Under the pieces are notes generated by a model. It was not told where the DNA came from, made no database searches, and saw only the letters and a program-made list of their open reading frames with translations. Positions 1-64,000 of a DNA stretch of 64,000 nucleotides are shown here, piece after piece. Within the stretch, counting starts at the first letter, position 1. The number at the start of each line of letters is the position of its first letter. Origin of the DNA: Clostridia bacterium (lineage in GTDB: Bacteria; Bacillota; Clostridia; TANB77; CAG-465); contig JAQUWH010000005.1 in NCBI GenBank assembly GCA_028692955.1, positions 4,615 to 68,614 on the forward strand, read 5' to 3'. The translations under genes were made by a program, and so were the position numbers.

Positions 1-484
1 AATCACCCATTTCCCCATCGATTTCAGCTTTTGGTACAAGAGCCGCAACAGAATCGATCGCAATAATATCCACTGCTCCACTTCTAATTAATTGTTCTGC
101 AATTTCTAAAGCCTGTTCGCCAGTATCAGGTTGAGAAACAATTAGGTTATCTACATCTACTCCTAAATTTCTTGCATAAACAGGATCTAATGCATGCTCT
201 GCATCAATAAAGGCTGCGATACCTCCTAGTTTTTGTGCTTCTGCAATAGCATGTAATGCAACAGTTGTCTTACCTGAAGATTCAGGTCCAAACACTTCTA
301 TCACTCTTCCTCTTGGGAATCCACCAATTCCAAGTGCAATATCTAAACTTAACGCTCCACTAGGGATGGAATCTACATTTACATTACCAATTTCCCCTAG
401 TTTCATAACAGAACCTTTTCCAAAATTCTTTTCTATTTGTGCCATAGCTATATCTAAGGCTTTTTTTCTTTCTTCTGATATCAT
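1..484 (-). CDS. recA: Recombinase RecA, N-terminal ~161 codons (rest of gene lies outside the window)
   Basis: Hand translation of the minus strand from ATG at 484-482 gives [30 protein letters not shown]...[10 protein letters not shown] (Walker A)...[10 protein letters not shown]...[21 protein letters not shown]. It is open to the window edge, so it is absent from the ORF track. Confidence 0.95.
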
Positions 485-605
485 AATACCCTCCTAAAAA
501 CATATCAAACATTCGTTCATATGTATTGTACTATAGAAATATTCTTCTGTCAAGCCTTTTCATGACATATTTTTAAATATTTTTAATTTGCAATATTATG
601 TACAT

Positions 606-2213
606 TTATATTTCATCTTCAGATGCTTCTTTAATCTTTTCTTTTATCATATTATTCATAGATATCACTTTAAAATCTGGTCTAGCAAAGTAATATCCTT
701 GCACATATCTAACACCAATACGCTTTGCAAATTCTAAAATTTCTTTATTTTCTACACCAACGAGTATCAGTTCACATTCTTTTGCAGTAGAAAAAGTTAA
801 TAAATCTGATAAAAATCTCTGTTTATCTTCGTCTTCTAAGATGCCTCTTACCATTGAGATATCTGGTACAATATAGTCTATATTTAACATATTAATATCA
901 TCTAAATTTAAGGTACTAATACCAAAATTATCCAAGGCCACAAATCCACCATTTTTATGAATCATCCCAATAATATCCTGTAATTTATTGAAGTCTTTTC
1001 TTTCATAATTTTGAAATTCAACGATTACTTTATTTCTTCTCATCATATCATAAATTCTTGGTTTATTGATATAATTATCATAACTATATAAATCAACATT
1101 TACGATGATTTTATTTGCCTCTTTAACGGTTAACGCTTCAAAATCTTCTATACCATTAATGAGCAATATTTGTTGTAATTTATCATGTTTTTTAACATCT
1201 TTAGAATATTCAAAAAATTCCATGATATCTATTTTCTTTTTACTTTCTATTTTAGTAAATACCTCATAAGCCCAAACGCTTTGTAATTTTAAGTCTACAA
1301 TAGGCTGATACAAAGTTTTAATTGCTCTTCTAGTCAATACAGAATCCAGTAGTGTCTCAAGTTCATTGACAGAAGCACGAGCCTTCTCTCTATCACCTGA
1401 AATAGCATCTGCTTCTTCTGGTTTTGCCTCTTTTTCTTGTTTATACGAGAAGTAGTTATTGACAAATTCCATGTATTTATTTTTTACAATTTTAAATTTA
1501 CTGTAGACTTCTAAACATTTTGCTTTTGCATCCGCATCTTTTACATCTAATAATAAATAAAATAGTTCTTTATTATTGTTTAATTCTGAAGCTAAAAATT
1601 TCATATTATCATTTGTTATCTCACCTTCATTTAAAAATCTATCATGATATTTAATTAAAGTCAGTATAATTCTTTTTTCATCCTCTGAAAAATAAAATCT
1701 GTTTAGTATGGGTATAGCTAGTTCAACAGATTTATCATCATGTCCAGCAAAACTTTCAGTTCCATCCTCTGCAATTGTTTTTACATATGGTTTTCCTATA
1801 TCATGTAACAACATTGTCCATTTTAATATTCTCTTTTGCCAATCTCCTATTGGTATTTGTGGATTTCCTACAAATTCAATGGCAGCTAGTGTATGTTTAA
1901 AAGTACCATATTTATGATATGTTGAGTTTTGTTGACAGTTAATCATATTCTCTCCATGTGAATTTACTTCATAAAATTCTGGAAATTGAGAAGCAAATAT
2001 TTGGTCCTGACTAACTTTTGTCATGATAAAAGAAACATTATCATCAAACAAGATATTGGTATATACTTTTGTTAATTCAGTTGGATTATTATGATACATT
2101 TTTAGTTTTGAAATAATACCATTTAATTTTGCTACTTCTTTAATATCCATGATATCATTTGATATTTCTTCTGGTTCAATATACGTATCAAAAATCTCGC
2201 CATATTCGTCCAT
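606..2213 (-). CDS. HD-domain plus EAL-type (c-di-GMP phosphodiesterase-like) domain protein
   Basis: 535-aa ORF. HD motifs are LLHDIGKP and GHDDKS. The C-terminal half has EAL-domain landmarks YQPIVDL, ALDNFG, GVENKE and QGYYFARP, but the signature triplet reads EVF instead of EAL. Confidence 0.7.
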   Translation of the reverse strand: MDEYGEIFDTYIEPEEISNDIMDIKEVAKLNGIISKLKMYHNNPTELTKVYTNILFDDNVSFIMTKVSQDQIFASQFPEFYEVNSHGENMINCQQNSTYHKYGTFKHTLAAIEFVGNPQIPIGDWQKRILKWTMLLHDIGKPYVKTIAEDGTESFAGHDDKSVELAIPILNRFYFSEDEKRIILTLIKYHDRFLNEGEITNDNMKFLASELNNNKELFYLLLDVKDADAKAKCLEVYSKFKIVKNKYMEFVNNYFSYKQEKEAKPEEADAISGDREKARASVNELETLLDSVLTRRAIKTLYQPIVDLKLQSVWAYEVFTKIESKKKIDIMEFFEYSKDVKKHDKLQQILLINGIEDFEALTVKEANKIIVNVDLYSYDNYINKPRIYDMMRRNKVIVEFQNYERKDFNKLQDIIGMIHKNGGFVALDNFGISTLNLDDINMLNIDYIVPDISMVRGILEDEDKQRFLSDLLTFSTAKECELILVGVENKEILEFAKRIGVRYVQGYYFARPDFKVISMNNMIKEKIKEASEDEI

Positions 2214-2401
2214 TTTATAACCTCTTTTCTATGTTAATAAAGTTTATTTATTTCATTATTATACTATTATATATTACTATAAATACTGCTTTTTTGCAAG
2301 AGTTTTAAAAGCAAATTAAGTATTTACATTTTATTTCATAAATCGCCTATTATCTCTATTATACGATTTTGTTAATTTTTAAAGTTTTTTACCCGTTATT
2401 G

Positions 2402-2430
2402 TTGACATTTTGCCTTTTTAAAGGTATAAT
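2402..2430 (+). promoter_or_regulatory. Sigma-A type promoter for rplM-rpsI
   Basis: TTGACA (2402-2407), a 17-nt spacer, then TATAAT (2425-2430), about 80 nt upstream of the rplM ATG. Confidence 0.75.
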
Positions 2431-2448
2431 ATTTAAGTATCGAATAAA

Positions 2449-2486
2449 AAGTCAGCTAAACCCCGGAAGGTTTGACTTGTTTTATT
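2449..2486 (+). promoter_or_regulatory. Leader stem-loop with U-tract upstream of rplM (possible r-protein L13-type autoregulatory leader or attenuator)
   Basis: AAGTC..AAACC (loop ccggaa) GGTTT GACTT, followed by GTTTTATT, lying between the promoter and the rplM SD. Confidence 0.35.
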
Positions 2487-2509
2487 ATGTATTAGGAGGA
2501 AATTAAAAA

Positions 2510-2944
2510 ATGAATAATACTACACATAGTGTAAAAGCTAAAGAAATTGAAAAAAAATGGTATGTGATAGATGCAGCGAATAGACCTCTTGGTAGAGTTG
2601 CTAGCGAAATCGCTAAATTATTAAAAGGAAAACACAAACCAACTTATTCTACACATTTAGATTGTGGTGATAATGTTATCGTAATAAATTCTGATAAAAT
2701 TGTTTTAACAGGAAACAAATTAAACCAAAAAGTTTATAGAACTCATTCTGGTTATATAGGTGGATTGAAAGAGACTCCTTACAAAGATTTAATGGCTAAT
2801 AGCTCAGATAAAGCTTTGTTACTTGCAGTAAAAGGAATGTTACCTGGTAATTCATTAGGTAGACAATTACTTACAAATGTAAGAGTATTTAAAGGTAGTG
2901 AACATACTCATGATGCACAAAAACCTTTAAATTGGGAATTTTAG
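2510..2944 (+). CDS. rplM: 50S ribosomal protein L13
   Basis: 144-aa ORF with WYVIDA..RPLGRVAS.IA..L.GKHKP.Y, typical of L13. GGAGG SD upstream. Confidence 0.95.
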   Translation: MNNTTHSVKAKEIEKKWYVIDAANRPLGRVASEIAKLLKGKHKPTYSTHLDCGDNVIVINSDKIVLTGNKLNQKVYRTHSGYIGGLKETPYKDLMANSSDKALLLAVKGMLPGNSLGRQLLTNVRVFKGSEHTHDAQKPLNWEF

Positions 2945-2959
2945 GAGGGAGTTTGAAAA

Positions 2960-3355
2960 ATGGCAAAGAAAGAATATATTTATGCAACAGGAAAAAGAAA
3001 ATCTTCAATTGCAAGAGTTAACATCATTCCTGGAACTGGTAAAATAACAATCAATAAAAAAGATATGAATGAAACATATACGTTAGATACTTTAAAAGCT
3101 ATCGTATTAAAACCTTTTACAGCAACTAATCTAATGGAAAAATATGATGTTGTTGCTACCGTAAATGGCGGTGGATTCGTTGGGCAAGCAGGGGCTATAG
3201 CTCATGGTATTGCAAAAGCACTTGCTACTACAGATCCAGATGTTCATACAACTTTAAAAAGAAATGGTCTTTTAACTAGAGATTCTAGAGTAAAAGAAAG
3301 AAGAAAATACGGTCTTAAGAAAGCAAGAAAAGCACCACAATTTTCAAAGAGATAG
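2960..3355 (+). CDS. rpsI: 30S ribosomal protein S9
   Basis: 131-aa ORF with GKRK.S.ARV at the N-terminus and the C-terminal [24 protein letters not shown] signature. It sits directly downstream of rplM. Confidence 0.95.
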
Positions 3356-3366
3356 ACAATATATAC

Positions 3367-3406
3367 AAAATCCTGCAACCACAACGGTTTGCAGGATTTT
3401 GCTTTT
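3367..3406 (+). terminator. Intrinsic terminator of rplM-rpsI
   Basis: AAAATCCTGCAA / TTGCAGGATTTT 12-bp stem followed by GCTTTT. Confidence 0.85.
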
Positions 3407-3452
3407 ATAAGCTATCATTTTTATAAAAACGATAAAATAAAATTGTAATTTG

Positions 3453-4163
3453 TTATTTACAAAAGGCATCAATATTATCTTTATCATATTTTTGATTTTT
3501 AATCACTTTAAATGTTTCGTTATCTTTGTCAACATTATGCCTTACAACATCATAAAATGGTGTATCGTAGTACATAACATTTTCTCCTGAAATTTTTACT
3601 AATGCAAATCTTGGTGCTTGATGCATGTTAACAACTCCTATATAATCTATCAAGATTAGCAATAATACAAACATTATAAAATATCCAAAATTACAAATTA
3701 ACCTTTTTATATAAGTTAATTTCTTCGTGAATTTACTAATACCTATTAAAGATACCATTACACCAAATATAGAATAAATCGATCCCCAGCTACTTTCACT
3801 AGGAAATATTGCAACAGCAGTAATTGAAATTAACACACCAAATATGATTAATATTAAACCAATAAAATTATTTCTGTTTTCAATTTTTTTATTAGTATAA
3901 TCTATTGTATTAATTATATTTTCCTCCAGCTTATATTGATATTCTTTTTCTTTTACTTTTTCACCACTCATTAAGTCATTAAGTGTTATTTCCAATTCAG
4001 CACATAAAAGTTTAAATAATGATAAGTCAGGCATATTTCTTCCATTTTCCCAATTTCCTACCGTACGATCTGATACACCTAATTTTTCTGCTAATTCTCG
4101 TTGCGTCATATTTTTTTCTTTTCTGCACTCGGCAATAAACCTTCCAATTTTTTCTTGATTCAT
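3453..4163 (-). CDS. XRE-family HTH regulator with C-terminal transmembrane region
   Basis: The N-terminus MTQRELAEKLGVSDRTVGNWENGRNMPD is a classic Cro/C1 HTH. At least three hydrophobic helices follow. Confidence 0.7.
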   Translation of the reverse strand: MNQEKIGRFIAECRKEKNMTQRELAEKLGVSDRTVGNWENGRNMPDLSLFKLLCAELEITLNDLMSGEKVKEKEYQYKLEENIINTIDYTNKKIENRNNFIGLILIIFGVLISITAVAIFPSESSWGSIYSIFGVMVSLIGISKFTKKLTYIKRLICNFGYFIMFVLLLILIDYIGVVNMHQAPRFALVKISGENVMYYDTPFYDVVRHNVDKDNETFKVIKNQKYDKDNIDAFCK

Positions 4164-4287
4164 ATTTTTCCTCCTTTCACTTTAATATTATATAAAAAAT
4201 TTGTTCATTTTAACAGGAAATATCTCAAGGGTTAGCGTGAAATTGCAATCCATAAACTAGTATATCCTTTGTCTTTCATTTTTTTAA

Positions 4288-4392
4288 GTTGCTTATTTAA
4301 TTTCTACCTACGAAATCATAAAAGAATTAAGGCCAAACCAAAAGGAATGAGTCCTGTAACTTACAGAATTCATTCCTTATTAAATGTACTGG
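4288..4392 (+). pseudogene. Remnant of the C-terminal end of an IS3-family transposase/integrase
   Basis: Two adjacent frames read ..YLISTYEIIKELRPNQKE* and KGMSPVTYRIHSL. Joined, they resemble the conserved IS3 C-terminus (YYN..RIK.KL..mSPveYR). No start codon, catalytic core or inverted repeats are present. Confidence 0.4.
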
Positions 4393-4426
4393 TGCATGTT
4401 TCACACTTTTAAGATATGTGGTGCTA

Positions 4427-4681
4427 TTAATTATACTCCATAGCATTTCCTCTTGTTTTATTCAATCTACTCCTTCTAATCTGTATAGACCGCACTGAAC
4501 GTCCAATTTTGCTGGATAACTCTGTATCTGGGATTGAATGTTCTAGCACTTTTTGCTCTTCTTCTGCAGTCCATCTCCGTGCTGCATAAATTGCAGTTTT
4601 TCCATAATACCTATTCTTTTGAGCATTCCGAGTCTCACGAAATCTGTCCATATCTGCGTAGTGATTTTTTCTGTTTGGCAA
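4427..4681 (-). CDS. Small SANT/Myb-like DNA-binding domain protein (hypothetical)
   Basis: 84-aa basic ORF. RRWTAEEEQKVLE...IGRSVRSIQIRRSRL resembles a Myb/SANT helix-turn-helix repeat. Confidence 0.4.
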   Translation of the reverse strand: MPNRKNHYADMDRFRETRNAQKNRYYGKTAIYAARRWTAEEEQKVLEHSIPDTELSSKIGRSVRSIQIRRSRLNKTRGNAMEYN

Positions 4682-4785
4682 TTTTCTTCCCCCTAAACAA
4701 ATTTTTGTTGATAAGCTACTATAGACATTTGCATTCCTATTATACTATTTATTTTATGTAAAGTCAAGAAAAATTCATTTTGCTT

Positions 4786-4813
4786 CAATAAAAAAGCACT
4801 ATAAACTTAGTGC
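4786..4813 (-). terminator. Intrinsic terminator downstream of the ywbE-like gene
   Basis: Minus strand GCACTA-agttta-TAGTGC followed by TTTTTTATTG. Confidence 0.55.
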
Positions 4814-4841
4814 CTCTACTATATACAAAGATTTCTGATAC

Positions 4842-5036
4842 TTATCCTATTATTTCTTGCACCCTACCAACTATACCAGACTCTAATCTAACTTTAATTC
4901 CTCGGGGATGAATGTTACTGTTTGTTAAAATATCTTTTACAATTCCTTCTGTTAGCTGTCCCGTTCTTTGATGTGGTTTTTGTACTATCATCACTTTTGT
5001 ACCAGCCTTAATATTGTTTCTAATTGTTACATCCAT
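4842..5036 (-). CDS. YwbE family protein (DUF2196)
   Basis: 64 aa. G.KV.IV.K..QRTGQLTEGIVKDILT.S..HPRGIKVRLE.G.VGRV matches my memory of the YwbE family. Confidence 0.7.
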   Translation of the reverse strand: MDVTIRNNIKAGTKVMIVQKPHQRTGQLTEGIVKDILTNSNIHPRGIKVRLESGIVGRVQEIIG

Positions 5037-5312
5037 TTATTATCACCTCATTTATTCTATCAAATTTTATACCATTAGTAAAATTATTTATTTTTACTGA
5101 ACAAAAGAGTGCCTTTTACTAATATACAAAATGCACTCTTTATACAATTTTAAATTTTATGAATCACTTCTTCAGGAAGATAAAATTCATAAATACTCCT
5201 TAATTTAATTTGTAATATTTTTATCTGAATTTACCGATAATATAAAGAATTAACATTGATATCATTATATAACGCATTACATAAAAAATCCAATTATTTG
5301 GAGTAGATTCCT

Positions 5313-5555
5313 TTATACTTTCTTTATTTCCTGTAGCTCAAATCTATATTTCTGTGAAATATGAGGATACTTTTCTTTGTCCACGAGAGAACAAAACATA
5401 TCATATGGTCTAATATATACTTCATTATTACCATATAATTGTCTATATACCACATATTTTTCTAATGTTTCACTATGCAACGCGATATCTTCCACAAGAT
5501 AATAATTACCTTTAAAATGTTTATAGATACCTTTTATTTTTACTTCCATATTCAT
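5313..5555 (-). CDS. DUF1653 domain protein
   Basis: 80 aa. YKHFKGN.Y.V...A.HSET.E..VVYR.LYG....Y.RP..MF fits the pattern of DUF1653. Confidence 0.65.
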   Translation of the reverse strand: MNMEVKIKGIYKHFKGNYYLVEDIALHSETLEKYVVYRQLYGNNEVYIRPYDMFCSLVDKEKYPHISQKYRFELQEIKKV

Positions 5556-6185
5556 TTAGCCCTCCACTTTTTTATATTTTTTATCGCTATTTTGATAGGT
5601 CTTAAATTGTACTATAGCTCCTATAACAGACATAACAAGTATTGCAATAAAGTATATGTAATTGTGTTCTCCTTTTAATAAATAGAACATTTGATTAAAC
5701 ATAACATAGCTTCCTGTAACAGATGTTGTGATAATTGTAATAATGTACATATATTTAATAGCAAGAATTCCAACCAATATAGCAAGTACTAACCCAATTA
5801 AAGCACCTGCCGCCTCTGGTAAAAAAATACAAAGTAATCTACTTAACAAAATATATGAAGAAAAGAAGTTAATAAAAAACACTTGTAATTTGTATAACGG
5901 TTTTGATAGTACTACAGTTAGTATTGCAAGCAAAATTCCTGCTATAATAGCTACTGTTATACTAATTTGTGGAATGAAAATTGGTAATGAACATCCTAAA
6001 ATAAAACCAATAATTGCAAAACAAACTCCTACCCAGAATTTGTGAAACTTATATCCTAGAAAACATGTGACGATAGAAAAAGCTAAAAAGATATATGGCA
6101 TTAAGCCAGCAATAAAGTGTGACAGATTCATATATTCTACTGGTATATATGCTTCTATTTTTTGTATTAAATTGACAATTTCCAT
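5556..6185 (-). CDS. Polytopic membrane protein, unknown function
   Basis: 209-aa ORF with about 6 hydrophobic helices. Its stop abuts the start of the downstream DUF1653 gene. Confidence 0.6.
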   Translation of the reverse strand: MEIVNLIQKIEAYIPVEYMNLSHFIAGLMPYIFLAFSIVTCFLGYKFHKFWVGVCFAIIGFILGCSLPIFIPQISITVAIIAGILLAILTVVLSKPLYKLQVFFINFFSSYILLSRLLCIFLPEAAGALIGLVLAILVGILAIKYMYIITIITTSVTGSYVMFNQMFYLLKGEHNYIYFIAILVMSVIGAIVQFKTYQNSDKKYKKVEG

Positions 6186-6451
6186 AATGGTTCCTCCTAT
6201 TACTTTAATCCATATTTAGCAAGCGTCATGAATAAATTGGCATTCGTAAGCTTTTCACTCATTAATTTCCTAAATTGATATGATTTAGTCTTGTCCTAAC
6301 TTCGGAGCTTTTCTAAATCTCGTGATAATAATCTCCTTCGTTTACGATATAGCTACTTTCTATCCTAACACCAGGTTATTTATTTTTTGTTAATCTTTTC
6401 AAAACAATTCACTTTACAAAATTATATCACAAGAGAAAAAAATTGTATACA

Positions 6452-6769
6452 TTAACGATTCATATTATTAAATAATTCATCTATTAATATACTTATTTTT
6501 CTCACCTCCACACTGTTAATGCCTTTTTCATCTATGGAAATATATAATTTTCTACGAAGTACTTCATAATCTCCCATCGTATAATATAGTTCTCTTACTT
6601 TTACATTTAAAACTCTAGCAATCAATTCTAATTCCACATAACTAACACTTTCAATATAGTTATTTTCAAGTTCAAATAAAAACTTTTCATTTAGTCCAGT
6701 CATCTTGCTTAATCTATTTAAACTTAATCTAGCATCCATTCTTTTTTCTTTCATTACAAACATCAACAT
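6452..6769 (-). CDS. Small HTH (XRE-like) protein
   Basis: The motif LSLNRLSKMTGLNEKFLFELENN is HTH-like. The true start is probably the internal MKEKR. Confidence 0.5.
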   Translation of the reverse strand: MLMFVMKEKRMDARLSLNRLSKMTGLNEKFLFELENNYIESVSYVELELIARVLNVKVRELYYTMGDYEVLRRKLYISIDEKGINSVEVRKISILIDELFNNMNR

Positions 6770-6866
6770 AAAATCACCCCTATCATACTATACAGTATTC
6801 AATGTTAATTAACCGTAAAAATAAATCAAAATATTAAAGTTAATTTTAATATTTTGATTTATTTTT

Positions 6867-7556
6867 CTATTCTATTAATTCAAGAGCATCTTTTTGTGAT
6901 AAGCCTTCAATTCCTTGTATGTCATAATATGCTTCTGGTATATCACCTACAATGACAGTTTCTGCTACTACAATGTCATTGATATACTTTTGTGTATCAG
7001 AATAAATAGGAGATATCGTTCTTACATAAGAGCAGACCTCTATGATGATACTATGCCTCGTTTGATTAATTCCAGCCGATTCAAAACTTGATTTAAACTT
7101 TGCTTCCACCTCTCCCACTGGCAAAATCTTAATGCTTATTTTTGGTCCATAACCTCCTAGTAGATTACTCCCAATAATACTTCCAAGAGGTAGTAATATT
7201 TCACTTTCAATATGATTACTTAATTCATCTTGAACTTGCTTTGCAACTAATGTAGATATGCGATTCATTTCCATTACATTGGCCGATAATGATGTTACCC
7301 TATTTCTAGAATCTTTTTCAATGTTGATTAAGTTATCATACTTAACATCTTTTATATAATTATATACAGCCTTGTTAGTAGACTTAAGGGCAATTGATTT
7401 AATATGTGAATTACAAAGGGAAATTAAAGTCGGTTGTATTCTATTGATAAATAAAGAAGTAAGCATTATTACAAAAAAAACTAGTATTAGAAAAAAGACA
7501 AATGGCTTTTTAAAGCGCATTTGTCTTAATGTTAATTTATAATATTTCCATCTCAT
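6867..7556 (-). CDS. yunB: Sporulation protein YunB
   Basis: 229 aa with an N-terminal TM. LPLGSIIGSNLLGGYGPKISIKILPVGE aligns by eye with B. subtilis YunB IPLGQVTGNSLLGNLGPKIPVRF. Confidence 0.65.
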   Translation of the reverse strand: MRWKYYKLTLRQMRFKKPFVFFLILVFFVIMLTSLFINRIQPTLISLCNSHIKSIALKSTNKAVYNYIKDVKYDNLINIEKDSRNRVTSLSANVMEMNRISTLVAKQVQDELSNHIESEILLPLGSIIGSNLLGGYGPKISIKILPVGEVEAKFKSSFESAGINQTRHSIIIEVCSYVRTISPIYSDTQKYINDIVVAETVIVGDIPEAYYDIQGIEGLSQKDALELIE

Positions 7557-7560
7557 AGAA

Positions 7561-9096
7561 TTACCTAATAATCAGTATCTTTTGACCAACAGAAATAGAA
7601 TTTGGATTTTGTATATCATTTGTTTTGACTAATTTATCTATACTAGTTTTGTATTTTTTTGCTATATTCCACAAAGTATCTCCTGCTTTTACGACATAGA
7701 TATTAATACTATCCAAATCAGAAATATCTAATATATTATCTTCAATCCCATTAATAGAACTTAGATTTGTCATATCTTCTATATTAGTATAAATTTGTAG
7801 CGTAATCTTTACTTCTATATCCGTTCCATTTTGTGTTACCTCAATCGTATCTCCTGTAATTTCTACATAAGCATTAGAAATTTCTGATATACCATCCACA
7901 TCATATTTTTGATTAATCAATACATCAATTACTTTATTTTCAAGTTCCATTGTTTCTCTATCTTGTAGTAACAATGATACTTTAGCATTTCCTTCTAATT
8001 CTACCATATTGTTTACTATTTTTGGTGTAATATAACTGGTATCTAAACTATAATCTAGTAAGTTTGCATTGGCTGGCAATATATTAGTTATCGTTTCCTT
8101 AATATCAATATGGTTATCAAAAGTAACAGTTTTAGATACTGCTTCTACTGCTTCTTCTTCATAAGTTAACTCTCTATTTTGGCAATAAAAATCTTCGACA
8201 TATTCTACTTCATCTTCTTCATACATAGTAACATCAACATTAATCTGAAATTGTACGCTTAAAGTTTTTGTAGTGGTAATATCTGGATTTAATTTGATAT
8301 TAAAATCTTGCATCATATATTTAATATCAAATTTTGACTTATCACTAATATTTCCTAGTTCTACCATAGCAGAAAAAGGTACAAGAGTAATAACGCGCTT
8401 AACATCTTCTGCAGCATTTTCGGCAAGATAGATGATTTTTACCTCTATATCACCTTTTACCATAATTTTATTATAACTTTCTTTAAATTCAGTATTTTTT
8501 ATTTTAGTTTCAACTTTTAATATTTCAAAAAAATCTTCTGCTTCTTTTGGTAACATGACATCTTCTCTAGAAGCAATCACACTTGATTTGTTTTGCATGA
8601 TATTATTAAAAGTTTTATTACACATTTTGCATTCAATTGGCATATCGCAGTCAAAGTTTTTGATGACATCCACATCAACAACTTCTCTTACTCTCATTTT
8701 GAACATAATCTCACTTTTAATGGCGATTTTTCTTTCATTTGGCAAAGAAAAAATAACATTTCTACACCTTGGTTCTACCATCATATTCATTCCACTTTTA
8801 GCATTCTCTACAGTAAGAATTTCAGAATACGGATAGGACATAAATAAACCTCTATTAGCATAATTTCCATCATTTACTCTATAGATTACAAAATAATTAA
8901 GATTGCCAATTACCTTTACCTTACCATCCATTACCTCACAATCCGTAATATATGGTGTAACTATCACATTGACAATTTTGACAGCATCTGGTTTAGAATC
9001 CGGTACTATAATGTCTTGTTCGATCCAATCACTTATATTCTCATTCATAGAGCATTTATTTAAACTTAAACTCTTTTTTTGCATATTGACTAACAT
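7561..9096 (-). CDS. DUF3794(SPOCS)-repeat protein with C-terminal LysM domain (spore coat/cortex associated, SafA-like)
   Basis: The C-terminus YVVKAGDTLWNIAKKYKTSIDKLVKTNDIQNPNSISVGQKILI is a canonical LysM. It sits next to yunB. Confidence 0.6.
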   Translation of the reverse strand: MLVNMQKKSLSLNKCSMNENISDWIEQDIIVPDSKPDAVKIVNVIVTPYITDCEVMDGKVKVIGNLNYFVIYRVNDGNYANRGLFMSYPYSEILTVENAKSGMNMMVEPRCRNVIFSLPNERKIAIKSEIMFKMRVREVVDVDVIKNFDCDMPIECKMCNKTFNNIMQNKSSVIASREDVMLPKEAEDFFEILKVETKIKNTEFKESYNKIMVKGDIEVKIIYLAENAAEDVKRVITLVPFSAMVELGNISDKSKFDIKYMMQDFNIKLNPDITTTKTLSVQFQINVDVTMYEEDEVEYVEDFYCQNRELTYEEEAVEAVSKTVTFDNHIDIKETITNILPANANLLDYSLDTSYITPKIVNNMVELEGNAKVSLLLQDRETMELENKVIDVLINQKYDVDGISEISNAYVEITGDTIEVTQNGTDIEVKITLQIYTNIEDMTNLSSINGIEDNILDISDLDSINIYVVKAGDTLWNIAKKYKTSIDKLVKTNDIQNPNSISVGQKILIIR

Positions 9097-9294
9097 ATTT
9101 TTATCCCCCTTAAAACTACTACTACACTATATGTTAGAAAATGATATTTATGCAATTAATTTTTTAAAATAAGTAACTTTAATCTTTGTACATCATATTA
9201 TATATTAGTTGAATAAAATGTTATTCAACATTAGATAATTTATCTTTAAATGAAATAAAACTATATATAATCTCCTTAATTCCCATATATATTA

Positions 9295-10710
9295 TTATAT
9301 GGGAATTTTATTTCGTATATCATATAATTTAGATGATTTTAAATAACCAAGAGAATGTCTGCTATCAAAAAATCCTGCCATAATATATACATTAAATAGA
9401 TACATGTTAAAGATTTTTGAAAGTGGACCTTGTGACACTTTTATGAGTTTTATCCTATTATATAACACAATTGAAATCTTCTTTAATATGAATCCACTAG
9501 AAATAGAAATATAGTTTTCTTTAATTCTAATTCTTTTAAAATAATAAATGATAGCAATCAGTAAAAATGATATTGCAATCCCTCCTACTGTATACAAAAT
9601 AGATAAGCCAAGATTTTGTGCTACAATAAAAAACACAATATCAAAAATAATAATCAATAAAATCGAAATAATATTAACAGCATCTGGCTGGTAATTTATT
9701 TTAGTTTTAATGGTATATTCTAACTCTGGAAATATATGATTAATCACTTTTTCTATTCTTCCATTGCTACTCATGGGAATTAAGAAAGGTAACTCACTTT
9801 TTTTATTGGATATGCCAGCACAAATGATTTTAAGGGATTTAGCACCAAAAATTCTTGAAAGTAAAGTCTCTGTAATGGTAAATCCATTTATACTATTGAT
9901 AGGTACAATATAGCTCTTACTATTAAATAGTCCAAACTCTATGATTAAAGCTTTTTCATTCTTTTTTAATTTAAACTTGCAATATTTTAATACACTCGTA
10001 ACAATACTATATAGCACTGGAAGCACTATCGCAAAAATAGTGATTAAAAAACCAAGTAAATTATGCATAATTTCTTTTACAATACTTCCATCATTAATCA
10101 TGGTAAAGATAAGTAAAATAACATTTACTACAATTACCATGTAAGTAACTGAAATGTTACAAATACTGTGAAATAATATATTTTTGAGACTATATTTTAC
10201 ATCGTATTTCTCTTCTTCTATGAGATCAACATCATTGCTATTAAATAAATCTTTAAATACTTTGTCTCTAAATTCTATAGCGTCTTTCTTTTTCACAATA
10301 AAATACATATCTTCTTTATATTTATTTTTAGCATTTGTATAAATTCTTAACTTGCTTACCTTGAATAGCTTTTCAAATATATTTTGCTCCACTATAATAG
10401 AAGAAATTTTATTGACACAAAATTCATATTTATCTTTAAACACTAAGTTTTTATACACAGTGATAACATCATCTTCATAAGAAATCCTTGTGATTTTCCA
10501 GTCAATCCAGTAAACAATAAACATAGTGATGATAAACAATGCTAGTAGTATAATAATTACTAAATTAGCATTAATACTATGATTCAATTCATTGATTTTA
10601 TTGACAATGATAGCAAAATTGGTAATAATCAAAACAGTAGCAAGCCAAGTCATTTTTAATGTATTATCAATCACTCCAACGAAAGTGGATTTAAACGGTT
10701 TATTAAACAT
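9295..10710 (-). CDS. YdbT-like membrane protein with bacterial PH (bPH_2/DUF304) repeats
   Basis: 471 aa. The layout repeats a TM pair followed by a short soluble module. It overlaps the upstream 152-aa YdbS-like gene by 8 nt, as in ydbS-ydbT. Confidence 0.55.
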   Translation of the reverse strand: MFNKPFKSTFVGVIDNTLKMTWLATVLIITNFAIIVNKINELNHSINANLVIIILLALFIITMFIVYWIDWKITRISYEDDVITVYKNLVFKDKYEFCVNKISSIIVEQNIFEKLFKVSKLRIYTNAKNKYKEDMYFIVKKKDAIEFRDKVFKDLFNSNDVDLIEEEKYDVKYSLKNILFHSICNISVTYMVIVVNVILLIFTMINDGSIVKEIMHNLLGFLITIFAIVLPVLYSIVTSVLKYCKFKLKKNEKALIIEFGLFNSKSYIVPINSINGFTITETLLSRIFGAKSLKIICAGISNKKSELPFLIPMSSNGRIEKVINHIFPELEYTIKTKINYQPDAVNIISILLIIIFDIVFFIVAQNLGLSILYTVGGIAISFLLIAIIYYFKRIRIKENYISISSGFILKKISIVLYNRIKLIKVSQGPLSKIFNMYLFNVYIMAGFFDSRHSLGYLKSSKLYDIRNKIPI

Positions 10711-11161
10711 TTTTGATCCCTTCCTCTATTCTTAATATTCTATAAAATAAATCATCTATTTTACTATCATCTAAATAATTTATCTTGATACTCCCAGCAC
10801 TTGTTTCGAGTATTAGACTGTAAAGACCAATAATTCTGCCAAGTGGTGACATCTTAATGACAATTTTATATACATTTTTCAGTAATACTACTTTTTTATT
10901 CATAAAGATAATACCATAAATTGATATTAATTTATCCTGATCTAAGCGATACTCATAATTAGAATAAACAATATTTGGTAAAAATGATATAAATACGATA
11001 TATACGACAAATACTAATGCTGAAAAGTAATAAAAGTAGGTTGAAAAATCTTGAAAAAATAGATTAAGAACACCTAGAGTAATGAGTATTACTATAGTTA
11101 CTAAAAATATAAATAGACTAATGTATAATTTGCTTTTTTTTGATACTTTACTATATTCCAT
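10703..11161 (-). CDS. YdbS-like PH-domain membrane protein
   Basis: 152 aa with two N-terminal TM helices followed by a bPH-like module. Translationally coupled to the next gene. Confidence 0.55.
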   Translation of the reverse strand: MEYSKVSKKSKLYISLFIFLVTIVILITLGVLNLFFQDFSTYFYYFSALVFVVYIVFISFLPNIVYSNYEYRLDQDKLISIYGIIFMNKKVVLLKNVYKIVIKMSPLGRIIGLYSLILETSAGSIKINYLDDSKIDDLFYRILRIEEGIKNV

Positions 11162-11301
11162 GATTTCTCCTTTTGAACAGTAATACTTGTATTATTTTTT
11201 GCACGATATGCTTTTTATATTCAAAAAAGAAAGATTTTTATTATTTAGAAAAAAAGACAAAAAAAAAGACAGTATTTCTACTGTCACCCTCTTATTATCG
11301 C

Positions 11302-11595
11302 CTATAGTCTTGTATACTTAGGATTAGAAAAATCATAATTTGTTAATACTTCACCGTTTACTGAACTTAATTGTAAATTGTTCGTCACTAAATCAGCATA
11401 ACTGTAAGATAACTTATTAGAAGTATCACATTCTTTAAAGACAAATAAATTAGAATAAGTACTATCGATAACTCCTCTACGGCAAATACACTTATTTCTT
11501 CCAATATTTGCTCTCACAAATATCTCTTGTCCGATATGTGTTTCCACTTCTTGCTTAACTTTAAGTAGTGAATCTTTTGAAACCATTTTAACCAC
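11302..11595 (-). CDS. veg: Veg protein (biofilm/sporulation-associated)
   Basis: Contains G..I.V.AN.GR.K...RRG.I..TY...F.....D.....SYSYADL.T, including the SYSYAD block of B. subtilis Veg. Confidence 0.8.
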   Translation of the reverse strand: MVKMVSKDSLLKVKQEVETHIGQEIFVRANIGRNKCICRRGVIDSTYSNLFVFKECDTSNKLSYSYADLVTNNLQLSSVNGEVLTNYDFSNPKYTRL

Positions 11596-11644
11596 CCTAA
11601 TAAGCCTCTCTATGTCCTAAATTATAGCACTTTTCGATCAAAAA

Positions 11645-11675
11645 GTCAAAATAAAAGCAGCCTTGTAAGGCCGCT
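11645..11675 (-). terminator. Intrinsic terminator of the ctp gene
   Basis: Minus strand AGCGGCC-ttacaa-GGCTGCT followed by TTTTATTTT. Confidence 0.75.
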
Positions 11676-11770
11676 TTGTTTCAAAAATATGTAAACCAAT
11701 ATGATTATTATTGCATCAATATTAGTGTAATCAAAATTACGTTTCATAGTTGTTAACATTTATGTTACAA

Positions 11771-13003
11771 TTATTTTTTAGAATGGATATATTCAATCGC
11801 TTTTTGTATTTGCGTATCTTTCTCAAGTGGGATGACCGTTTCATTTTCAACTTCTTTTGGTAAATCTACGCTAATATTAGGTTCTATTCCATTTTTATGG
11901 ATTTCAATTCCACTAGCGGTATAATATTTTGCAACCGTAATAGAAAGAGCACCCCTTACACTTAACTTCTGTATTTCTTGTACAATACCCTTACCGTAAG
12001 TTTTATTCCCTATAATAGCACCCTTGCCAGAATCTTTTACAGCTCCTGCGAGTATTTCAGAAGCACTGGCACTACGTGAGTTTGCAACGATAGCAAGTGG
12101 TATATTAATCTGGTTATCATTACTGCATTTGTATACCTTTTGACTGCCATCTTTATACACTAATTTAAGTACATCTCCTTTTGGTAATAATAAGTCTAAT
12201 ATTTTAATGGTTTCACTTACAAATCCACCTGGATTGTTTCGTATGTCGATTACTAGTCCAGAAATATTGTTTTTCATTAACTTATCATACTCTGTTTTAA
12301 ACTGTTCAGAGATATTATTTTCAAAAGATAATATCTTAATATACCCTATATTATCCTCTATTACTTTAGATTCAACATTATTGGCAGTGATAAGGGCTCT
12401 TTTAATATCCTTTTCTATCACTTCTTCGCCTCTTAACATGGTTAGATGAACACTTTCTCCAACGGTGCCTTTCATATTGTCAACACATTCTTTGTAGTTT
12501 TCTAGGCTTACCATTTTATCTCCTACTTTAGCGATGATATCTCCTGCTTTAATACCCGCTTCATAGGCAGGCGTATTTGGCATAACGCCAACAATCAAAA
12601 TCCCACCAGTCTCTTTATCATATGTTAAATGGATACCTAATCCGCCATACTTTTCTGTGCCAGAGGTTAACATCTCATTGTATTCTTCTTCCGTCACATA
12701 ATGAGTATAAGGGTCTCCCGCAGCATTAGCAAGACCACTAATTGCTCCATCAATTAGTTCATCCATACTAACATCATCTATATCAATATAATTTTTTTCT
12801 ATTTTACTTAATGCTTCTTCTATTCGTTTGATATAATCAGAATTCCCAGCACTAGAAACGGTATTTTCACCTTCTAATACAGGCTTTAATACCGTCACTA
12901 AGCAATAAATAATAACAGTTGATATGACAAGCGTCAATGTGGCAATAATGGTATAATTAATAATTTTCTCTTTATCTATTTTAATTTTTTTTTCTTCTTC
13001 CAA
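11771..13003 (-). CDS. S41 family C-terminal processing peptidase (CtpA/CtpB-like)
   Basis: 410 aa with an N-terminal TM and a PDZ-like segment (GGLGI...V..V....PA..AGI..GD.I). The S41 catalytic blocks are NSRSASASEILAGA and GKGIVQ. Confidence 0.85.
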   Translation of the reverse strand: MEEEKKIKIDKEKIINYTIIATLTLVISTVIIYCLVTVLKPVLEGENTVSSAGNSDYIKRIEEALSKIEKNYIDIDDVSMDELIDGAISGLANAAGDPYTHYVTEEEYNEMLTSGTEKYGGLGIHLTYDKETGGILIVGVMPNTPAYEAGIKAGDIIAKVGDKMVSLENYKECVDNMKGTVGESVHLTMLRGEEVIEKDIKRALITANNVESKVIEDNIGYIKILSFENNISEQFKTEYDKLMKNNISGLVIDIRNNPGGFVSETIKILDLLLPKGDVLKLVYKDGSQKVYKCSNDNQINIPLAIVANSRSASASEILAGAVKDSGKGAIIGNKTYGKGIVQEIQKLSVRGALSITVAKYYTASGIEIHKNGIEPNISVDLPKEVENETVIPLEKDTQIQKAIEYIHSKK

Positions 13004-13175
13004 TGTAACTAACCCCTTTTATCTTATTTATTATACAGTATAATACACATTTAGTCAATTATATCATTGAATGAATTAGTATAAAAACATATTTTTTATA
13101 ACATTGTTTTTATATTATAAAAATTTAAATAACACTATTTTTAAGCTACTTTTTGCACTTTTTTAGCAACATAAC

Positions 13176-13204
13176 TTGACTTATTGGACAAACTATTGTA
13201 TAAT
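13176..13204 (+). promoter_or_regulatory. Sigma-A type promoter for rpsU
   Basis: TTGACT, a 17-nt spacer, then TATAAT. The roughly 75-nt leader contains a 9-bp hairpin, GAAATACTT...AAGTATTTC. Confidence 0.7.
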
Positions 13205-13279
13205 TTAATAGTAATTTAGAAATACTTATACACTTAAAATGATTTCAAGTATTTCCCACTGAGGGGAGGGAATTAATAT

Positions 13280-13453
13280 ATGCCAGGAATAAAAATAAAA
13301 GATAATGAAAGTTTAGACAACGCACTAGCTAGATTTAAAAAGCAATGTGCAAAATATGGAGTTCTTGCAGAAATTAGAAAAAGAGAACATTATGAAAAAC
13401 CTAGCGTTAAGAGAAAGAAAAAATCAGAAGCTGCTAGGAAAAGGAAACACTAA
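13280..13453 (+). CDS. rpsU: 30S ribosomal protein S21
   Basis: Hand translation gives [57 protein letters not shown] (57 aa). SD is GAGGGGAGGG. It falls below the length cutoff of the ORF track. Confidence 0.93.
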
Positions 13454-13510
13454 TCTCTGTGACTTTTAAATTTTAAATATAACTCTTGCATTATCTTAAA
13501 TGTGGGGGTT

Positions 13511-13553
13511 GAAATAAAGAACATCTAATGTTTTATTAGATGTTCTTTATTTC
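13511..13553. terminator. Bidirectional terminator between rpsU (+) and the convergent pseudouridine synthase gene (-)
   Basis: Perfect 19-bp stem GAAATAAAGAACATCTAAT / ATTAGATGTTCTTTATTTC with a 5-nt loop and T-rich flanks. The right arm overlaps the last codons of the 13536 gene. Confidence 0.8.
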
Positions 13554-14222
13554 ATTTTCTGTCAAATAACGATACTTACCAAGTGGTAAGTCACCAAGTT
13601 TTAGATGTCCTATTTGTATTCTTTTTAATTCTAGTACTTTTAAATCAACTGCCTCACACATTTTTCTTACTTGCCTATTTTTTCCTTCAGATATAGTAAT
13701 TTGTAATAAATTACTACTTTTACGTTCTACCTTTGCCTCTCTTGTTATGTAATCACCTATATCAACACCTACTTTTAGTTTTTCAATCTGTTCCTCACTC
13801 ACTTTACCATTTATCTTTACAACATATACTTTTTCAACATCATGTTTTGGATGAGTTAGCTTATTGGCAAAATCACCATCATTGGTAAGCAGTAGTAGTC
13901 CTTCTGTATACATATCAAGTCTTCCAATCGGGTATACTCTTGCCTCTTCTTGTATTAAATCCACGGTACTATCCCTTCCAAATTGTTCATCATTGGTTGT
14001 CACATACCCCTTTGGTTTATTGAGCATAATATATACTTTTTTCTCTTCTAATGTTAATTCTTTATCATAGATAGAAACTTTGTCTTTTTCTTCGTCAACC
14101 ATCATACCAAGGTCAGTTACTTTACTACCATTCACGCTAATACTACCATTTTGTATCAGTTCATCTGCTTTTCGCCTTGAGCACACCCCACATTTTGCGA
14201 TATATTTATTAATTCTAATCAT
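13536..14222 (-). CDS. rRNA pseudouridine synthase, RsuA/RluB family (S4 domain plus catalytic domain)
   Basis: N-terminal S4 motif INKYIA..GV.SRR.A..LI. Catalytic motif GRLDMYTEGLLLLTNDG and the NRQVRKM block. Confidence 0.85.
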   Translation of the reverse strand: MIRINKYIAKCGVCSRRKADELIQNGSISVNGSKVTDLGMMVDEEKDKVSIYDKELTLEEKKVYIMLNKPKGYVTTNDEQFGRDSTVDLIQEEARVYPIGRLDMYTEGLLLLTNDGDFANKLTHPKHDVEKVYVVKINGKVSEEQIEKLKVGVDIGDYITREAKVERKSSNLLQITISEGKNRQVRKMCEAVDLKVLELKRIQIGHLKLGDLPLGKYRYLTENEIKNI

Positions 14223-14235
14223 CTTTTTTCCTTTC

Positions 14236-15165
14236 CTAATTATTATCTTGTTCTTTGTTTTCTAACTTTTTTAACACTTCTTTGTAATACTCTGGTAAAT
14301 CAGATTCAAATTCAACATACTTACCAGTAGTTGGATGAATAAATCCTAGTACTTTGGCATGTAACATCTGACCACTTACTTTAAACTTAGTATCTTTATT
14401 TCCATATACTTCGTCACCTACTAATGGGTGTCCTATATATGCCATATGTACTCTTATTTGGTGTGTTCTACCCGTTTCAAGTGTTGCTTCCACTACGGTT
14501 ACATTTGAATCGTAAAAACGTCTTAAAACCTTAATATGCGTGATTGCTTCTTTGCTGTTTTTGTAAGTAACTGCCATTTTTTTCCTATCTTTAGAACTTC
14601 TACCAATTGGATAATTTATCACCAAATTCTCTTCTGTTATAATTCCCTTTACAATAGCAATATATTTTCTAGTGATACTATGTACTTTAAATTGTTCAGA
14701 AAGTTTTTTGTGAGCGTTATCATTTTTAGCAACCACTAATATCCCTGATGTATCTTTATCGATTCTATGCACAATGCCAGGTCGCACAATACCATTAATA
14801 GAAGACAGTTTATCCTTATGAGTATACATTAGAGAATTTACCATTGTACCAGAATAATTCCCATTGGCAGGATGAACTACCATTCCTTTTTCTTTGTCTA
14901 TAATTAAAATATCTTCATCCTCATAAACAATATTAAGTTTAATATCCTCTGCTTGTATATTTGCCTCTTTATCTTCTGGAATATCAATGGAAACAATATC
15001 ATTTTCTTTTAATGCATAACCAGCTTTTTGTTTTTTTTGATTTACAACGACATGCTCGTCATCAATTAACTTTTTTATATAACTTCTTGTAATGCTATCC
15101 ACATTTTGCACAATAAAGTTATCAAGCCTTTCTCCAACGCTTTCTTTTGAAACATTAAATTCCAT
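14236..15165 (-). CDS. rluD: RluA/RluD family 23S rRNA pseudouridine synthase
   Basis: Contains HRIDKDTSGILVVAK, YIAIV.G and GRTHQIRVH, the RluD signatures. Confidence 0.85.
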   Translation of the reverse strand: MEFNVSKESVGERLDNFIVQNVDSITRSYIKKLIDDEHVVVNQKKQKAGYALKENDIVSIDIPEDKEANIQAEDIKLNIVYEDEDILIIDKEKGMVVHPANGNYSGTMVNSLMYTHKDKLSSINGIVRPGIVHRIDKDTSGILVVAKNDNAHKKLSEQFKVHSITRKYIAIVKGIITEENLVINYPIGRSSKDRKKMAVTYKNSKEAITHIKVLRRFYDSNVTVVEATLETGRTHQIRVHMAYIGHPLVGDEVYGNKDTKFKVSGQMLHAKVLGFIHPTTGKYVEFESDLPEYYKEVLKKLENKEQDNN

Positions 15166-15174
15166 TTTTTCTCC

Positions 15175-16050
15175 TTATTTTTGAAATAATTTTCCAATCA
15201 TCTCTTTATTATATTGATAGGTTTTGTTACAAAAATTACAATTAATTTCTACAAATCCTTGATTTTCATCGGCTATTTTAAAAGCTTCTTCTTTTCCTAA
15301 AGCAATAATAGTTTTATCAATTCTTTCTAAAGAGCAATCACATTCATATTGCGGGTATACTTCCTCTAGTAACTCTATATGATTATCTCCTGAAATTGTT
15401 TTTGCTACATCATCCATATCAGCTAAATCACTCATCAGTCCTGTCACACTAAAAATATTTGTATTGATACTCTCAATGATAGTAATAACTTCGTCACTAC
15501 AATCAGGTAATGGCTCAATAATATAGCCTGCTGCCATATCTACCTTGTTATCCTTTGCTATATTGACGCCGAGTGCAACTGCACATGGTGTTTGTTCAGA
15601 TGTAACGAAATAATAAGCAAAATCTTCTGCTATTTCTGAAGATACTAAATTAGAATAACCAATATATGGCTCTTTTAATCCTATGTCTTTTATCACATTT
15701 AGGTAGCCTTTTCCAACAGCTTTTGCTACATCTAATTTACCAATTGAATTTAAAGGCAATTCTACATTTGGAGTAGAGGCATATCCTTTTATCTTTAAGT
15801 TACCATCGCCACAGGTTACCATGCTACCAATCGGCCCATCGCCTTTTATTTGTACTGTAATTCTATTACCTTTTTCTTTTAATTTACAAGACATTATAGA
15901 TGTCATTATTAAAGTTCTACCAAGAGCAGCAGTCACAACATTAGATAAATTATGTGTATTTCTTGCTTCACTTACCATTTTAGTGCCATCCATTACCATG
16001 ACACTAACCATCCCATTATGTGCCAAGTATTTTCTTATTCTATTTTCCAA
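15175..16050 (-). CDS. hslO: Redox-regulated chaperone Hsp33
   Basis: 291 aa. The C-terminal zinc centre CDCS...CNFC and the overall N-terminal pattern match Hsp33. Confidence 0.85.
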   Translation of the reverse strand: MENRIRKYLAHNGMVSVMVMDGTKMVSEARNTHNLSNVVTAALGRTLIMTSIMSCKLKEKGNRITVQIKGDGPIGSMVTCGDGNLKIKGYASTPNVELPLNSIGKLDVAKAVGKGYLNVIKDIGLKEPYIGYSNLVSSEIAEDFAYYFVTSEQTPCAVALGVNIAKDNKVDMAAGYIIEPLPDCSDEVITIIESINTNIFSVTGLMSDLADMDDVAKTISGDNHIELLEEVYPQYECDCSLERIDKTIIALGKEEAFKIADENQGFVEINCNFCNKTYQYNKEMIGKLFQK

Positions 16051-16162
16051 AGTTTCTCTCCTTTTATTTACTCTATCTATTTTAACAGATTTTATCTATT
16101 TTTTCAACAAAAAAGCTCCTCAAATCTAAATTAGATAAGAAGAGTTAAAAAAGCAATATTGC

Positions 16163-16624
16163 CTAAACAATTGATTTTTTCTTTTTTAGTCTTTTAGATA
16201 ACGTAATAGTAGTACCGCTATCTTTGCTAGAATCAATGGATACTTCATCCATAAAAGTTTCCATGATCGTAAATCCCATACCAGCATGTTCTAATTCTGG
16301 TTTTGAAGTATAGGTTGGTGTAGTAACAAGTTCAATATCATCTATTCCAATTCCCATATCAATAATCTCTATTTTGATATCATCATAATCTTCACGTTTT
16401 GTATAGATGTTTACAATTACTGTGGATTCATCATTGAATATACCATCATAACCATGTTCAATTGAATTAGTGACTGCTTCCGATACTGCAGTTTTGATAT
16501 CCATTAATTCATCAATTGTAATAGCAAGGTTGGATATAAAAGTGCTAACAGCAACTCGTACTGGTGCTACATTTTCAAGTAATGCTTTAATCTCCATTCT
16601 CATAAAATTTTCCATACTACTCAC
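16163..16624 (-). CDS. spoIIAB: Anti-sigma factor serine kinase, SpoIIAB-like
   Basis: MRMEIKALLENVAPVRVAVSTFISNL..TIDELMDIKTAVSEAVTNSIEHGY aligns by eye with B. subtilis SpoIIAB (HATPase_c N-box). Confidence 0.75.
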   Translation of the reverse strand: MSSMENFMRMEIKALLENVAPVRVAVSTFISNLAITIDELMDIKTAVSEAVTNSIEHGYDGIFNDESTVIVNIYTKREDYDDIKIEIIDMGIGIDDIELVTTPTYTSKPELEHAGMGFTIMETFMDEVSIDSSKDSGTTITLSKRLKKKKSIV

Positions 16625-16922
16625 ACCTCAACGTTATATGATTTGATATATTAGAAACTTCTAATAACCTTTTTATACTACCACTTGGATTTAATATTGT
16701 CATTTTAGAGTCGATTAATTTTAATAGATTATATCTACCAAGTATGAGACCAATACCACTACTGTCCATAAATGTTACTTCACTTAAATCCACTACACAT
16801 TCTTTTGGTTGATATCTCATTATATATCCATCCATTACCGTTCTAAGCATTTTACAAGAATTCATATCTAATTCTTCATTCAAACTTAAATTTAAATTTC
16901 CGTCCTCGTATTTATATGTCAT
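16617..16922 (-). CDS. spoIIAA: Anti-sigma factor antagonist (STAS), SpoIIAA-like
   Basis: 101-aa STAS protein with the phospho-serine motif FMDSSGIGLILGRY. It overlaps the kinase gene by 8 nt. Confidence 0.75.
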   Translation of the reverse strand: MTYKYEDGNLNLSLNEELDMNSCKMLRTVMDGYIMRYQPKECVVDLSEVTFMDSSGIGLILGRYNLLKLIDSKMTILNPSGSIKRLLEVSNISNHITLRCE

Positions 16923-16985
16923 AATATCACCTCAATGAAAGTATAACATGATAAAAGTAAAAAAAATGTAGAAATTTGAAAAAGG

Positions 16986-17020
16986 GCAAAAAAAACACAA
17001 CCCCACTCGTCAGTGGAATT
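16986..17020 (-). terminator. Intrinsic terminator downstream of the G+C-rich gene
   Basis: Minus strand AATTCCACT-gacg-AGTGGGGTT (9 bp including 2 G-U pairs) followed by GTGTTTTTTTTG. Confidence 0.6.
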
Positions 17021-17124
17021 GCATTCGTTAAATTACTCATAGGTGGGGCAATTATGCCGCTCTTCCTATGAAATAATTTTTTTAAAGTTTCCTAATAAAT
17101 ACATGGTGTTACCACCACTTGAGG

Positions 17125-18267
17125 TTAAGCAGCGTCTGCTACAACCTCTACATCAGGTACCTCAACTACAGGTTCCTCTATAGTCTCCACTTCAGGAGTT
17201 TTAATAGAAGTTTCGGTAGCTTGGATAGCAGCAGCGACGGCACCCGTATTGCCTTTGTCATCAACAACGCCTACGTTGTCGGCGCTGTCCCAATCAAACT
17301 TCTCTGCTGGTTCAGCTTCATCAGTATTCTGCCCGCCGGAAATTTGAGTAGAACCGTCCTCTTTTTCCTCTACTTTCGTAACAGGAGCAGGCGTAGGAGT
17401 TGCTTCTGGGGCAGAAGGAGGTAATGTTATGACATCTTCATCGGATGTCATATCCTCTTGAGGTTTCGCAACCTCTCGTTCTTTTACCTCCTCTTTGGCT
17501 GCAGTGTCATCTTGCTTTGTTATCAAAGCAAGATTTTCTGTAGTAGCCTCATAGGTGATGTTCACTGGTGTGTTGGAAGAACCCACATTACCCGTTGAAC
17601 CGTTGTCAGAGCCACTATTTTCGGAGCCATCTTCCACTTCCTCGAATGAAAGGTTAGTAGAAGTAGTGGACTCTTTCTTCTCAAGAGCTTCCAGCCTTTT
17701 TGAGTATTCATCCTGCTTCTCATGGAGCTTTTTGTTATCTTCCTTAAGAGCCTCTACACTTTTGGACAAGGCGTCAATCTTTTCAGATTGAGCTTTATCC
17801 CGCTCCACCATCTCCTTGCGAAGAGAGGAAACTTCCTCTATAAGGGTAACACCTTCATCAGAGGTAAGGAGAGTTACCTTGTCTGCTGACTGATCGTTCC
17901 GTACACTCAAGTTAACAATGGTAAAGCCCATTGCTATCATTACAACTACCAGCAGCGCTATAAGCGCTGCTAAAACACCCGTTTTATGGGTGGAAAGCCA
18001 GTTGCTATTTTTCATCATGTTGTCCACCCTTTCTGATGGTTGTTTTACAACCACTTTGGCGGCAGCTTTTGCTGCCTTTTCTTCTTCGGCTTTCACTTTG
18101 GCCTCTGCAGCTTTTGCTATAGCAATAGCTTTTTCGGCTTCTGCTTTTGCTTTTACTGCTGCGGCTTTTGCTTTCTCAACTCTCGTGGGTTGAGAATTAC
18201 TAGAGATGTCTTCCATCTCTACTTTTACCGGAACCTCCGGGGTGATTGCTGTTTTTGTTTTAGCCAT
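17125..18267 (-). CDS. Single-pass membrane protein: Ala/Lys/Glu-rich N-terminus, coiled coil, acidic Thr/Pro-rich C-terminus (unknown function)
   Basis: 380-aa ORF with strong SD (AGGAGGAAGTTACC ATG). TM helix GVLAALIALLVVVMIAMGFTIV. Heptad-like EKIDALSKSVEALKEDNKKLHEKQDEYSKRLEALEKK. G+C content is visibly far above the flanks. Confidence 0.75.
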   Translation of the reverse strand: MAKTKTAITPEVPVKVEMEDISSNSQPTRVEKAKAAAVKAKAEAEKAIAIAKAAEAKVKAEEEKAAKAAAKVVVKQPSERVDNMMKNSNWLSTHKTGVLAALIALLVVVMIAMGFTIVNLSVRNDQSADKVTLLTSDEGVTLIEEVSSLRKEMVERDKAQSEKIDALSKSVEALKEDNKKLHEKQDEYSKRLEALEKKESTTSTNLSFEEVEDGSENSGSDNGSTGNVGSSNTPVNITYEATTENLALITKQDDTAAKEEVKEREVAKPQEDMTSDEDVITLPPSAPEATPTPAPVTKVEEKEDGSTQISGGQNTDEAEPAEKFDWDSADNVGVVDDKGNTGAVAAAIQATETSIKTPEVETIEEPVVEVPDVEVVADAA

Positions 18268-18415
18268 GGTAACTTCCTCCTAGTAAATTTTTTTGTAATA
18301 TATATATATATAAAAGGAAACTATATAATACCACCAAAAAGTCGGTAGTTATATAAGTCTCCCTGAATTTTCAAAGAGATATAAAATATTTCTCTACTAT
18401 AATTATAGCACAAAA

Positions 18416-18499
18416 CAAGCAAAAAGTCAATTTTATGTAATATATAACTTAACATATTTATCTAATATATAGTTATATTACATCATACCTTTTTGCTTG
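18416..18499. repeat. 84-bp composite imperfect palindrome (probable bidirectional terminator or operator) between the srtB operon and the G+C-rich gene
   Basis: Outer arms are CAAGCAAAAAG (18416-26) and CTTTTTGCTTG (18489-99). Inner arms are ATGTAATATATAACT (18435-49) and AGTTATATTACAT (18471-83). Confidence 0.55.
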
Positions 18500-18537
18500 T
18501 TTGTATTATTTTTTTATTTGATTGTTTTGTTTTTATA

Positions 18538-19272
18538 TTATTTTACTAATTTTGCTTGAACAACATATCTACCATTTTCTATTCCATAATCACATGTTGA
18601 TAATGTTAATATTGTATCATTTTTGTTTACTTCAACTTTTGTATCGTATTCACTTTTTGCTTTTAATGATTTTAAGAAAGTTTCATAGTCATCTGCATCT
18701 TTAAATTTAGTATCAATATAGAAAAAGTCTGTATTTGTTGTGTATGTAGCAAATATTTGAAATTTGTAATTACCATATAATGTTGAAAATTCTATATTTT
18801 GATGAGTTTTAAAGAATTCTTCTTTTTTGTAATTAAACAATGGTGTAAATCTAGTATCCACTTCTGTGTTATGACCATAAATGATATAATGTTGCATTGA
18901 TTGTTCCATTTTTTTGATATCACATCTATAATCTAAAAAGTTTTCTCCCCATTTTGTCTCTTTATTATCCTTATCTTTTCTTAAATATCTATCGTTATTA
19001 TCTGACTGAAAAATAGCGGTATCAATACTTGTGCCAGATATTCTAAGCCATCCTACAACATCTTTATATTGCTTACTCAATATCGTTGACTCTTCTTGTA
19101 AATTTCTCTTTGTACTTGGTAACTGGTTTTCAGTCTTTTCAGTCAATTGTGTTTTTTTATCATCATTTGAAGTAAAGAAAAAGGAAAGTAAAAATCCTAT
19201 TAATGCAATTCCAAATATTGATGCTAATATAATTAAAATTCTAGTATTTCTTCTCTTTTTTACATTAATCAT
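18538..19272 (-). CDS. srtB: Class B sortase
   Basis: 244 aa with an N-terminal signal anchor. Contains VGWL.I.GT.ID..I.Q..DN..YL, YGHN and the catalytic TLSTC, plus a C-terminal R in the RYVV context typical of SrtB. Confidence 0.85.
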   Translation of the reverse strand: MINVKKRRNTRILIILASIFGIALIGFLLSFFFTSNDDKKTQLTEKTENQLPSTKRNLQEESTILSKQYKDVVGWLRISGTSIDTAIFQSDNNDRYLRKDKDNKETKWGENFLDYRCDIKKMEQSMQHYIIYGHNTEVDTRFTPLFNYKKEEFFKTHQNIEFSTLYGNYKFQIFATYTTNTDFFYIDTKFKDADDYETFLKSLKAKSEYDTKVEVNKNDTILTLSTCDYGIENGRYVVQAKLVK

Positions 19273-19291
19273 TATATTCTCCTTTCACTTC

Positions 19292-19906
19292 CTATTTCCC
19301 AGTATTAGGGTTTGGTATCCAGTCACTTTCTGCTTCTTGATTATTTGTATTTTGCTCTGTATTGTTATTTTCACTTGGTTGTGTATTTGTATTATTATTA
19401 GTTTGGTTATTATTTGTGTTTGAATTATTATTTGAACTATTGTTATTATTAGTATTGCTGTTTATATTACTACCACTTGGTGTACTTGGTTTTTCATTTT
19501 GTTGTATCGTTCCTTTTATTTTAAATAAATTAGAAGACTGTGCTTGTGTTCTAGCTCCACTATTCAATGTTGCTGAACCAGCAGCAATTGTGATTGTTTT
19601 GTTATCACCAGCACCTTTAATATTGCTTAGTGTTACCTTCCAAGTTTTACCACTACCAGATACTGTCTTTGTAGCTGTAAATCCATTTAATATGACATGG
19701 TTTGATGATAAGTTTACTGATTTAACACTTGAGTTATATTGTACCGTAAATACAACATTCTGCCCCTCTAGTATAACAGTAGGACCAGATACAATAAGAC
19801 CTGTGCTTTCAGCTAACATTGGCTTGTTCGATGGTAAAAAAGCACACATTAAAACAACAATAATGAATATATATGTTAATTTTCTCATTTTTTTTAATTT
19901 TGACAT
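19292..19906 (-). CDS. Secreted protein with Asn-rich linker and C-terminal NPNTG motif (candidate SrtB substrate lacking the usual tail)
   Basis: Signal peptide MSKLKKMRKLTYIFIIVVLMCAFLP. Beta-rich domain, then low-complexity N/S/T run, ending ...DWIPNPNTGK-stop. The srtB SD and ATG follow 20 nt later. Confidence 0.7.
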   Translation of the reverse strand: MSKLKKMRKLTYIFIIVVLMCAFLPSNKPMLAESTGLIVSGPTVILEGQNVVFTVQYNSSVKSVNLSSNHVILNGFTATKTVSGSGKTWKVTLSNIKGAGDNKTITIAAGSATLNSGARTQAQSSNLFKIKGTIQQNEKPSTPSGSNINSNTNNNNSSNNNSNTNNNQTNNNTNTQPSENNNTEQNTNNQEAESDWIPNPNTGK

Positions 19907-20043
19907 AGGTGTTCCTCCTAATTATCTACATTACTATTATACCACAATTTAGTTATTATGTCAATGATTTATATCTTTTAGGTTGTTAGGTTTGGCACAT
20001 ATATAAATTACATAATTTTTGAGATTTAGTAATATCCTTATGC

Positions 20044-20080
20044 AAAAATAAAATGTTAGTATTTAAAATACTAACATTTT
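20044..20080 (-). terminator. Intrinsic terminator of xerD
   Basis: Perfect 13-bp stem AAAATGTTAGTAT / ATACTAACATTTT with a 5-nt loop and T-rich tail. Confidence 0.8.
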
Positions 20081-20097
20081 ATTTTTCTCTTTATCAT

Positions 20098-20976
20098 TTA
20101 TGCTTTAAAATCTAGATTAAAGTAATTATCTTTTTCATCTAAATTTGCCATTTGTGTATACATCATTGTAGATGCCACATCTGTATGACCTAGTAATTCT
20201 TGTACTGTTTTTAATTCAGCTCCATTTTGTAGCATATGTACTGCAAATGAATGTCTGATAGTGTGTGGAGTAATATCTTTAGCAATTTTTGCTTGATCTT
20301 TGTATTGCTTTAATATTTTCCAATATCCTTGTCTTGTCATTTTTTGACCGTTTGTATTGATAAATAAAGTTTTCTCTTCTTCCGTTCTAATTAATAAAGG
20401 TCTTACTTTATTTATATATTCTTTTATACATTTTAATGAAAGGTTACCAAGAGGAATATGTCTTTCAGCATTTTTCTTTTTCACTTTTATATAGCCATTG
20501 TTTAAATTAACATCATCGACTTTTAAAGATACTAATTCTGTTACTCTTATACCAGTTGAATACAATACTTCAAGCATCGCTTTATCTCTTTGACCTTTTA
20601 ATTCAGATAAATCTGGTTGTTCTAACAATTTTTCTATTTCAGAAGAAGTTAAAATCATTGGCTCTTTTCTATCAACTTTTGGTGATTCTATATTATCAGC
20701 AATATTCTCTTCTACTAAATTTTTACTAAGTAAATATCTGTATAAACTTTTAATAGAAGCCGTACTTCTTGATATCGTTGAATTCGATTTTCCTTTCGCC
20801 AATAGATGGTTAATATATTCTTGCATATCTTCCTTTGTAAGGTCGAATATTTTTTTATCATTTGAATCAAAATAATTGCTAAATTGCATAATATCTCTTT
20901 CGTAAGAAGCAATTGTATTTTGTGATGCTTGTCTTGCCTTTAAGCTATCAATAAATTCGTCGATTATAATTTTCAT
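20098..20976 (-). CDS. xerD: Tyrosine site-specific recombinase XerD/XerC type
   Basis: Contains RD.A.LE.LY.TG.R..E and the C-terminal HT.RHSFA.H.L..GA.L...Q.LLGH....ST..YT catalytic block. The start is moved to the ATG 8 nt after GGAGGG (ORF track start 20991). Confidence 0.85.
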   Translation of the reverse strand: MKIIIDEFIDSLKARQASQNTIASYERDIMQFSNYFDSNDKKIFDLTKEDMQEYINHLLAKGKSNSTISRSTASIKSLYRYLLSKNLVEENIADNIESPKVDRKEPMILTSSEIEKLLEQPDLSELKGQRDKAMLEVLYSTGIRVTELVSLKVDDVNLNNGYIKVKKKNAERHIPLGNLSLKCIKEYINKVRPLLIRTEEEKTLFINTNGQKMTRQGYWKILKQYKDQAKIAKDITPHTIRHSFAVHMLQNGAELKTVQELLGHTDVASTMMYTQMANLDEKDNYFNLDFKA

Positions 20977-21104
20977 TGTTTTACCCTCCATGTCTTTCTA
21001 TAACATTGTACACTATTTTTTGACATTTTGCAAGCATTTCCTCTAAAAATTATGTAATGTTTCAAAATTTTCACCTTACATACATATGAATCCATATAGA
21101 TGTG

Positions 21105-21719
21105 CTATATGCCTCCATATAAGGATATCACCCCAAGTGTAGTCAATTGCTCCACAACGATTGATAGAAACATAATAGAGAAGCCTATTAGAACCCTAAT
21201 ACTCTCCTTTGCAACAAGAGACATTTTCGAACTTTCTCTTGCTATTATTTCATGATTAAATTTTAATGAATTAGCAGAGGTATATAAATAGGCAGGTATA
21301 TACAAAAGATTTGGTAGAATAACCAATAATAAAAGTGCCACTAAACCTTTTCCAGGCCCAAATATTGAAAATAACGTTGGTATATAAATGCCTATTGCAA
21401 GTCCTTTTGATATACTTAATATGCTCATGACATATGGTGCTATTAAAGACAATGAGACAAGATAGATGACTGTTACTAAAACTATATTAGCAATCATCCC
21501 ATTTTTAATGACATTAATTCCGGTAAAATTCTCTTGTTTTGTTAATTCTAACGTTTGTCTCATACTTTTTAGTATTTCTTCTTCGACACTAGCATCTATC
21601 ATATTATATAATATAATTCCGACAACAAGTCCAATTATAAGACAAAAAAATATAACACTTAGTACTTTAAAGTTCTCTTCTATATAATTTCTTAAATATT
21701 GTTTCATAGTTATCACCAC
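21105..21719 (-). CDS. spoIIM: Stage II sporulation protein M
   Basis: 204-aa polytopic membrane protein of SpoIIM size and topology, next to xerD as in Bacillus. The start is uncertain (GTG 21719 or ATG 21707). Confidence 0.55.
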   Translation of the reverse strand: MVITMKQYLRNYIEENFKVLSVIFFCLIIGLVVGIILYNMIDASVEEEILKSMRQTLELTKQENFTGINVIKNGMIANIVLVTVIYLVSLSLIAPYVMSILSISKGLAIGIYIPTLFSIFGPGKGLVALLLLVILPNLLYIPAYLYTSANSLKFNHEIIARESSKMSLVAKESIRVLIGFSIMFLSIVVEQLTTLGVISLYGGI

Positions 21720-21756
21720 ACAACATCATATGCTATGTGGTGATTTTTTATACTTT

Positions 21757-22209
21757 TTATAGCAAAAACTTGTCTCTTTCTTGCACTGCTAACTCATCAC
21801 ATCTATTGTTGTATGTGTTATCACTATGCCCTTTTACTTTCACAAAACGAACATTATGAGTCTCAAGTAATGCTAACATTTCTTCCCATAATTCTATATT
21901 TTTTACCCTTTCTTTATCGGCTTTTATCCAGTTATTTTTCTTCCATGAATAAAGCCAGCCTTTTTCAACTGAATTTACCACATAGGCGCTATCACTATAT
22001 ACGGTAACATCACAAGCCTCTTTTAGTAGTTCAAGTCCTTTTACTACAGCTGTTATCTCCATTTTATTGTTTGTAGTATTAAGTTCTCCTCCACTAATTT
22101 CTTTTTCTATCCCTTTATATATCAAAATAGCGGCATAGCCACCAGGCCCAGGGTTTCCACTACAAGCACCATCTGTATATATTTTTACGTTTTTTACTTT
22201 CTCTTCCAT
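21757..22209 (-). CDS. rnhA: Ribonuclease HI
   Basis: Contains YTDGACSGNPGPGGYAAIL, TNN.ME and VKGH..N..N..CD.LA, the RNase H catalytic DEDD context. Confidence 0.9.
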   Translation of the reverse strand: MEEKVKNVKIYTDGACSGNPGPGGYAAILIYKGIEKEISGGELNTTNNKMEITAVVKGLELLKEACDVTVYSDSAYVVNSVEKGWLYSWKKNNWIKADKERVKNIELWEEMLALLETHNVRFVKVKGHSDNTYNNRCDELAVQERDKFLL

Positions 22210-22304
22210 GTATCTTCCCCCTTGAATAATTTCAGTACATATGTTAAACTAAAGTATATAGTATCATATAATGAAAGAAAAAACAATAAAGTGAGGTGTA
22301 ATTG

Positions 22305-23508
22305 ATGAGTGTAGTTGGTTTAATTGCAGAATATAACCCTTTTCATAATGGGCATAAATATCATATAGAAAAGTCAAAAGAAATTACTAAAAGTGACTGT
22401 TGTGTAGTAGTCATGTCTGGAAATTTTACACAAGCGCGGTAATATTGCTATCTACGATAAATTTACAAGAGCAAAAGTTGCTATTGAAAATGGTGCAGAT
22501 TTAGTATTAGAACTACCTACTATTGTTGCTAATTCAAGTTCTAGGTTCTTTGCCCTTGGCGCCATTAATTTACTTTCAAAACTTGGTATCATTGATAGCA
22601 TTTGTTTTGGTGCGGAAACGGAAGATATCTCTGTTTTAAATGAGATTGTAGATATTACTAGTAAGAATGAAGAGAGAATATGGAATGATATACAAGCATA
22701 TCTTAAAACTGGAGTCTCTTTTGCAGTAGCTAGAGAGCAGGTATTACGTAGTTATTTAACCCAAATACAATTAGAAAATATATCGCTTCCCAACAATATT
22801 CTGGCAATTGAATATCTCAAAGCAATCAAGGATTTAAAAAGTAATCTATTACCTTTTAGCATAAAAAGAGAAGTATCTGATTTTAATGAAATCATCTTAA
22901 ACAATAATAGTTACCATTTCACAAGTGCTACTAGCATACGTAACTCTGTAAAATGTCAGAAAATAACTACACTGGATCGCTATATGCCTTCTACTTCCTA
23001 TAAAGTAGTTACTACTAAAATACCCACATTTAATGATAGTCTTTTTGAAATATTAAAATACAAAGTCATTACCATGTCAAAAGAAGAATTAAGTAATATA
23101 CAAGAAGTAACAGAAGGTCTAGAAAACAAGATTATAGAGGCAGTAGGGATATCAAAAGATTATGAAGAATTAGTTCAGAATATTAAATCTAAAAGATATC
23201 AAATGAGTAAAATCAAAAGAATGCTAAATAATATTTTATTAAATATAACAAAAAAAGAATTCAATAATATGATGAACAATCATTTAACTTATGCGCATGT
23301 TCTTGCTTGTTCAGAAAATGGTAAAGTGCTATTATCGAGCATTGCTAAAAATTCTGATATTGATTTAATCACTTCATTAAGTGAAAACACCTTATTACAA
23401 GTGAGTGAAAACACTCATCGATTATTAAAATATGATATACTAGCAAGTAATATTTATAGCATTGTCAATAATAAAAAAATAAATACAGACTATACAAATT
23501 ATTTATAA
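22305..23508 (+). pseudogene. tmcAL: tRNA(Met) cytidine acetate ligase TmcAL (YlbM/UPF0348), interrupted by a 1-nt frameshift near 22434
   Basis: Frame 0 reads [26 protein letters not shown]...[12 protein letters not shown]-stop (22440-22442). The next frame continues without stop or Met from 22435: [28 protein letters not shown]... to 23508. Removing the G at 22434 restores NFTQRGN. Confidence 0.8.
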
Positions 23509-23521
23509 TTTGTATAGTCTG
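23486..23521. terminator. Bidirectional terminator between tmcAL and the convergent membrane protein gene
   Basis: Perfect 16-17 bp stem CAGACTATACAAATTAT / TAATTTGTATAGTCTG spanning the tmcAL stop codon. Confidence 0.75.
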
Positions 23522-23526
23522 CTCTA

Positions 23527-24228
23527 TTATTTTGCTTCTAGATATTCTTGAGCTGATTCAATGTTTAAATATACATTACCCTCTTTGTCCATTAACCAAA
23601 ATTGTCTTTTATTTTCTTCAATTTGTCTAATAGGTTTAATCGTATCAATTAATTTATCAAAATCAATCAAATAAAAATCTTTACCACTATCTTTTAAAGC
23701 TATTATTTCCTTTATTCGTTCATACTTCTTGTCATCAAAACTTTCCTTTAAGGTATTCACATCTGTAGATGAGTAATAAATTCTAACACCAGATGAATCC
23801 ATAAATAATTGTTCAGCTGCTTGTTCTCTTGTTGTTCCATTGCTATTAAATAGCGTCATTTTATTAATATATGAATTAACATCTGCTTGTAACTCACTTT
23901 TATCGGTTGTAACATTAGACATTCTCATCCCGTTGACTACTTTTGTATATCCATAGTTATACCCGATATTAATACTAACCGGTTGTATGACATTAAATGT
24001 GATTAATAAAATGAATACAGATAGAATGGTAAGTACAAAATTTAAAAACATAACAATAATTCCAAATACTACGCTTTTTTCTCTTGTTACTTTTAGCCCT
24101 ATACCAAAACCAATCAAACATAAAACAGTTCCGATAATAGGAACGTTATAGAAAATAATGCCTGCAATTGCTAATAGAATTGTAACGATAATTAAACCCA
24201 TAAATTTCTCCTTTTTTATTATTTTCAA
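23527..24228 (-). CDS. Membrane protein, unknown function
   Basis: 233-aa ORF with three N-terminal TM helices followed by a soluble domain. No motif recognised. Confidence 0.5.
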   Translation of the reverse strand: MKIIKKEKFMGLIIVTILLAIAGIIFYNVPIIGTVLCLIGFGIGLKVTREKSVVFGIIVMFLNFVLTILSVFILLITFNVIQPVSINIGYNYGYTKVVNGMRMSNVTTDKSELQADVNSYINKMTLFNSNGTTREQAAEQLFMDSSGVRIYYSSTDVNTLKESFDDKKYERIKEIIALKDSGKDFYLIDFDKLIDTIKPIRQIEENKRQFWLMDKEGNVYLNIESAQEYLEAK

Positions 24229-24271
24229 TTATATCTCATTCTCAATTTTTTTTCAATAGAAAACATAACAA

Positions 24272-24303
24272 AAAGAGATTTAAATATCACTCTAAATCTC
24301 TTT
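24272..24303 (-). terminator. Intrinsic terminator of the alpha operon (after rplQ)
   Basis: AAAGAGATTTA / TAAATCTCTTT 11-bp stem, followed on the minus strand by TTGTTATGTTTT. Confidence 0.7.
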
Positions 24304-24318
24304 TATTTATTCCATTAA

Positions 24319-24840
24319 TTATAGTAATTCAATGATAGCCATTTCAGCTGCGTCACCTTTTCTTGCTACTAATTTAATGATTCTTGTATAACCACCTTTA
24401 GCTTCATACTTTGGTGCGATTTCGCCAAATAATTTTTCTGTTAAATCGATTGTTTTTCCATCAAAATCTTTTATTTTGTTAATTGTCTTAAACATTTTTC
24501 TTCTTGCTGCCAATCTAGATGGTTTATCAACATTGATTTTCTCAGTCACAATTTCTCTATCAATTACTTCATATTTATTTCCATTTTTTGAAGTTTTTTG
24601 AACTTTTACTTTTTTACCGTTTTTATCTAGTTTCGCTCTAGAAATTTTCTTTTCTTTTACTTCAAAGTTATCTTTTTCTTTGATAGCTAAGTCTATTAGA
24701 CTATCTACTAATGGTTTTACTTCTTTTGCTTTTGCAAGAGTCGTTTCAATTTTACCATTTAATACTAAAGATGTAACTAATCCGTTAAGTAAAGCTTTTC
24801 TTTGAGATGTAGTTCTAGAAAGTTTTCTTGTTCCTGCCAT
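24319..24840 (-). CDS. rplQ: 50S ribosomal protein L17 (unusually long, 173 aa)
   Basis: N-terminus RKL.RT.SQRKALL..L..SL......ETT..KAKE and C-terminus GGYTRI.KL..R.GD.A.MA.IEL are canonical L17. A Lys-rich insert of about 50 aa lies between them. Confidence 0.9.
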   Translation of the reverse strand: MAGTRKLSRTTSQRKALLNGLVTSLVLNGKIETTLAKAKEVKPLVDSLIDLAIKEKDNFEVKEKKISRAKLDKNGKKVKVQKTSKNGNKYEVIDREIVTEKINVDKPSRLAARRKMFKTINKIKDFDGKTIDLTEKLFGEIAPKYEAKGGYTRIIKLVARKGDAAEMAIIELL

Positions 24841-24867
24841 TTTAGCGTTTCCCTCCTTATTATCTAA

Positions 24868-25815
24868 TTAGTCTTCTTTATTTTTAAATTCAAGACCTAA
24901 GTCTTTTACTTTATTAATGACTTCTTCCAATGATTTTTTACCTAAATTTCTAACTTTAATCATATCTTGTTCAGATTTATTTACTATATCTGCAACAGTA
25001 TGAATACCAGCTCTTTTTAGACAATTATATGGTCTTACTGAAAAATCTAAATCTTCTATTGCTGTCTCTAATAATTTATCTTTCATAGACAATTCTTTTT
25101 GAGACATAATAGACATTGTTTTAGCAATTTCAGATAAGTCAATAAACATTTCTAAATGTTCATTTAGGATTTTAGCTGCCATGCTTAATGCTTGATATGG
25201 TTCTATAACTCCATTAGTCCATATTTCCATAACTAATTTATCAAAATCAGCATCTTGACCAACTCTTGTTTTTTGGACATCAAAGTTTACTCTTTTAACA
25301 GGAGTATAGATTGAATCAATCGGTAAAACATTTACTGCTAATGTAGCATTTTTTGTTCTATCTCCATTGCTATATCCTCTTCCTTTTTCAACTGTCATGT
25401 CTATATTAAGTTGACTACCTTCTTCCACATAAGCAAGGTGTAAATCTTTGTTTACAACTTCAATCGTAGAATCTGTAATGATATCTCCAGCTGTTACTTC
25501 ACAAGGACCTTTTGCCTTAATGCTAACTTCCTTTACATCCATGTCATCAGATTTTAAGCAAACTTGTTTCAAGTTTAATATCAAATCTGTAGCATCTTCT
25601 GTAACACCTGGAATAGTAGAAAACTCATGAGTTATTCCATCAATTTTTATACTATTAATTGCATAACCTGGTAGTGAAGAAAGTAATATTCTTCTTAGAG
25701 AATTACCAAGTGTAATTCCAAATCCTCTTTCTAAAGGCTCTACCTCAAATCTTGCATAATATGTGTCAACATCTACCTCAACACATTTTATTTCTGGTCT
25801 TTGCATTTCAATCAT
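24868..25815 (-). CDS. rpoA: DNA-directed RNA polymerase alpha subunit
   Basis: Contains FEVEPLERGFG.TLGN.LRR.LLSS.PG and the C-terminal domain L.LSVR..NCLKRAGI.TV..L. The start is set at the ATG 8 nt after GGGAGG (ORF track start 25851). Confidence 0.93.
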   Translation of the reverse strand: MIEMQRPEIKCVEVDVDTYYARFEVEPLERGFGITLGNSLRRILLSSLPGYAINSIKIDGITHEFSTIPGVTEDATDLILNLKQVCLKSDDMDVKEVSIKAKGPCEVTAGDIITDSTIEVVNKDLHLAYVEEGSQLNIDMTVEKGRGYSNGDRTKNATLAVNVLPIDSIYTPVKRVNFDVQKTRVGQDADFDKLVMEIWTNGVIEPYQALSMAAKILNEHLEMFIDLSEIAKTMSIMSQKELSMKDKLLETAIEDLDFSVRPYNCLKRAGIHTVADIVNKSEQDMIKVRNLGKKSLEEVINKVKDLGLEFKNKED

Positions 25816-25879
25816 TTTATTTCCTCCCTCTAGTATGCTCTGATTACACATACTATTAATTTACTTTAAATGATTTCAA

Positions 25880-26509
25880 CTAGTTTTTAGAGTATAACTC
25901 AACGATTAAGCTTTCTGCAACTTCTAACTCAACGTCATCTCTTACAGGTTTTCTTAATACTTTTGCTTCTAATGTCTCTTTATTAAATTCTAACCAAGAA
26001 GGAATTGCTTTTAATTTATTAACTTCTAAAACAGAAACTACTGTTTTGTTTTCTTTCTTAGCATCTCTTACTTTGATAACATCTCCAACTTTACAAATGT
26101 AAGATGGAATATTTACTTTTTTACCATTTACTTCTAACATTTCATATCCAACTAATTGTCTTGCTTCTGCTCTAGAAGTACCAACACCAATTCTATATGC
26201 TATGTTATCTAATCTTAATTCTAATTGTTCAAATAATGTATCAGATGTTACACCATCACGTCTGAACGCTTCATCATAGTATTTTCTAAATTGAGATTCA
26301 GAAACTCTATAATAATTCTTAGCTCTTTGTTTTGCTCTAAGTTGAAGCCCATATTCAGATAATTTTGTTCTAGCCTTTCCGTGTTGTCCTGGTGCAAATG
26401 GTCTTCTGTCAATTGAACATTTATTTGAATTACATCTTGTTCCTTTTAAGAAAAGTTTTATGCCTTCTCTTCTGCATTTTTTACAAACTGCATCTGTATA
26501 TCTTGCCAT
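25880..26509 (-). CDS. rpsD: 30S ribosomal protein S4
   Basis: The sequence MARYT...CK.CRREG.KLFLKG.RC and the S4 domain are canonical. Confidence 0.95.
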   Translation of the reverse strand: MARYTDAVCKKCRREGIKLFLKGTRCNSNKCSIDRRPFAPGQHGKARTKLSEYGLQLRAKQRAKNYYRVSESQFRKYYDEAFRRDGVTSDTLFEQLELRLDNIAYRIGVGTSRAEARQLVGYEMLEVNGKKVNIPSYICKVGDVIKVRDAKKENKTVVSVLEVNKLKAIPSWLEFNKETLEAKVLRKPVRDDVELEVAESLIVELYSKN

Positions 26510-26527
26510 TTTATTCTTACACCCCCA

Positions 26528-26920
26528 CTATATCCTTCTTCTTTTTGGTGGTCTACAACCATTGTGTGGTATTGGAGTAACATCTTTTATCATGTTGATT
26601 TCCAAACCTGCTGCTTGAAGTGATCTGATTGCAGCTTCTCTACCAGAACCTGGACCCTTTACAAATACTTCTACACTTTTTAGACCATGTTCTTTTGCTG
26701 CATTAGCTGCAGTTTCAGCTGCTTGACCTGCTGCAAATGGAGTATTTTTTCTTGAACCTTTAAATCCAAGACCGCCAGCACTTGCCCAAGATAATACATT
26801 ACCTTGAGAATCTGTCATTGTAACAATTGTATTGTTAAATGATGATTGGATATGTGCAGCACCAGTTGATATATTCTTTTTAACTTTTTTCTTTGCTACT
26901 ACTTTTTTCTTTCCAGCCAT
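26528..26920 (-). CDS. rpsK: 30S ribosomal protein S11
   Basis: Contains [16 protein letters not shown]...W.S.G..GFKGSRK.TPFAA and the C-terminal [16 protein letters not shown]. Confidence 0.95.
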
Positions 26921-26923
26921 TTC

Positions 26924-27295
26924 TTATACTCCTTTCTTTCCAGCAATTGGTTTTGCTTTGCCTTTTCTTGTTCTTGCGTTCGTTTTAGTTCTTTGTCCAC
27001 GAACTGGTAATCTTCTTTTATGTCTTTGTCCTCTATAACAATTAATTTCCATTAATCTTTTGATGTTTAGAGCAACATCCTTACGAAGGTCACCTTCTAC
27101 AACATAATCTCTTTCGATTATTTCTCTTATTTTAGCTTCTTCTTCTTCAGTGAAATCTTTCACTCTTTTTGTAGTTTCAATACCTGCTTCTGCAAGTATT
27201 TTTCTTGATGCAGAACGACCCACTCCATAAATAGATGTTAGTCCTATTTCTGCTACTTTACCTTTTGGTAAATCTACTCCAGCTATACGTGCCAT
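26924..27295 (-). CDS. rpsM: 30S ribosomal protein S13
   Basis: [11 protein letters not shown]......LT.IYG.G and the YRG.RH...[15 protein letters not shown] block. Confidence 0.95.
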
Positions 27296-27314
27296 TTGAT
27301 TTTACACCCCCATA

Positions 27315-27428
27315 TTAACCTTGTCTTTGTTTGTGCTTTGGATTTTCGCAGATTACACGAACTACGCCGTTTCTTCTGATAATTTTGCACTTTTCACAAA
27401 TTTTCTTTACAGATGGTCTTACTTTCAT
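27315..27428 (-). CDS. rpmJ: 50S ribosomal protein L36
   Basis: Hand translation gives [37 protein letters not shown] (37 aa). Too short for the ORF track. Confidence 0.93.
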
Positions 27429-27575
27429 TTTAAATCCTCCTTAAAATTTTGTTAATTCATTAACAAAAGTAAGTATATATAATAAACAAATAACTAAATA
27501 TAAAAGTTACTTAGGCTTGTTCACTTTTACAGCCGCTTCAGTTTTTGCTTATTGCATAATAAAAAATAATTGGAA

Positions 27576-27794
27576 TTATTTTGCTCTCCAAGTAATTCTT
27601 CCTTTAGTTAAATCATAAGTTGATAACTCAAGTTTTACTTTATCACCTGGCAATATTTTAATATAATGCATTCTTAATTTACCTGATATATGAGCAAGTA
27701 CTTCGTGTCCATTCTCAAGTTTTACTTTAAAATTTGCGTTTGGTAACGCGTCAACGACTACTCCCTCAACTTCGATTACATCATCTTTAGCCAC
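27576..27794 (-). CDS. infA: Translation initiation factor IF-1
   Basis: (M)[11 protein letters not shown]...[20 protein letters not shown]...I.ILPGD.V..E.S.YDL..GRI..R. GTG at 27794 is 8 nt after AGGAGG. The track start TTG 27800 is too close to the SD. Confidence 0.92.
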
Positions 27795-27864
27795 AGTCAA
27801 TTCCTCCTATTTTAAATGTATAAAAAACGCTCTATTGATTACTAGGGCATTAGTTAACACATAT

Positions 27865-27893
27865 ATTATAACAAAGATATATGTTATTGTCAA
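27865..27893 (-). promoter_or_regulatory. Consensus sigma-A promoter directly upstream of infA
   Basis: The minus strand reads TTGACA-ataacatatatctttgt(17)-TATAAT. Confidence 0.75.
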
Positions 27894-28014
27894 CGAAAAT
27901 AGTAAAAATAATATGAAAATTCCGTATAAATATTTAATTTTACTGACAAAATATTGATTATAATTTCAAAATATGATATAAGTAAACTAAATTAGTTTAA
28001 GGTGGATGTATTAT

Positions 28015-28173
28015 ATGGGAAATTATAATTTTAGAGAAAGTTATGAAAAGAAAGTAGAAGAACAACAAACGAAAAAAGATTTTTCTTCATCACTTTCAAA
28101 ATTTATTGATAAATTTTTAGCAATTAGTGAAAAAATTATTTATACTGTTATTAACTTTATAGCAAAACACTAA
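28015..28173 (+). CDS. Possible 52-aa small protein (hypothetical)
   Basis: ATG lies 8 nt after AAGGTGGA. The product is MGNYNFRESYEKKVEEQQTKKDFSSSLSKFIDKFLAISEKIIYTVINFIAKH, followed by a terminator. No homology recognised. Confidence 0.3.
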   Translation: MGNYNFRESYEKKVEEQQTKKDFSSSLSKFIDKFLAISEKIIYTVINFIAKH

Positions 28174-28214
28174 ATAAAGTTATATTGATTTTATACTTTA
28201 ATAATATGACATGG

Positions 28215-28239
28215 AAAAGGCGCTTAAATAGCGCCTTTT
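28215..28239. terminator. Bidirectional terminator
   Basis: AAAAGGCGC-ttaaata-GCGCCTTTT between the convergent small ORF (+) and the 98-aa gene (-). Confidence 0.8.
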
Positions 28240-28243
28240 AACA

Positions 28244-28540
28244 TTAATCGACAAACTCATATCCTGCTGCCCTCATCCCTACGTCATTTGCAGGAATATT
28301 AACAGTCAGCAAATCAGAAAAGCGAATTGTATAGTGTAAACTACCTTTTATGCTACACCAGCCAACAATTTCAGCGATTTTTCCAGACCGAAAGTTGCGT
28401 TCCTCTCTAAAAATAACTTTTTTTCCGAGTTTATATACCTTCTCATTCACATTTTCTTCGATAGCTTTTGTTTCATCACATCCACAGTCACACTCGTAGC
28501 CTCTTCTTGATGCACAGTCGTCATTATGTTCAAACTTCAT
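28244..28540 (-). CDS. Hypothetical 98-aa Cys-rich N-terminus protein
   Basis: Strong SD (AAGGAGGAAATGTA ATG). The N-terminus is DDCASRRGYECDCGCDE. No family recognised. G+C is above local background. Confidence 0.6.
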   Translation of the reverse strand: MKFEHNDDCASRRGYECDCGCDETKAIEENVNEKVYKLGKKVIFREERNFRSGKIAEIVGWCSIKGSLHYTIRFSDLLTVNIPANDVGMRAAGYEFVD

Positions 28541-28616
28541 TACATTTCCTCCTTGTATTTTCGGAGGTTACCCTCCGAATTAGTCATTCGAAGAGTATGA
28601 TACCACTCTGCTTGTT

Positions 28617-28645
28617 ATTATAGCACACGTACAGTTGGATGTCAA
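28617..28645 (-). promoter_or_regulatory. Consensus sigma-A promoter for the 98-aa gene
   Basis: The minus strand reads TTGACA-tccaactgtacgtgtgc(17)-TATAAT. The leader then contains hairpin TTCGGAGG-gtaa-CCTCCGAA just before the SD. Confidence 0.7.
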
Positions 28646-28895
28646 TTCCAACTCCAGCTTTTATATCAATTGCCAACACACTCGATTTACATAAAAATAA
28701 ATAATGTGTCATAATATTATCCCTGCGAAAATGGGAGAAAGAGGACATTATAAACGAGTTATTACAAAAAAATGGATCATCCATTATAGTGATCGGTACC
28801 AATCACGTTTATCCACCCAGATGGATATTTTCGGTGGATAAAACTTCCTCTACCATGCTAGTGCTGACCTGGTACAGTAGATTCAATCAAGCGCA

Positions 28896-28932
28896 AGAGA
28901 ACCCCACTTATTACAGCGGGGTTCTCTTTTTT
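28896..28932 (+). terminator. Plus-strand intrinsic terminator with no annotated plus-strand gene upstream (also abuts the map stop codon)
   Basis: AGAGAACCCC-acttattacagc-GGGGTTCTCT followed by TTTTTT on the plus strand. The minus-strand reading lacks a clean U-tract. Confidence 0.65.
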
Positions 28933-29701
28933 AATCTAATGTTAATATTTTGACACCATCATTTGTAATGACAATAGTATTTTCATAGTAGGATGTCATT
29001 TTTTTATCCATAGTGGCAATTGTCCATAAATCTCTTTTGACATAAACATCAGGTTTTCCTTCACATATCATAGGTTCAATAGCAAGTGCCATACCAGCTT
29101 GTAATCTAGGTCCAGTTCCTTTTTTTCCTATATTTGGAACTCCAGGATCTTCATGCATATCTTCCCCAATACCATGTCCTTGAAATTCTCTAAGTAGTGA
29201 AAAGCCTTGTTTTTCCACATAGGTTTGAATCGCATTTGAAATGTCACCTACTCTATTACCAGGTACTGCCTCATTGATTCCAACAAAAAAAGCATCTTTT
29301 GCTACATCAATTAATTTTTGATGAATCGGTGATATTTTACCTACCGCATAGGTACGTCCCGCATCTGAAGCCCAGCCATTCTTGTAAGTTCCAAGATCAA
29401 CACTAACAATATCGCCTTCTTTTAAAATCACACTACTAGAAGGTATTCCATGTATGATTTCATCATTCACAGACGTGCATATTGCCCATTTATATGATTT
29501 ACCGCCTTTATATGGGCATGGTACCCCTTTAAAGGCAGGAATTGCTCCATGTGCCAACATAGCCTCTTGAGCTACATCATTTAAATACAGTGTTGAAACA
29601 CCAGGTCGTATATTTTTTTCTATTGCTTTTAGTGCTGCTTTTAATGCTACAGCAGATTCTTCCATCAATTGTATTTGATGTTCATTTTTAATTGATATCA
29701 T
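28931..29701 (-). CDS. map: Type I methionine aminopeptidase
   Basis: 256 aa. Metal ligand context includes D..G..K.GW..D..RT, HGIG, A.EPM and YENT, typical of MetAP-I. Confidence 0.92.
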   Translation of the reverse strand: MISIKNEHQIQLMEESAVALKAALKAIEKNIRPGVSTLYLNDVAQEAMLAHGAIPAFKGVPCPYKGGKSYKWAICTSVNDEIIHGIPSSSVILKEGDIVSVDLGTYKNGWASDAGRTYAVGKISPIHQKLIDVAKDAFFVGINEAVPGNRVGDISNAIQTYVEKQGFSLLREFQGHGIGEDMHEDPGVPNIGKKGTGPRLQAGMALAIEPMICEGKPDVYVKRDLWTIATMDKKMTSYYENTIVITNDGVKILTLD

Positions 29702-29713
29702 TATTCACACCTT

Positions 29714-30325
29714 CTATTTTACTTGTTCTTCCATTTGAAGAAATTTTTCAGGATGGTCTATATCTTCCTTTAAATTAGTAGAATCTTCCCTTATATATTC
29801 AGGTAGATCCTCTAAATCAGAATCGTTAATAATAGATTGTTCAAAAGAATTCGGATGTACTATATTTCCCTCTTTCGCTTGTTGAATTTGGAATAAGCTT
29901 ACTCCAGAAAGAGTACGCAAATAATTTCCCGCATCTCCCTTTATTCTTTGTATTCCCATATTTTCCTTAAAAGTATTCAATAGTTGTGATAAATTAGTCG
30001 CTTGTGGATAATGAGATTTTAAGGAATCTCCTAAATGTTCATGTAAAACATTATATGCATCTACTAATTCAGGTTGTGTTCCATTTTTTACAATAGCATT
30101 ATTTAAATTGATTGCTATTGTCATAAGCTCACTCATATTTGGTGGTAATTCTTTATTCTCATTTCTAAAATTTAATACCCCACCGATTGAATTTTTTACT
30201 GCTTGATATTCTTCCGGCACCTTAATATTATTGATGTTTGATAACTCCATTAAGTCTTTCTCTTTTTCAATTTCTTCACTTGAATTTACACCATTTTGTA
30301 AACCTTCTAAAAAATCATTTGACAT
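29714..30325 (-). CDS. Hypothetical acidic protein inserted between adk and map
   Basis: 203-aa ORF tightly packed (13-nt gaps) in the adk-map operon. No signal peptide and no recognisable motif. Confidence 0.55.
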   Translation of the reverse strand: MSNDFLEGLQNGVNSSEEIEKEKDLMELSNINNIKVPEEYQAVKNSIGGVLNFRNENKELPPNMSELMTIAINLNNAIVKNGTQPELVDAYNVLHEHLGDSLKSHYPQATNLSQLLNTFKENMGIQRIKGDAGNYLRTLSGVSLFQIQQAKEGNIVHPNSFEQSIINDSDLEDLPEYIREDSTNLKEDIDHPEKFLQMEEQVK

Positions 30326-30338
30326 ACAAAATCACCCC

Positions 30339-30959
30339 TTATTTCTCTAACACTTCTTCTGCCATTCTTTCAGGATGACTAGAAGAATCAATTGTTTTCA
30401 ATATTCTTTTTTTTCTATAATACTCTAGTATATCTTTAGAATTTTCTTTGTAAGTATTAATTCTTTTTTGTAATGTTTCTTTAGTATCGTCGCTTCTTGA
30501 AGAAAGTTTACCGCCACAAATGTCGCAAATGTCATCTATTTTAGGTGGGAAATCTAAACCATATATTTTTCCACATTGTTCACATTTTCTTCTCTCAAGG
30601 ATTCTTCTAAATACTAATTCATCAGGTGCTGTCAGTTCTATTGCCATATCTACTTTCTTTCCTATTTTATTTAGTAACTCATCTAACAAACCAGCTTGCT
30701 CAACCGTACGTGGATAGCCATCTAATATAAATCCATCCTTACAATCTTTCTCTGATACTCTTTTTTTCAATAATTCGGTAATAATCTCATCAGAAATCAA
30801 TTCACCTCTTGTTAGTTTTTTGCTAATCTCTTTGTCCGCCTCTGCTTCATCTCTTAATATATCACCAGTCGATATATGTGGAATATTCAACTTTTTTGCT
30901 AATATATCTGCCCTAGTTCCTTTTCCAGTGGCAGGGCCTCCGGTTATTACATATACCAC
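30339..30959 (-). CDS. adk: Adenylate kinase (zinc-lid type)
   Basis: P-loop GGPATGKGT, LDGYPRT, and lid CEQCGKIY...CDICGGKL. Confidence 0.9.
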   Translation of the reverse strand: MVYVITGGPATGKGTRADILAKKLNIPHISTGDILRDEAEADKEISKKLTRGELISDEIITELLKKRVSEKDCKDGFILDGYPRTVEQAGLLDELLNKIGKKVDMAIELTAPDELVFRRILERRKCEQCGKIYGLDFPPKIDDICDICGGKLSSRSDDTKETLQKRINTYKENSKDILEYYRKKRILKTIDSSSHPERMAEEVLEK

Positions 30960-31055
30960 TATATTTCACTCCTTCCATTTTTCACATCTTATATTATCAC
31001 ACAAATTTCGTCAAAAGTAAATAGTATTTTTATATTTTTGCACTATATCCTTCTA

Positions 31056-32108
31056 TTACAATTCTATTACATGATATCCGCAAGCTCTAGTAAGTCTGTT
31101 CATAATAGCTAAACCAAGTCCTTTTTTTTCTACACCTTCCACAATAGATAAATCAAGGTGATATTGATCTAACTTTCTTAACATTGTAAATATATTTTTA
31201 GCGATTATTTCGAGATTCTCTTTTGGCCCTATATTTAGGAAAGTAACATTAGGATAATTATTATATTTATTCTTATTTTCATCAAACCCCATAATGCCAA
31301 TCTTTTGATTAGTATTCTCTTCTATGATTTTACATATACCATGATATTCTTTTTCATCGTTATTGCTATATACCATAATTGTTGTTATATTAGGTGCATA
31401 ATGTCTATGTTTCATGCCTGGAGATTCTACTTTTTCATCTTTTCTTGCTTCACTAAATAGATGAGAGTCCAACTCTACATTTAGACCTATACTTGTTATA
31501 TTTTCAGGTGTTATTGCTCCAGGTCTTAATATTTTTACAGTATCGTCTACCACTTTTACTACTGTTGATTCAAGTCCAATATTTGTCATTCCACCATCAA
31601 TAATATAATCCACTTTATCTTGCAATTCAAAAGCAATGTCTGACACAGCAGTACCACTAGGTCTACCAGATACATTAGCACTAGGTGCTGCAATAGGTAC
31701 TTTAGATGCCTCTATTAACGCTAAAGCAATTTCATTACTAGGCATTCTCACTCCTATTGTATCTAGCCCACAACTTACCAAATTTGATATTACTTTTCCC
31801 TTTGGCAGTATAATCGTAAGAGGACCAGGCCAAAAATTTTTCATTAAAAGCTTTTCATTATTACTAATACTGCATGCCACTTCTTCTAACATATCATTAT
31901 TACTAATATGTACAATAAGAGGATTATCCATTGGCCTATTCTTGGCAACAAATATCTTTTTAACCGCTTCATCATTTAATGCATTGGCACCTATACCATA
32001 TACTGTTTCCGTGGGAAATACAACAACAGCACCATTTCTAATACTATTAGCAACGGTAGTCATTTTATCTTGATTAATTCCTTGATTACAATTAATGAGT
32101 TCTATCAT
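31056..32108 (-). CDS. L-threonylcarbamoyladenylate synthase (Sua5/YwlC, long form)
   Basis: Contains VVFPTETVYGIGANAL, R....NPLIVHI and PSAN.SGRPS, plus a C-terminal Sua5 domain. Confidence 0.85.
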   Translation of the reverse strand: MIELINCNQGINQDKMTTVANSIRNGAVVVFPTETVYGIGANALNDEAVKKIFVAKNRPMDNPLIVHISNNDMLEEVACSISNNEKLLMKNFWPGPLTIILPKGKVISNLVSCGLDTIGVRMPSNEIALALIEASKVPIAAPSANVSGRPSGTAVSDIAFELQDKVDYIIDGGMTNIGLESTVVKVVDDTVKILRPGAITPENITSIGLNVELDSHLFSEARKDEKVESPGMKHRHYAPNITTIMVYSNNDEKEYHGICKIIEENTNQKIGIMGFDENKNKYNNYPNVTFLNIGPKENLEIIAKNIFTMLRKLDQYHLDLSIVEGVEKKGLGLAIMNRLTRACGYHVIEL

Positions 32109-32127
32109 ATTCTTTCCTTCTTTTACA

Positions 32128-32159
32128 CGAGTAAAGAAGAATAGTTTTACCTATTCTTC
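32128..32159 (-). terminator. Probable terminator after the adhesin gene
   Basis: GAAGAATAG-gtaaaa-CTATTCTTC 9-bp stem with a short T-tract (TTTAC). Confidence 0.4.
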
Positions 32160-32177
32160 CCTACCTAAATTTAAAGC

Positions 32178-35147
32178 TTATTCGTTATTTTGTCCATTTT
32201 TATTCTTTTTGTTTTTTAATACTAGCATTGTTCCTGTATAACCTATGATGACTACTGCTGCTACTACTAATACTATTAGAGTATCTGTTCCTATAAATCC
32301 ACCAGTTACTGGTAATTTTTTAGGGTCATTGTAGACAACTTTTACGATTACTTGTGAGTCATATTCTACATTGAATTCATATTCTCCTGAGTCCATAATA
32401 TAGTTGCTTGGTGCTTCTATTTCTTTAAAGTAATATTTTCCTTTTAGTAATCCACTAAACTTTACTATACCGTTTTCATCTGTAATTCCTGAATCTATTA
32501 CTTCACGTTTTTCATTTAATAGTTGGAAAGTTACTCCAGGTATTGTTTTTTTGGTGTCTTTATCTTTTTTAATTATTTCTAATTCGCCTTGTACTCTCTT
32601 GTTAATAATTTCTTTAGTAACAACTTGTTTGTTTTCCACTATTTCGAATTCATAAAGTTTTTTATCAATTACTACATTATCAGGAGCTGATACTTCTTTA
32701 TAGTAATATGTTCCTAACACTAAGTCTCCTAAGATTGCTTTGCCTTCTTCGTTAGTTGTAACTTCAGCTACAATTTTCTTGTTAGAGTCAAATATTTGGA
32801 AAGTTACTCCAGCAATAGGTGCTCCTGTATCATCTATTTTTACAAACTCAACGCTTCCTTTTTTGTAGTAGTTGATCATGTTAGCGATTGCTACTTGACC
32901 ATCCTTTACAATTTCAACTTCATACATAGTATTGTCTACTATGATGTTATTTGGCGCTTTTGTTTCTTTATAGTAGTATTTACCGATTACTAATTTCTTA
33001 GATTCAGCAATACCTTTACTGTTTGTAACAATTGTATCTACTAGTTGTTTATCTTTATTATAGATTTCGAAAGTAATTCCTTCTAAAGGCACTTCATTTT
33101 CATCTACTTTAATAATCTTGATATCACCTTTTTTGTAGTTATTAACCATATTAGCCACAACTACTTGATCGTTCTCTTTTAAAGTAAATTCATACATTTT
33201 ACTATCTATAATAATGTTATTTGGAGCTTCTACTTCTTTATAGTAATATTTACCCATTACAAGTGCTTTTGATTGTGCTATACCTTTTTTATCTGTCACA
33301 ATGGTATCTACTAGTTTTTTATTGCTATCGTAGATTTCAAATTTAATTCCTTCTAAAGGTACTTCATTTTCATCTACTTTAATCATTTTCAATTTACCTT
33401 TTTCAAAGTAGTTAACTACTTCTTTACTTACGTTTTTATATCCCATTGTAAATTCATGTTCAGTAGTATCTAATATAATACCAGCAGGTACTTTTGTTTC
33501 TTTGTAATAGTAAGTTCCACCTTTTAGTTCTTTAGTTTCTGCTGTACCGTCAGTACCAGTTGTAATTGTTTGAACTACTTTTTTGTTTGCATCAAGAATT
33601 TGGAAAGTTACGCCAGCAAGTGGTGTATTATTTTCATCTTTCTTAACAATTTTGAATTTACCTTTTACTAGTTCATTTTCTACTCTTACTTCTATTGTTT
33701 TATTCTCACTAGCAATCGTAAAAGCATGTTCTGTTGTATCTTTTATAACCCATTCAGGTGCTTCTACTTCTTTATAGTAATATTTACCTAAAGCTAATGT
33801 ATTAGTTGCAGCTTCACCCTTTGAGTTTGTTGTAATTGTTTCAACTACTTTTTTATTTGCATCTAGTATTTGGAATTTTACACCAGCAAGTGGTTTATTA
33901 TTTTCATCCACTTTTATAATTTTAAGTCCACCAACAACTTTTCTGTTTTGGAAATTAAATCTAGTTACTACATTAGTTGATACAACTATATTAACACCTT
34001 CTATTGGAAGTATATAACCATCTGGTGCTTCAGTTTCTACTAAAGTATATTTACCAATTTTAATATTTTGGAATTTAACAATACCATCTTCAGGTACTGT
34101 AGCTTGAGCAACTACTTTTCCGTTTTCATCTCTTAATTCAAATTTTGCTCCTGGAACAAGATTACCAAATTGGTCTATTTTTCTAAATTCTATAGAACCA
34201 GTTAATGTAGGCCATCTTAATTCTACACTATCATTTAATTCAATTGGTTCTTTAGAAAGTTTTACGAAGTCTTGTTTTCCATCGTTTAAATTCCCTGTAC
34301 CATATATTTTACCTTTTGTTGTACTACCTTTTGAAGTTAAATTGATTTTTAAGGTAGATCCATCTTCTTTTTCATTCATGTATACATAGAAAGTATCACC
34401 ATTATTGAAAGTATCTTTTGCATTACCTTTGGCATCTACTATCTTAGCAGATTGAGGCGCATTTGCTAAACTAGCTTTTACGTTAGTTACGTTATAGCCA
34501 GTTGCGACTACTTTATATGGTCCTGCTTTTAACAAGCCATCTTGGTTTGTTAGTTGCACGTCTGCGGTATTAGCATACATATGAGGATTTACATAGTTAG
34601 GATTATTAATCGCTCTACTGATAATTCTTTTAGCAGCAGCTGTTGCTCTTTGCATATAACCTTCGTACCCAGCTCTTGGAGTAAAGTTATCAAGGTCAAC
34701 AATTACATTAGCTTTTAAAGAATCAGTAGGATTAGCAGATTTAGCAATTGACCACACAGCAAGTTGTGTAGCAAATCTTGCTTCTTCATCACTATTAGTA
34801 CCAAGTTGTGCTGCTGAATAGTTTGGATAACCATACATTAAAGCAGCAGTAGTAACAGGTGAAGCATCTCTTAAATAGTTAACAATAGTTCCTGAAGCTC
34901 CTGGCACATATAGTGTATAGTCTAGACAATAAGCTATACTCTCACCAAGCCAACCTTCTGAAAAGCTCATACTAGTACCATAATACTCATTATCAGCTGG
35001 TGTATTAATATATCTGAATGAAAATTTTAATTGATTTTCATCAGCTAATACAATAAATGGTCCTATCTGTACTATTAATAAAACAACTACTGCGATTAAA
35101 GTAATTAATTTTATTTTTAAATTCTTAACATTCTTTAATTTTTCCAT
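32178..35147 (-). CDS. LPXTG-anchored surface adhesin: N-terminal thioester-type (TQxA) domain plus ~7 Cna-B/SpaA-like repeats
   Basis: Signal peptide. YC-L (Cys codon 34926-34928), GYPNY and TQLAVW (Gln codon 34764-34766). Seven ~90-aa repeats G[VI].F[QE]I.D.NKK.V....T...G.A....L..G.YYYKE..AP. LPVTG (32301-32315) followed by a hydrophobic helix and KNKKNK tail. Start is set at the ATG 8 nt after GGAGG. Confidence 0.85.
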   Translation of the reverse strand: MEKLKNVKNLKIKLITLIAVVVLLIVQIGPFIVLADENQLKFSFRYINTPADNEYYGTSMSFSEGWLGESIAYCLDYTLYVPGASGTIVNYLRDASPVTTAALMYGYPNYSAAQLGTNSDEEARFATQLAVWSIAKSANPTDSLKANVIVDLDNFTPRAGYEGYMQRATAAAKRIISRAINNPNYVNPHMYANTADVQLTNQDGLLKAGPYKVVATGYNVTNVKASLANAPQSAKIVDAKGNAKDTFNNGDTFYVYMNEKEDGSTLKINLTSKGSTTKGKIYGTGNLNDGKQDFVKLSKEPIELNDSVELRWPTLTGSIEFRKIDQFGNLVPGAKFELRDENGKVVAQATVPEDGIVKFQNIKIGKYTLVETEAPDGYILPIEGVNIVVSTNVVTRFNFQNRKVVGGLKIIKVDENNKPLAGVKFQILDANKKVVETITTNSKGEAATNTLALGKYYYKEVEAPEWVIKDTTEHAFTIASENKTIEVRVENELVKGKFKIVKKDENNTPLAGVTFQILDANKKVVQTITTGTDGTAETKELKGGTYYYKETKVPAGIILDTTEHEFTMGYKNVSKEVVNYFEKGKLKMIKVDENEVPLEGIKFEIYDSNKKLVDTIVTDKKGIAQSKALVMGKYYYKEVEAPNNIIIDSKMYEFTLKENDQVVVANMVNNYKKGDIKIIKVDENEVPLEGITFEIYNKDKQLVDTIVTNSKGIAESKKLVIGKYYYKETKAPNNIIVDNTMYEVEIVKDGQVAIANMINYYKKGSVEFVKIDDTGAPIAGVTFQIFDSNKKIVAEVTTNEEGKAILGDLVLGTYYYKEVSAPDNVVIDKKLYEFEIVENKQVVTKEIINKRVQGELEIIKKDKDTKKTIPGVTFQLLNEKREVIDSGITDENGIVKFSGLLKGKYYFKEIEAPSNYIMDSGEYEFNVEYDSQVIVKVVYNDPKKLPVTGGFIGTDTLIVLVVAAVVIIGYTGTMLVLKNKKNKNGQNNE
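32300..34211 (-). repeat. Tandem ~270-bp coding repeats (Cna-B-like modules) inside the adhesin gene
   Basis: Protein-level periodicity of about 90 aa. Some neighbouring copies (GIKFEIYDSNKKLVDTIVT / GITFEIYNKDKQLVDTIVT) are very similar. Confidence 0.8.
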
Positions 35148-35201
35148 GATTTTATCCTCCATAATTTTTGATTAAGTTTTAAATAAACCGCTTATAAAAT
35201 A

Positions 35202-35230
35202 ATTATATCACAGTTAATTGCATAAGTCAA
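35202..35230 (-). promoter_or_regulatory. Sigma-A promoter for the adhesin gene
   Basis: The minus strand reads TTGACT-tatgcaattaactgtga(17)-TATAAT, with TG at the extended -10 position. Confidence 0.7.
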
Positions 35231-35377
35231 CATTTTTCACGCTATTTCCCACTATTTTTATCATTTTATGGTTACATAACTATTTTTTGGTATGTCGATT
35301 TATCGATATTATTCACTACTTAATTTTGTAACATAAATGTAATATTCGCCTGTTTTCCTTATCATTATACGATATTT

Positions 35378-35989
35378 TTAAATATCATTTGCTGATACTA
35401 AAGTTCCCTTTACGCAAATTCTACTTTTTGCCATATCCGAACAAGTAATAAGGGTAATTTCCTGTACAGAACTATTTTCATTTAACACATCAATTCTTGT
35501 TGGTTCAATTTTTTCAACTGATGTTATTTTATAGATAAACTCTTTTGTTCTTGTAATAACTCTTACTTGCGAACCAATCTGAACCTTATGTAAGTTTCTA
35601 AAAATTTCCGTATATATATTATTATGAGCTGCGGCACTAAAATTACCATATTCACCTGGATATGCACACCCATCAAATTTTCCAATATAATTCTTTAATG
35701 ATTCATCATCAGTTCCCTCAACTACTTGGGCTCTGATTCCAACACTTGGTATATCAATGACTGCAATAGCACCTTTTTTTACTGTTATAATATCTTCATT
35801 TGATTCTTCTGGTTTTACACCTACTTGTGGGGCGTCTGGAACATTTACTAATGTATTAGCAATTTCCTGTGTTGTCGCTAATTTTTGCAAGTCATTTTTA
35901 CTAAATAAATCTTTTATGAATATAGCAACAATTGATAATACAACGATTAACACCACTATAATTACGATATGTGTGATTCTTGATTTCAT
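35378..35989 (-). CDS. Sortase (class A/D-like)
   Basis: N-terminal anchor, AAHN (catalytic His context), TLITC (catalytic Cys) and a downstream R in ICVKG. Immediately upstream of the LPVTG adhesin. Confidence 0.8.
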   Translation of the reverse strand: MKSRITHIVIIVVLIVVLSIVAIFIKDLFSKNDLQKLATTQEIANTLVNVPDAPQVGVKPEESNEDIITVKKGAIAVIDIPSVGIRAQVVEGTDDESLKNYIGKFDGCAYPGEYGNFSAAAHNNIYTEIFRNLHKVQIGSQVRVITRTKEFIYKITSVEKIEPTRIDVLNENSSVQEITLITCSDMAKSRICVKGTLVSANDI

Positions 35990-36130
35990 ATCTTATACCT
36001 CTTTTCGACATAATATACTACTAGTATAACATAAAATAAACGTCAAGTCAATATTATGTCATCTGTTTTATGATTAATTTAATATCGCCTCAATTGCATC
36101 CTATATATATCTATAAATTTATAAATTGTC

Positions 36131-36157
36131 AAAAAAAAGAACCCCGTTAAGGGTTCC
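36131..36157 (-). terminator. Intrinsic terminator of hpf
   Basis: Minus strand GGAACCC-ttaac-GGGGTTC followed by TTTTTTTT. Confidence 0.85.
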
Positions 36158-36164
36158 AAAGTTA

Positions 36165-36512
36165 CTATTCTTCTAACATATCTTCAACGTCTTCTGACAC
36201 TGGATTTGCAATAGTCTCTTTTCTTTTCTTTTCAGAAATATCTTTATCTTTTCTTATTTGGCCTTCTATTTTAGTTATTAAAGATTCTAATCCATAGTAA
36301 ATATCCTCACAGTTTTCTTCTGCTAGATAAGTACGTGATCTGTACTCAATTCTTATATCAATATGCTGTTTTCCTTTTGATTTTTCAGTAAAAGTTACAT
36401 GGCATATTGTTTCTGGTTCAAAGAATTTTGCTAATTTTTGAACCTTTTTTTCAGTAAAATCTCTAAATGCATCTGTTACTTCTATACGAAGCCCTGTTAT
36501 ATCTAATTTCAT
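36165..36512 (-). CDS. hpf: Ribosome hibernation promoting factor / RaiA family (short form)
   Basis: MKLDITGLRIEVTDAFRDF.EKKV.KL.KFF is typical of the sigma-54 modulation/S30EA family. ATG 36512 follows GAGGTGA. Confidence 0.8.
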   Translation of the reverse strand: MKLDITGLRIEVTDAFRDFTEKKVQKLAKFFEPETICHVTFTEKSKGKQHIDIRIEYRSRTYLAEENCEDIYYGLESLITKIEGQIRKDKDISEKKRKETIANPVSEDVEDMLEE

Positions 36513-36612
36513 AGTAATCACCTCACAGTTATATTATACACTATTTTGATTTTTTTTCAAGCCTATATCCACTTTTTCACCAAGATTTCACTCTACAAAC
36601 ATAGTAGTTTAA

Positions 36613-39600
36613 TTACAACAAATCAAACATATCTAATTGTTCAGAACGAGGCATACCATTTAAGCAGCCAGCCTTTTGTAAAGTTTCAACCGCTACCTTA
36701 CCTATTTTAGCAGCCCCTGCCATTTGTTCAATAGAAGTAAATCTTCCTATATTTCTTGCTTCTACTAATTTATTGGCATCTACTTCGCCAAATCCCGTTA
36801 ATGCGGAAAGTGGTGGTCTAATGCCATCCTTTTCAACTAAAAAGTGAGTAGCGTCCGACTTATAAATATCCACTGGTAAAAAAGAAATATTTCTTTCATA
36901 CATCTCTAATACAATTTCTAAAATCGGATACATATTCTTTTCTTTATTGCCAGCAGCATTACCGAGGGCATCAATTTCTTTCATGGTATCTTTTACTACC
37001 GTTTTTCCTTGCAACATAAAATCACTATCAAAATCATCTGCCCTGATAGAAAAGAAAGCAGCATAATAAGCCATTGGAATATGTACTTTAAACCATGCAA
37101 TACGAAACGCCATCGTTACATAAGCAGCAGCATGTGCTTTAGGGAACATATATTTTATCTTTTTACAAGAATCTATATACCAATCTGGAACTCCATTTTC
37201 GCGCATTAATGCCTCTTGTTCTTCAGTTAATCCTTTTCCTTTACGCACACTTTCCATGATTTTAAACGATGGATTTGGTGGTAATCCTTTGCCAATCAGA
37301 TAAATCATAATATCATCTCTTGTACAAATCGCATCACTTAAGGTACAAGTTCCATCTTCAATCAAAGTTTGTGCGTTATTTAACCAAACATCGGTACCAT
37401 GTGATAAACCAGATATTCTAATTAGTTCTTCAAACGTTGTCGGCCTCGTATCAATGAGCATTCCCCTTACAAATTTAGTTCCAAATTCCGGTATTCCAAA
37501 AGTTCCCACTTCAGAATTAATTTGTTCTTTAGTAAGTCCTAACGCATTGGTAGAGCTAAAGATAGACATCGTCTCTGGGTCATCTAGAGGTATTTTTTGT
37601 GGATCAATGCCTGTAATATCTTGCAGCATCCTGATTACAGTTGGATCATCATGGCCCAGTATATCTAGTTTTAATAGATTCTTATCGATTGAGTGATAAT
37701 CAAAGTGTGTCGTGATTATACTAGAATGTGGATCATCTGCGGGATGCTGTACTGGGCAGAATTCATAAATTTCTCTTCCTTTTGGTACTACAATGATACC
37801 GCCAGGATGTTGCCCTGATGTTCTTTTAATGCCCGTGCATCCTTGTGCTATTCTATTAATCTCTGGTGAAAGCATTGTTTTGTTTCTTTCTTCCAGATAT
37901 TTAAGTACAAATCCATAAGCTGTTTTATCTGCTACCGTACCAATTGTCCCGGCTTTATATGTAGTACCTTTACCAAAGATAACTTCTGTATAGCGATGAG
38001 CTTTTGCTTGATATTCTCCTGAGAAGTTAAGGTCAATATCGGGCTCTTTGTCACCATTAAAACCAAGGAATGTCTCAAACGGAATATCCATTCCATCTTT
38101 GTCAAGTCTATGTCCACATTTTGGACAATCTTTATCTGGCAAATCAAAACCATTTTTAACGCCATATTCCAAGAATTCAGAATACTTACAACTTGGGCAT
38201 CTATAATGTGGTTTTAAGGAATTTACTTCTGTAATTCCTGTCATATTTGCTACAAAAGATGACCCTACAGAGCCCCTTGAGCCAACCAAATATCCATCCT
38301 CATTTGATTTCCACACTAGTTTTTGTGCAATAATATACATTACCGAGAAGCCATTTTTAATAATAGATTCTAGCTCTTTATCTAATCTTTCTTCGACAAT
38401 TTTAGGTAGTACTTCTCCATATAATTCATGTGCCTTTGTAACAGCAATCTCTTTTATTGTCTCTTCACATCCATCAATATGCGGTGGACATTTTTCATCA
38501 GAAATTGGACTAATTCTTTCACACCAATCAGACACTTTATTCGTATTGGTAACTACAATTTCATACGCCTTTTCAGGAGAAAGATAATCAAATTCTTTTA
38601 ACATTTCTTCCGTAGTTCTAAAGTATAACGGAGCCTGTTTATCGGCATCACTATACCCTTGACCCGCCATAATAATTCTTCTGTAAATTTCATCTTCTGG
38701 ATTTAGAAAATGGACGTCACAAGTACCAACAACTGGTATATTGAGTTTCTCGCCAAGCGCAATAATCTTTTTATTAATATTAATTAAATCTTCTTTAGAA
38801 CTTAATTTCCCTTGGTCTAAATAGAACTGATTGTTCCCTAGTGGTTGAATTTCTAAATAATCATAAAATCTTGCTTTATTTTCTATTTCTTCTTCTGTCT
38901 TGTTTTCAAGTACAGCTTGATATAGTTCTCCTCTTTCACAAGCAGAACCAATCACAAGTCCTTCTTTATACCTATTTAATAAAGATCTTGGTATTCTTGG
39001 TCTTTTATTAAAGTAAGTAAGATGCGAGTATGATATCAATCTATATAAGTTTTTAAGTCCAACATAGTTTTTAGCAAGTAATATAATATGGTTATATGGT
39101 AATTTTTTAGCCTCTTCCTCTATTTCACTATACATGTAACCAAGTTCATTTATTCCCTTTTTTTTTGCATCTTCCAACATTTTTAAAAAAACTTTAGCAG
39201 TTGCTCTTGTATCATTGATTGCTCTATGAGCCCCTTCAAGTGATATTCCTAAAAATTCAGCAATTGTTCCCAATTTATGATTTTCTACACTTGTATACAA
39301 CTCTCTTGCCATCGTTAAGGTATCCATTACTTTGGGTTTGAATTCTAGCTTTTGTTCCTTTGCAAAATGAGAAATAAAGCTAATATCAAATCTTGCATTA
39401 TGCGCAACTAATATACTACCTTTTGTAAATTCTAAAAAAGTTGGTAATATCTCATCAATCGTTGGCGCATTTTTTACCATGTCATCTGTAATATGAGTAA
39501 GTTCCTGTACATTTTTAGGAATATTTTTTTCAGGATTGACAAAAGTAGTAAACTCCTCGATTATCTCTCCATCCTTTACTTTACATACTGCAATTTCAGT

Positions 39601-41013
39601 TATTTTTTCCATTTTAGGATTGAACCCTGTTGTTTCTAAGTCAAAGACACAGTAAGTATCCGGCACTTCTTCAAAAGGAGCAACATCTTGTGTAAGATAC
39701 CCTTCCACACCATAAAGCACTTTAATAGGTGCAGCATCCACTATCTCTTGTGTGGTTGGATAACCTTTTTCTTTTTTAACCAACTTTCCAAATTTACCAG
39801 TGATATAATGGATAGCATCAGGAAAGGATTGTGCTACTCCATGGTCCGTAATTGCAATTGATTTTTGTCCCCATTTTACTGCTTGCGCAATGATGTCAGA
39901 AGCAGAGGACACTGCATCCATAGCACTCATTTGTGTATGTAAATGTAATTCCACCCTTTTTTCTTTTGCTTCATCATTTCTGATTACTTTTTCAGGTGCC
40001 TCTGCAGTATTAATGTTATTTATCATAATGCCTAATTCTTTAGCATAAGTATCAAATTGTGGTCTTCCCTGAATTGTAACAAATCTTCCTTTTGTAAGTT
40101 TTGGATTTACGCTTTCAAATTTTTCTTTATCTAAAAACATTTTACATGCTATCGTACTAGTATAATCTGTAATATCTAAGGTAAGAAGAATCTTACCACT
40201 TTTTAACTCTCTACTATCTATTTTAAATATTTCACCATCAAAACAAACTCTTTCATAATTAGTATTTATATCTGTAATTTTTATCTTCTCAGTGGCAGTA
40301 ATAGCAATACCATAGATAACATTTTCTGGTTGAGGCTTTTTAGCAAGCTTTCTTTCTTCTTTTTCTTCCTCTGTTAGTTTGACTCGCATTGGGTAATTAT
40401 GATCTGATGATCTTACTGGTGCACTAGAAACAAAAGAAGGTGCATGATTCGCATTTTCATTATTAAAAGCATTTTTTCTTACCAAATCTTCTAGTTTTAT
40501 ACTAGCAGGTCTTCCTTCTTCTGATGTACTAATAGCATTCGGATCATCTTGTATCACTACTGTATAACCAGGTCCATACTCAACCAAAATACATTGATTA
40601 ATATATTTATCAATTTTTTTGAGCGATAAAAAGCCAGAAAATTTTTCTGTTAGTGTTATTTCAATTTTTTTTGTATCTGGATCAACTACTGTTTTGCAAT
40701 TTTCAAATATTTTTCTTGTATATTCATACTTTTTGGTTACAATCAATATTACGTTTTCAACATTCTTAACAGTAATTTCATTTGTCTTACCAGTATATTG
40801 ATAATCTATTTTAAAACTATTTAGTTCATATTCTTTACATGCTTTTCTTTCAAAGTCTTCGATGTCATAAAGAGGAATGTTATCATTACTTGTTGCACTA
40901 ATAATAACGGCATTTAGCTTTTTTGAGAATTTTACTTCTTCAACTTTTGCTTCACAGAATTTATTTTCATCATTTGCTATATTAAAAAAAACGTCTTTTA
41001 CTTTTTTATCCAT
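36613..41013 (-). CDS. polC: DNA polymerase III alpha subunit, PolC type
   Basis: About 1466 aa. PHP (VELHLHTQMS), inserted DnaQ-like exonuclease (VFDLETTG...HNA.FD), zinc finger (CP.C....CPKCG) and polymerase core. Start is set at ATG 41013 downstream of AAGGAGG. Confidence 0.95.
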   Translation of the reverse strand: MDKKVKDVFFNIANDENKFCEAKVEEVKFSKKLNAVIISATSNDNIPLYDIEDFERKACKEYELNSFKIDYQYTGKTNEITVKNVENVILIVTKKYEYTRKIFENCKTVVDPDTKKIEITLTEKFSGFLSLKKIDKYINQCILVEYGPGYTVVIQDDPNAISTSEEGRPASIKLEDLVRKNAFNNENANHAPSFVSSAPVRSSDHNYPMRVKLTEEEKEERKLAKKPQPENVIYGIAITATEKIKITDINTNYERVCFDGEIFKIDSRELKSGKILLTLDITDYTSTIACKMFLDKEKFESVNPKLTKGRFVTIQGRPQFDTYAKELGIMINNINTAEAPEKVIRNDEAKEKRVELHLHTQMSAMDAVSSASDIIAQAVKWGQKSIAITDHGVAQSFPDAIHYITGKFGKLVKKEKGYPTTQEIVDAAPIKVLYGVEGYLTQDVAPFEEVPDTYCVFDLETTGFNPKMEKITEIAVCKVKDGEIIEEFTTFVNPEKNIPKNVQELTHITDDMVKNAPTIDEILPTFLEFTKGSILVAHNARFDISFISHFAKEQKLEFKPKVMDTLTMARELYTSVENHKLGTIAEFLGISLEGAHRAINDTRATAKVFLKMLEDAKKKGINELGYMYSEIEEEAKKLPYNHIILLAKNYVGLKNLYRLISYSHLTYFNKRPRIPRSLLNRYKEGLVIGSACERGELYQAVLENKTEEEIENKARFYDYLEIQPLGNNQFYLDQGKLSSKEDLININKKIIALGEKLNIPVVGTCDVHFLNPEDEIYRRIIMAGQGYSDADKQAPLYFRTTEEMLKEFDYLSPEKAYEIVVTNTNKVSDWCERISPISDEKCPPHIDGCEETIKEIAVTKAHELYGEVLPKIVEERLDKELESIIKNGFSVMYIIAQKLVWKSNEDGYLVGSRGSVGSSFVANMTGITEVNSLKPHYRCPSCKYSEFLEYGVKNGFDLPDKDCPKCGHRLDKDGMDIPFETFLGFNGDKEPDIDLNFSGEYQAKAHRYTEVIFGKGTTYKAGTIGTVADKTAYGFVLKYLEERNKTMLSPEINRIAQGCTGIKRTSGQHPGGIIVVPKGREIYEFCPVQHPADDPHSSIITTHFDYHSIDKNLLKLDILGHDDPTVIRMLQDITGIDPQKIPLDDPETMSIFSSTNALGLTKEQINSEVGTFGIPEFGTKFVRGMLIDTRPTTFEELIRISGLSHGTDVWLNNAQTLIEDGTCTLSDAICTRDDIMIYLIGKGLPPNPSFKIMESVRKGKGLTEEQEALMRENGVPDWYIDSCKKIKYMFPKAHAAAYVTMAFRIAWFKVHIPMAYYAAFFSIRADDFDSDFMLQGKTVVKDTMKEIDALGNAAGNKEKNMYPILEIVLEMYERNISFLPVDIYKSDATHFLVEKDGIRPPLSALTGFGEVDANKLVEARNIGRFTSIEQMAGAAKIGKVAVETLQKAGCLNGMPRSEQLDMFDLL

Positions 41014-41207
41014 GAATCCATTTCCTCCTTTTTTAGACAACTCTATTATACTATTTTTTCTACTATTTGTCCATAGATTATATAGCTAAGAAATTATTTT
41101 TTATCAAGATATGTTCCTATTAAATCAATAAAATTTACAAAAATAGAAATAAAATATAACAAATATCACATTCATTCATACTATATATTATGGAGGGAGG
41201 AAATAGA

Positions 41208-41837
41208 ATGGACTTTTTAAACCAAAATAATTACTGTAATCATTATGGGTATACCGACTATCCTGAAGCAATCAACCCAATGGAGATAGCAAGTTATTTT
41301 AATAATAATACATATTATAGAAACAATTTAAGAGGTAATAATTACGGTGGTTACAATACATATCGTATCGAGAATCCAATAATGAACAGTGATTTAGAAA
41401 ATGCTCTTAATATGATCAAAGATTCCGTTATGGACGAAGCAAACGATAAAGCTTTTTATACCATATTACTAGAACAAGCAATAACAGATGAGGATAAAGA
41501 TCTTATTAAATTGATACGTGATAATGAAGTAACACATAATAAAATACTACGTGATTTGTATTACACTTTTACAGGTATCACTTTACCACCTGCAAAGCCA
41601 AATGCTCAAATAAAACCAATGCCTTATTTAAGTAATCTAAAAAAAGCATTGATGGGCGAAGTAGAGGCAGCAGAAAGATACAGAAAAATACTAGCTGCAA
41701 TGCCTGACAAAACTTCTAGTTCAAGCATCATGCACATATTAGTGGATGAATTAAGACATGCAAGTTTATATAACTATTTAATCTCTAAAACGAGATTTAA
41801 TATGTTAGATAAATCATCAACCGAACCAACAGATTAG
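41208..41837 (+). CDS. Ferritin-like/rubrerythrin-fold domain protein (possibly spore-associated)
   Basis: Two E..H-type helices (DNEVTHNKIL, VDELRHASLY) after an Asn/Tyr-rich N-terminus. Start is set at the ATG after GGAGGGAGG. Confidence 0.55.
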   Translation: MDFLNQNNYCNHYGYTDYPEAINPMEIASYFNNNTYYRNNLRGNNYGGYNTYRIENPIMNSDLENALNMIKDSVMDEANDKAFYTILLEQAITDEDKDLIKLIRDNEVTHNKILRDLYYTFTGITLPPAKPNAQIKPMPYLSNLKKALMGEVEAAERYRKILAAMPDKTSSSSIMHILVDELRHASLYNYLISKTRFNMLDKSSTEPTD

Positions 41838-41860
41838 TAAATACTCATTCATTAAAACCA

Positions 41861-41889
41861 AAAATACACATCAAGCGATGTGTATTTTT
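41861..41889. terminator. Bidirectional terminator between the ferritin-like gene and mreB
   Basis: AAAATACACATC-aagc-GATGTGTATTTT, a perfect 12-bp stem. Confidence 0.8.
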
Positions 41890-41891
41890 AG

Positions 41892-42908
41892 TTAAAATTT
41901 CTTAATTTTAACAGCATTACCAGACTCAAGTAATTCTATATGGTTTAATGCTTTACCAGTTCCCACTGCAACACATGATTGTGCATCTTCTGATATCATT
42001 ACTTGAATTCCTGTTCTTTCTTCAATTAATTTATCTAGTCCCCATATAAGGCCTCCACCACCAGTAATATAAATACCCCTTTCGGATATATCAGCTGAAA
42101 GCTCCGGAGGTGTTTCTTCTAAAACAGAATGAATACCATCTACAATAATGTTAGCACATTCCTTTAAAGCTTCATAAATTTCTTCCGAACTTAATTCTAT
42201 CTCAACGGGAAGTCCTGTTGCAATATCTCTGCCCTTTACTAGCATTGTTTCCACAATTGGTTTTGGATACATACATCCGATACTTATTTTTATATCTTCA
42301 GCAGTTCTTTCACCAATCATTACATTTCTTCTTTTCTTTACATATCTAGTGATTGCTTCATCAAACTTATCGCCAGCCACTTTTAAGGTTGTGCTCTTAA
42401 CAGCTCCGCCAAGCGAGATAACTGCAACATCAGCAGTACCTCCACCAATATCTACAATCATACTACCATATGGTTTTCCTATATCAATACCAGCTCCAAT
42501 AGCCGCTGCAATTGGTTCTTCAATCAAGAATACCTTTCTTGCGCCTGCATGTGTAGCAGCATCAATAACAGCCTTCTTTTCCACTTCTGTCACACAAGAA
42601 GGAATACATATCATAATTCTTGGTGAAAATATAAACTTTCCACATACTTTATTGATAAAATATTTTAACATTTTTTCTGTAATCGTGTAATCAGATATAA
42701 CACCATCTTTTAAAGGACGAAGAGCAATAATATTTCCAGGTGTTCTCCCAAGCATTTTTCTAGCTTCTTGTCCGACAGCTAAAACTTCATTTGTATTTTT
42801 ATCAATTGCTACTACAGACGGCTCTCTTAACACGATACCTTTTCCCTTGACATACACTAGTATCGTTGCTGTTCCTAAATCTATTCCAATATCCTGTCCA
42901 AATATCAC
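41892..42908 (-). CDS. mreB: Rod-shape-determining protein MreB/Mbl
   Basis: Actin-fold motifs IGIDLGTA, DIGGGT.DVAV and ITGGG. The position downstream of spoIIID matches mbl in Bacillus. Confidence 0.9.
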   Translation of the reverse strand: MIFGQDIGIDLGTATILVYVKGKGIVLREPSVVAIDKNTNEVLAVGQEARKMLGRTPGNIIALRPLKDGVISDYTITEKMLKYFINKVCGKFIFSPRIMICIPSCVTEVEKKAVIDAATHAGARKVFLIEEPIAAAIGAGIDIGKPYGSMIVDIGGGTADVAVISLGGAVKSTTLKVAGDKFDEAITRYVKKRRNVMIGERTAEDIKISIGCMYPKPIVETMLVKGRDIATGLPVEIELSSEEIYEALKECANIIVDGIHSVLEETPPELSADISERGIYITGGGGLIWGLDKLIEERTGIQVMISEDAQSCVAVGTGKALNHIELLESGNAVKIKKF

Positions 42909-43124
42909 TTTTCTTCCTCCTGTTTTCTGTTACAATTATATTACATTTTTATTTCATTTGCAATCAATTTAATAAAAGTTACCAAAATTTAACACATTTT
43001 ATTTTCGACATAAAATGCCTTTTTTCAATCATTGCTTGTGTATCTATACTTTTAACCTTATTTCTCTAATATTTTGCTCTTTTTAAGATAAAATATTCGT
43101 GATAGATCGTCTTTTAATTCAATA

Positions 43125-43155
43125 AAACAGAAAAACAGATAGTTTCTTCTATCTG
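43125..43155 (-). terminator. Intrinsic terminator after spoIIID copy 1
   Basis: Minus strand CAGATAG-aagaaa-CTATCTG followed by TTTTTCTGTTTT. Confidence 0.65.
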
Positions 43156-43165
43156 CTATGATTAT

Positions 43166-43459
43166 TTATTTATTTACCAAAATTTTCGAATCATTTATTT
43201 TCTTTTGCATATATTTTTGTTTTGTTGCCATTCCACCTCTTATATGCCTTTCATTTTTATGTTGTTTTAAGAGCTCTTGCACTTGTTTAGCAAGTGATGG
43301 CGATATATCTTTAAGTCTATCAGATAAATCTTTATGAATGGTTGATTTTGATACATTAAAATGTTTGGCTGCTTCTCTTACTGTTTGCCCTGTTTCTAAT
43401 ACATATACGGCAATTTTTTTTGCTCTGTCTTCTATAGTATTAATTTTATTATAATACAT
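43166..43459 (-). CDS. spoIIID: Sporulation transcriptional regulator SpoIIID (copy 1)
   Basis: Contains ETGQTVREAAK.F.VSKSTIHKDL..RL and NERHIRGG.ATK.KY, matching B. subtilis SpoIIID. Confidence 0.85.
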   Translation of the reverse strand: MYYNKINTIEDRAKKIAVYVLETGQTVREAAKHFNVSKSTIHKDLSDRLKDISPSLAKQVQELLKQHKNERHIRGGMATKQKYMQKKINDSKILVNK

Positions 43460-43599
43460 ACCCTTACCTCCATTGCTTGTTACATCTATATGCGCAGGGA
43501 CAAGATTTATGTATGTATTGACTATTTTTTCGACTTGATTTTTAATTTTGCTTTGTTTAAGAAAAACAGATTGTATTAAGCTATCTATTTACCTATTTT

Positions 43600-43884
43600 T
43601 TATACTGCCTCTTTATGAAGCTTTATATCTTTTAATTTTATATATTTTTTCCTTGTTGCAAGCCCCCCTCTTATATGTCTTTCATTTTTATTTTGTTCTA
43701 ATACTAGTTTTACCTCTTTAGCAAGAACTGAATTGATTTTTTCTAGTCTATCTGTTATATCCTTGTGAACAGTGGACTTAGATATACAAAATACTTTTGC
43801 TACCTCTCTTACAGTATCTCCTGTTTCTATCATATATCGTGCAATTTGAATAACTCTTTCTTCAATTTCATCTGTTATGTACAT
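43600..43884 (-). CDS. spoIIID: SpoIIID paralog (copy 2)
   Basis: Contains ETGDTVREVAKVFCISKSTVHKDITDRL and NERHIRGGLATRKKY. ATG 43884 is 6 nt after AGGAGGA (track start 43908). Confidence 0.8.
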   Translation of the reverse strand: MYITDEIEERVIQIARYMIETGDTVREVAKVFCISKSTVHKDITDRLEKINSVLAKEVKLVLEQNKNERHIRGGLATRKKYIKLKDIKLHKEAV

Positions 43885-43936
43885 ATTGATTCCTCCTACT
43901 AATATCATTTCACTTTGTTACTATTGTTTCCCCATT

Positions 43937-44968
43937 TTACTTAAATATGCTAGTAGGATCTACATTTTCATTATTTAAAAACAGCATGAAATGCAAATGT
44001 GAATCATCTTTTATCTCTCCAATAGCTGTATTACCTATATATCCTATTTTGGTTCCTTTATTAATGGTTTGTTTTGCTTTTACTAATACTTTTTCTGATA
44101 AATTAGAATAACAACTTTTATATCCTTGTCCATGGTCAATAACAATGGTATAACCATAGAATGGGTCACTATATATCTTTTCTATATTCCCCTTTTCAAT
44201 TGATTTAACAACACTACCTTCATCTGCCTTAATATCAATACCGTCATGTATTTTCCACAATTCTAATGTTTTAGAGTAAATTACTTTATCAATAGAATAT
44301 ATTTTTATAATTTCACCGTCTAATGGTTTAGAAAAAGCGAGCGGTTTTACAGTAACTTTTTTAGGTTCTTCCTTTTTCTCTACCTTGGCTATAGCTGCAA
44401 CCACTTCTTTTTTATTCTCAGTCCCTGCACTGTTGGTATCGTTATTAGTTGTGTGATTATCTTGCAATGCTGGATTAGCAGTAGCAATGCTTGATTCATC
44501 TGTTTTATCCGTATTATTAAAAACAGTATAATCTTCTTCATCTAAGTTTTTTAGTTTCCTCAAATTGAACGTCACACTTGTTACAGCCAGTCCAATCATT
44601 GCTAGTAAAAGAAAGAAGTATGCTTTTGGAATTTTTTTAATTTTCTTTTCTTCTTTTACTTCCTCTACTTCTTCTTTTTGTTCTACTTCACAATGGCTGG
44701 CGCCTTTCCTTGTATAGATTTTTATTTCCTGCTCTTCTTTTTTTTCTACTACATCATCTTTTTTACTATTGTCGTATACTTTAAATTTCTTAACCTTTAC
44801 ACTAGTATTGTTCTTCCTTTTTGCCTCCACACTATCTTCTCTTGTATATATATTTCTTATTTCTATATTTTTAGCATTATTACCAATACCTTTTCTTAAT
44901 TTATTTTTCTTTATTACTTCTTTCTTTTGTTTCTTATTCTTAAATATATTATTTAATTTTATTTTCAT
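43937..44968 (-). CDS. Membrane-anchored M23/LytM peptidase-domain protein (SpoIIQ-like by position)
   Basis: Lys/Glu-rich N-terminus, one TM, and a C-terminal LytM fold with HDGIDI and SHLHF motifs apparently intact. Located between spoIID and spoIIID, as spoIIQ is in Bacillus. Confidence 0.65.
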   Translation of the reverse strand: MKIKLNNIFKNKKQKKEVIKKNKLRKGIGNNAKNIEIRNIYTREDSVEAKRKNNTSVKVKKFKVYDNSKKDDVVEKKEEQEIKIYTRKGASHCEVEQKEEVEEVKEEKKIKKIPKAYFFLLLAMIGLAVTSVTFNLRKLKNLDEEDYTVFNNTDKTDESSIATANPALQDNHTTNNDTNSAGTENKKEVVAAIAKVEKKEEPKKVTVKPLAFSKPLDGEIIKIYSIDKVIYSKTLELWKIHDGIDIKADEGSVVKSIEKGNIEKIYSDPFYGYTIVIDHGQGYKSCYSNLSEKVLVKAKQTINKGTKIGYIGNTAIGEIKDDSHLHFMLFLNNENVDPTSIFK

Positions 44969-44983
44969 CCTATCACCTTTTCC

Positions 44984-45997
44984 TTAGTTTAATTTTTCAA
45001 TTTTTACCCCTGTATAATAATGTTCAATAATCTGCCTATAATCCATACCATGACTTCCATAATAATTAGCACCTACTTGACTCATACCAACACCATGCCC
45101 ATAACCGATTACATGAAATATCACCGTACTGTCTTTTATTTCAATGGTAAAATTAGTTGATTTTAATCCAATCATTGTTCTTAATTTTTCAGCGCTTACC
45201 TTTTGGTCTCTAATCTGAACATTTTTTACTCTTCCTGTTATAGTATAATCACCTATCTTGATATTTTTTATATCACTACTATTATAACCTTTACATAGAT
45301 TATTCTCTTTTAATTTATTCAAAAACTCATCACAATTAATTTCTACTGTACTAGTTCTATTCGAATACGACTCATCTTCTAAACTTTCCACTTTTACTAA
45401 ATAACTTAATGTTTCACCTCCCCATATTTGACTAATATCTTCTGTCCCTTGCGGACTACTTGCATGGAAAAATGCTTTGATACATTCCCCATTGTATGTT
45501 ATAATTTCATTTTGTGTAGATACTACTGCTGTATTAATTCTGTCCCAAAAATCTAATATTGTTCTTTCGTCATAGCCTCTACGCCTCCAAATTTCAAATA
45601 ACTTCTCTTTTGGGTAGAATGCTTGACAATGTGCATAACTGTCACACATATCAGCATCTTCTCCTTCTGCATGAGCAGAAAGCTTTCTATACGTATATGT
45701 CCTAGCAACCAATGCTTGTGCCTTTAATGCCTCCATATTATATGTAGGTGACATTTCAGATGGGACAACCCCTCTTAGATAATCATTAATATCCATTGCT
45801 ACAATTTCTCCTGTTTTTGTATACTTTACTCTTATAGTTTGATCGGCTTTATATTCAATGGTATTTTTTTCTTTTTTTTCTTCAATCTCTTGTTGCTCTT
45901 TTTTCTTTTTATTTTGCTCTATTCTAAATAAATTCATACAAAACAATATTACAGTTAATGCTAAAAAAAGGTACAAAAAAACAAGCCATTTTTTCAA
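44984..45997 (-). CDS. spoIID: Stage II sporulation protein D (SpoIID/LytB domain lytic transglycosylase)
   Basis: Contains YL.GVVP.EM......EALKAQA..ARTY, C....CQ.Y and GHGVGMSQ.GA...A..G..Y..I..HYY.G. Confidence 0.85.
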   Translation of the reverse strand: MKKWLVFLYLFLALTVILFCMNLFRIEQNKKKKEQQEIEEKKEKNTIEYKADQTIRVKYTKTGEIVAMDINDYLRGVVPSEMSPTYNMEALKAQALVARTYTYRKLSAHAEGEDADMCDSYAHCQAFYPKEKLFEIWRRRGYDERTILDFWDRINTAVVSTQNEIITYNGECIKAFFHASSPQGTEDISQIWGGETLSYLVKVESLEDESYSNRTSTVEINCDEFLNKLKENNLCKGYNSSDIKNIKIGDYTITGRVKNVQIRDQKVSAEKLRTMIGLKSTNFTIEIKDSTVIFHVIGYGHGVGMSQVGANYYGSHGMDYRQIIEHYYTGVKIEKLN

Positions 45998-46055
45998 TAT
46001 ATATCACCTTAACATATATATATTCATGACTTGTTTTTTTATGACTGTTTGTCCA

Positions 46056-46089
46056 CAAAAACAAAAAGAAATGCAAGATTTCTTGCATT
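46056..46089 (-). terminator. Intrinsic terminator of the ATPase/RloB pair
   Basis: Minus strand AATGCAAG-aaat-CTTGCATT followed by TCTTTTTGTTTTTG. Confidence 0.75.
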
Positions 46090-46114
46090 CCCCCTATTCA
46101 ATTATCCTTATGTT

Positions 46115-46777
46115 TTATTTTAAGATCATTTCTTCTAGGAGCTTTCCAACGTTAGAACCTAGTTTATACTTTAATCCTTCTGTTTCTTCACAAAATTGTT
46201 TTTCATTTTGTATAGCTTGGTTTATATTTGGTTGAAATTTTTCAAAAGCCACATTTCTTTTATTGCATCCAAATATTTCCGCAAGCTTTACTTCTAAGTA
46301 TCTTTTATTTTTATTAACCTTTTTATTTTCTAGCATTTCTTTTTTATTTAGGCTTAATATTGCGTCATTGTGCATCAGTAGGAACAATTCAAATGTTGGA
46401 TTTGACACGAAAACAGAGTAGTTGTATTTTTCACATAAGCTTAACATCTTATCATATTGTTCTACACTAAAGTTTTGTGGATCTCTATCTATAACAAAAC
46501 ACACTTTGTCTATCTCTTTATAGTATAAAAATTTGCCGTCCTCTAAATCCTTATTAAAATTATCAATCTTTCTTAACGGATGACTTTCTCCCATTTCGCT
46601 TTGATCATTTTCTATAGGTATAATTTCAATAAGTGAGTTAATATTTATTTCTTGAGCATTATCTCTTATTCCAAGAAAATATTGTATTTCTGTTTTATCG
46701 CCTTCAGGAATAATATAGTATTTTGATTTTGGGGGTAAACCTAATGAAGTTCTTACTAATTTACTCGCCTCTCTCAC
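46115..46777 (-). CDS. RloB-like (TOPRIM-type) protein, AbiLii-like
   Basis: 220 aa. YYIIPEGDKTEIQYF (conserved Glu block) and CFVIDRDPQN (DxD block), as in the RloB family. The GTG start overlaps the ATPase stop (TAGTG). Confidence 0.65.
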   Translation of the reverse strand: MREASKLVRTSLGLPPKSKYYIIPEGDKTEIQYFLGIRDNAQEININSLIEIIPIENDQSEMGESHPLRKIDNFNKDLEDGKFLYYKEIDKVCFVIDRDPQNFSVEQYDKMLSLCEKYNYSVFVSNPTFELFLLMHNDAILSLNKKEMLENKKVNKNKRYLEVKLAEIFGCNKRNVAFEKFQPNINQAIQNEKQFCEETEGLKYKLGSNVGKLLEEMILK

Positions 46778-48150
46778 TATTTATCATCTCCAATCGGAAA
46801 TAATGCTTCAAATATAGGTACACCACCATATCTTCCATCCAAGTAAGCCTTATCTATTTTTCTGTCAAATCTTTCGTTATAATCTTCTAGTGAATATAGT
46901 TTTGTTGGCCCATTTTTTTCTCTATCAGCAAACCAAATTTCATCTCTTCTTAGTAATTCGAAATCCAAAAGTCTAGATTCATGAGTAGTCACAATTAACT
47001 GTATATTATTTCTATTATTATTTCTCAAAAATGTTTCTACAAACTTATAAGTTAGTTGTGGATGTAGACACCTATCTAATTCGTCGATAAGGTAGACTCT
47101 TGTTGTTGTATCATTTAACAAGATTTCTATCAAATCTAATACTCTTCTTGTTCCATCTGATTCTTCTGAAAATGAATATTCACCATCATTATTTATATGT
47201 TCAAATTTAATCGTTTTGATTTCTAAAGTCTCAGCACTAATTTTTTCAAATATATATAATTCATTATTTGCTCTTAAAAAAGTATTGGATTTAACATTCC
47301 TATCGCCTTGTTTAGTTGCGTCCATGTAATTTTTTTCTGTAAATTTTACCACATCATTCAAAATTTGTGATGGAATTCTGGTTGCTAATTCATCCATTTT
47401 AACTGGTTCAATCTTACACTTACTAATTCCAGTTCCAAATTTAGAAACAATCTCTGTAATTTTTTCCAAATTTTCTTCTGAAGCATAATAGGAATCGTCA
47501 ATCATTTTTCCCTCTGGTGGTATGACAACTAAGGCTTGTGAAAACCAGTTATAAATATCTCTAAAAATTACTATATTATTGTTTGCTTGATATAATGCAT
47601 CTTTGTTTCTATTCATAACAGTAAGAAACAAAACATTATCTTGATCTTGTATATCCATTGCATATATCTTCAATCTTTCTAGTGATATTTGATTATTAAA
47701 GTATTTTTCATTTAATTCTATTTCTTTATTTACTTCTCTAACAAAAATTTTATTTTCTTCCCCATTTTTATTTAATTCGTATAGCCATTCTGCTTTAATA
47801 GAATTTTTTGATAACAATACATCAAAGCCATATGAATAATATTTATCATTGATCATTATTTCAAAATCGAAAGTGGTTATTTTATCTTTGTTTTTTGAAT
47901 TAATTTTGCAATACATGTTATTAGTAAAACGAATTCCTTTAGTTATTATTCCCTGTCCAAAATCAATGGCTCTTAATAGACTAGACTTACCTGAAGCATT
48001 TGCTCCAAATAATGCTGAAAATTTTAATAATTTTAAATCATCATTAGTTTGAATATGATCTTCTTTTCCTCTAGTTCTACCAGAAATCATTGATATTTCT
48101 TGGGCATCATCAAAAGATAAAAAATTAGATATTTTAAATTTTATTAACAT
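46777..48150 (-). CDS. AAA_15/AAA_21-type (SMC/ABC-like) ATPase, AbiLi/RloA-like
   Basis: 457 aa. N-terminal FKISNFLSF, Walker A GANASGKSS, Walker B YLIDELDRCLHP and the TTHES block. Confidence 0.7.
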   Translation of the reverse strand: MLIKFKISNFLSFDDAQEISMISGRTRGKEDHIQTNDDLKLLKFSALFGANASGKSSLLRAIDFGQGIITKGIRFTNNMYCKINSKNKDKITTFDFEIMINDKYYSYGFDVLLSKNSIKAEWLYELNKNGEENKIFVREVNKEIELNEKYFNNQISLERLKIYAMDIQDQDNVLFLTVMNRNKDALYQANNNIVIFRDIYNWFSQALVVIPPEGKMIDDSYYASEENLEKITEIVSKFGTGISKCKIEPVKMDELATRIPSQILNDVVKFTEKNYMDATKQGDRNVKSNTFLRANNELYIFEKISAETLEIKTIKFEHINNDGEYSFSEESDGTRRVLDLIEILLNDTTTRVYLIDELDRCLHPQLTYKFVETFLRNNNRNNIQLIVTTHESRLLDFELLRRDEIWFADREKNGPTKLYSLEDYNERFDRKIDKAYLDGRYGGVPIFEALFPIGDDK

Positions 48151-48271
48151 ACTTTACCTTCTTTCTATTATATTATATGTGAATTTATCACTTTTGTCAA
48201 CCAATTTATCTTTGATTTCATGTCTTATTTTGTATTTTTATGGTTTTTAAGTGTTTTTTTCTCCTAAATAC

Positions 48272-48309
48272 TCAAAAAAGCGAGATGATTATATAAATCA
48301 ATCTCGCTT
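48272..48309 (-). terminator. Intrinsic terminator closing the large surface/pilus-associated locus
   Basis: Minus strand AAGCGAGAT-(14-nt loop)-ATCTCGCTT followed by TTTTTTG. Confidence 0.75.
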
Positions 48310-48324
48310 TTCTTTTACTTACTA

Positions 48325-51300
48325 TTATTCAAAATCATTAGCAGCTCTATTATCTGTATCAAATAATGCAACTGTTCCTTTGATTCTATTGTATATATCA
48401 TTGTTAGCTATCTTCCAAGTGCCATTTTCAAACTGTAAACCAAGTGAATTATTTGGCATATCAGAACCAGGAGTTGAGAATCCCATGTATCCTTCATAAT
48501 CCCATTGTGATGTATTGCCTTTACCAGTTGATTTATCATTTTGATTGTATGAAACTCGAACATCATTTAATGAATCAACACATGTTATATCAAATTTTAC
48601 TCCAATATATCCATTTGCTAATGCCTTATTTAAATCAGTTTCACCTTTTGGTAAAGCAAGTGTTGAGTTTGGTAACTTAAACTCACCATACCAAGATTGA
48701 ATGTAGTTATCATCACTTGTACTCATCATATTGTCTGTTAATTTAAATGAATTACTACCAATTCTTAATGGTTCTAATTTAGAAGACATTGAACTAATAT
48801 TTCCAGTTGATTCTACTGTTGTACCATTTCTATAACCATCATTTGGTTTAAAGTATATTGTATATCCACTTCCTGCAAATTGAACATATTTACCAGATGA
48901 TGTCTTATAATATAATTCTATATTATCATTGAATGTATTACCATCTTTTGATACATAATAGTAACTTGGTTTTATATCTATATATCTATTATTTGAACCA
49001 CCTTTTGCATATTTACCCGATGTCTTTAAATCAAAGCTGATTCTATAGCCAAGTTTTGGCGCTTGTACATAATTACTTTCTGTATGTTTGTATGGTCCAA
49101 GTGGTAATATTAATTTTGATGGAACTTTATTAATATTTGTTCTATCTGTTGTTACGTTATTACCATTTCCATAGATACGTAATTGTTTGATACCAGAGAA
49201 GTATACTGTACCAGTAATGCTATTTACTTCACCTGTTGTAGAATTAATATTTCTAAATACATTTTTAAAATTTACATCTAAGCAATCTGTTACTTCGAAA
49301 TCATATATTCTTCCTATATTAATGACATCTTGCCTTTTTTGTGCAAAATATTTTGCATCTTGTGACATATTTAATCCTAAATCAGTATGATTTTTGGTTT
49401 TATTACCATCACATGTATACTCTACTTTGGATATTTGATTATTATCAACATATTTATCAGTAGTAGAAGTAACACTAATAAGATTAAGTACTGATCCTTC
49501 AAAGTTACCTTCTGGCATATTATATGTTACACCAATAATTTTGATATGGTTACCTGCAGCGGATACAGTATCCGTTTTATCCGAACTAGATTCATCAAAT
49601 CCGCTTGTTGGTGTGGCAGTAATGGAACCACCTTTTGAAACTTTAATTTTTTCGCCTGCTTTTTTAATTTGTCCATTTGTAAGTTGAATATCAAAATCAA
49701 ATATAACATAATAGTATTTAAGATATTTTTCGGTATCCTTAATCAAATCTGAATTATATCCACCACTAGCATTTGCTTTAATTTTTGGCATTAGTGTAAA
49801 TTGAGTATTTTTCTGAATAATGCCTTGATCTTTATTAGAATGATTAACGGAATTTTCAGATTTTATCTCTGCATTACCTAGAACAAGTGGTGTATATACG
49901 TTTATTTTTGTATTATTTAATGCTGTAACTGTAGCTGTGGCTTTGCCCGCCACTTTTCCTAAATTGCTATTCTTACCATTTGCTACAACAGAAACAACAT
50001 CATAAGTAGCTCTACCAATAGGTTCTCTTAATCCGTTATATTTATTGCTTGGTACATCTAACACAGTGGTATATTCATCTTTTTTCACATTATCACCAGA
50101 TTTAACCGTTACCGTATTTAGTGGTGATTTTGTTCTTAACTCATCTCTTGATGCAGTTATTTTGCTATTGATATCTACATTATAACTTAAACCAACAGAG
50201 CCATTTCCATTTACAACACCATTTTGCGAGTTACTAGAAAAATATCTAGTACTTTCATCAGCTGTAGAATTGTCTACTCTTGCTCCTGTTAATTTATACG
50301 TATCATAAGTGTAAATATCATATTTATTTTTTCCATCATTATCAAATCCTACTAAATTATATACTAATGTATATGGTTTGTATGTTGGAGTTTCTACATA
50401 TGGTTTAATTTGTTCGCCAGCTGGTACATAAGCCACTTTACAAGTCCCGTTAGCACCTTCACTGACAGAGTTTAAATTATTACCATCTTTTTTTGGATCA
50501 ACATCTAGTTTAGGAATAATACCTGTATCATTATTTGGAGTATCAGGATCTTCTCCTGGCTTATCTGGATTAGTAGGTGTTGTTTTTGTATAATAGAAAT
50601 CGATACAATAATATTTACTGTTCCCAGTAACATATACTTGTGATTTTGGGGATGTTGTTGCATCATCTCTATTTTTCATAGCATTTCCTAACACATTATC
50701 ATAACCTACTCTATATCCTTGATAATTGTATGTAGCATTCTCATACATAACAGTTCTAGATTTATCGATTAGAATTTTATCTCTTAATCCAACAACATAG
50801 GATTCACTATAACCAGATGGAACAGATACTTTAATTTTTCTGTATCCATTAGGTACTATTTTTTTAGTATTATTATCCCAACTATCAGTCAGAGTCTGAT
50901 TTAAATTGGTTAATTTACTATCCAGTATGCTATAGTTTCCTTCACTATCTTGTACCAAATGCCTTACAAGAACAGTTTTAGGTGGTTCTTGCTTAAGTTT
51001 TACAACAATCAAGGTATTATCATTGATGTTATTATAATTTTCCTGTATATTTTCTCTCAATGTTTTGAAGCTATTAAAATTGTAATTTAATTTTGAATAC
51101 CAGTCTTTCCAATTAAGTTCTTGTTGACTTGTTGTATAACCAATTTTATTAAATACATATCCATCCAATTTAGGAATTGTGATATTTTCACCAAATTCAT
51201 TACCATCTTGATCAATTAATGTGCCATCTTTATTTAATGAAAAAGTACCAGTAATACTGTTAGCAGCTTTACTTGTTTTTCCTGTTATGTCTTCCTTAAT

Positions 51301-52338
51301 AAATTCAACAGTGTATTTTTTCCCAAATATTTCCATTGGTACATATAAATAGTTATCAAATACGTTTAAAAGTGCTGTTGTATGCAGAGCATCTCTATTA
51401 TCAGAAAGCGTATAACCACCTGTTATATCATTCTTTGGTAAGATACCATGCATATCAGCTCCCCAGTATACTCCACCTGTACTAGAGTCATAAGTTGATA
51501 CAAGGGCATTATATCCTTCAGCCGCATTATTCCACTCTTTTTTTGCATATTCAGACTTTGTTCTAGCCATTTCTGAAAACATTGTCTTGTAATATGCTTT
51601 TCCATCTATAGTTTCTTTGCTATACAATTTATCATTCGTGAATATAGTATCTTTCAAAAAGCTCTTTTTAATAGCCCATCTTGTTACTTGTGCAATACCA
51701 TTCTTTGTATCAGCTGTTTTGATAAACATGCGTCTATCTATATATACATTTTGTGTTAAATAACCAGAATCATTTCTAGCTATATTACTTTCAAATTTTG
51801 ATACTGCTATTTCCCTAGATTCCGCCAAATTATCTATCTTTTCTATTGTCGACATATCAAGCCTGTGTGTTATATTGTTATTAACCGCTTTAGAGCCAAA
51901 TGTAAGATTTAATGTTGTACCTGGATCCAAATCACTAATTTCAATTATTCTTAAATATCCACTATATGTATCATATCTTACCTTTATATCTTTTCCGGTT
52001 GGTTCATTTTCATAGCCATTTTTAGATAAATTGTCTTTATGGAATACCATTGCATAACTGTCCCATGACGACTCGCCTCCACCGCTGTTCATACTGACAT
52101 TGGTATCCCACTTTCCATATCCTATACTATTAACATAGTCTTCTTCTACACTTGGTGTTGTAATAGTATTGATATAAATATATTCTCCATCACCTGAATC
52201 TTCAGTAATATTTCCTTCAAATTTTAAACTAACTGCTTGTACATTGCTACCGATAAAGGAAAATATCATAAAGCATATAAATAATAAAGCTATATTTAAA
52301 ATTCTTCTTTTGCTATTTATAATTGTTTCTTTATTCAT
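48325..52338 (-). CDS. 1337-aa secreted protein, unknown function (no cell-wall anchor)
   Basis: Sec-type signal peptide RRILNIALLFICFMIFSFIGSNVQA. Beta-rich, Asn/Thr/Tyr-rich sequence, including a segment resembling MucBP-like adhesin modules (KYTVEFIKED...ITIPKLDGYVFNKIGY). No LPXTG motif or C-terminal TM. Confidence 0.75.
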   Translation of the reverse strand: MNKETIINSKRRILNIALLFICFMIFSFIGSNVQAVSLKFEGNITEDSGDGEYIYINTITTPSVEEDYVNSIGYGKWDTNVSMNSGGGESSWDSYAMVFHKDNLSKNGYENEPTGKDIKVRYDTYSGYLRIIEISDLDPGTTLNLTFGSKAVNNNITHRLDMSTIEKIDNLAESREIAVSKFESNIARNDSGYLTQNVYIDRRMFIKTADTKNGIAQVTRWAIKKSFLKDTIFTNDKLYSKETIDGKAYYKTMFSEMARTKSEYAKKEWNNAAEGYNALVSTYDSSTGGVYWGADMHGILPKNDITGGYTLSDNRDALHTTALLNVFDNYLYVPMEIFGKKYTVEFIKEDITGKTSKAANSITGTFSLNKDGTLIDQDGNEFGENITIPKLDGYVFNKIGYTTSQQELNWKDWYSKLNYNFNSFKTLRENIQENYNNINDNTLIVVKLKQEPPKTVLVRHLVQDSEGNYSILDSKLTNLNQTLTDSWDNNTKKIVPNGYRKIKVSVPSGYSESYVVGLRDKILIDKSRTVMYENATYNYQGYRVGYDNVLGNAMKNRDDATTSPKSQVYVTGNSKYYCIDFYYTKTTPTNPDKPGEDPDTPNNDTGIIPKLDVDPKKDGNNLNSVSEGANGTCKVAYVPAGEQIKPYVETPTYKPYTLVYNLVGFDNDGKNKYDIYTYDTYKLTGARVDNSTADESTRYFSSNSQNGVVNGNGSVGLSYNVDINSKITASRDELRTKSPLNTVTVKSGDNVKKDEYTTVLDVPSNKYNGLREPIGRATYDVVSVVANGKNSNLGKVAGKATATVTALNNTKINVYTPLVLGNAEIKSENSVNHSNKDQGIIQKNTQFTLMPKIKANASGGYNSDLIKDTEKYLKYYYVIFDFDIQLTNGQIKKAGEKIKVSKGGSITATPTSGFDESSSDKTDTVSAAGNHIKIIGVTYNMPEGNFEGSVLNLISVTSTTDKYVDNNQISKVEYTCDGNKTKNHTDLGLNMSQDAKYFAQKRQDVINIGRIYDFEVTDCLDVNFKNVFRNINSTTGEVNSITGTVYFSGIKQLRIYGNGNNVTTDRTNINKVPSKLILPLGPYKHTESNYVQAPKLGYRISFDLKTSGKYAKGGSNNRYIDIKPSYYYVSKDGNTFNDNIELYYKTSSGKYVQFAGSGYTIYFKPNDGYRNGTTVESTGNISSMSSKLEPLRIGSNSFKLTDNMMSTSDDNYIQSWYGEFKLPNSTLALPKGETDLNKALANGYIGVKFDITCVDSLNDVRVSYNQNDKSTGKGNTSQWDYEGYMGFSTPGSDMPNNSLGLQFENGTWKIANNDIYNRIKGTVALFDTDNRAANDFE

Positions 52339-53631
52339 CTATTTTCCCTCACTTTCAAGTAGATTTATTCCATAATTTTTATCTTTCAATAAAATATTTA
52401 ATAATGGCTTTTGATTTACATATACATTGTCATTGTTAAAGACAAGACCTAAAGCTACATCAGCATAGCATGTAATTGTATTACCTTCATATTTTGTATC
52501 AGCTATATCCATAAATAGTATGTTTTTATCTGTATCTGAATTCTTTATTTCAAATTCTATTTTTGTTCTTGCTCTATAACTAAATCCATTGTAATATACA
52601 ATAGGCAATTGTACTGTTGCTTTTCCAGCTAATTGTATCTTATTTGATTTTACATATTCAACATACTCTTTTACAGTATTATCATCATATAGGCCAACTA
52701 TAAAATCATTAATCTGATTTTTGAATCCTTCTTCTGTTATTGTGTTATAGTCTACATTCAATATTGCCTTATAATAATTTTCAACTCCACTTTTGATAGC
52801 AGCATATTTATTTTTGATAAGTCCATATGCCTCTTTAGGATTTTTTGCTTTATCAACTGTATCTACTGTAAATTGCGCTTCATAGATTTCCTTTGGAATA
52901 TCTTTTAGAATATATGGATAATCTGCTTTATTAGATGGTAAGTTATTTTCATCTGTCTCTATTACTCCACCAGTAATGTCTGTTATGTTATATTTTTCAT
53001 AAGCGTTGATAATTAATTCATTTAACTTTCCTTTTGTTATATCCTTATTACCATTTAATTTAGTTGATGTATTTTTAATAATACCATTTGCTAGTAAATC
53101 TCTTACTGCTTTTTGTTCAACATCAGAATATGCTTCCATATCTTTTATCTTAACATCTTTTACTTTTCCATATGTTTCATCTAACAAAGTATTTTTAGCT
53201 TTGGATAAATATCTTATCACATCGATATATGCAATTCCTTGTGTTTCATTTTCTGCAGTAATTTCATTATTTGAGACTATATTTTTATCTTTAGCATACA
53301 CAACCCATTTTTCATTGCTATATGTTTCAGTAGTTGCCATATCTGATATATCTGCTTTATCTAGTAACATGCCTATCATTACTTTAATCGCTTCAGATTT
53401 GGTTACTTTCTCTGTTGATTTAGCAGAAGTATTATCGTATAGTTTATTAAATCCGTAAGTATTCATTTTCTCTTCATTTAACTTTTCGGTCTGTCTTTCT
53501 TTAAAAGTTAGAAGAAAGATAGTAGCAAACACAACAAGTGCTATTACCACCACAGCTATTACGGCAAGTAATATCATTTTCTTTGTATTTCTAGTTTTAT
53601 TTGTTTTTTTCTCTTTCATATGACACCCCAT
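52339..53631 (-). CDS. N-terminally anchored extracytoplasmic protein, paralog A (unknown function)
   Basis: 430 aa with one N-terminal TM. Clear paralogy to the 434-aa neighbour. Its stop abuts the start of the 1337-aa gene. Confidence 0.7.
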   Translation of the reverse strand: MGCHMKEKKTNKTRNTKKMILLAVIAVVVIALVVFATIFLLTFKERQTEKLNEEKMNTYGFNKLYDNTSAKSTEKVTKSEAIKVMIGMLLDKADISDMATTETYSNEKWVVYAKDKNIVSNNEITAENETQGIAYIDVIRYLSKAKNTLLDETYGKVKDVKIKDMEAYSDVEQKAVRDLLANGIIKNTSTKLNGNKDITKGKLNELIINAYEKYNITDITGGVIETDENNLPSNKADYPYILKDIPKEIYEAQFTVDTVDKAKNPKEAYGLIKNKYAAIKSGVENYYKAILNVDYNTITEEGFKNQINDFIVGLYDDNTVKEYVEYVKSNKIQLAGKATVQLPIVYYNGFSYRARTKIEFEIKNSDTDKNILFMDIADTKYEGNTITCYADVALGLVFNNDNVYVNQKPLLNILLKDKNYGINLLESEGK

Positions 53632-53649
53632 CTTTAATTATCTATTTTG

Positions 53650-54954
53650 TTATTTTACACTTCCTGCTGTAATATTTTGTATTGGCGTTTTTACTACATA
53701 AAACATACCATACTCTTCCACAACATTTAATGGTAAATCTATGATGCTTTCTTTCTTTGTACTATCATATTTAAATGTGTTATCTGTTCCTAAATCACCT
53801 AGTAACACATTTTCCATTTTATTAGATGTTACCGTATATTCAATTTTTACTCTTACTCTATAAAGTTCTCCATCAAAGTAAATAGCTGGCATTTGTGCTT
53901 TTGCCGTACCTGTAATTTTGATATTGTTTTCTTTTACATATGCTACATATGCACTAATATCTTCGCTTGTTACTAAATCTAATGTTGCATCTGTTAAGCT
54001 TTCTTTTAATTTTGCTTCATCGGTTGTTGTATAATCAATGTTTAATATTGTATTTAAATATTGTTCAGCACAATATTTAAGTGTATTATATTTTTCTTTT
54101 ATCTTTCCATAAGTTAACTTTGCATTGTTATATTCATCTGCATCAGAGATATAATTTTCTATTTCATAGACTTCTTTGTTGATATTTGCAAGTGTATATG
54201 GATAATCAGCAATATTTTTTGGTTCTTTTGCTTTATTAATATTTACTTTTTCATCTTCTAATGTTAATGTATTGTATTTTAAAGCAAAGTTAATTACTAA
54301 CTTATTTAACTCTTGCTTTGTTAAAGTTTGTCTCCAATTATAATCCTTGTTTTCTATGATTTCATTTTTAATCATATCTTTGATTGCAAATTGTTGATCT
54401 GCTTTAAAAGATTCTAAATTTTTCACCTTTACTTCTACATCTGTATCCAAAGTTTTATTCAGTAACTTAGCTTTTGCTTTTGATAAATAAGTAAGTGCAT
54501 CGATCAAAGTTGCTTTTTCATTTTGATTTACTTTTGTTATTTCACTACTGCTAATCATTTCAAAAGATTTTGCATATTCTACCCATATTTGATTATCATA
54601 TTCTAACTTGTCCTCATAATCACTAATACCATCATAATCTGGTAGGATAGAAGTTAAGTCTACAAGTTCATCAATGTTGTTTCTATTTAAAGCTACTCCT
54701 ATTATCATTTTTAAAGATTCTGATTTTGAAACAGTTTCATTTGATTTTGTTGTTTCATTATTATATAGTTTATCAAAACCATATGAAATCATATCATTGT
54801 CATAGTTAATATTACTATTGTTTTTGTTAAAAATAAACAGTAATGCCACAACAATAATTGCAACAACAATAATGGCAATGAATAAGATGGTTATTTTTGA
54901 TTTAAACACCTTTTTCTTTTCTGTTTTTTCAATCTTTTGTTCCCCTTTTTTCAT
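53650..54954 (-). CDS. N-terminally anchored extracytoplasmic protein, paralog B (unknown function)
   Basis: 434 aa. Blocks shared with paralog A include YGF[DN]KLY[ND]N, ADYPY.L..I.KE[IV]YE and Q.P..Y[FY][DN]G..YR.R.KIE[YF]. Confidence 0.7.
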   Translation of the reverse strand: MKKGEQKIEKTEKKKVFKSKITILFIAIIVVAIIVVALLFIFNKNNSNINYDNDMISYGFDKLYNNETTKSNETVSKSESLKMIIGVALNRNNIDELVDLTSILPDYDGISDYEDKLEYDNQIWVEYAKSFEMISSSEITKVNQNEKATLIDALTYLSKAKAKLLNKTLDTDVEVKVKNLESFKADQQFAIKDMIKNEIIENKDYNWRQTLTKQELNKLVINFALKYNTLTLEDEKVNINKAKEPKNIADYPYTLANINKEVYEIENYISDADEYNNAKLTYGKIKEKYNTLKYCAEQYLNTILNIDYTTTDEAKLKESLTDATLDLVTSEDISAYVAYVKENNIKITGTAKAQMPAIYFDGELYRVRVKIEYTVTSNKMENVLLGDLGTDNTFKYDSTKKESIIDLPLNVVEEYGMFYVVKTPIQNITAGSVK

Positions 54955-54985
54955 ACTTTCACCTCAAATAAAATTATATACTTAT

Positions 54986-55014
54986 ATTATACATAATAAA
55001 TGAAAAACTAGCAA
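54986..55014 (-). promoter_or_regulatory. Sigma-A promoter for the 434/430/1337-aa unit
   Basis: The minus strand reads TTGCTA-gtttttcatttattatg(17)-TATAAT, about 30 nt upstream of GAGGTGAAAGT ATG. Confidence 0.7.
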
Positions 55015-55141
55015 GTAAATATGTATATTTTGTTAAATTTATACCCACATTTTTCCGCCTTCTTAACACAATTTTTTTGTATGTTTTTATGTTAACGGTC
55101 TGACATTCACTACTAGTTTAGCAATATCATCTTGAAGTGTA

Positions 55142-55176
55142 CAAAAAGTCTACTAACACTTATTGTTAGTAGACTC
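55142..55176 (-). terminator. Intrinsic terminator ending the pilin-like gene operon
   Basis: Perfect 12-bp stem AGTCTACTAACA / TGTTAGTAGACT, followed on the minus strand by TTTTTG. Confidence 0.65.
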
Positions 55177-55435
55177 ATTATTAAATATTTAAAATTAATT
55201 ATGGTTTATCAATTAACCAATCCAACACATTTATTTTTTTATTCCATTATATGAGGTTTCAAGATCCACATCATCTATATCTTCAAAGTTTAAAGCGTAA
55301 GGAAAAGAACCAATTGAAATGTATTTTTTATATAGCATTTCCAAACTTTTTTGCCAAGTTTTGGCACTACATACGAAAAAACTTCTCTTGCTCATATCTA
55401 CTTGATAAAAACAAAAGAAGTCTTTGATTATGATA

Positions 55436-56638
55436 TTATGGATTACATACTTTACAAGCATAGAATCCCATAAATTGTTTCATTAATAACGTTCCACTTT
55501 GATCAACTTGGCACTTTACAACCATAGAAGCTGCTTGTTGCTTTGTAATTGTGTATTCTGGTGTCATTTTTTCCTTGTTGGATACTTGATATTCTGGACA
55601 GTTCTTATCTTTATGATATAGATTCATTTTGAATTTAGAGTCTGCTGTTGGAACTGTAAAGTAGTAACGAGTTGCAAGAGTTAATCTTGTTATTCCAAAA
55701 GCTTTTGTATTTAAATATTTGTTTCCTACTGAAATACCTTGTACAAAAGCTACCAAGCCAACATTTTCAATAGAGGCATACATATCCTCTTGTGTTGTAG
55801 GTGGGAACGAGAAGCTATAGGTAATACCAGCACTTCTTGCATAAGAATTATTATTATTCGTCGCATAAGATAATTCTTTTACTACTGTATTGACAATAAT
55901 ATCTCTTCTTAAAGATGTTAGTTTATTGACTACTTCCTCTAGTAATAAAGGAGCAGTTATATCCACACCAATTAATTCTTTATTGTTATTGGAATCAGAG
56001 ATATAAAACGATTTATTCGTAGCCTCATTAAAGTTATTATACCCTAGGCCTTTGTTTGACATTCTATGGGTGATATAATCATCCATCGTAAAATCTATTT
56101 CATGAAAAGAAATAGCATTATTGCTCGTAGATATACCATCTACCATAGCATAATTACCATCTGGATTTTTTACTATTGTATAGGTATACGAATAAAATCT
56201 CTTTGGTTTTAAGGCGTGTTGCATTACTTCAGAATTTCCAGATTGATATCTCTCAATTGAAGAAACTTGAACGCCATCATAATCTATAATCGCTACAGCT
56301 GGTACAAATAATTGTAAATATTTTTCAGCAGCATCATTTCCCTTGATATCAAAATTATTATATAATGAATTAAAGAATGTATCTACTGCAATTTGTGCAT
56401 TAACACTTATTTTTTTATTTTCTGTTCCTGAATAACCATAATCTATGCTTGCATCTTCATTTTCAACTTGTTTCATTTCATTACTTGCATCAGAAACAGC
56501 AGAGTCAATGATTTGTTGATAATATATTTCCTGTTCTTGCGCCTTAATAGTAAAGGAAACATTGATATACACAACAATAATCAAAGGAAGAATTACACCA
56601 ATAAATATTAATGATAAATCTGTAATTTTCATATGCAT
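55436..56638 (-). CDS. Pilin-like N-terminus protein, 400 aa (candidate large minor subunit)
   Basis: N-terminus MHMKITDLSLIFIGVILPLIIVVYINV, then a soluble domain. Four Cys lie in the last 65 residues (NCPEY, KCQVD, ACKVCNP). Confidence 0.6.
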   Translation of the reverse strand: MHMKITDLSLIFIGVILPLIIVVYINVSFTIKAQEQEIYYQQIIDSAVSDASNEMKQVENEDASIDYGYSGTENKKISVNAQIAVDTFFNSLYNNFDIKGNDAAEKYLQLFVPAVAIIDYDGVQVSSIERYQSGNSEVMQHALKPKRFYSYTYTIVKNPDGNYAMVDGISTSNNAISFHEIDFTMDDYITHRMSNKGLGYNNFNEATNKSFYISDSNNNKELIGVDITAPLLLEEVVNKLTSLRRDIIVNTVVKELSYATNNNNSYARSAGITYSFSFPPTTQEDMYASIENVGLVAFVQGISVGNKYLNTKAFGITRLTLATRYYFTVPTADSKFKMNLYHKDKNCPEYQVSNKEKMTPEYTITKQQAASMVVKCQVDQSGTLLMKQFMGFYACKVCNP

Positions 56639-56685
56639 CTTTATAAACTATAGTAACTATAGCCTATCTCCTTTCTTCTAAAATT

Positions 56686-58431
56686 TTACTCACCTAGATA
56701 TTTCTTGTAAATGCTTTTTGCTTTATCAGAGGTTGCAATTGCCTTTACTATATTTTTATTTGTTTCAGATGAATAATTTCCTTCATCCCATGTTCCATAA
56801 GTAGATTTACTATACCACCAAGAAACATCAGATTCTGTTGGTTCTTGCATTAAAGCAATTTTATATACTCTTCTAATTGCCTCTCTACCATTTAACTTCC
56901 TATCTACTACTTCTTTTCCAAACATAAATGTTGAAACGTATTTTTCTCCTGTATAACCTGTTGCATTATACCATGAAAGCACCTCGGAAGTCATTGGTAT
57001 TCGTTGATATGCACCATAGAACAAATTATAAATAAAATTCTCTTTTCTATCTTTATATTCTTGGTATATTGGTTTTGTTATCATAACAGACTGTAAAGTT
57101 GCATTGCCTATTTTACCCCATCCAGCAACTAAAGTAAATTTAGCATAATCGTTTGGGATTCCTCTTACATTGCTATACACAATCTTGATTTCTTTATTTG
57201 GTTTATCTTCTGAAAATGTTCGCTTTGAATAAGTAAAGCCTTCCTCTTTAATGTAATCAGACATATTATTTTCATTAATATTAATAATCGTCTTATCAAA
57301 ATATTTTATTTTATAGGTAACCGTACTACCAAATACTATTTTACTTGATAACTCTCCTAAAATATATGGTCCTGTAAGTTCAGGTTGTGTTAAGTTCTCC
57401 CCACTACCTCCACCAGATGTAGCTGATTTTTTGATCTTGATAGTATCTTTGCTACGTACCGTTGGATTAGATGATATTTTCCCATGGAATACATTATTTG
57501 CAATTTGTGCCGTACACAAAACAGCTCCTGGTGTATCTGAAATCATAGAACCTAAATCATCAGATTTCAATTCAAATGTTGCAGTCCATGTATCAGCAGC
57601 ACCTATTTTTTTATCTATACTACTTGGTAAGACACTTTTTTCATTGTCAAAACCACTTAATTTCAAATTTTCTTTTAACATCTTTGGTATATCATTAATG
57701 TTATCTGTATAGTTTTGAATTTTAACATCATATTTTACTTTTTCACTTTGGTTCATCACATAGGTTGGGTAGCCATCTTCTTCTTTTATTGTTAAGCTTT
57801 TATTTAAGTCTATTTCTATATAAATATTTTCTTGTATTAAGTCACTAATAGCTGTTTCTTTCCATGCATTATTTTTAACAATGCCACCATAGTTGATTTT
57901 AATTCTTTCAATAGAAGAAGTTGGAACAATTAAATTAAATATTGCTCCTGCCATAGTGGTACTACTATTTTTTAATTTAACATAGATTTGATCTCCTACA
58001 TTTAAATAATAAGTACCATTTTTAAGTGATCTTTTATCTACACTTTTAATATCTACTTCGTTTACTTTTCCTGTTTTTGCCTCAAATATATCTTTATTAT
58101 AATCAATATAATATTGCTCTATAAACGGTGCATCTGTTATGGTAACACCATTTTCCATTGCATAAACATCCTTTGTATAGGTTTTTTTATGTACTTCAAG
58201 TTGAATATCATATAGGTTACCAGTATTTGCAAGATTTGCAATATAATTATCATACATTGCTTGGGTAATATAGCCTGAGTTTACCACTTCATCTACAAAA
58301 TTGGTAGTCACTTTTAAAGCTAAATTATATGACATATCGTCTTGTCTTTCAAAATGATTGTATAAAGGAAATAAAACCATCAAGATGACAAAAACTAACA
58401 TAACAATGACAATGCTTAAATTATCTTTCAA
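56686..58431 (-). CDS. Pilin-like N-terminus protein, 581 aa, with C-terminal DUF4214-like repeats
   Basis: TTG start after GGAGGG. The first ~190 aa are paralogous to the 260-aa protein (FPLYNHFERQDDMSYNLALKVTTNF vs LPLYIAFEKKDDISYSLALKITTNF). The C-terminus has IYNLFYGAYQRIPMTSEVLSWY and VYKIALMQEPTESDVSWWY. Confidence 0.65.
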   Translation of the reverse strand: MKDNLSIVIVMLVFVILMVLFPLYNHFERQDDMSYNLALKVTTNFVDEVVNSGYITQAMYDNYIANLANTGNLYDIQLEVHKKTYTKDVYAMENGVTITDAPFIEQYYIDYNKDIFEAKTGKVNEVDIKSVDKRSLKNGTYYLNVGDQIYVKLKNSSTTMAGAIFNLIVPTSSIERIKINYGGIVKNNAWKETAISDLIQENIYIEIDLNKSLTIKEEDGYPTYVMNQSEKVKYDVKIQNYTDNINDIPKMLKENLKLSGFDNEKSVLPSSIDKKIGAADTWTATFELKSDDLGSMISDTPGAVLCTAQIANNVFHGKISSNPTVRSKDTIKIKKSATSGGGSGENLTQPELTGPYILGELSSKIVFGSTVTYKIKYFDKTIININENNMSDYIKEEGFTYSKRTFSEDKPNKEIKIVYSNVRGIPNDYAKFTLVAGWGKIGNATLQSVMITKPIYQEYKDRKENFIYNLFYGAYQRIPMTSEVLSWYNATGYTGEKYVSTFMFGKEVVDRKLNGREAIRRVYKIALMQEPTESDVSWWYSKSTYGTWDEGNYSSETNKNIVKAIATSDKAKSIYKKYLGE

Positions 58432-58449
58432 GTATATTCCCTCCTTTTA

Positions 58450-58950
58450 CTAGAAAAATTCTATATTGGTTGCTCTCTTAATTGAGATATCTACAATTTT
58501 AACATTGTCTTTAGTATCATAGCTTACTTTATTATACGTTAAAATGTATTTTGAATCTTTTCCATCTTTTGCCGCAAGAATAGCATAGATATCCTTGATA
58601 GTGGCGTCTCTTGGTAATTGCATTAGCCCTTCTATTGTCACATTATATTTTGTGATAACTGCATTGTTGCTATCAGTTGTGATGGTTCCATTATTTTCTT
58701 CATTACCATATAAATCTCTTGCTACATAATTGTAGTAATAAGAAATTACCTCATTGATATTAAGCAAGATATCTTGTTCAACTGGAGTTTCTACAATAGT
58801 AGCGCCACCTTGCACTTCTGTATTGTAATCGTAGGCAAGATTAGCAAAATTAGTAATAGAGCCAAACAGATAAAGTGTTATTGTCAGTGCAACGATAAAC
58901 ACAAATATATATGCACCAGTATATAACGCTTCTAATGCTGAATCTTCCAT
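58450..58950 (-). CDS. Pilin-like N-terminus protein, 166 aa
   Basis: MEDSALEALYTGAYIFVFIVALTITLYLFG followed by a small soluble domain. Good SD (AAGGAGGAAG). Confidence 0.6.
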   Translation of the reverse strand: MEDSALEALYTGAYIFVFIVALTITLYLFGSITNFANLAYDYNTEVQGGATIVETPVEQDILLNINEVISYYYNYVARDLYGNEENNGTITTDSNNAVITKYNVTIEGLMQLPRDATIKDIYAILAAKDGKDSKYILTYNKVSYDTKDNVKIVDISIKRATNIEFF

Positions 58951-58962
58951 ACTCTTCCTCCT

Positions 58963-59391
58963 TTATTTTTTATATTCTGCCACCATAATGGTAGTAAAAC
59001 CTGATTTTTCTTCTACACTTGTTACATATAAAGTGGATTCGTTAATATTACTGATTAACTTTTCTTTTGCTTCCGGTGTTGTGTAATCTAAATTTTTATA
59101 TCTAAACAACACGATAGTGTCATTCATATAACGATTTAATGCATTAACAATTTCTATTCCAGTTTTAACATTTCCACTAAAGGTGTACCCCTCTTTTGTA
59201 CTAGTTCCTTCTTTATAGGTATCAAACTCATCAAAGCGGTTTTGAATGGATACATCCGTTTCATATACTTGAGAATAGATTCTTTGCATTTGTCCTACAG
59301 AAAACAGGACTCCGCTTGTCACTATAATCGTAATTAGTACACCAACAGCAATCGTTATTGCCTTATTTGATGCATCATCCAAAACACTCAC
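58963..59391 (-). CDS. Pilin-like N-terminus protein, ~140 aa
   Basis: (MSVL)DDASNKAITIAVGVLITIIVTSGVLF. The likely true start is TTG 59382, 7-8 nt after AGGAGG, giving MDDASNKA-ITIAVG. Confidence 0.6.
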   Translation of the reverse strand: MSVLDDASNKAITIAVGVLITIIVTSGVLFSVGQMQRIYSQVYETDVSIQNRFDEFDTYKEGTSTKEGYTFSGNVKTGIEIVNALNRYMNDTIVLFRYKNLDYTTPEAKEKLISNINESTLYVTSVEEKSGFTTIMVAEYKK

Positions 59392-59398
59392 CTCCTAG

Positions 59399-60181
59399 TT
59401 ACATTTGAATAGAAGCATATCGATACGATTCGTTTTGTATCGTTCCTCCATAATTAATATATACTTTCATATTATTGCCTGTATCAGCTCCAAAAGTAAG
59501 TGTATTAAATAATACAGATGCAATTGTCGTATTCGTATTTCTAATAATAACCGTAAATTGATCTCCCTTATTCATTGGATACACTACTGTTTTGCCTGTA
59601 GGCGAACTGACATCATCAATCTTATATAATCCTGATACTAACGAAATCTCAGAGGCATTCATTCTCTTATATACATTGGTATCGGTTATATCTAGAGCAT
59701 TGGTAGCAATTTCATTTACTCTAGCTCCCTCTAGCATATCAATAATTTGACTGCCTGTGTACCTTTCTTCTGAAAGTTCATAAGCTAAAATCAAATTATC
59801 ATAGATGTTCCCACGAGAATCTTTAATTACCCTATCTTTTTCGAATTGATTTTTATATAGATTATAATCAAACGTTGCTACGATTTCTTTGTACGTATCA
59901 TCTTTATATGAATATATCACTGGATTATATTTTTTTGCAACATGTTCTATTGTAATATCGTACGCATTATCACTTACTGCCAAATTTTCTATAAACTTAT
60001 TATACATGCCTAGTGTTAAATAACCTTTATTTTTTACATCATTAGCAAAATTTGTGGTTATCTTCAAAGCAAGTGAATACGATATATCATCTTTTTTCTC
60101 AAATGCAATATATAATGGCAATAAAAAGAATATTACAACAGCTATTATAATCGAAAATACCCTTTGTAAACTATCTTCCAT
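59399..60181 (-). CDS. Pilin-like N-terminus protein, 260 aa (paralog of the N-terminal part of the 581-aa protein)
   Basis: MEDSLQRVFSIIIAVVIFFLLPLY. Blocks shared with the 581-aa protein include NYGG[TI][IV][QK]N near residue 250. Confidence 0.65.
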   Translation of the reverse strand: MEDSLQRVFSIIIAVVIFFLLPLYIAFEKKDDISYSLALKITTNFANDVKNKGYLTLGMYNKFIENLAVSDNAYDITIEHVAKKYNPVIYSYKDDTYKEIVATFDYNLYKNQFEKDRVIKDSRGNIYDNLILAYELSEERYTGSQIIDMLEGARVNEIATNALDITDTNVYKRMNASEISLVSGLYKIDDVSSPTGKTVVYPMNKGDQFTVIIRNTNTTIASVLFNTLTFGADTGNNMKVYINYGGTIQNESYRYASIQM

Positions 60182-60196
60182 CTATCTTTCTCCTAT

Positions 60197-60673
60197 TTAT
60201 ATTTTATAAACAATTTCAACTAATAAAACATCTTCATTATTGACTGACTTTGTCATAGTAAATTTTTGTGTTGGAACAATGAATTGTAAGGCTTGATTAT
60301 ATGACTTTTCATCTAAATTTGTCCTAGAACTTTTGACCACCACATTTTTATTAGTGGCATCTACATTGGTATAGCTTTCAAATGAGTGATCTTGGCGAAT
60401 ATAAGTCACATTAATTTGTGCTTTTTCATCTCTATAGAAGTAATTTAAAAGATTGATAACATCTGTACCTTTTATTTCAACAGTATTATCTGTTTTTAGT
60501 AATATATTTTCAATATAATTAGCATATTCCTGTCCAATATCAGTACCCGTTCCAATTGCATTAACTAAATCTTTTGAGGTACTATAATATGCTAGAACTC
60601 CGGTAATTGTTGCAATCGTTACAAATACGCTTGCTCCTATCATAATTGCCCTCATTGGTGCACTTTCATCCAC
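60197..60673 (-). CDS. Pilin-like N-terminus protein, 158 aa
   Basis: GTG start 8 nt after AAGGGGG. The N-terminus is MDESAPMRAIMIGASVFVTIATITGVLAYY. Confidence 0.6.
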   Translation of the reverse strand: MDESAPMRAIMIGASVFVTIATITGVLAYYSTSKDLVNAIGTGTDIGQEYANYIENILLKTDNTVEIKGTDVINLLNYFYRDEKAQINVTYIRQDHSFESYTNVDATNKNVVVKSSRTNLDEKSYNQALQFIVPTQKFTMTKSVNNEDVLLVEIVYKI

Positions 60674-60701
60674 TAAAATCGCCCCCTTACCTATGTGCTT
60701 T

Positions 60702-60790
60702 AAAAATCACTCCGATAACAAGTGATTTTTAAAACATATATATATATATGTTTTAAAAGGTATATAACTATAGTATAATTATATACCTTT
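60702..60790 (-). promoter_or_regulatory. Three consecutive stem-loops between the tandem small pilin-like genes and the downstream subunit genes (candidate partial terminator or processing region)
   Basis: AAAAATCACT/AGTGATTTTT (60702-60730). A perfect 32-nt AT palindrome TTTTAAAACATATATATATATATGTTTTAAAA (60727-60758). AAAGGTATATA/TATATACCTTT (60756-60790). Confidence 0.45.
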
Positions 60791-60803
60791 TACTTATTGT
60801 TTT

Positions 60804-61280
60804 CTATTTTTCAAAGTATAATCCAACTACGTTATCAGAACCAGCTATTTTAATAACATGTGATTTGTATTTTGCTGTTGATGGAGCATAAGTCCCAGCC
60901 GCACTACTATCACTTAAAGCACCAATCCCAGATGGAGTATATCTCTCAGAAGTGATACTTGTTGTTGTATAATCACCTGCCACTGTTGCTGTTACTTTTC
61001 CATAATTTGTAGTAGTTGTTCCATTTTTTACAATGAGAACCATGCTTTCATCTTTGTAATATCTTTTGATAGCAGTTACTACTTGAGCTCCTGTTATTGT
61101 TGAATCATCAAAATCTGCTGTTAGTTGTGCTTGCAAACTCTTTGATATGTTAGATACTTGCTCTTGCCCACCCTGTAACATTTCTTGACCCATACCTGTA
61201 ATTAACATAACTGCTGCTATGATAATGATGGTAATAAATAATCCAACACCAATCATAATTGCCTTTTGTGCGTTATCCAT
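60804..61280 (-). CDS. Small pilin-like protein, copy 2 (candidate major subunit)
   Basis: 158 aa. MDNAQKAIMIGVGLFITIIIIAAVMLITGMG followed by a Ser/Thr/Gly-rich globular part. It is the tandem paralog of the next gene. Confidence 0.7.
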   Translation of the reverse strand: MDNAQKAIMIGVGLFITIIIIAAVMLITGMGQEMLQGGQEQVSNISKSLQAQLTADFDDSTITGAQVVTAIKRYYKDESMVLIVKNGTTTTNYGKVTATVAGDYTTTSITSERYTPSGIGALSDSSAAGTYAPSTAKYKSHVIKIAGSDNVVGLYFEK

Positions 61281-61291
61281 ATCTTTTCCTC

Positions 61292-61786
61292 CTATTTCTT
61301 TTTAAAATATATCCCAATAACATTATCAGAATTATTTATCTTAATTAAATGTGCTTCAAATTGTGCAGTAGTTGGTACATATGTTTTAGCATTACTAGCA
61401 TCTGACAATTTTCCTACCCCTTCAGGAGTATTAGCAGTAGTTGATTGCACGGCACCATAGCCTGTAAAATCGTTTCCACTTGTATAGTTATTTGGATTAA
61501 TTTTTCCATAACTAGATACACCTTTGCCATTATTAACAATTAAAGCCATTGTTTCATCCTTGTAATATCTTTTGATAGCAGTAATGACTTGTGCACCAGT
61601 TACAGTTGCTTCATCAAAGTCTGCAGTAAGTTGTGCTTGCAAGCTACTTGATATGTTAGATACTTGATTTTGACCTTGTGTTAACATATCCTGTCCCATT
61701 CCCGTAATCAGCATAACTGCTGCTATGATGATGATAGTAATAAACAACCCAACACCAATCATAATCGCCTTTTGCGCATTATCCAT
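61292..61786 (-). CDS. Small pilin-like protein, copy 1 (candidate major subunit)
   Basis: 164 aa. The first 31 residues are identical to copy 2. SD is AAAGGGGGGAA. It lies directly downstream of the platform gene. Confidence 0.7.
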   Translation of the reverse strand: MDNAQKAIMIGVGLFITIIIIAAVMLITGMGQDMLTQGQNQVSNISSSLQAQLTADFDEATVTGAQVITAIKRYYKDETMALIVNNGKGVSSYGKINPNNYTSGNDFTGYGAVQSTTANTPEGVGKLSDASNAKTYVPTTAQFEAHLIKINNSDNVIGIYFKKK

Positions 61787-61831
61787 TTTAAAATTCCCCC
61801 CTTTAAATATTTATTTATTAGTATTTTTACA

Positions 61832-63889
61832 TTAGAAAGACATATTATTAAAGTAGCTCATCATTTGCATAATACTTACCACCATCAGTGGTGCTACTAA
61901 ATAACCGCCTATTAAGAGTACCATTGGTGTAAAGCCTAATGCTTTTCCCATTGTTACTTTCTTTTGGATTAATCTTTGATTTCCTTCTTTTCTTCTTTCA
62001 TAGAAGAAAGATCTTTCTGTTTCCAGTTCATCAAAGGCAGCTCTAACTGGTATTCTTTCAACAGCAGATTCTAATTGTTCTACTATTCTTTGGAAATCTT
62101 TATATGGGACGGCTTCTTTTAACTCTTCTAAGGCTCTTTCAGCACCAGATTCATAGTTATTTAAGCAGGTATCAATCGGTTCTTTAAAAGCATAGGAGAA
62201 TCTTGAAAGCCATTCAAGTATCGTTTGTACGTCAATTCTATCAATATACATTAGCATCAAGATAATAGATTGGAACTGCATAATTTCATTTTCTTTTTCC
62301 ATCTCTCTTATTTTGTTCTTAACATACAAGATAAACGATGGCATCATGTATGCTATTAATGCAATCAGCAATGCTGTAAATACTTGCCAAAACTTAAGGT
62401 AAGATTGTTTGACTGCTTCAATTTTAGAATAGATTCTATCTACTGAAGTATTATCTACTTCACCAGTAATTGGATCTATCATCTGTGCAGCAAGTTCTTC
62501 TTTTGTTACCTTTTTATTCTTGTATTTATCAATATATGTTTTATCTGTTTTATTAATGGATTCTGCAGCAGCTTGTTGCTCTGCACTAAGTTTACCAAAT
62601 GATAAGAACTCTTCACTTATTTTATTATAGATAGAAGATACGTCAATACGTTGCATATTTAGTAATAGTATTAACGAAGCAACGAATGTAATAACTGCTG
62701 CGGTTAATTTATTAACATATAACCATTCAATAGTTAAATAAGCATTGGTATTTTTAATCAATGCAGTTTCTTTTCTATATTTTTTAGTATTTTCTCTAGT
62801 TTTAAAAGCATCTACTATCAATTTAAAAAGACGAATGTTATATAACTTCTCTTGCCATTTAATATTTGATACTCTGTCAAATTTTATTTCTTCTACGTCT
62901 TCTTTTATAATTCTTAACATCAAATACGATATAAATATCGAAACGATAATTAAGGATTGAACAAAGAATCCGATACTACTATCATAAAAGTTCATTAAAG
63001 CTGGGAAATTAGATTCCGCCCATGCCTGTAATGGTTTAATCGCTACCAATGGTACAACAGCAATAATGGTTAAACTTCTAAACATATAGTTAATTTTATC
63101 TCTTTTTAATATTTCTAGATAAATATCGCTTAATATATTATTTAAGTTCTTTAAATAGACAGAAGTCCCGTCTACTTTTCTGTCACCTAGATCAAGTGTC
63201 AAGTATGATACACCAGCAAATAATTTTAAGAACCTATTTGGTGCTGTATCATAATATCTTTCAAGTTCTATTTCCGGATTTTCAGAAATCATTGCCTCTT
63301 TAATTCTTCTAAGTTGAGGAACAATTTCTTTATCTCCCAAGTCATCTATTGCGGAATTAAAAGCTTCTTCAACCATTCCATGCTCATGAAATGCATGTCT
63401 AATACTAGTAAATGCTTCCGGCATTTGTTTTAACATTTTTTCTGATACAGATGTAATACCTATATCAATTATTTTTTCAGTTACAATTAAAACACCAATG
63501 ATGACAATTAAAGACATATATAAATCATCAACTAAATTAAGGAATACAAATAATGATACAAATAGGAACAAAATAGCTCTTATTACAGTTCTACCAGCTC
63601 TTCTTCTTAATTCATATTCAGTATAATCATTTGTCATTTCAAGTTTTAGTCTTGTTTTTTTCGTGTAATATTTAAGGACAGGCATTTTAGTAAAAGTTAA
63701 ATAGATAATTTGATAAAATTTATCAAATAAATCTTTGTAGTTTGTTTTTTCTTTTACAACAAGCTTATCCTTGCTATATAACACAGAATTTTTGGTATAC
63801 TTACGACGTATTATTTTGTAATAAAATAGTAAACCAAGTATTCCTATTACTGCAACTGCGATAAGGATAATTGCTATATTTGTAATCAT
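61832..63889 (-). CDS. Polytopic membrane protein with two T2SS-F (GspF/TadB-TadC/ArlJ)-like repeats: candidate fused type IV filament platform
   Basis: 685 aa. Each half has TM helices, a ~110-aa helical cytoplasmic block, then TM helices. The C-terminal block ...YKDFQRIVEQLESAVERIPVRAAFDELETERSFFYERRKEGNQRLIQKKVTMGKALGFTPMVLLIGGYLVAP resembles the TadC/GspF repeat consensus as I remember it. Confidence 0.55.
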   Translation of the reverse strand: MITNIAIILIAVAVIGILGLLFYYKIIRRKYTKNSVLYSKDKLVVKEKTNYKDLFDKFYQIIYLTFTKMPVLKYYTKKTRLKLEMTNDYTEYELRRRAGRTVIRAILFLFVSLFVFLNLVDDLYMSLIVIIGVLIVTEKIIDIGITSVSEKMLKQMPEAFTSIRHAFHEHGMVEEAFNSAIDDLGDKEIVPQLRRIKEAMISENPEIELERYYDTAPNRFLKLFAGVSYLTLDLGDRKVDGTSVYLKNLNNILSDIYLEILKRDKINYMFRSLTIIAVVPLVAIKPLQAWAESNFPALMNFYDSSIGFFVQSLIIVSIFISYLMLRIIKEDVEEIKFDRVSNIKWQEKLYNIRLFKLIVDAFKTRENTKKYRKETALIKNTNAYLTIEWLYVNKLTAAVITFVASLILLLNMQRIDVSSIYNKISEEFLSFGKLSAEQQAAAESINKTDKTYIDKYKNKKVTKEELAAQMIDPITGEVDNTSVDRIYSKIEAVKQSYLKFWQVFTALLIALIAYMMPSFILYVKNKIREMEKENEIMQFQSIILMLMYIDRIDVQTILEWLSRFSYAFKEPIDTCLNNYESGAERALEELKEAVPYKDFQRIVEQLESAVERIPVRAAFDELETERSFFYERRKEGNQRLIQKKVTMGKALGFTPMVLLIGGYLVAPLMVVSIMQMMSYFNNMSF

Positions 63890-63893
63890 TCTA

Positions 63894-64000
63894 TCACCTC
63901 CAAGCAGTATCTATGAAGTCATCAAATGATCTCACATCTTCAGCTGACATATTTTCTCTCATTGCCTTGATATTATCTTCAGATATCGGATTAGAAAATA
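63894..64000 (-). CDS. 3' end of an upstream gene of the same operon (unknown; truncated by window edge)
   Basis: Hand translation gives ...FSNPISEDNIKAMRENMSAEDVRSFDDFIDTAWR-stop (TGA 63896-63894). The stop lies inside the SD region of the platform gene. Confidence 0.45.
   Translation of the reverse strand, partial: FSNPISEDNIKAMRENMSAEDVRSFDDFIDTAWR

Follow-up and report, generated by a model that had tools for sequence, protein, structure and literature searches.

An AbiL-type ATPase–RloB gene pair with a candidate twin operator in a variable chromosomal slot of an uncultured Clostridia bacterium

Results

Two coupled genes form their own transcription unit

The window analysed here is a stretch of 64,000 nucleotides from contig JAQUWH010000005.1 of an uncultured, small-genome Clostridia bacterium that was recovered from a landfill metagenome. 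Two adjacent genes on the reverse strand, which we refer to as abiLi and abiLii, are the subject of this study, and the features that define the pair are as follows.

46115..46777, (-) strand: abiLii, encoding a 220-aa RloB-family protein, a putative Toprim-like nuclease effector (Pfam, PADLOC, invariant residues, AF2 model)
46777..48150, (-) strand: abiLi, encoding a 457-aa Rad50/SMC-like ABC ATPase (Pfam and PADLOC profile matches, invariant motifs, AF2 model)
46775..46791, (-) strand: coupling junction, with an internal SD sequence GGAG (46791-46788) and the overlapping stop and start ATAGTG
48172..48200, (-) strand: sigma-70-type promoter, TTGACA (48200-48195) and TATAAT (48177-48172) with a 17-nt spacer, matching the consensus at 12/12 positions
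46057..46094, (-) strand: intrinsic terminator of the pair, a 13-bp stem with a U-tract (-21.5 kcal/mol, z = -5.4)
48274..48309, (-) strand: terminator of the upstream gene for a 1337-aa protein, which lies outside the cassette and marks its upstream boundary

The two genes meet at the sequence AAATAGTGAGA, where, as an initial sequence-only reading of this DNA had described, the GTG start of abiLii overlaps the stop of abiLi, the TAG and GTG codons having one base in common. The GGAG lies inside the ATPase coding sequence, 10 nt upstream of this GTG. Judged by alignment, the GTG is the true start of abiLii since it is the first start codon in frame, it lines up with the ATG of homologues, and the N-terminus that it gives (MRExSK/MRIxS) is conserved. 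In homologous cassettes the same junction has either an overlap of 14-22 nt or a gap of 13 nt.

The promoter, including its spacer TTGACAaaaGTGAAAAAATCACaTAtAAT, is kept in a congener that carries a related cassette (genome G002, see below) and at the homologous loci L034, L035, L038 and L062-L064. The fold at 46057-46094 bears out the earlier proposal that the pair has its own terminator, and this element showed no conservation among aligned cassettes. As the pair has its own promoter and terminator, and the gene for the 1337-aa protein is separately terminated, we conclude that abiLi and abiLii are an autonomous transcription unit.

AbiLi is an ABC ATPase with invariant catalytic motifs

It had been proposed from the sequence that the 457-aa protein is an ATPase with a Walker A motif, a Walker B motif and a characteristic N-terminal block, and all of the quoted motifs are indeed found. 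The protein matches Pfam AAA_21 at 2e-29 (104 bits against a curated cut-off of 27 in a profile search), with a second Pfam match to AAA_15 at 4e-10, and the PADLOC AbiLi model matches it at 2.6e-77. The N-terminus contains FKISNFLSF, the Walker A sequence GANASGKSS covers residues 49-57 (the motif itself being G49-S56), and the Walker B stretch YLIDELDRCLHP covers residues 353-364, with D356-E357 as the motif; the signature is S331-D-G-T334 and the H-loop histidine is H390. When 32 ATPase homologues of 48-82% identity were aligned, G49-K55, S331, G333, T334, D356-E357 and His390 were invariant.

The AF2 model of AbiLi has a pLDDT of 83.5, and Foldseek matched it to Rad50 (9.5e-12), PtuA (1e-9), the Thermus scotoductus OLD protein (6e-9) and also retron-associated ATPases. 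The C-terminal tail, residues 425-457, is almost invariant in sequence and yet is modelled with a pLDDT below 50; because it combines conservation with low pLDDT, this suggests that the tail may be a partner-binding segment.

AbiLii is an RloB-family protein with a predicted Toprim-like arrangement of motifs

The assignment of the 220-aa protein to the RloB family, which had likewise been made from sequence blocks, holds: Pfam RloB matches at 4.8e-27 (95.8 bits against a cut-off of 31.5) over profile positions 1-195 of 195, and the quoted blocks, PEGDKTEIQYF and FVIDRD, are present. The PADLOC AbiLii model matches at 2.4e-17. This is the single RloB gene in the whole 1.25-Mb, 25-contig genome. 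Alignment of 49 RloB proteins, extending to about 30% identity, showed G26, E30, Y33, D97, N126, P127, F129 and H136 to be invariant and E25, T29, R98, D99 and E130 to be at least 90% conserved. Loss of catalytic residues was looked for in the alignments of both proteins and was found in neither, the ATPase motifs being invariant and the RloB acidic residues conserved. NCBIfam profiles gave nothing above cut-off for the pair (MAD3 stayed below threshold at 27 bits, its cut-off being 420).

The AF2 model of AbiLii (pLDDT 92.2, pTM 0.88) has a beta-alpha-beta-alpha-beta-alpha-beta core, in which E25 falls directly after beta1, D97-R-D99 at the end of beta3 and N126-P-x-F-E130 after beta4. A conserved glutamate after beta1 together with a DxD motif at the end of beta3 is given as the Toprim hallmark (Aravind 1998, as cited in PMC11464382). 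A Foldseek search of the PDB with the AbiLii model returned nothing below E = 0.018 and retrieved no solved Toprim structure, and the sole match in BFVD was another RloB-like viral protein (1.7e-6). The RloB HMM profile gave nothing meaningful against PDB sequences, and alignment of the RloB profile by hhalign with 19 Clostridia OLD-like_TOPRIM proteins, both full-length and trimmed, gave non-significant E-values of 0.07-0.13 with only two motifs in register. The proposed link between AbiLii and Toprim proteins comes from the predicted order of strands and helices, the positions of the motifs and the literature, and the homology searches carried out here did not reproduce it.

The ATPase and RloB genes are found together across many phyla

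Searches at E<=1e-3 retrieved relatives of the RloB protein in 914 representative clusters, from Bacillota, Spirochaetota, Bacteroidota, Fibrobacterota, Elusimicrobiota and Cloacimonadota among others, and relatives of the ATPase numbered thousands. An AbiLi-type ATPase gene lies directly upstream and on the same strand in 77 of the 79 RloB loci that could be evaluated, and these come from many phyla. In the other two loci, which are from Sphaerochaetaceae, an orphan, long-form RloB gene stands behind an MFS transporter gene. Pairing of AbiLi with RloB is near-obligatory.

Close homologues of the pair occupy defence-type neighbourhoods. At locus L034 the gene for a 79%-identical ATPase homologue is directly upstream of hsdM-hsdS-hsdR, with Macro and NUDIX genes nearby, and at L035 the homologous pair adjoins Phd/ParE. 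Upstream of the L038/L039 pair the flank varies from sample to sample and includes a DDE transposase. The same two-gene architecture is also carried by a lactococcal prophage and by a Bacillus mycoides plasmid.

The pair is an accessory insertion in a variable slot

Gene order in this region is conserved across the genus and runs big1475, mreB, spoIIID, M23 peptidase, spoIID, a slot of variable content, a gene for a large secreted protein, p430/p434 and p400. The abiLi-abiLii pair fills this slot, with spoIID on one side and the gene for the large secreted protein on the other. It can be seen from the congeners that this position is empty in G010 and G002 (about 190 bp), that unrelated small ORFs occupy it in G017, G013, G003 and G024, and that in G007 it encodes a 944-aa protein, hydrophobic at its N-terminus and pilin-like as judged by eye. 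In G021 the slot position is taken by an ABC transporter; neither the gene for the large secreted protein nor p430/p434 could be located there.

An orthologous ATPase is present in only one of 24 same-genus genomes, G002, where it is 74% identical, and is absent from the other 23. The G002 cassette sits elsewhere, between mreB and spoIIID, and its abiLii gene has been reduced to an 18-codon ORF, MRIAS joined to SNVGTLLNSMMDD and a stop, in which the first 5 and the last 13 codons have been brought together. About 200 codons have accordingly been deleted in frame, and abiLi is retained. Loss of the nuclease with retention of the ATPase is what would be expected were the nuclease the toxic component. 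Other congeners have a different AbiL-like subfamily at other positions.

The base composition and GC content of the cassette are no different from those of its flanks, and neither flanking direct or inverted repeats nor mobility genes were found around it. No clean empty-site joint was found in contigs of the source landfill metagenome or of a sister sample. In the metagenome contigs a break between unitigs at 45982-46002, where A-tract variants occur, is uninformative.

We conclude that the pair is an accessory insertion in a variable slot, both flanks of which are syntenic genus-wide. Comparison with relatives therefore places the pair outside the core genes, the slot being empty or carrying other cargo in congeners. 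The earlier suggestion that the pair sits at a boundary between core and accessory DNA does not stand, as the spoIID block and the secreted-protein/pilus block are each syntenic across the genus.

A twin palindrome lies in the conserved leader

When cassettes from differing genomic contexts were aligned by their flanks, a leader of about 125 nt upstream of abiLi, including the promoter and its spacer, was seen to be conserved; the same alignment showed no similarity downstream of the abiLii stop codon. The cassette-borne similarity begins just downstream of the terminator of the 1337-aa gene (48274-48309). Two further features lie in this leader.

48179..48191, (-) strand: proximal palindrome GTGA-TAAAT-TCAC, inside the promoter spacer; intact; candidate operator
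48251..48263, (-) strand: distal operator-like motif GAGAAAAAAACAC, degenerate here, 72 nt upstream of the proximal copy

In the aligned upstream regions, conservation that travels with the cassette extends as far as the distal motif. Of 73 loci, 39 contain one or more G-W7-CAC motifs within 200 nt upstream, and 33 contain the strict palindrome GTGA-W5-TCAC. Forward matches to G[AT]7CAC number 58 in 14.6 kb of upstream DNA, or 3.97 per kb, against a background of 0.05 per kb per strand (515 kb); shuffled sequences gave a mean of 1.2 matches and a maximum of 5. Exactly two copies were found at 19 of the 73 loci, and the spacings recorded between paired copies were 62-63 nt (15 loci), 72-73 nt (4 loci) and, at a single locus, 22 nt. 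Of these, the two predominant distances equal 6 or 7 turns of the helix. Both copies, proximal and distal, are degenerate in the decayed G002 cassette.

CRP/Rex-type sites have the form GTGA-N6-TCAC. We considered whether the palindrome is an operator of this type and rejected the possibility, the spacer being N5 here as opposed to N6. The cassette contains no regulator gene, and the motif accompanies it from phylum to phylum; for these reasons the simplest reading, which the motif's distribution suggests, is that the two palindromes would be operators at which AbiLi and/or AbiLii represses its own operon. Neither protein showed a detectable HTH or other DNA-binding domain. A more specific version of this idea, to which we would give somewhat short of even odds, is that a complex of the ABC ATPase and the RloB protein binds the two helically phased GTGA-N5-TCAC operators, so that release of the nuclease during infection would also de-repress the operon. 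We found no report of a GTGA-N5-TCAC twin operator in the literature.

Discussion

The locus holds an AbiLi-type ATPase gene and an RloB gene that are adjacent and co-oriented, with the ATPase gene first and with intact motifs in both products, and these are the sequence features expected of AbiL in the PADLOC/DefenseFinder sense. The sequence-only reading had already proposed an AbiL-type pair, and the PADLOC check agreed with it in matching both the AbiLi and the AbiLii model. We consider it probable, at about 80%, that the two genes constitute a self-contained anti-phage cassette of about 2.2 kb of the AbiL type (AbiLi/AbiLii, RloA/RloB-like), in which the ATPase would restrain the nuclease. 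This reading draws on analogy with better characterised systems. By comparison with PARIS and with validated toxin:antitoxin (TA) pairs of the AAA:RloB type, oligomers of AbiLi would keep the AbiLii nuclease inactive and would also sense infection. Binding or hydrolysis of ATP in combination with a phage cue would free or activate AbiLii, whose putative metal-dependent acidic site (E25, D97, D99 and E130) would then cut nucleic acid, either RNA/tRNA or DNA. Such cleavage would stop phage development and possibly host growth as well. The GTGA-N5-TCAC palindrome and its upstream twin would form an operator pair at which the cassette's own proteins repress transcription, in the manner of type II TA systems.

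A potential explanation that would not need to invoke phage defence is that the pair is a purely selfish TA (addiction) module, with AbiLii as toxin and AbiLi as antitoxin, that is kept by post-segregational or anti-deletion effects. Pairs of the AAA:RloB type do act as TA systems in Escherichia coli (PMC10440598), and when a related system, in which an AAA antitoxin neutralises another, RNase-like toxin, was screened with phages, no hits were obtained (PMC10440598). The decay seen in G002, where the toxin has been lost and the ATPase kept, also fits TA logic, and the palindromic candidate operator resembles TA autoregulation. However, the founding AbiL member makes its host resistant to phages (Deng 1999, as cited in PMC13064643), homologues of the present pair are found beside R-M, Macro/NUDIX and TA genes, and TA behaviour is in any case compatible with defence, since PARIS shows both. 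We therefore regard a module devoted solely to addiction as unlikely. It is a good deal harder still to credit that an AbiL-like pair has been domesticated here for a non-defence cellular role, for example in regulation. Its position on the same strand between sporulation genes and the pilus/secreted-protein block, and a base composition that matches the host, would be in keeping with such a role; against this, the catalytic residues are intact and invariant, the pair is absent from 23 of 24 congeners with the sole other copy decayed and in another slot, and a promoter and a terminator of its own separate it from the operons on either side.

The remaining question of identity is whether the pair might be PARIS (AriA/AriB) or another OLD-class system instead of AbiL. 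The PADLOC AriA model matches the ATPase at 3.8e-30, the GajA and PtuA models do so weakly, and, as noted above, the fold of AbiLi matches OLD and PtuA. However, the AriA match has the same coordinates and length as the Pfam AAA_21 match and so looks like a match to the generic domain, while the AbiLi model scores far better. The 220-aa partner matches only RloB (Pfam) and AbiLii (PADLOC), and neither DUF4435 nor OLD-like_TOPRIM, and PF20469 finds nothing in the genome. We consider an identity other than AbiL most improbable. OLD classes 1-3 were ruled out on account of the two separate proteins, the lack of a helicase or RT neighbour and the lack of a PF20469 match in the genome, and membership of PARIS or Gabija was rejected because the partner is RloB and the AriA match coincides with that of the generic AAA_21 model.

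The AbiL-type reading leaves an ordinary, intact and horizontally distributed cassette of a known family, of which the conserved twin operator is the only non-trivial aspect. AbiL-type modules are very common, and as a gene pair this one therefore adds little. It does provide a cleanly bounded example, in which the mobile unit consists of the leader of about 125 nt, abiLi and abiLii, and does not include a conserved terminator. The relic in G002, in effect a natural 'toxin-deleted' cassette, supports a TA-like logic for the AbiL family. The candidate twin operator in AbiL promoters spans phyla and is reproduced independently at the present locus, and if real it would offer an experimental handle on how AbiL systems are kept silent.

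Comparison with known systems

The closest comparison is with AbiL itself, from Lactococcus lactis plasmid pND861, as represented in the PADLOC models. The operon is similarly tightly coupled, with the ATPase first and the RloB-family protein second, whereas the present copy is chromosomal. In the plasmid and phage collections searched, the lactococcal pair that turned up was that of prophage proPhi7, and it is distant in sequence: the ATPase is 27% identical to its proPhi7 counterpart, and the proPhi7 partner matches RloB at 4.6e-25. In lactococcal AbiL the block to the phage acts after transcription, according to a table in the review PMC13064643, which describes the AbiL mechanism as still lacking an experimental test.

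The same pair of domains is found in RloA/RloB of Campylobacter type I R-M loci and in the NetFlax AAA(D29):RloB-type(D44) pairs, among which a Clostridium algidicarnis RloB-type:AAA pair has been validated as toxin:antitoxin (PMC10440598). The RloA/RloB loci contain type I R-M genes, whereas no R-M system adjoins the copy described here. The logic of the NetFlax pairs, in which the nuclease is the toxin and the ATPase the antitoxin, matches the pattern of decay in G002.

AbiL has been classed with PARIS and OLD as an ABC ATPase plus TOPRIM (PMC11464382). By analogy, PARIS (class 4 OLD-like, PMC11464382) is the best mechanistic analogue of the present system, as it has the same plan of an ABC ATPase that serves as scaffold or sensor, a separate, small, metal-dependent nuclease effector, and TA-like behaviour. 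The effectors nevertheless differ, AriB being a DUF4435 protein and the effector here an RloB protein, and a cited review reports that AbiLii and AriB lack significant similarity in sequence and superpose poorly in structure. For the candidate operators, the nearest parallel is AbiE (AbiEi/AbiEii, as described in PMC13064643), another Abi/TA operon, which has paired inverted repeats over or near its promoter and is autoregulated through them. AbiEi has a recognisable DNA-binding domain, of a kind not detected in either AbiL protein, and the binding of AbiLi or AbiLii to the twin palindrome is put forward as a candidate interaction.

The spoIID slot as a site of variable cargo

45998-48324, the slot with the AbiL cassette, compared with loci L025-L031
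43166-43908, minus strand, two spoIIID paralogues in tandem

The AbiL cassette occupies an intergenic site, between spoIID and the gene for a large secreted protein, that is a cargo hotspot of the genus. At loci L025-L031 two genomes had no cargo here and others carried small ORFs, while the cargo in genome G007 was a 944-aa protein with a hydrophobic N-terminus that we judged by eye to be pilin-like. An ABC transporter occupies the slot position in G021, and at that locus we did not find the large secreted-protein gene or the p430/p434 genes that adjoin it in the gene order conserved across the genus.

The assembly graph of the source run is broken at 45982-46002 (region 45982-46015), with A-tract variants at higher depth at 46009-46015. 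Both features lie in the stretch that separates the start of spoIID from the terminator of the AbiL pair, and probably reflect k-mer branching at low-complexity sequence. We saw no contig with an empty site, lacking the cassette. Both spoIIID copies of the window match one single spoIIID gene per locus in all seven same-genus loci examined, and for this reason the duplication appears to be specific to the window's genome.

Promoter palindromes, the AbiLi tail and a decayed copy

48172-48263, minus strand, twin palindrome region of the AbiL promoter (GTGA-W5-TCAC motif)
46777-46875, AbiLi tail, residues 425-457 (ERFDRKIDKAYLDGRYGGVPIF...)
L024 (G002:C12) 2100-3566, minus strand, abiLi with abiLii relic

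The promoter spacer of AbiL cassettes contains a GTGA-W5-TCAC palindrome, with a second copy upstream at 62-63 or 72-73 nt (6 or 7 helical turns). Besides the window, the loci listed for it are L034, L035, L062-L066, L082, L088, L090, L092-L094, L104, L105, L111, L114, L117 and L118. The palindrome is kept across phyla and enriched ~80-fold over background, and is a candidate self-operator. The AbiLi tail is near-invariant across homologues, yet its model pLDDT is below 50; this segment may serve for docking AbiLii or for oligomerisation.

In the congener G002, abiLi is intact (74% identity) and lies between mreB and spoIIID, a different slot from that in the window. All that is left of its abiLii is an in-frame relic of 18 codons (MRIAS|SNVGTLLNSMMDD*), and the promoter has two degenerate palindromes.

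Other AbiL-like and RloB forms

A second AbiL-like subfamily was found at other chromosomal sites in the same genus or order (L004-L007; G025, G023, G015 and G008), where a 406-431-aa ATPase gene overlaps that of a 211-224-aa protein, recognised as RloB-type by its CEG..TE..YF motif alone. Among 79 RloB loci checked for an ATPase directly upstream, only L095 and L123 (Sphaerochaetaceae) were unpaired; these orphan long-form genes (328-334 aa) each have an MFS transporter directly upstream. RloB proteins in the homologue match list fall into two size classes, ~220 aa, as for the window's abiLii, and ~300-325 aa. Because the longer class aligns to the 220-aa query in two stretches, the alignment implies that it would carry an insertion or an additional N-terminal module.

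Follow-up and report, generated by a model that had tools for sequence, protein, structure and literature searches.

The TANB77 pilus cluster was described in 2024 (Nat Commun; PMC11680825) as a single-copy, vertically inherited locus conserved in 122 of 129 TANB77 species, and it was claimed to be exclusive to them. [quoted passage not shown] In CAG-245 sp000435175 (proteins 927-938) the cluster codes for a CpaB-like protein with one transmembrane helix (TMH), a TadZ-like protein of about 231 aa, a CpaE-like protein of about 280 aa and an ATPase of about 640 aa with one TMH, and continues with an 8-TMH protein of about 693 aa, whose halves resemble TadB and TadC, and seven pilin-like proteins, the last of which is large.

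Like the TANB77 pilus, two other groups of systems bear on the locus that we describe here. The Tad/Flp systems, exemplified by Cpa of Caulobacter and Tad of Aggregatibacter, share with it the order CpaB - TadZ/CpaE - CpaF/TadA - TadB - TadC (compare also a Paracoccus plasmid locus), but have a split platform, a single TadZ, and Flp pilins of 50-80 aa with a G-xxxxEY motif. Split Tad-like cassettes are also carried by Firmicutes, on C. botulinum pOsaka2020-1, on Brevibacillus pAZOBL1, and in the 'VirB11' region of B. thuringiensis pBMB64 and pAW63. These resemble our locus in having a SAF/RcpC protein, a T2SSE ATPase and two membrane proteins of about 300 aa annotated as 'hypothetical', and differ in that their ATPases are of soluble size (about 470 aa) and their leaders are ordinary class III leaders (KKGG-LS; DG-FLAIEY). 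On pOsaka2020-1 the platform genes lie behind those for an RcpC/CpaB protein and a genuine T2SSE ATPase, the pilins carry the KKGG-LS leader, and the two membrane proteins correspond by homology to the halves of our 685-aa protein, while those of Brevibacillus and B. thuringiensis are homologous to canonical TadB/C (95.5%, E 1.6e-8). In the Brevibacillus locus an A24 prepilin peptidase is adjacent.

The window analysed here is a stretch of 64,000 nucleotides from an uncultured Clostridia bacterium. At 55436-64000 it holds minus-strand genes for a 685-aa polytopic protein and eight N-terminally hydrophobic proteins, separated by gaps of 7-130 nt, together with a truncated upstream gene. The original prediction had placed an archaeal or Tad-like type IV filament locus of eleven genes at this position. 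The ORFs and all eight quoted N-terminal sequences were present exactly as given; the gene count, however, is ten (an ATPase fragment, the platform and eight pilin-like genes), and the unit is not confined to 55436-64000, as it runs downstream to 48325, where it includes a pair of membrane-anchored paralogues and a secreted protein of 1337 aa, and upstream beyond the end of the window (Table 1). The locus is chromosomal and flanked by housekeeping and sporulation genes; the upstream neighbours, as seen in relatives, are IleRS and PBP5, and SpoIID, SpoIIID, MreB and PolC lie downstream.

Table 1. Genes of the filament locus within the window
Feature	Coordinates	Strand	Basis
CpaF/TadA-like secretion ATPase, last 35 codons	63894..64000	-	translation matches C-terminus of 631-aa ATPase in L001-L003
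685-aa polytopic platform, fused TadB-like and TadC-like halves	61832..63889	-	hhalign, split homologues, TM layout
Class A pilin-like, putative major subunit 1, 164 aa, MDNAQKA-IMIG	61292..61786	-	816 homologues; AF2 model
Class A pilin-like, putative major subunit 2, 158 aa	60804..61280	-	66% identical to 164-aa paralogue
Class A pilin-like, minor, 158 aa, MDESAPMRA-IMIG	60197..60673	-	ORF and N-terminus
Class B N-terminally anchored, 260 aa, ...FFLLPLY, conserved N-domain of about 90 aa	59399..60181	-	orthologues; paralogue of 581-aa protein
Class A pilin-like, minor, 142 aa, ...DDASNKA-ITIA	58963..59391	-	ORF and N-terminus
Class A-like pilin-like, minor, 166 aa, MEDSALEA-LYTG	58450..58950	-	homologous to 194-aa protein of L004
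Class B large paralogue, 581 aa	56686..58431	-	alignment to 260-aa protein; family-wide orthologues
Class C N-terminally anchored, 400 aa, positional and sequence equivalent of 'pilin 938'	55436..56638	-	homology; Table 1 of PMC11680825
434-aa membrane-anchored protein, clade-specific accessory	53650..54954	-	position kept in L001-L003 and L021
430-aa membrane-anchored paralogue of 434-aa protein	52339..53631	-	36% identity between paralogues
1337-aa Sec-signal protein, conserved C-terminal domain 997-1284	48325..52338	-	C-terminal homology to DUF5704 proteins

The same cassette, with the same N-terminal classes, was found again in 85 related loci, and because of this recurrence the pattern is not due to chance. 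Gene order and sizes agree with those of the TANB77 pilus, whereas the window belongs to a sub-clade with only about 40% identity in the platform, the class B genes are duplicated, and the 434-, 430- and 1337-aa genes are extra; clusters of the window type and of the TANB77 type are both carried by low-GC genomes of uncultured gut Clostridia. We consider it likely that a filament machine of monoderm, spore-forming gut Clostridia, Tad-like (type IVc-like) but highly diverged, is encoded here, and that the locus is the TANB77 pilus cluster or its ortholog. Whether the family had been described is thereby answered, as the cluster has been known since 2024 as the TANB77 pilus; new here are the leader motif, the lack of a linked peptidase, and the syntenic homologues on plasmids of Bacillales and Clostridia.

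The operon was expected to continue upstream with a secretion ATPase, and it does. The product of the ORF cut at 64000 ends in NPISEDNIKAMRENMSAEDVRSFDDFIDTAWR followed by a stop, and so ends the 631-aa ATPase lying upstream in 91%-identical contigs (L001-L003), where the order is a SAF/CpaB-like protein, proteins of 235 and 271 aa, and the membrane-anchored ATPase. In relatives the ATPase (about 631 aa) bears an N-terminal TM helix; it differs from its Tad/Flp counterparts in this and in having about 270 extra residues in its N-terminal part. Its best match among solved structures was CpaF, both with the single sequence (E 6.5e-8) and with a profile (1.4e-11), in an alignment that spans the N2 and catalytic domains and takes in the P-loop (GEQGCGKTT against GGTGSGKTT of CpaF). 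VirB11 was the next match of the profile (0.0036), and neither archaeal FlaI nor GspE2 was matched at E of 0.01 or below. These alignments show the ATPase to be a sequence homologue of CpaF, and further conserved stretches may be read as the Asp box (ETAFEL), Walker B (ILGEV) and the His box (THHA). Curated models gave a fainter signal: Pfam T2SSE (0.0058) and the top NCBIfam match, 'TadA family conjugal transfer-associated ATPase' (1e-5), were both below cut-off. The SAF domain (Pfam 1.6e-7) was the sole component of the cluster to pass a curated Pfam or NCBIfam threshold, the CpaB model TIGR03177 (3e-6) being below cut-off. The two small upstream proteins had weak matches to ParA (3ea0, 0.024) and MinD (4e-4), and we take them for two degenerate MinD/ParA (TadZ-like) proteins that stand in place of the single TadZ of Tad/Flp systems.

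The 685-aa protein was proposed to be a fused two-repeat platform, and a PF00482 match was expected in it. No match was found in Pfam (including PF00482), NCBIfam, a PDB profile search, or a Foldseek search of its model against the PDB; the lack of a PF00482 match is explained by divergence. Through Firmicute intermediates, hhalign did align the N-half with the TadB/TadC profile (96.2%, E 2.6e-9; reversed controls 0.39-0.42, best of 20 shuffles 0.0074), and the C-half likewise (87.8%, E 3.3e-6; reversed controls 0.0012-0.003, best shuffle 0.011). The T2SS-F link of the C-half is the weaker one, about three orders of magnitude only above its controls. An internal repeat was not detectable by sequence (hhalign E 0.049). 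The TM arrangement agrees with TadB plus TadC, and the alignments identify both halves as TadB/TadC (T2SS-F) homologues, so that the proposal of a fused platform held. TadB and TadC are not separate here but one ORF, of 670-695 aa in the 150 representatives listed of 934 clusters at 50% identity; on pOsaka2020-1 (L087) the halves are separate genes of 298 and 359 aa. The fusion had been taken for the archaeal arrangement. Since the halves have the TadB/TadC layout and relatives are split, it need not be an archaeal trait.

The pilin-like proteins carry neither G-FTLIE nor the Flp G-xxxxEY motif, as had been noted originally, and no Flp or TadE Pfam match was found for those of the window. Compared with Flp the subunits are longer (140-170 aa), have a globular head and the N-terminus M-[E/D]-N-A-x-K-A-[L/I], and are devoid of E5/Y6; TadV is absent, TadE/F/G are not recognisable, and a secretin is absent, as expected in a monoderm. 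The two putative major subunits are the same over their first 32 residues. In homologues of the 164-aa protein, which range from 43 to 100% identity, the N-terminus is kept, and nearly all of the first 27 residues are invariant or at least 90% conserved. The strikingly conserved seven residues that precede the hydrophobic helix were also seen across class A as a whole, where among 278 N-termini from the 85 loci N occurs at -5 in 237, A at -4 in 241 and K at -2 in 185. A distant Butyrivibrio member has G just before the hydrophobic helix. The AF2 model of the major subunit consists of a long helix (3-57) and a beta head (pLDDT 75), the structure that had been anticipated, with no significant Foldseek match in the PDB, and a sequence-profile search of solved structures brought up no pilin. 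Throughout the family, N-terminally anchored proteins of three classes are conserved. In class B, residues 1-258 of the 260-aa protein align to residues 1-195 of the 581-aa protein (E 1e-26), and orthologues of the former occur in Thermobacillus, Lysinibacillus, Butyrivibrio and TANB77-type loci. Homologues of the class C protein are Tc342 (3e-43), Bs325, Bp366 and the last pilin-like gene of the CAG:273 locus (6e-10).

A linked prepilin peptidase was also anticipated. An A24 peptidase was found neither in the 64-kb window nor within 10 kb on either side of the platform gene in stored related loci (tblastn with a Brevibacillus A24 query), and no prepilin peptidase is annotated beside three plasmid copies. 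Prepilin peptidases are often unlinked to pilus genes, and we infer that an A24 peptidase encoded elsewhere cuts off the seven-residue N-terminus behind Ala(-1). Conservation of the invariant MENAxKA segment exceeds that of usual prepilin leaders, which could mean that the segment stays in place. It is conceivable, if rather unlikely, that the family is a distinct and widespread branch of type IV filaments reaching beyond TANB77, in which the near-invariant M-[E/D]-N-A-x-K-A is either the substrate of a peptidase with unusual specificity (Ala at -1, like PibD of archaea) or left unprocessed, and an ATPase tethered to the membrane assembles the filament on a platform in which TadB and TadC are fused. 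If unprocessed, the acidic residue 2 and the pre-helix Lys (position 6) would replace the classical Glu5/N-terminus pairing. We know of no precedent for a peptidase-independent type IV filament.

The cluster family was found in at least 577 GTDB species. Searches with the window platform brought up TANB77-type loci (CAG:273, Ca. Merdicola, L004) at 39-43% identity, and the cassette is also present on megaplasmids of Paenibacillus, Lysinibacillus, Thermobacillus, Clostridium and Butyrivibrio. Such syntenic homologues on Bacillales and Clostridia plasmids contradict the published exclusivity to TANB77 (PMC11680825). They also bear on the proposal that the locus is not an adhesion pilus but a conjugation accessory: either a pilus that forms or stabilises mating pairs or, within a Gram-positive type IV secretion system, a VirB11-like module. 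On pTHECO01 the cassette adjoins a T4 coupling protein and a replication-relaxation protein, on pCY186 of Butyrivibrio proteoclasticus it lies after NlpC/P60 and cell-wall hydrolase genes and before an SSB gene, and related Tad-like trios annotated as VirB11 lie inside the tra regions of pAW63-type plasmids. Furthermore, pBsph-like plasmids, which carry this 'pilus assembly ATPase' along with VirB4/VirB6/VirD4-like genes, were shown experimentally to be conjugative (PMC13239906, PMC4363355), and the conjugal transfer-associated NCBIfam match of the ATPase points the same way. Nonetheless, we regard a conjugative role as improbable, since the window locus is chromosomal amid housekeeping and sporulation genes, no relaxase, VirB4 or coupling protein was found among the subset of window ORFs scanned or read, and single-copy vertical conservation across TANB77 species fits a core surface organelle and not a mobile element.

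The 434- and 430-aa proteins belong to no Pfam family. The C-terminus of the 1337-aa Sec-signal protein is homologous to DUF5704 proteins at the same position on pTHECO01 (1e-20) and on pBsph of Lysinibacillus sphaericus (2e-11), making it a candidate tip adhesin or displayed surface protein. Another possibility, to which we give as little credence as to conjugation, is a T2SS-like pseudopilus or display system, in which a short filament would push or anchor large Sec-exported surface proteins through the thick wall. Its candidate cargo would be the 1337-aa DUF5704-related protein, the 434/430-aa paralogues, and the SLH proteins of Bacillales. Consistent with this, the pilin set in the window, pTHECO01 and pBsph is followed by a large Sec-signal protein whose C-terminal domain is conserved, SLH or TM-anchored proteins lie between the two, and 'minor' pilin-like genes are many relative to the major ones. 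However, the two conserved small subunits directly after the platform look like major pilins, Tad systems, which the machinery resembles, make long pili, and the large protein is missing in some members, such as L004-type loci ending with a Flg_new protein.

The recent transfer into Firmicutes of an Epd/archaeal-type pilus or archaellum-like system is highly improbable: the [K/R]-A-[I/L] junction, which lacks Glu5 and has a small -1 residue, is like that of archaeal class III signal peptides, the platform is one polypeptide and one pilin-like protein has a sub-threshold ArlF match (0.02), but the only solved structures matched by the ATPase profile are CpaF and VirB11, CpaB-like and TadZ-like accessories, which are hallmarks of bacterial Tad systems, are present, KaiC-like ArlH (for which a search had been suggested) and FlaK/PibD were not found in the cassette, and the platform halves have TadB/TadC architecture with split versions in relatives. 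Thus the Tad kind of type IV filament stood, and its archaeal flavour, given the CpaF match and the CpaB/TadZ accessories, did not. The archaeal reading also draws on the view that Tad systems in general descend from Epd-like pili of archaea (PMC6668835).

In a diverged Tad-like filament machine, the reading that we prefer, a hexameric CpaF-like ATPase, anchored in the membrane through the helix at its N-terminus, would drive the fused TadB-TadC platform, which would pull class A pilin-like subunits from the membrane via their N-terminal hydrophobic helix and stack them into a surface filament. The CpaB-like SAF protein and the two degenerate MinD/ParA (TadZ-like) proteins may scaffold or localise the machine, while class B, class C and the minor class A paralogues may form a priming or tip complex that could present the large 1337-aa protein. 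The filament itself, the roles of the tip complex and the adhesive function are what we infer for this locus, whose lineage is uncultured. The most likely role of such a filament would be attachment to, or contact with, the host, mucus or other cells.

All of the genes and N-termini named in the original prediction were reproduced in an ORF list of 52000-64000, in which the platform gene is followed on the minus strand by eight genes whose products measure, in order, 164, 158, 158, 260, 142, 166, 581 and 400 aa, each of the eight starting with a short polar stretch and then one hydrophobic helix. The gaps among these nine genes are 7-130 nt and, with the fragment at the window edge, the genes number ten, not the eleven first counted. 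GC content is about 29% across the window with no compositional break, and the remaining window is ordinary spore-former chromosome (SpoIIAA/AB-like, SpoIIM, SpoIID, SpoIIID, SipL, YunB, CtpB, XerD, ribosomal proteins, PolC), a housekeeping context in view of which a prophage or ICE origin of the locus was rejected. The nine locus proteins, scanned against Pfam and NCBIfam, gave nothing usable, an Rfam search of the window found no RNA families, and a terminator scan of the operon found no minus-strand terminators or terminator-like hairpins. The only sizeable non-coding gaps within the unit, both listed in the table, are possible sites of internal promoters or attenuators.

Features of the window, of related loci and of the published TANB77 cluster
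Feature	Source	Coordinates	Strand	Size	Remarks
Polytopic platform protein	window, ORF list	61832-63889	minus	685 aa	
Protein cut at window edge	window	63894-64000		final 35 residues	
Non-coding gap	window	60674-60803		130 nt	downstream of second major-subunit gene
Non-coding gap	window	54955-55435		481 nt	between class C gene and 434-aa gene
Sec-signal protein	window	48325-52338		1337 aa	downstream of pilin set
Sigma-70 promoter	window	48200-48172			perfect consensus, TTGACA-17-TATAAT
AAA_21 ATPase and RloB-like protein	window	46115-48150	minus	457 aa; 220 aa	Pfam 2e-29; 5e-27
Sortase-dependent surface system	window	32178-35989	minus		includes 994-aa protein
Sortase of this system	window	35378-35989	minus		adjoins 994-aa protein
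Second sortase	window	18538-19272	minus		
Second sortase with secreted protein	window	18538-19906	minus	204 aa (secreted protein)	
HD+EAL protein	window	606-2213			
Split-platform locus L087	C. botulinum pOsaka2020-1	8069-14462			
Tad-like cassette L089	B. thuringiensis pBMB64	3954-9745			
Tad-like cassette L090	Brevibacillus pAZOBL1	3307-9945			
GGDEF protein and HD-domain phosphohydrolase	Thermobacillus composti pTHECO01 (L006)	25938-27728			directly after homologous cluster
ATPase	91%-identical contig L003	8101-9996			
SAF-domain protein	91%-identical contigs			347 aa	upstream of platform; N-terminal TM helix
Upstream protein	91%-identical contigs			235 aa	upstream of platform
Upstream protein	91%-identical contigs			271 aa	upstream of platform
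P-loop protein	91%-identical contigs			631 aa	directly before platform; N-terminal TM helix; GEQGCGKTT
927, CpaB	PMC11680825 Table 1			358 aa	1 TMH
928, TadZ	PMC11680825 Table 1			231 aa	
929, CpaE	PMC11680825 Table 1			280 aa	
930, TadA/CpaF	PMC11680825 Table 1			640 aa	1 TMH
931, halves structurally like TadC and TadB	PMC11680825 Table 1			693 aa	8 TMH
932-938, seven pilin-like proteins	PMC11680825 Table 1			143-621 aa	mostly 1 TMH

In 2024 a conserved stretch of 10-14 genes was reported from 122 of the 129 species in TANB77, an uncultured order (Nat Commun, PMC11680825), and the last protein of the stretch, "pilin 938" (621 aa), was shown to activate dendritic cells via TLR4 and to better the anti-PD-1 response in mice; the text does not mention a prepilin peptidase, the leader motif or microscopy. 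The gene order, sizes and transmembrane features of this cluster, which spans proteins 927-938 of CAG-245 sp000435175, agree with those of retrieved loci (L004, CAG:273 and Ca. Merdicola), and the positional equivalent of 938 is homologous to the 400-aa protein of the window. On these grounds the window locus is a member of the published family, in a sub-clade whose platform is about 40% identical, and the system as such has been described before. The cluster was described as exclusive to TANB77 among gut genomes (PMC11680825), which holds only within the gut genome catalogue searched in that study; syntenic homologues on at least 35 large plasmids make the family broader than TANB77.

A scan of one genome per GTDB species returned at least 577 matching stretches, and the 80 loci retained, one per species, come almost all from gut MAGs labelled Clostridia or Clostridium sp. 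CAG. The plasmids, hosted by Paenibacillus, Lysinibacillus, Thermobacillus, Alkalihalophilus, Clostridium botulinum/argentinense/beijerinckii and Butyrivibrio, carry full-length homologues (27-35% identity for the platform, up to 59% for the ATPase) in conserved synteny, with the platform annotated as "hypothetical" throughout. A conjugation-linked role is plausible for these copies, as those on pTHECO01 adjoin a coupling protein and a relaxase (replication-relaxation protein) and pBsph-like plasmids are conjugative (PMC13239906, PMC4363355), but it is unlikely for the copy in the window, which is chromosomal and vertically conserved. In C. botulinum pOsaka2020-1 two platform halves of 298 and 359 aa come after an RcpC/CpaB protein and a T2SSE ATPase that Pfam recognises; next are five small proteins whose leaders are textbook class III (KKGG/LS..., a slash marking the junction here and below), and everything except the ATPase is annotated as "hypothetical". 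Tad-like cassettes were also found on the Bacillales plasmids pAZOBL1 and pBMB64, the latter conjugative by MOB-suite typing. In both, two "hypothetical" membrane proteins after the ATPase are TadB/TadC homologues by hhalign, all of which Pfam T2SS-F misses. In Brevibacillus a 137-aa A24 peptidase adjoins the cassette, which also has a G/FLAIEY pseudopilin. In the older literature only a "pilus assembly ATPase" was noticed on pBsph and only a "VirB11" on pAW63, the latter being the term used there for the ATPase of such cassettes.

It was proposed in the original prediction that the operon continues upstream, and this was borne out by long metagenome contigs carrying a 91% identical platform homologue, on which four further genes precede the platform; the window-edge fragment matches the C-terminus of the last of them, the CpaF-like 631-aa protein. 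Among solved structures three CpaF entries were the only good matches to this protein (6.5e-8 with the single sequence, 1.4e-11 with a seven-sequence profile), with VirB11 next at 0.0036 and no archaeal FlaI or GspE2 below 0.01 with the profile. The CpaF alignment spans the P-loop and additional conserved stretches, which we read as the Asp box, Walker B and the His box. The SAF domain of the 347-aa protein scored above the Pfam cut-off, its best NCBIfam matches being FlgA C-terminal and CpaB (3e-6, sub-threshold), and profiles of the two small upstream proteins gave weak matches to a ParA-family ATPase (3ea0, 0.024) and MinD (4e-4). The order CpaB-like, TadZ-like, CpaF-like, platform is the Tad order, identical to that of a canonical Tad locus on a Paracoccus plasmid. 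The proposed type IV filament of the Tad kind was supported and the archaeal emphasis was not, and an archaeal origin of the system finds no support in either the CpaF/VirB11-matching ATPase or the accessory genes. Within residues 1-270 of the ATPase of L003, one of the 91% identical contigs, a TM helix at the N-terminus is accompanied by about 240 further conserved residues, an extra region whose sole match (0.01) was PDB 1rfz, a protein of unknown function. Type IV filament secretion ATPases are soluble as a rule.

The platform matched no Pfam or NCBIfam model; T2SS-F found none of 50 diverse homologues (to 22% identity) even at E 0.1, and a search of PDB sequences with the family profile gave zero matches. 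Foldseek with AF2 models of the platform (pLDDT 75.6) and the pilin retrieved nothing from the PDB below E 0.38, the PilC model chain 3jc8_Ca surfacing only at rank 37 (E 2.5), although a whole-chain search is probably the wrong test for an all-helical membrane protein. No significant internal repeat was found when the N-half was aligned with the C-half (hhalign, E 0.049). The family forms 934 clusters at 50% identity, and nearly all of the 150 listed are 650-700 aa.

Three lines of evidence tie the platform to TadB/TadC. The split homologues of pOsaka2020-1 align by hhalign with the N-half (298 aa; 91%, E 1.1e-6) and the C-half (359 aa; 97.3%, E 2.2e-11) of the platform family profile. In profile-profile comparison, single canonical TadB or TadC sequences gave E 0.09-0.26 and four proteobacterial TadB/TadC pairs alone 17-39% probability, the match becoming significant only once Firmicute intermediates were added, namely the unannotated pairs of pAZOBL1 and pBMB64, whose own match to canonical TadB/C is 95.5% (E 1.6e-8). 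With the combined profile the N-half then scored 96.2% (E 2.6e-9) and the C-half 87.8% (E 3.3e-6), compared with E values of 0.39-0.42 and 0.0012-0.003 for reversed-sequence controls and 0.0074 and 0.011 for the best of twenty block-shuffles. Each half also has one TM, a further hydrophobic stretch (with room for a hairpin in the N-half, less wide in the C-half), a soluble segment of some 120 residues and C-terminal TMs, the same kind of layout as in Rhizobium TadB and TadC, and close for the N-half. Taken literally, the lack of a PF00482 match, named in the original prediction itself as a refuting outcome, speaks against the original reading of the halves as T2SS-F/TadB-TadC repeats, yet we judge that reading to be right.

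The first two pilin-like proteins (164 and 158 aa) are paralogues, 66% identical and with the initial 32 residues in common. The 164-aa protein has 816 detectable homologues; compared across 73 of these (43-100% overall identity), the first 27 residues are with few exceptions invariant or conserved to at least 90%. Among 278 class A N-termini from 85 related loci, counted with a search pattern that imposed Ala at -1 and limited some other positions, Asn occupies position -5 in 237, Ala position -4 in 241 and Lys position -2 in 185; 237 have a 7-residue leader, and in 272 the next residue is Leu or Ile. Distant members have the junctions MESPVVKA/I (Lysinibacillus) and MGGSLSEG/L (Butyrivibrio), so the residue preceding the helix remains small. 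Class B (the 260-aa and 581-aa proteins), in which ...FPLY is followed by a conserved domain of about 90 aa, and class C (the 400-aa protein) are family-wide, with orthologues in Thermobacillus, Lysinibacillus, Butyrivibrio and TANB77-type loci. In its AF2 model (pLDDT 75.5) the 164-aa protein has a helix at residues 3-57 and then a small beta-rich head; neither fold (Foldseek) nor sequence profile matched the PDB. Its shape and context are pilin-like, from which we infer that it is a pilin. A Com pseudopilus was rejected, as ComG-type G/FTLxE pilins are absent and the ATPase is not ComGA-like.

No prepilin peptidase was found in the window, where the polytopic candidates proved to be SpoIIM, a TM7S3-like protein and one unknown protein. 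With the A24 peptidase adjoining the Brevibacillus cassette (Pfam 6e-14) as query, tblastn found nothing in the window or in any of the retrieved loci, which extend up to 10 kb either side of the platform gene, and the annotations around three plasmid copies list no prepilin peptidase for 14-16 kb. Since prepilin peptidases are often unlinked, the missing linked enzyme does not refute a type IV filament. The unusually conserved 7-residue segment would fit either highly specific recognition of this site or retention of the N-terminus.

Downstream of the pilin set, a C-terminal domain of about 290 residues in the 1337-aa protein recurs in the DUF5704 proteins that occupy this position on pTHECO01 (1e-20) and pBsph (2e-11), which extends the unit to 48325. 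The separate AAA_21/RloB pair, preceded by the consensus promoter-like site, lies directly after the unit and is of a type that we take to be typical of OLD/abortive-infection-type phage defence. Distinct from the pilus unit is a sortase-dependent surface system, whose 994-aa protein has a thioester domain, seven SpaA/prealbumin-like repeats and a C-terminal TM, and a second sortase lies beside a secreted protein. Because of these genes the organism may have two unrelated pilus or adhesin systems; a sortase-dependent pilus was rejected as the identity of the locus itself, the sortase genes being elsewhere in the window and unrelated. The GGDEF and HD-domain proteins of pTHECO01, and the HD+EAL protein of the window, some 46 kb away from the unit's downstream end, make a cyclic-di-GMP link to regulation of the system possible.

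Taken together, the comparisons support the view that the locus encodes a type IV filament machine of a diverged, Tad-like kind. Its two small class A subunits would most likely form a surface pilus, with class B, class C and minor class A proteins acting as a putative complex for priming or at the tip; the secreted 1337-aa protein is a possible tip or displayed adhesin. Mechanistic interest lies in the fused platform, the membrane-tethered ATPase and the large non-Flp subunits with an invariant MENAxKA and no linked peptidase. For annotation, whole Firmicute Tad-like machines slip past the Pfam models for T2SS-F and T2SS-E and carry the labels "hypothetical" or "VirB11". The cluster specifies the putative signature surface structure of TANB77, and the same machine is found in hosts that can be cultivated and genetically manipulated (Lysinibacillus sphaericus pBsph, Paenibacillus polymyxa M1, Butyrivibrio proteoclasticus B316 and Thermobacillus composti), while the split-gene relatives on C. 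botulinum plasmids connect the fused platform with TadB and TadC and the conserved MENAxKA N-terminus, with its linked peptidase missing, poses a precise biochemical question. Together these make TANB77 pilus biology testable, and the plasmid hosts could allow the medically relevant TANB77 pilus to be studied in culture.

Follow-up and report, generated by a model that had tools for sequence, protein, structure and literature searches.

The closest described system is a pilus gene cluster of the order TANB77, reported by Kim et al. (Nat Commun 2024; PMC11680825). This cluster comprises 10–14 genes, is conserved in 122 of 129 TANB77 species, and is almost absent elsewhere. The reference cluster encodes proteins 927–938 of HRGM_Genome_2725 (PMC11680825). 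Protein 927 is CpaB-like, 928 and 929 are TadZ/CpaE-like, 930 is TadA-like (640 aa), and 931 is a TadC+TadB fusion of 693 aa, whose halves are reported to be structurally homologous to TadC and TadB. Proteins 932–938 are pilin-like and have lengths of 165, 170, 143, 146, 237, 178, and 621 aa; the N-terminus of 938 resembles TadE/PilV (PMC11680825). The authors could not infer functions for 932–937, and only 938 was tested (PMC11680825). The abundance of TANB77 and its pilin genes was linked to the response to checkpoint immunotherapy (PMC11680825). The terms "major pilin", "peptidase", and "duplicat*" are all absent from the text of PMC11680825.

Tad/Flp systems (type IVc), known from Aggregatibacter and Caulobacter with TadE/TadF, contain a CpaB/RcpC-like SAF protein, a TadZ/CpaE-like ParA protein, a TadA/CpaF-like ATPase, and a TadB/TadC-like platform. 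Their Flp pilin is about 50–80 aa long, has almost no head, and carries the motif G/XXXXEY. Archaeal type IV pilins and archaellins have a short polar leader that ends in K-A or R-A and is followed by a hydrophobic helix; they have no Glu at +5 and bear a sizeable head. Archaeal class III signal peptides are cut after [KR]-[GA] by PibD/FlaK/EppA. In other type IV pilus systems, tandem pilin paralogues combine a constant N-terminal module with variable heads.

Here, we analyzed two tandem pilin-like genes, A and B, in a stretch of 64,000 nucleotides (the window) from an uncultured member of TANB77. The pilus cluster to which they belong is the known system published in 2024, and the present work adds detail to it. 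We assign a probability of roughly 0.65 to the reading that A and B are tandem paralogues of the first ("protein 932") subunit of the TANB77 Tad-like pilus cluster and probably its major subunit.

Organization of the locus

Gene A (61292..61786, 164 aa) and gene B (60804..61280, 158 aa) lie head to tail, both on the minus strand, as seen from the open reading frames and the sequence. The two open reading frames thus have the positions and lengths given in the initial annotation. A is the first subunit gene 3′ of the platform gene, and B is its tandem paralogue. A has an unambiguous ATG start with a G-rich Shine-Dalgarno sequence 5′ of it. B starts 11 nt past the stop codon of A, and this 11-nt spacer contains a GGAGG Shine-Dalgarno sequence of its own.

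The two proteins are 68% identical as a whole. Their N-termini, which read MDNAQKAIMIGVGLF, are identical over 32 residues (MDNAQKAIMIGVGLFITIIIIAAVMLITGMGQ), one residue above the 31 reported initially. These residues are encoded at 61691..61786 in A and at 61185..61280 in B, both on the minus strand, and consist of the invariant leader MDNAQKA and a hydrophobic helix, with the hydrophobic stretch at residues 8–28. The conserved middle and C-terminal blocks described earlier were also found in both proteins. At least three further assemblies, all independent (L048, L049, and L050), contain the same A and B tandem, so the pair is not an assembly artefact.

As the window ends within the operon, the upstream part was taken from the same contig (L005). 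The operon starts with a 346-aa SAF-domain protein (TIGR03177, E 2.7e-6; SAF, E 2.2e-7) with weak matches to CpaB and FlgA. It is followed by two small proteins of 235 and 245 aa, which match no family and occupy the positions of the published ParA/TadZ-like 928 and 929, and by a 631-aa P-loop ATPase with weak matches to TadA and T2SSE. Directly 5′ of A lies a gene for a 685-aa polytopic membrane protein (61832..63889, minus strand), which corresponds to the published 931 by position and length. This protein had no Pfam match, T2SSF included; its orthologue in L048 is also 685 aa long.

On the 3′ side of A and B, the operon encodes six proteins of 158, 260, 142, 166, 581, and 400 aa, each opening with a short polar stretch followed by a single hydrophobic helix. 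The third pilin-like gene (60197..60673, minus strand; 158 aa, starting with MDESAPMRAIMIGAS) is distantly paralogous to A and B; its homology to A is weak (E 0.007), it matches the family profile with an E-value of 6.5e-10, and it is kept at the same position in relatives. The fifth pilin-like gene (58963..59391, minus strand; 142 aa, starting with MSVLDDASNKAITIAVG) is another distant paralogue; its E-value to A is 0.011, and its class in relatives matches the profile down to 1e-17. No Pfam or NCBIfam model matched A, B, or the other small proteins of the cluster above chance-level scores.

The order and sizes of the genes match Table 1 of the published work (PMC11680825) and the sister locus L048: a CpaB-like protein, two ParA-like proteins, an ATPase of about 631–640 aa, a platform of about 685–693 aa, a first pilin-like protein of about 165 aa, and then further proteins with a single transmembrane helix, ending in one of about 580–620 aa. 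A and B correspond to 932 by position and size, and like 932, which lies directly 3′ of the platform, they are about 165 aa long with a short N-terminus, predicted to be cytoplasmic, and a predicted transmembrane helix and folded outside domain. The locus differs from the published cluster in that the 932-type gene is present twice. The SAF protein and the ATPase, by their weak profile matches, and the ParA-like proteins and platform, by analogy with the published cluster, resemble those of Tad/Flp systems; unlike Flp, A and B have about 160 aa, a predicted globular head, and no G/XXXXEY motif.

Sequence divergence between A and B

We aligned A and B codon by codon and calculated dN/dS along the gene by the Nei-Gojobori method. 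Codons 1–32 contain 13 synonymous and no non-synonymous differences (pS 0.62, dS 1.31, dN 0), so that 13 of about 21 synonymous sites differ within 32 identical codons. The synonymous sites of the common N-terminus are near saturation. For the whole gene, dS was 0.96 and dN was 0.255, giving an omega of 0.27. Omega was 0.20 in the conserved middle (codons 33–87), 0.72 in the variable segment (codons 88–140), and 0.27 in the C-terminus (codons 141–164).

The third-position distance between A and B over codons 1–87 was 0.40, and that to the orthologues of the sister species was 0.39–0.46. The 5′ ends of the two genes are therefore not near-identical in DNA, given the 13 synonymous differences in 32 codons. 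The earlier proposal that the common N-terminus reflects purifying selection on the helix rather than recent gene conversion holds for this genome, with a dS of 1.31, a dN of 0, and a distance of 0.40.

Conservation in the protein family

A search of a large protein database with A gave 816 homologues at E ≤ 1e-3, all of them unnamed or hypothetical. We aligned 58 homologues that were 47–87% identical to A overall. Residues 1–32 are about 95% invariant in this alignment and residues 8–28 are 97% invariant. The leader MDNAQKA (residues 1–7) is the same in all 58 sequences, while its codons vary synonymously. The mean majority fraction of residues 88–140 is 0.38, and this segment contains 38 of the 43 insertion columns. 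Most of the divergence thus falls in one part of the head that is rich in loops and indels.

Over the first 27 codons, the mean pS was 0.66 vs a mean pN of 0.066 among 624 between-genome gene pairs, indicating that the constraint acts on the protein and not on the DNA. The N-terminal identity of A and B is an instance of purifying selection across the whole family. MDNAQKA (61766-61786 in A and 61260-61280 in B) is more conserved than the helix itself, unlike the leaders of the third and fifth subunits, which vary in length and sequence. Such constraint is unusual for a leader that is simply cut off.

Within the same family, 76 of 77 genomes had a profile match; elsewhere in the order the matches were weak and N-terminal. 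All 73 named loci fetched with the family-derived patterns MDNAQKAI and TI[IL][IV]IAAVM were in metagenome-assembled genomes (MAGs) of uncultured gut Clostridia, including CAG:921, CAG:465, and CAG:1219. The Tad-like pilus cluster is a conserved feature of the uncultured gut Clostridia order TANB77 and hardly occurs beyond it.

Predicted structure and leader signal

The structure of the protein was modeled with AF2 on the 58-sequence alignment (pLDDT 73). The model contains one helix of 55 residues (residues 3–57) and a small alpha/beta head, in which a second helix accompanies about six strands, the final two of them made up by the conserved C-terminal block. In overall shape the model resembles a type IV pilin, with low confidence for residues 31–57 (pLDDT about 55). 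The initial annotation had described a conserved core and a diverged surface. This description fits the model, in which the conserved blocks correspond to the long helix and the last two strands; the loops and almost every indel fall in the variable segment. Comparison of the model with the PDB by Foldseek gave no structural relative and no pilin (best E 2.1), and a profile search of the PDB sequences gave one chance transmembrane match only.

The bacterial prepilin signature (G at −1 and E at +5) is absent from A and B, with no G-[FM]-x-x-x-E and no Pfam or NCBIfam N_methyl match at E ≤ 1. A strict regular expression for canonical T4P and Flp leaders, applied to the open reading frames of the genome, gave chance matches only. 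A boundary of the form [KR]-A-[ILVM] is common to three paralogue classes of the cluster, reading QKA-IMIGVG in A and B, xRA-IMIG in the third gene, and NKA-ITIAVG in the fifth gene. In A and B the boundary is at K6-A7. QKA[IV] was found in 86 of 88 strong homologues, and a boundary of the [KR]A[ILVM] type in 102 of 129 weaker paralogues, whose leaders mostly have 8–9 residues.

By analogy, this boundary resembles that of archaeal class III signal peptides, i.e., a signal that does not look bacterial. The short polar leader ending in K-A, the following hydrophobic helix, the lack of Glu at +5, and the sizeable predicted head are all shared with archaeal type IV pilins and archaellins. A and B differ from these in that they match neither Pfam Pilin_N nor an archaeal pilin model at E ≤ 1 and have no structural match, and in that the sole A24 peptidase of the bacterial host is PilD-like and unlinked.

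The genome (1.25 Mb, 30% G+C, 97.7% complete) also has a type IVa pilus cluster and Tad genes, both of the conventional kind. A canonical Flp pilin of 70 aa with a G/SAVAE site is encoded beside a TadC-like gene (C3:146889-147101). The single A24 prepilin peptidase is a PilD-like protein of 251 aa (C3:118842-119597; L006 1264-2019), and its gene adjoins no pilus cluster. A TadV-like peptidase gene was not found among the open reading frames of the cluster. Three different pilus systems would thus have to share the single A24 peptidase. Beside the PilB/PilT/PilC genes, the region C17:57282-57977 encodes small proteins with leaders such as MNKKG/ISLMSMVIY, which have Gly at −1 and no Glu at +5; thus, this genome's type IVa pilins likewise depart from the typical form.

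Age and recurrence of the duplication

In a maximum-likelihood tree, A grouped with P0002 and P0003 (support 100/99) and B grouped with P0004 and P0006 (94/81), and the A and B clades were sisters (94/93). The presence of separate orthologue clades indicates that A and B had already separated when this species and two sister species diverged. The duplication is confined to this small species group. Between A and its orthologues, dN/dS was 0.083/1.19 for the whole gene, with a ratio of 0.18 in the variable segment; between B and its orthologues, these values were 0.091/0.96 and 0.21. The overall omega between orthologues was 0.07–0.09 for both copies. A and B are both maintained under purifying selection, each with its own head.

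We surveyed the copy number in related genomes. Among the 75 species genomes of the order with a strong match, 57 had one copy, 14 had two, and four had three, i.e., about one-quarter carry two or three copies, and multiple A/B-type copies were nearly always in tandem. The 70 named MAG loci gave 55, 12, and three, respectively. Five further within-lineage pairs clustered together in the tree (L046, L047, P0013/P0032, P0023/P0027, and P0052/P0053), suggesting that duplication, or whole-gene conversion, recurs.

The two sister species gave third-position distances between their A and B copies of only 0.20 and 0.10 over the 5′ 87 codons, and one of these pairs was protein-identical through residue 40. 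Furthermore, in five of seven tandem pairs the 5′ end had a lower pS than the 3′ end. The homogenized 5′ halves of the sister species indicate that gene conversion of the helix-coding half acts in the family, and it has left no trace in this genome. A and B resemble the tandem pilin paralogues of other systems in their constant assembly helix and variable head, and in the 5′ conversion seen in relatives. They differ in being complete, probably co-transcribed genes, each with its own start and ribosome-binding site, rather than silent cassettes, and in showing no sign of recent exchange in this genome. What is new here is modest and consists of a candidate major subunit, an old duplication with both copies under selection, recurrent tandem duplication, 5′ conversion in relatives, and the leader signal of non-bacterial appearance.

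Several related loci had other arrangements. Three, perhaps four, A/B-type genes form one tandem array at G097:C4:6298-8485 and at G178:C10:28112-29461. Matches to the A/B profile with one or two in-frame stops were found at G157:C4:34036-34446, G193:C36:8932-9393, and G030:C2:5935-6342; these could be decayed extra copies or matches spanning two genes. At G084:C21:29075-29371, an A/B-type N-terminal module (profile positions 1–97) heads a 488-aa open frame located on a different contig from the main cluster, which may be a fusion or a long pilin variant.

The intergenic region downstream of B

The sole long spacer of the operon is the 130-nt region 3′ of B (60674..60803, minus strand), which contains two long hairpins flanked by A-tracts and U-tracts. 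The minimum free energy of the minus-strand RNA from 60674 to 60810 was −37.2 kcal/mol vs −16.3 ± 2.9 for shuffled sequences (z −7.3), and the stems have about 18 and 17 pairs and are A+T-rich. A consensus terminator scan found none in this region; its rule requires G+C-rich stems, which this 30% G+C genome does not use. A consensus promoter scan carried little information, with 17 promoter-like sites vs 12 ± 3.5 expected, and gave no sign of a separate promoter for A or B. Judging from the sequence, the hairpins are likely a leaky terminator or a stabilizer that sets A and B apart from the downstream genes.

Discussion

The assignment of A and B as probable major subunits draws on their place as the first of the subunit genes, the most conserved N-terminus, their own Shine-Dalgarno sequences, and the hairpins after B. 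Both proteins would insert in the membrane via the N-terminal helix, and the sole A24 prepilin peptidase of the genome, which is encoded elsewhere, may cut off the short leader at K6-A7/I8. The ATPase and platform would then extract the subunits and stack them through the common helix. The resulting filament would combine one assembly interface with two different surfaces, which could be mixed or used as alternatives, and the hairpins after B may give a higher transcript dose of A and B than of the downstream minor subunits. The initial annotation had taken the pattern as the one expected of two antigenically or functionally distinct major subunits; A and B would then be major subunits that may differ antigenically.

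The origin of the common N-terminus and the role of the two copies could be explained differently. A recent duplication, recent 5′ gene conversion, or an assembly artefact would make the two N-termini alike without selection; the homogenized 5′ halves of the sister species (distances of 0.20 and 0.10) and the lower 5′ pS in five of seven tandem pairs speak for this reading. In this genome, however, 13 of about 21 synonymous sites differ, the 5′ distance of 0.40 equals that to the orthologues of other species, and the tandem pair occurs in four independent assemblies. This candidate is refuted for this genome by the 5′ divergence and the independent assemblies, and we regard it as highly improbable. 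That one of the two genes is a redundant, neutral duplicate heading for loss, with no distinct role, would agree with the single copy in about three-quarters of the species and with the in-frame stops in copies of some relatives (G157, G193, and G030). But A and B are both intact, each has its own Shine-Dalgarno sequence, and separate orthologue clades are kept in at least three species-level lineages with omega values of 0.07–0.09, about 0.2 in the variable segment, so that neutral redundancy is improbable.

A more serious alternative, although still unlikely, is that A and B are extracellular proteins anchored in the membrane by a single pass (N-in) and not filament subunits, for example alignment or pseudopilus-base components or anchored ligand-binding proteins, and that the major subunit is another gene of the cluster. 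A and B have neither sequence nor fold similarity to any pilin and no canonical prepilin cleavage motif, the low confidence of residues 31–57 in the model would permit an anchor, a flexible stalk, and a head, and the published work inferred no function for 932–937 (PMC11680825). On the other hand, as in pilin sets, the genes for a Tad-type ATPase and platform are followed by several whose products start with a related N-terminal helix, and the helix of A and B is the most conserved among them, as in major pilins. The hypervariable head and recurrent duplication suit an exposed, abundant surface structure, and the N-terminus of the published 938 resembles TadE/PilV. We thus prefer the reading in which A and B are pilus subunits.

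More speculatively, the TANB77 pilus might represent a separate branch of type IV filaments. The major subunit of such a branch would be a 160-aa protein whose [KR]-A signal is archaeal in style and whose head matches no known fold, and its "constant helix, variable head" cassette would be duplicated (1–3 copies) and 5′-homogenized in some lineages, while the head diversifies. We consider this proposal possible but doubtful. If it is true, these gut commensals could vary an abundant surface antigen under host antibody or phage pressure, which would bear on the reported link of TANB77 pilin genes to the response to checkpoint therapy.

The 932-type gene is the likely major subunit of a pilus for which the published work (PMC11680825) left open which protein builds the filament. 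Few sequences of the cluster are as constrained as the helix of A and B, and the exposed head varies by substitution, indels, and repeated tandem duplication. For pilus biology, an archaeal-looking signal in a bacterium without a linked peptidase raises the question of how these subunits mature. Should the filament exist, the most abundant antigens of the pilus would be A and B, and biomarkers based on the mapping of reads to pilin sequences would be sensitive to variation in the head.
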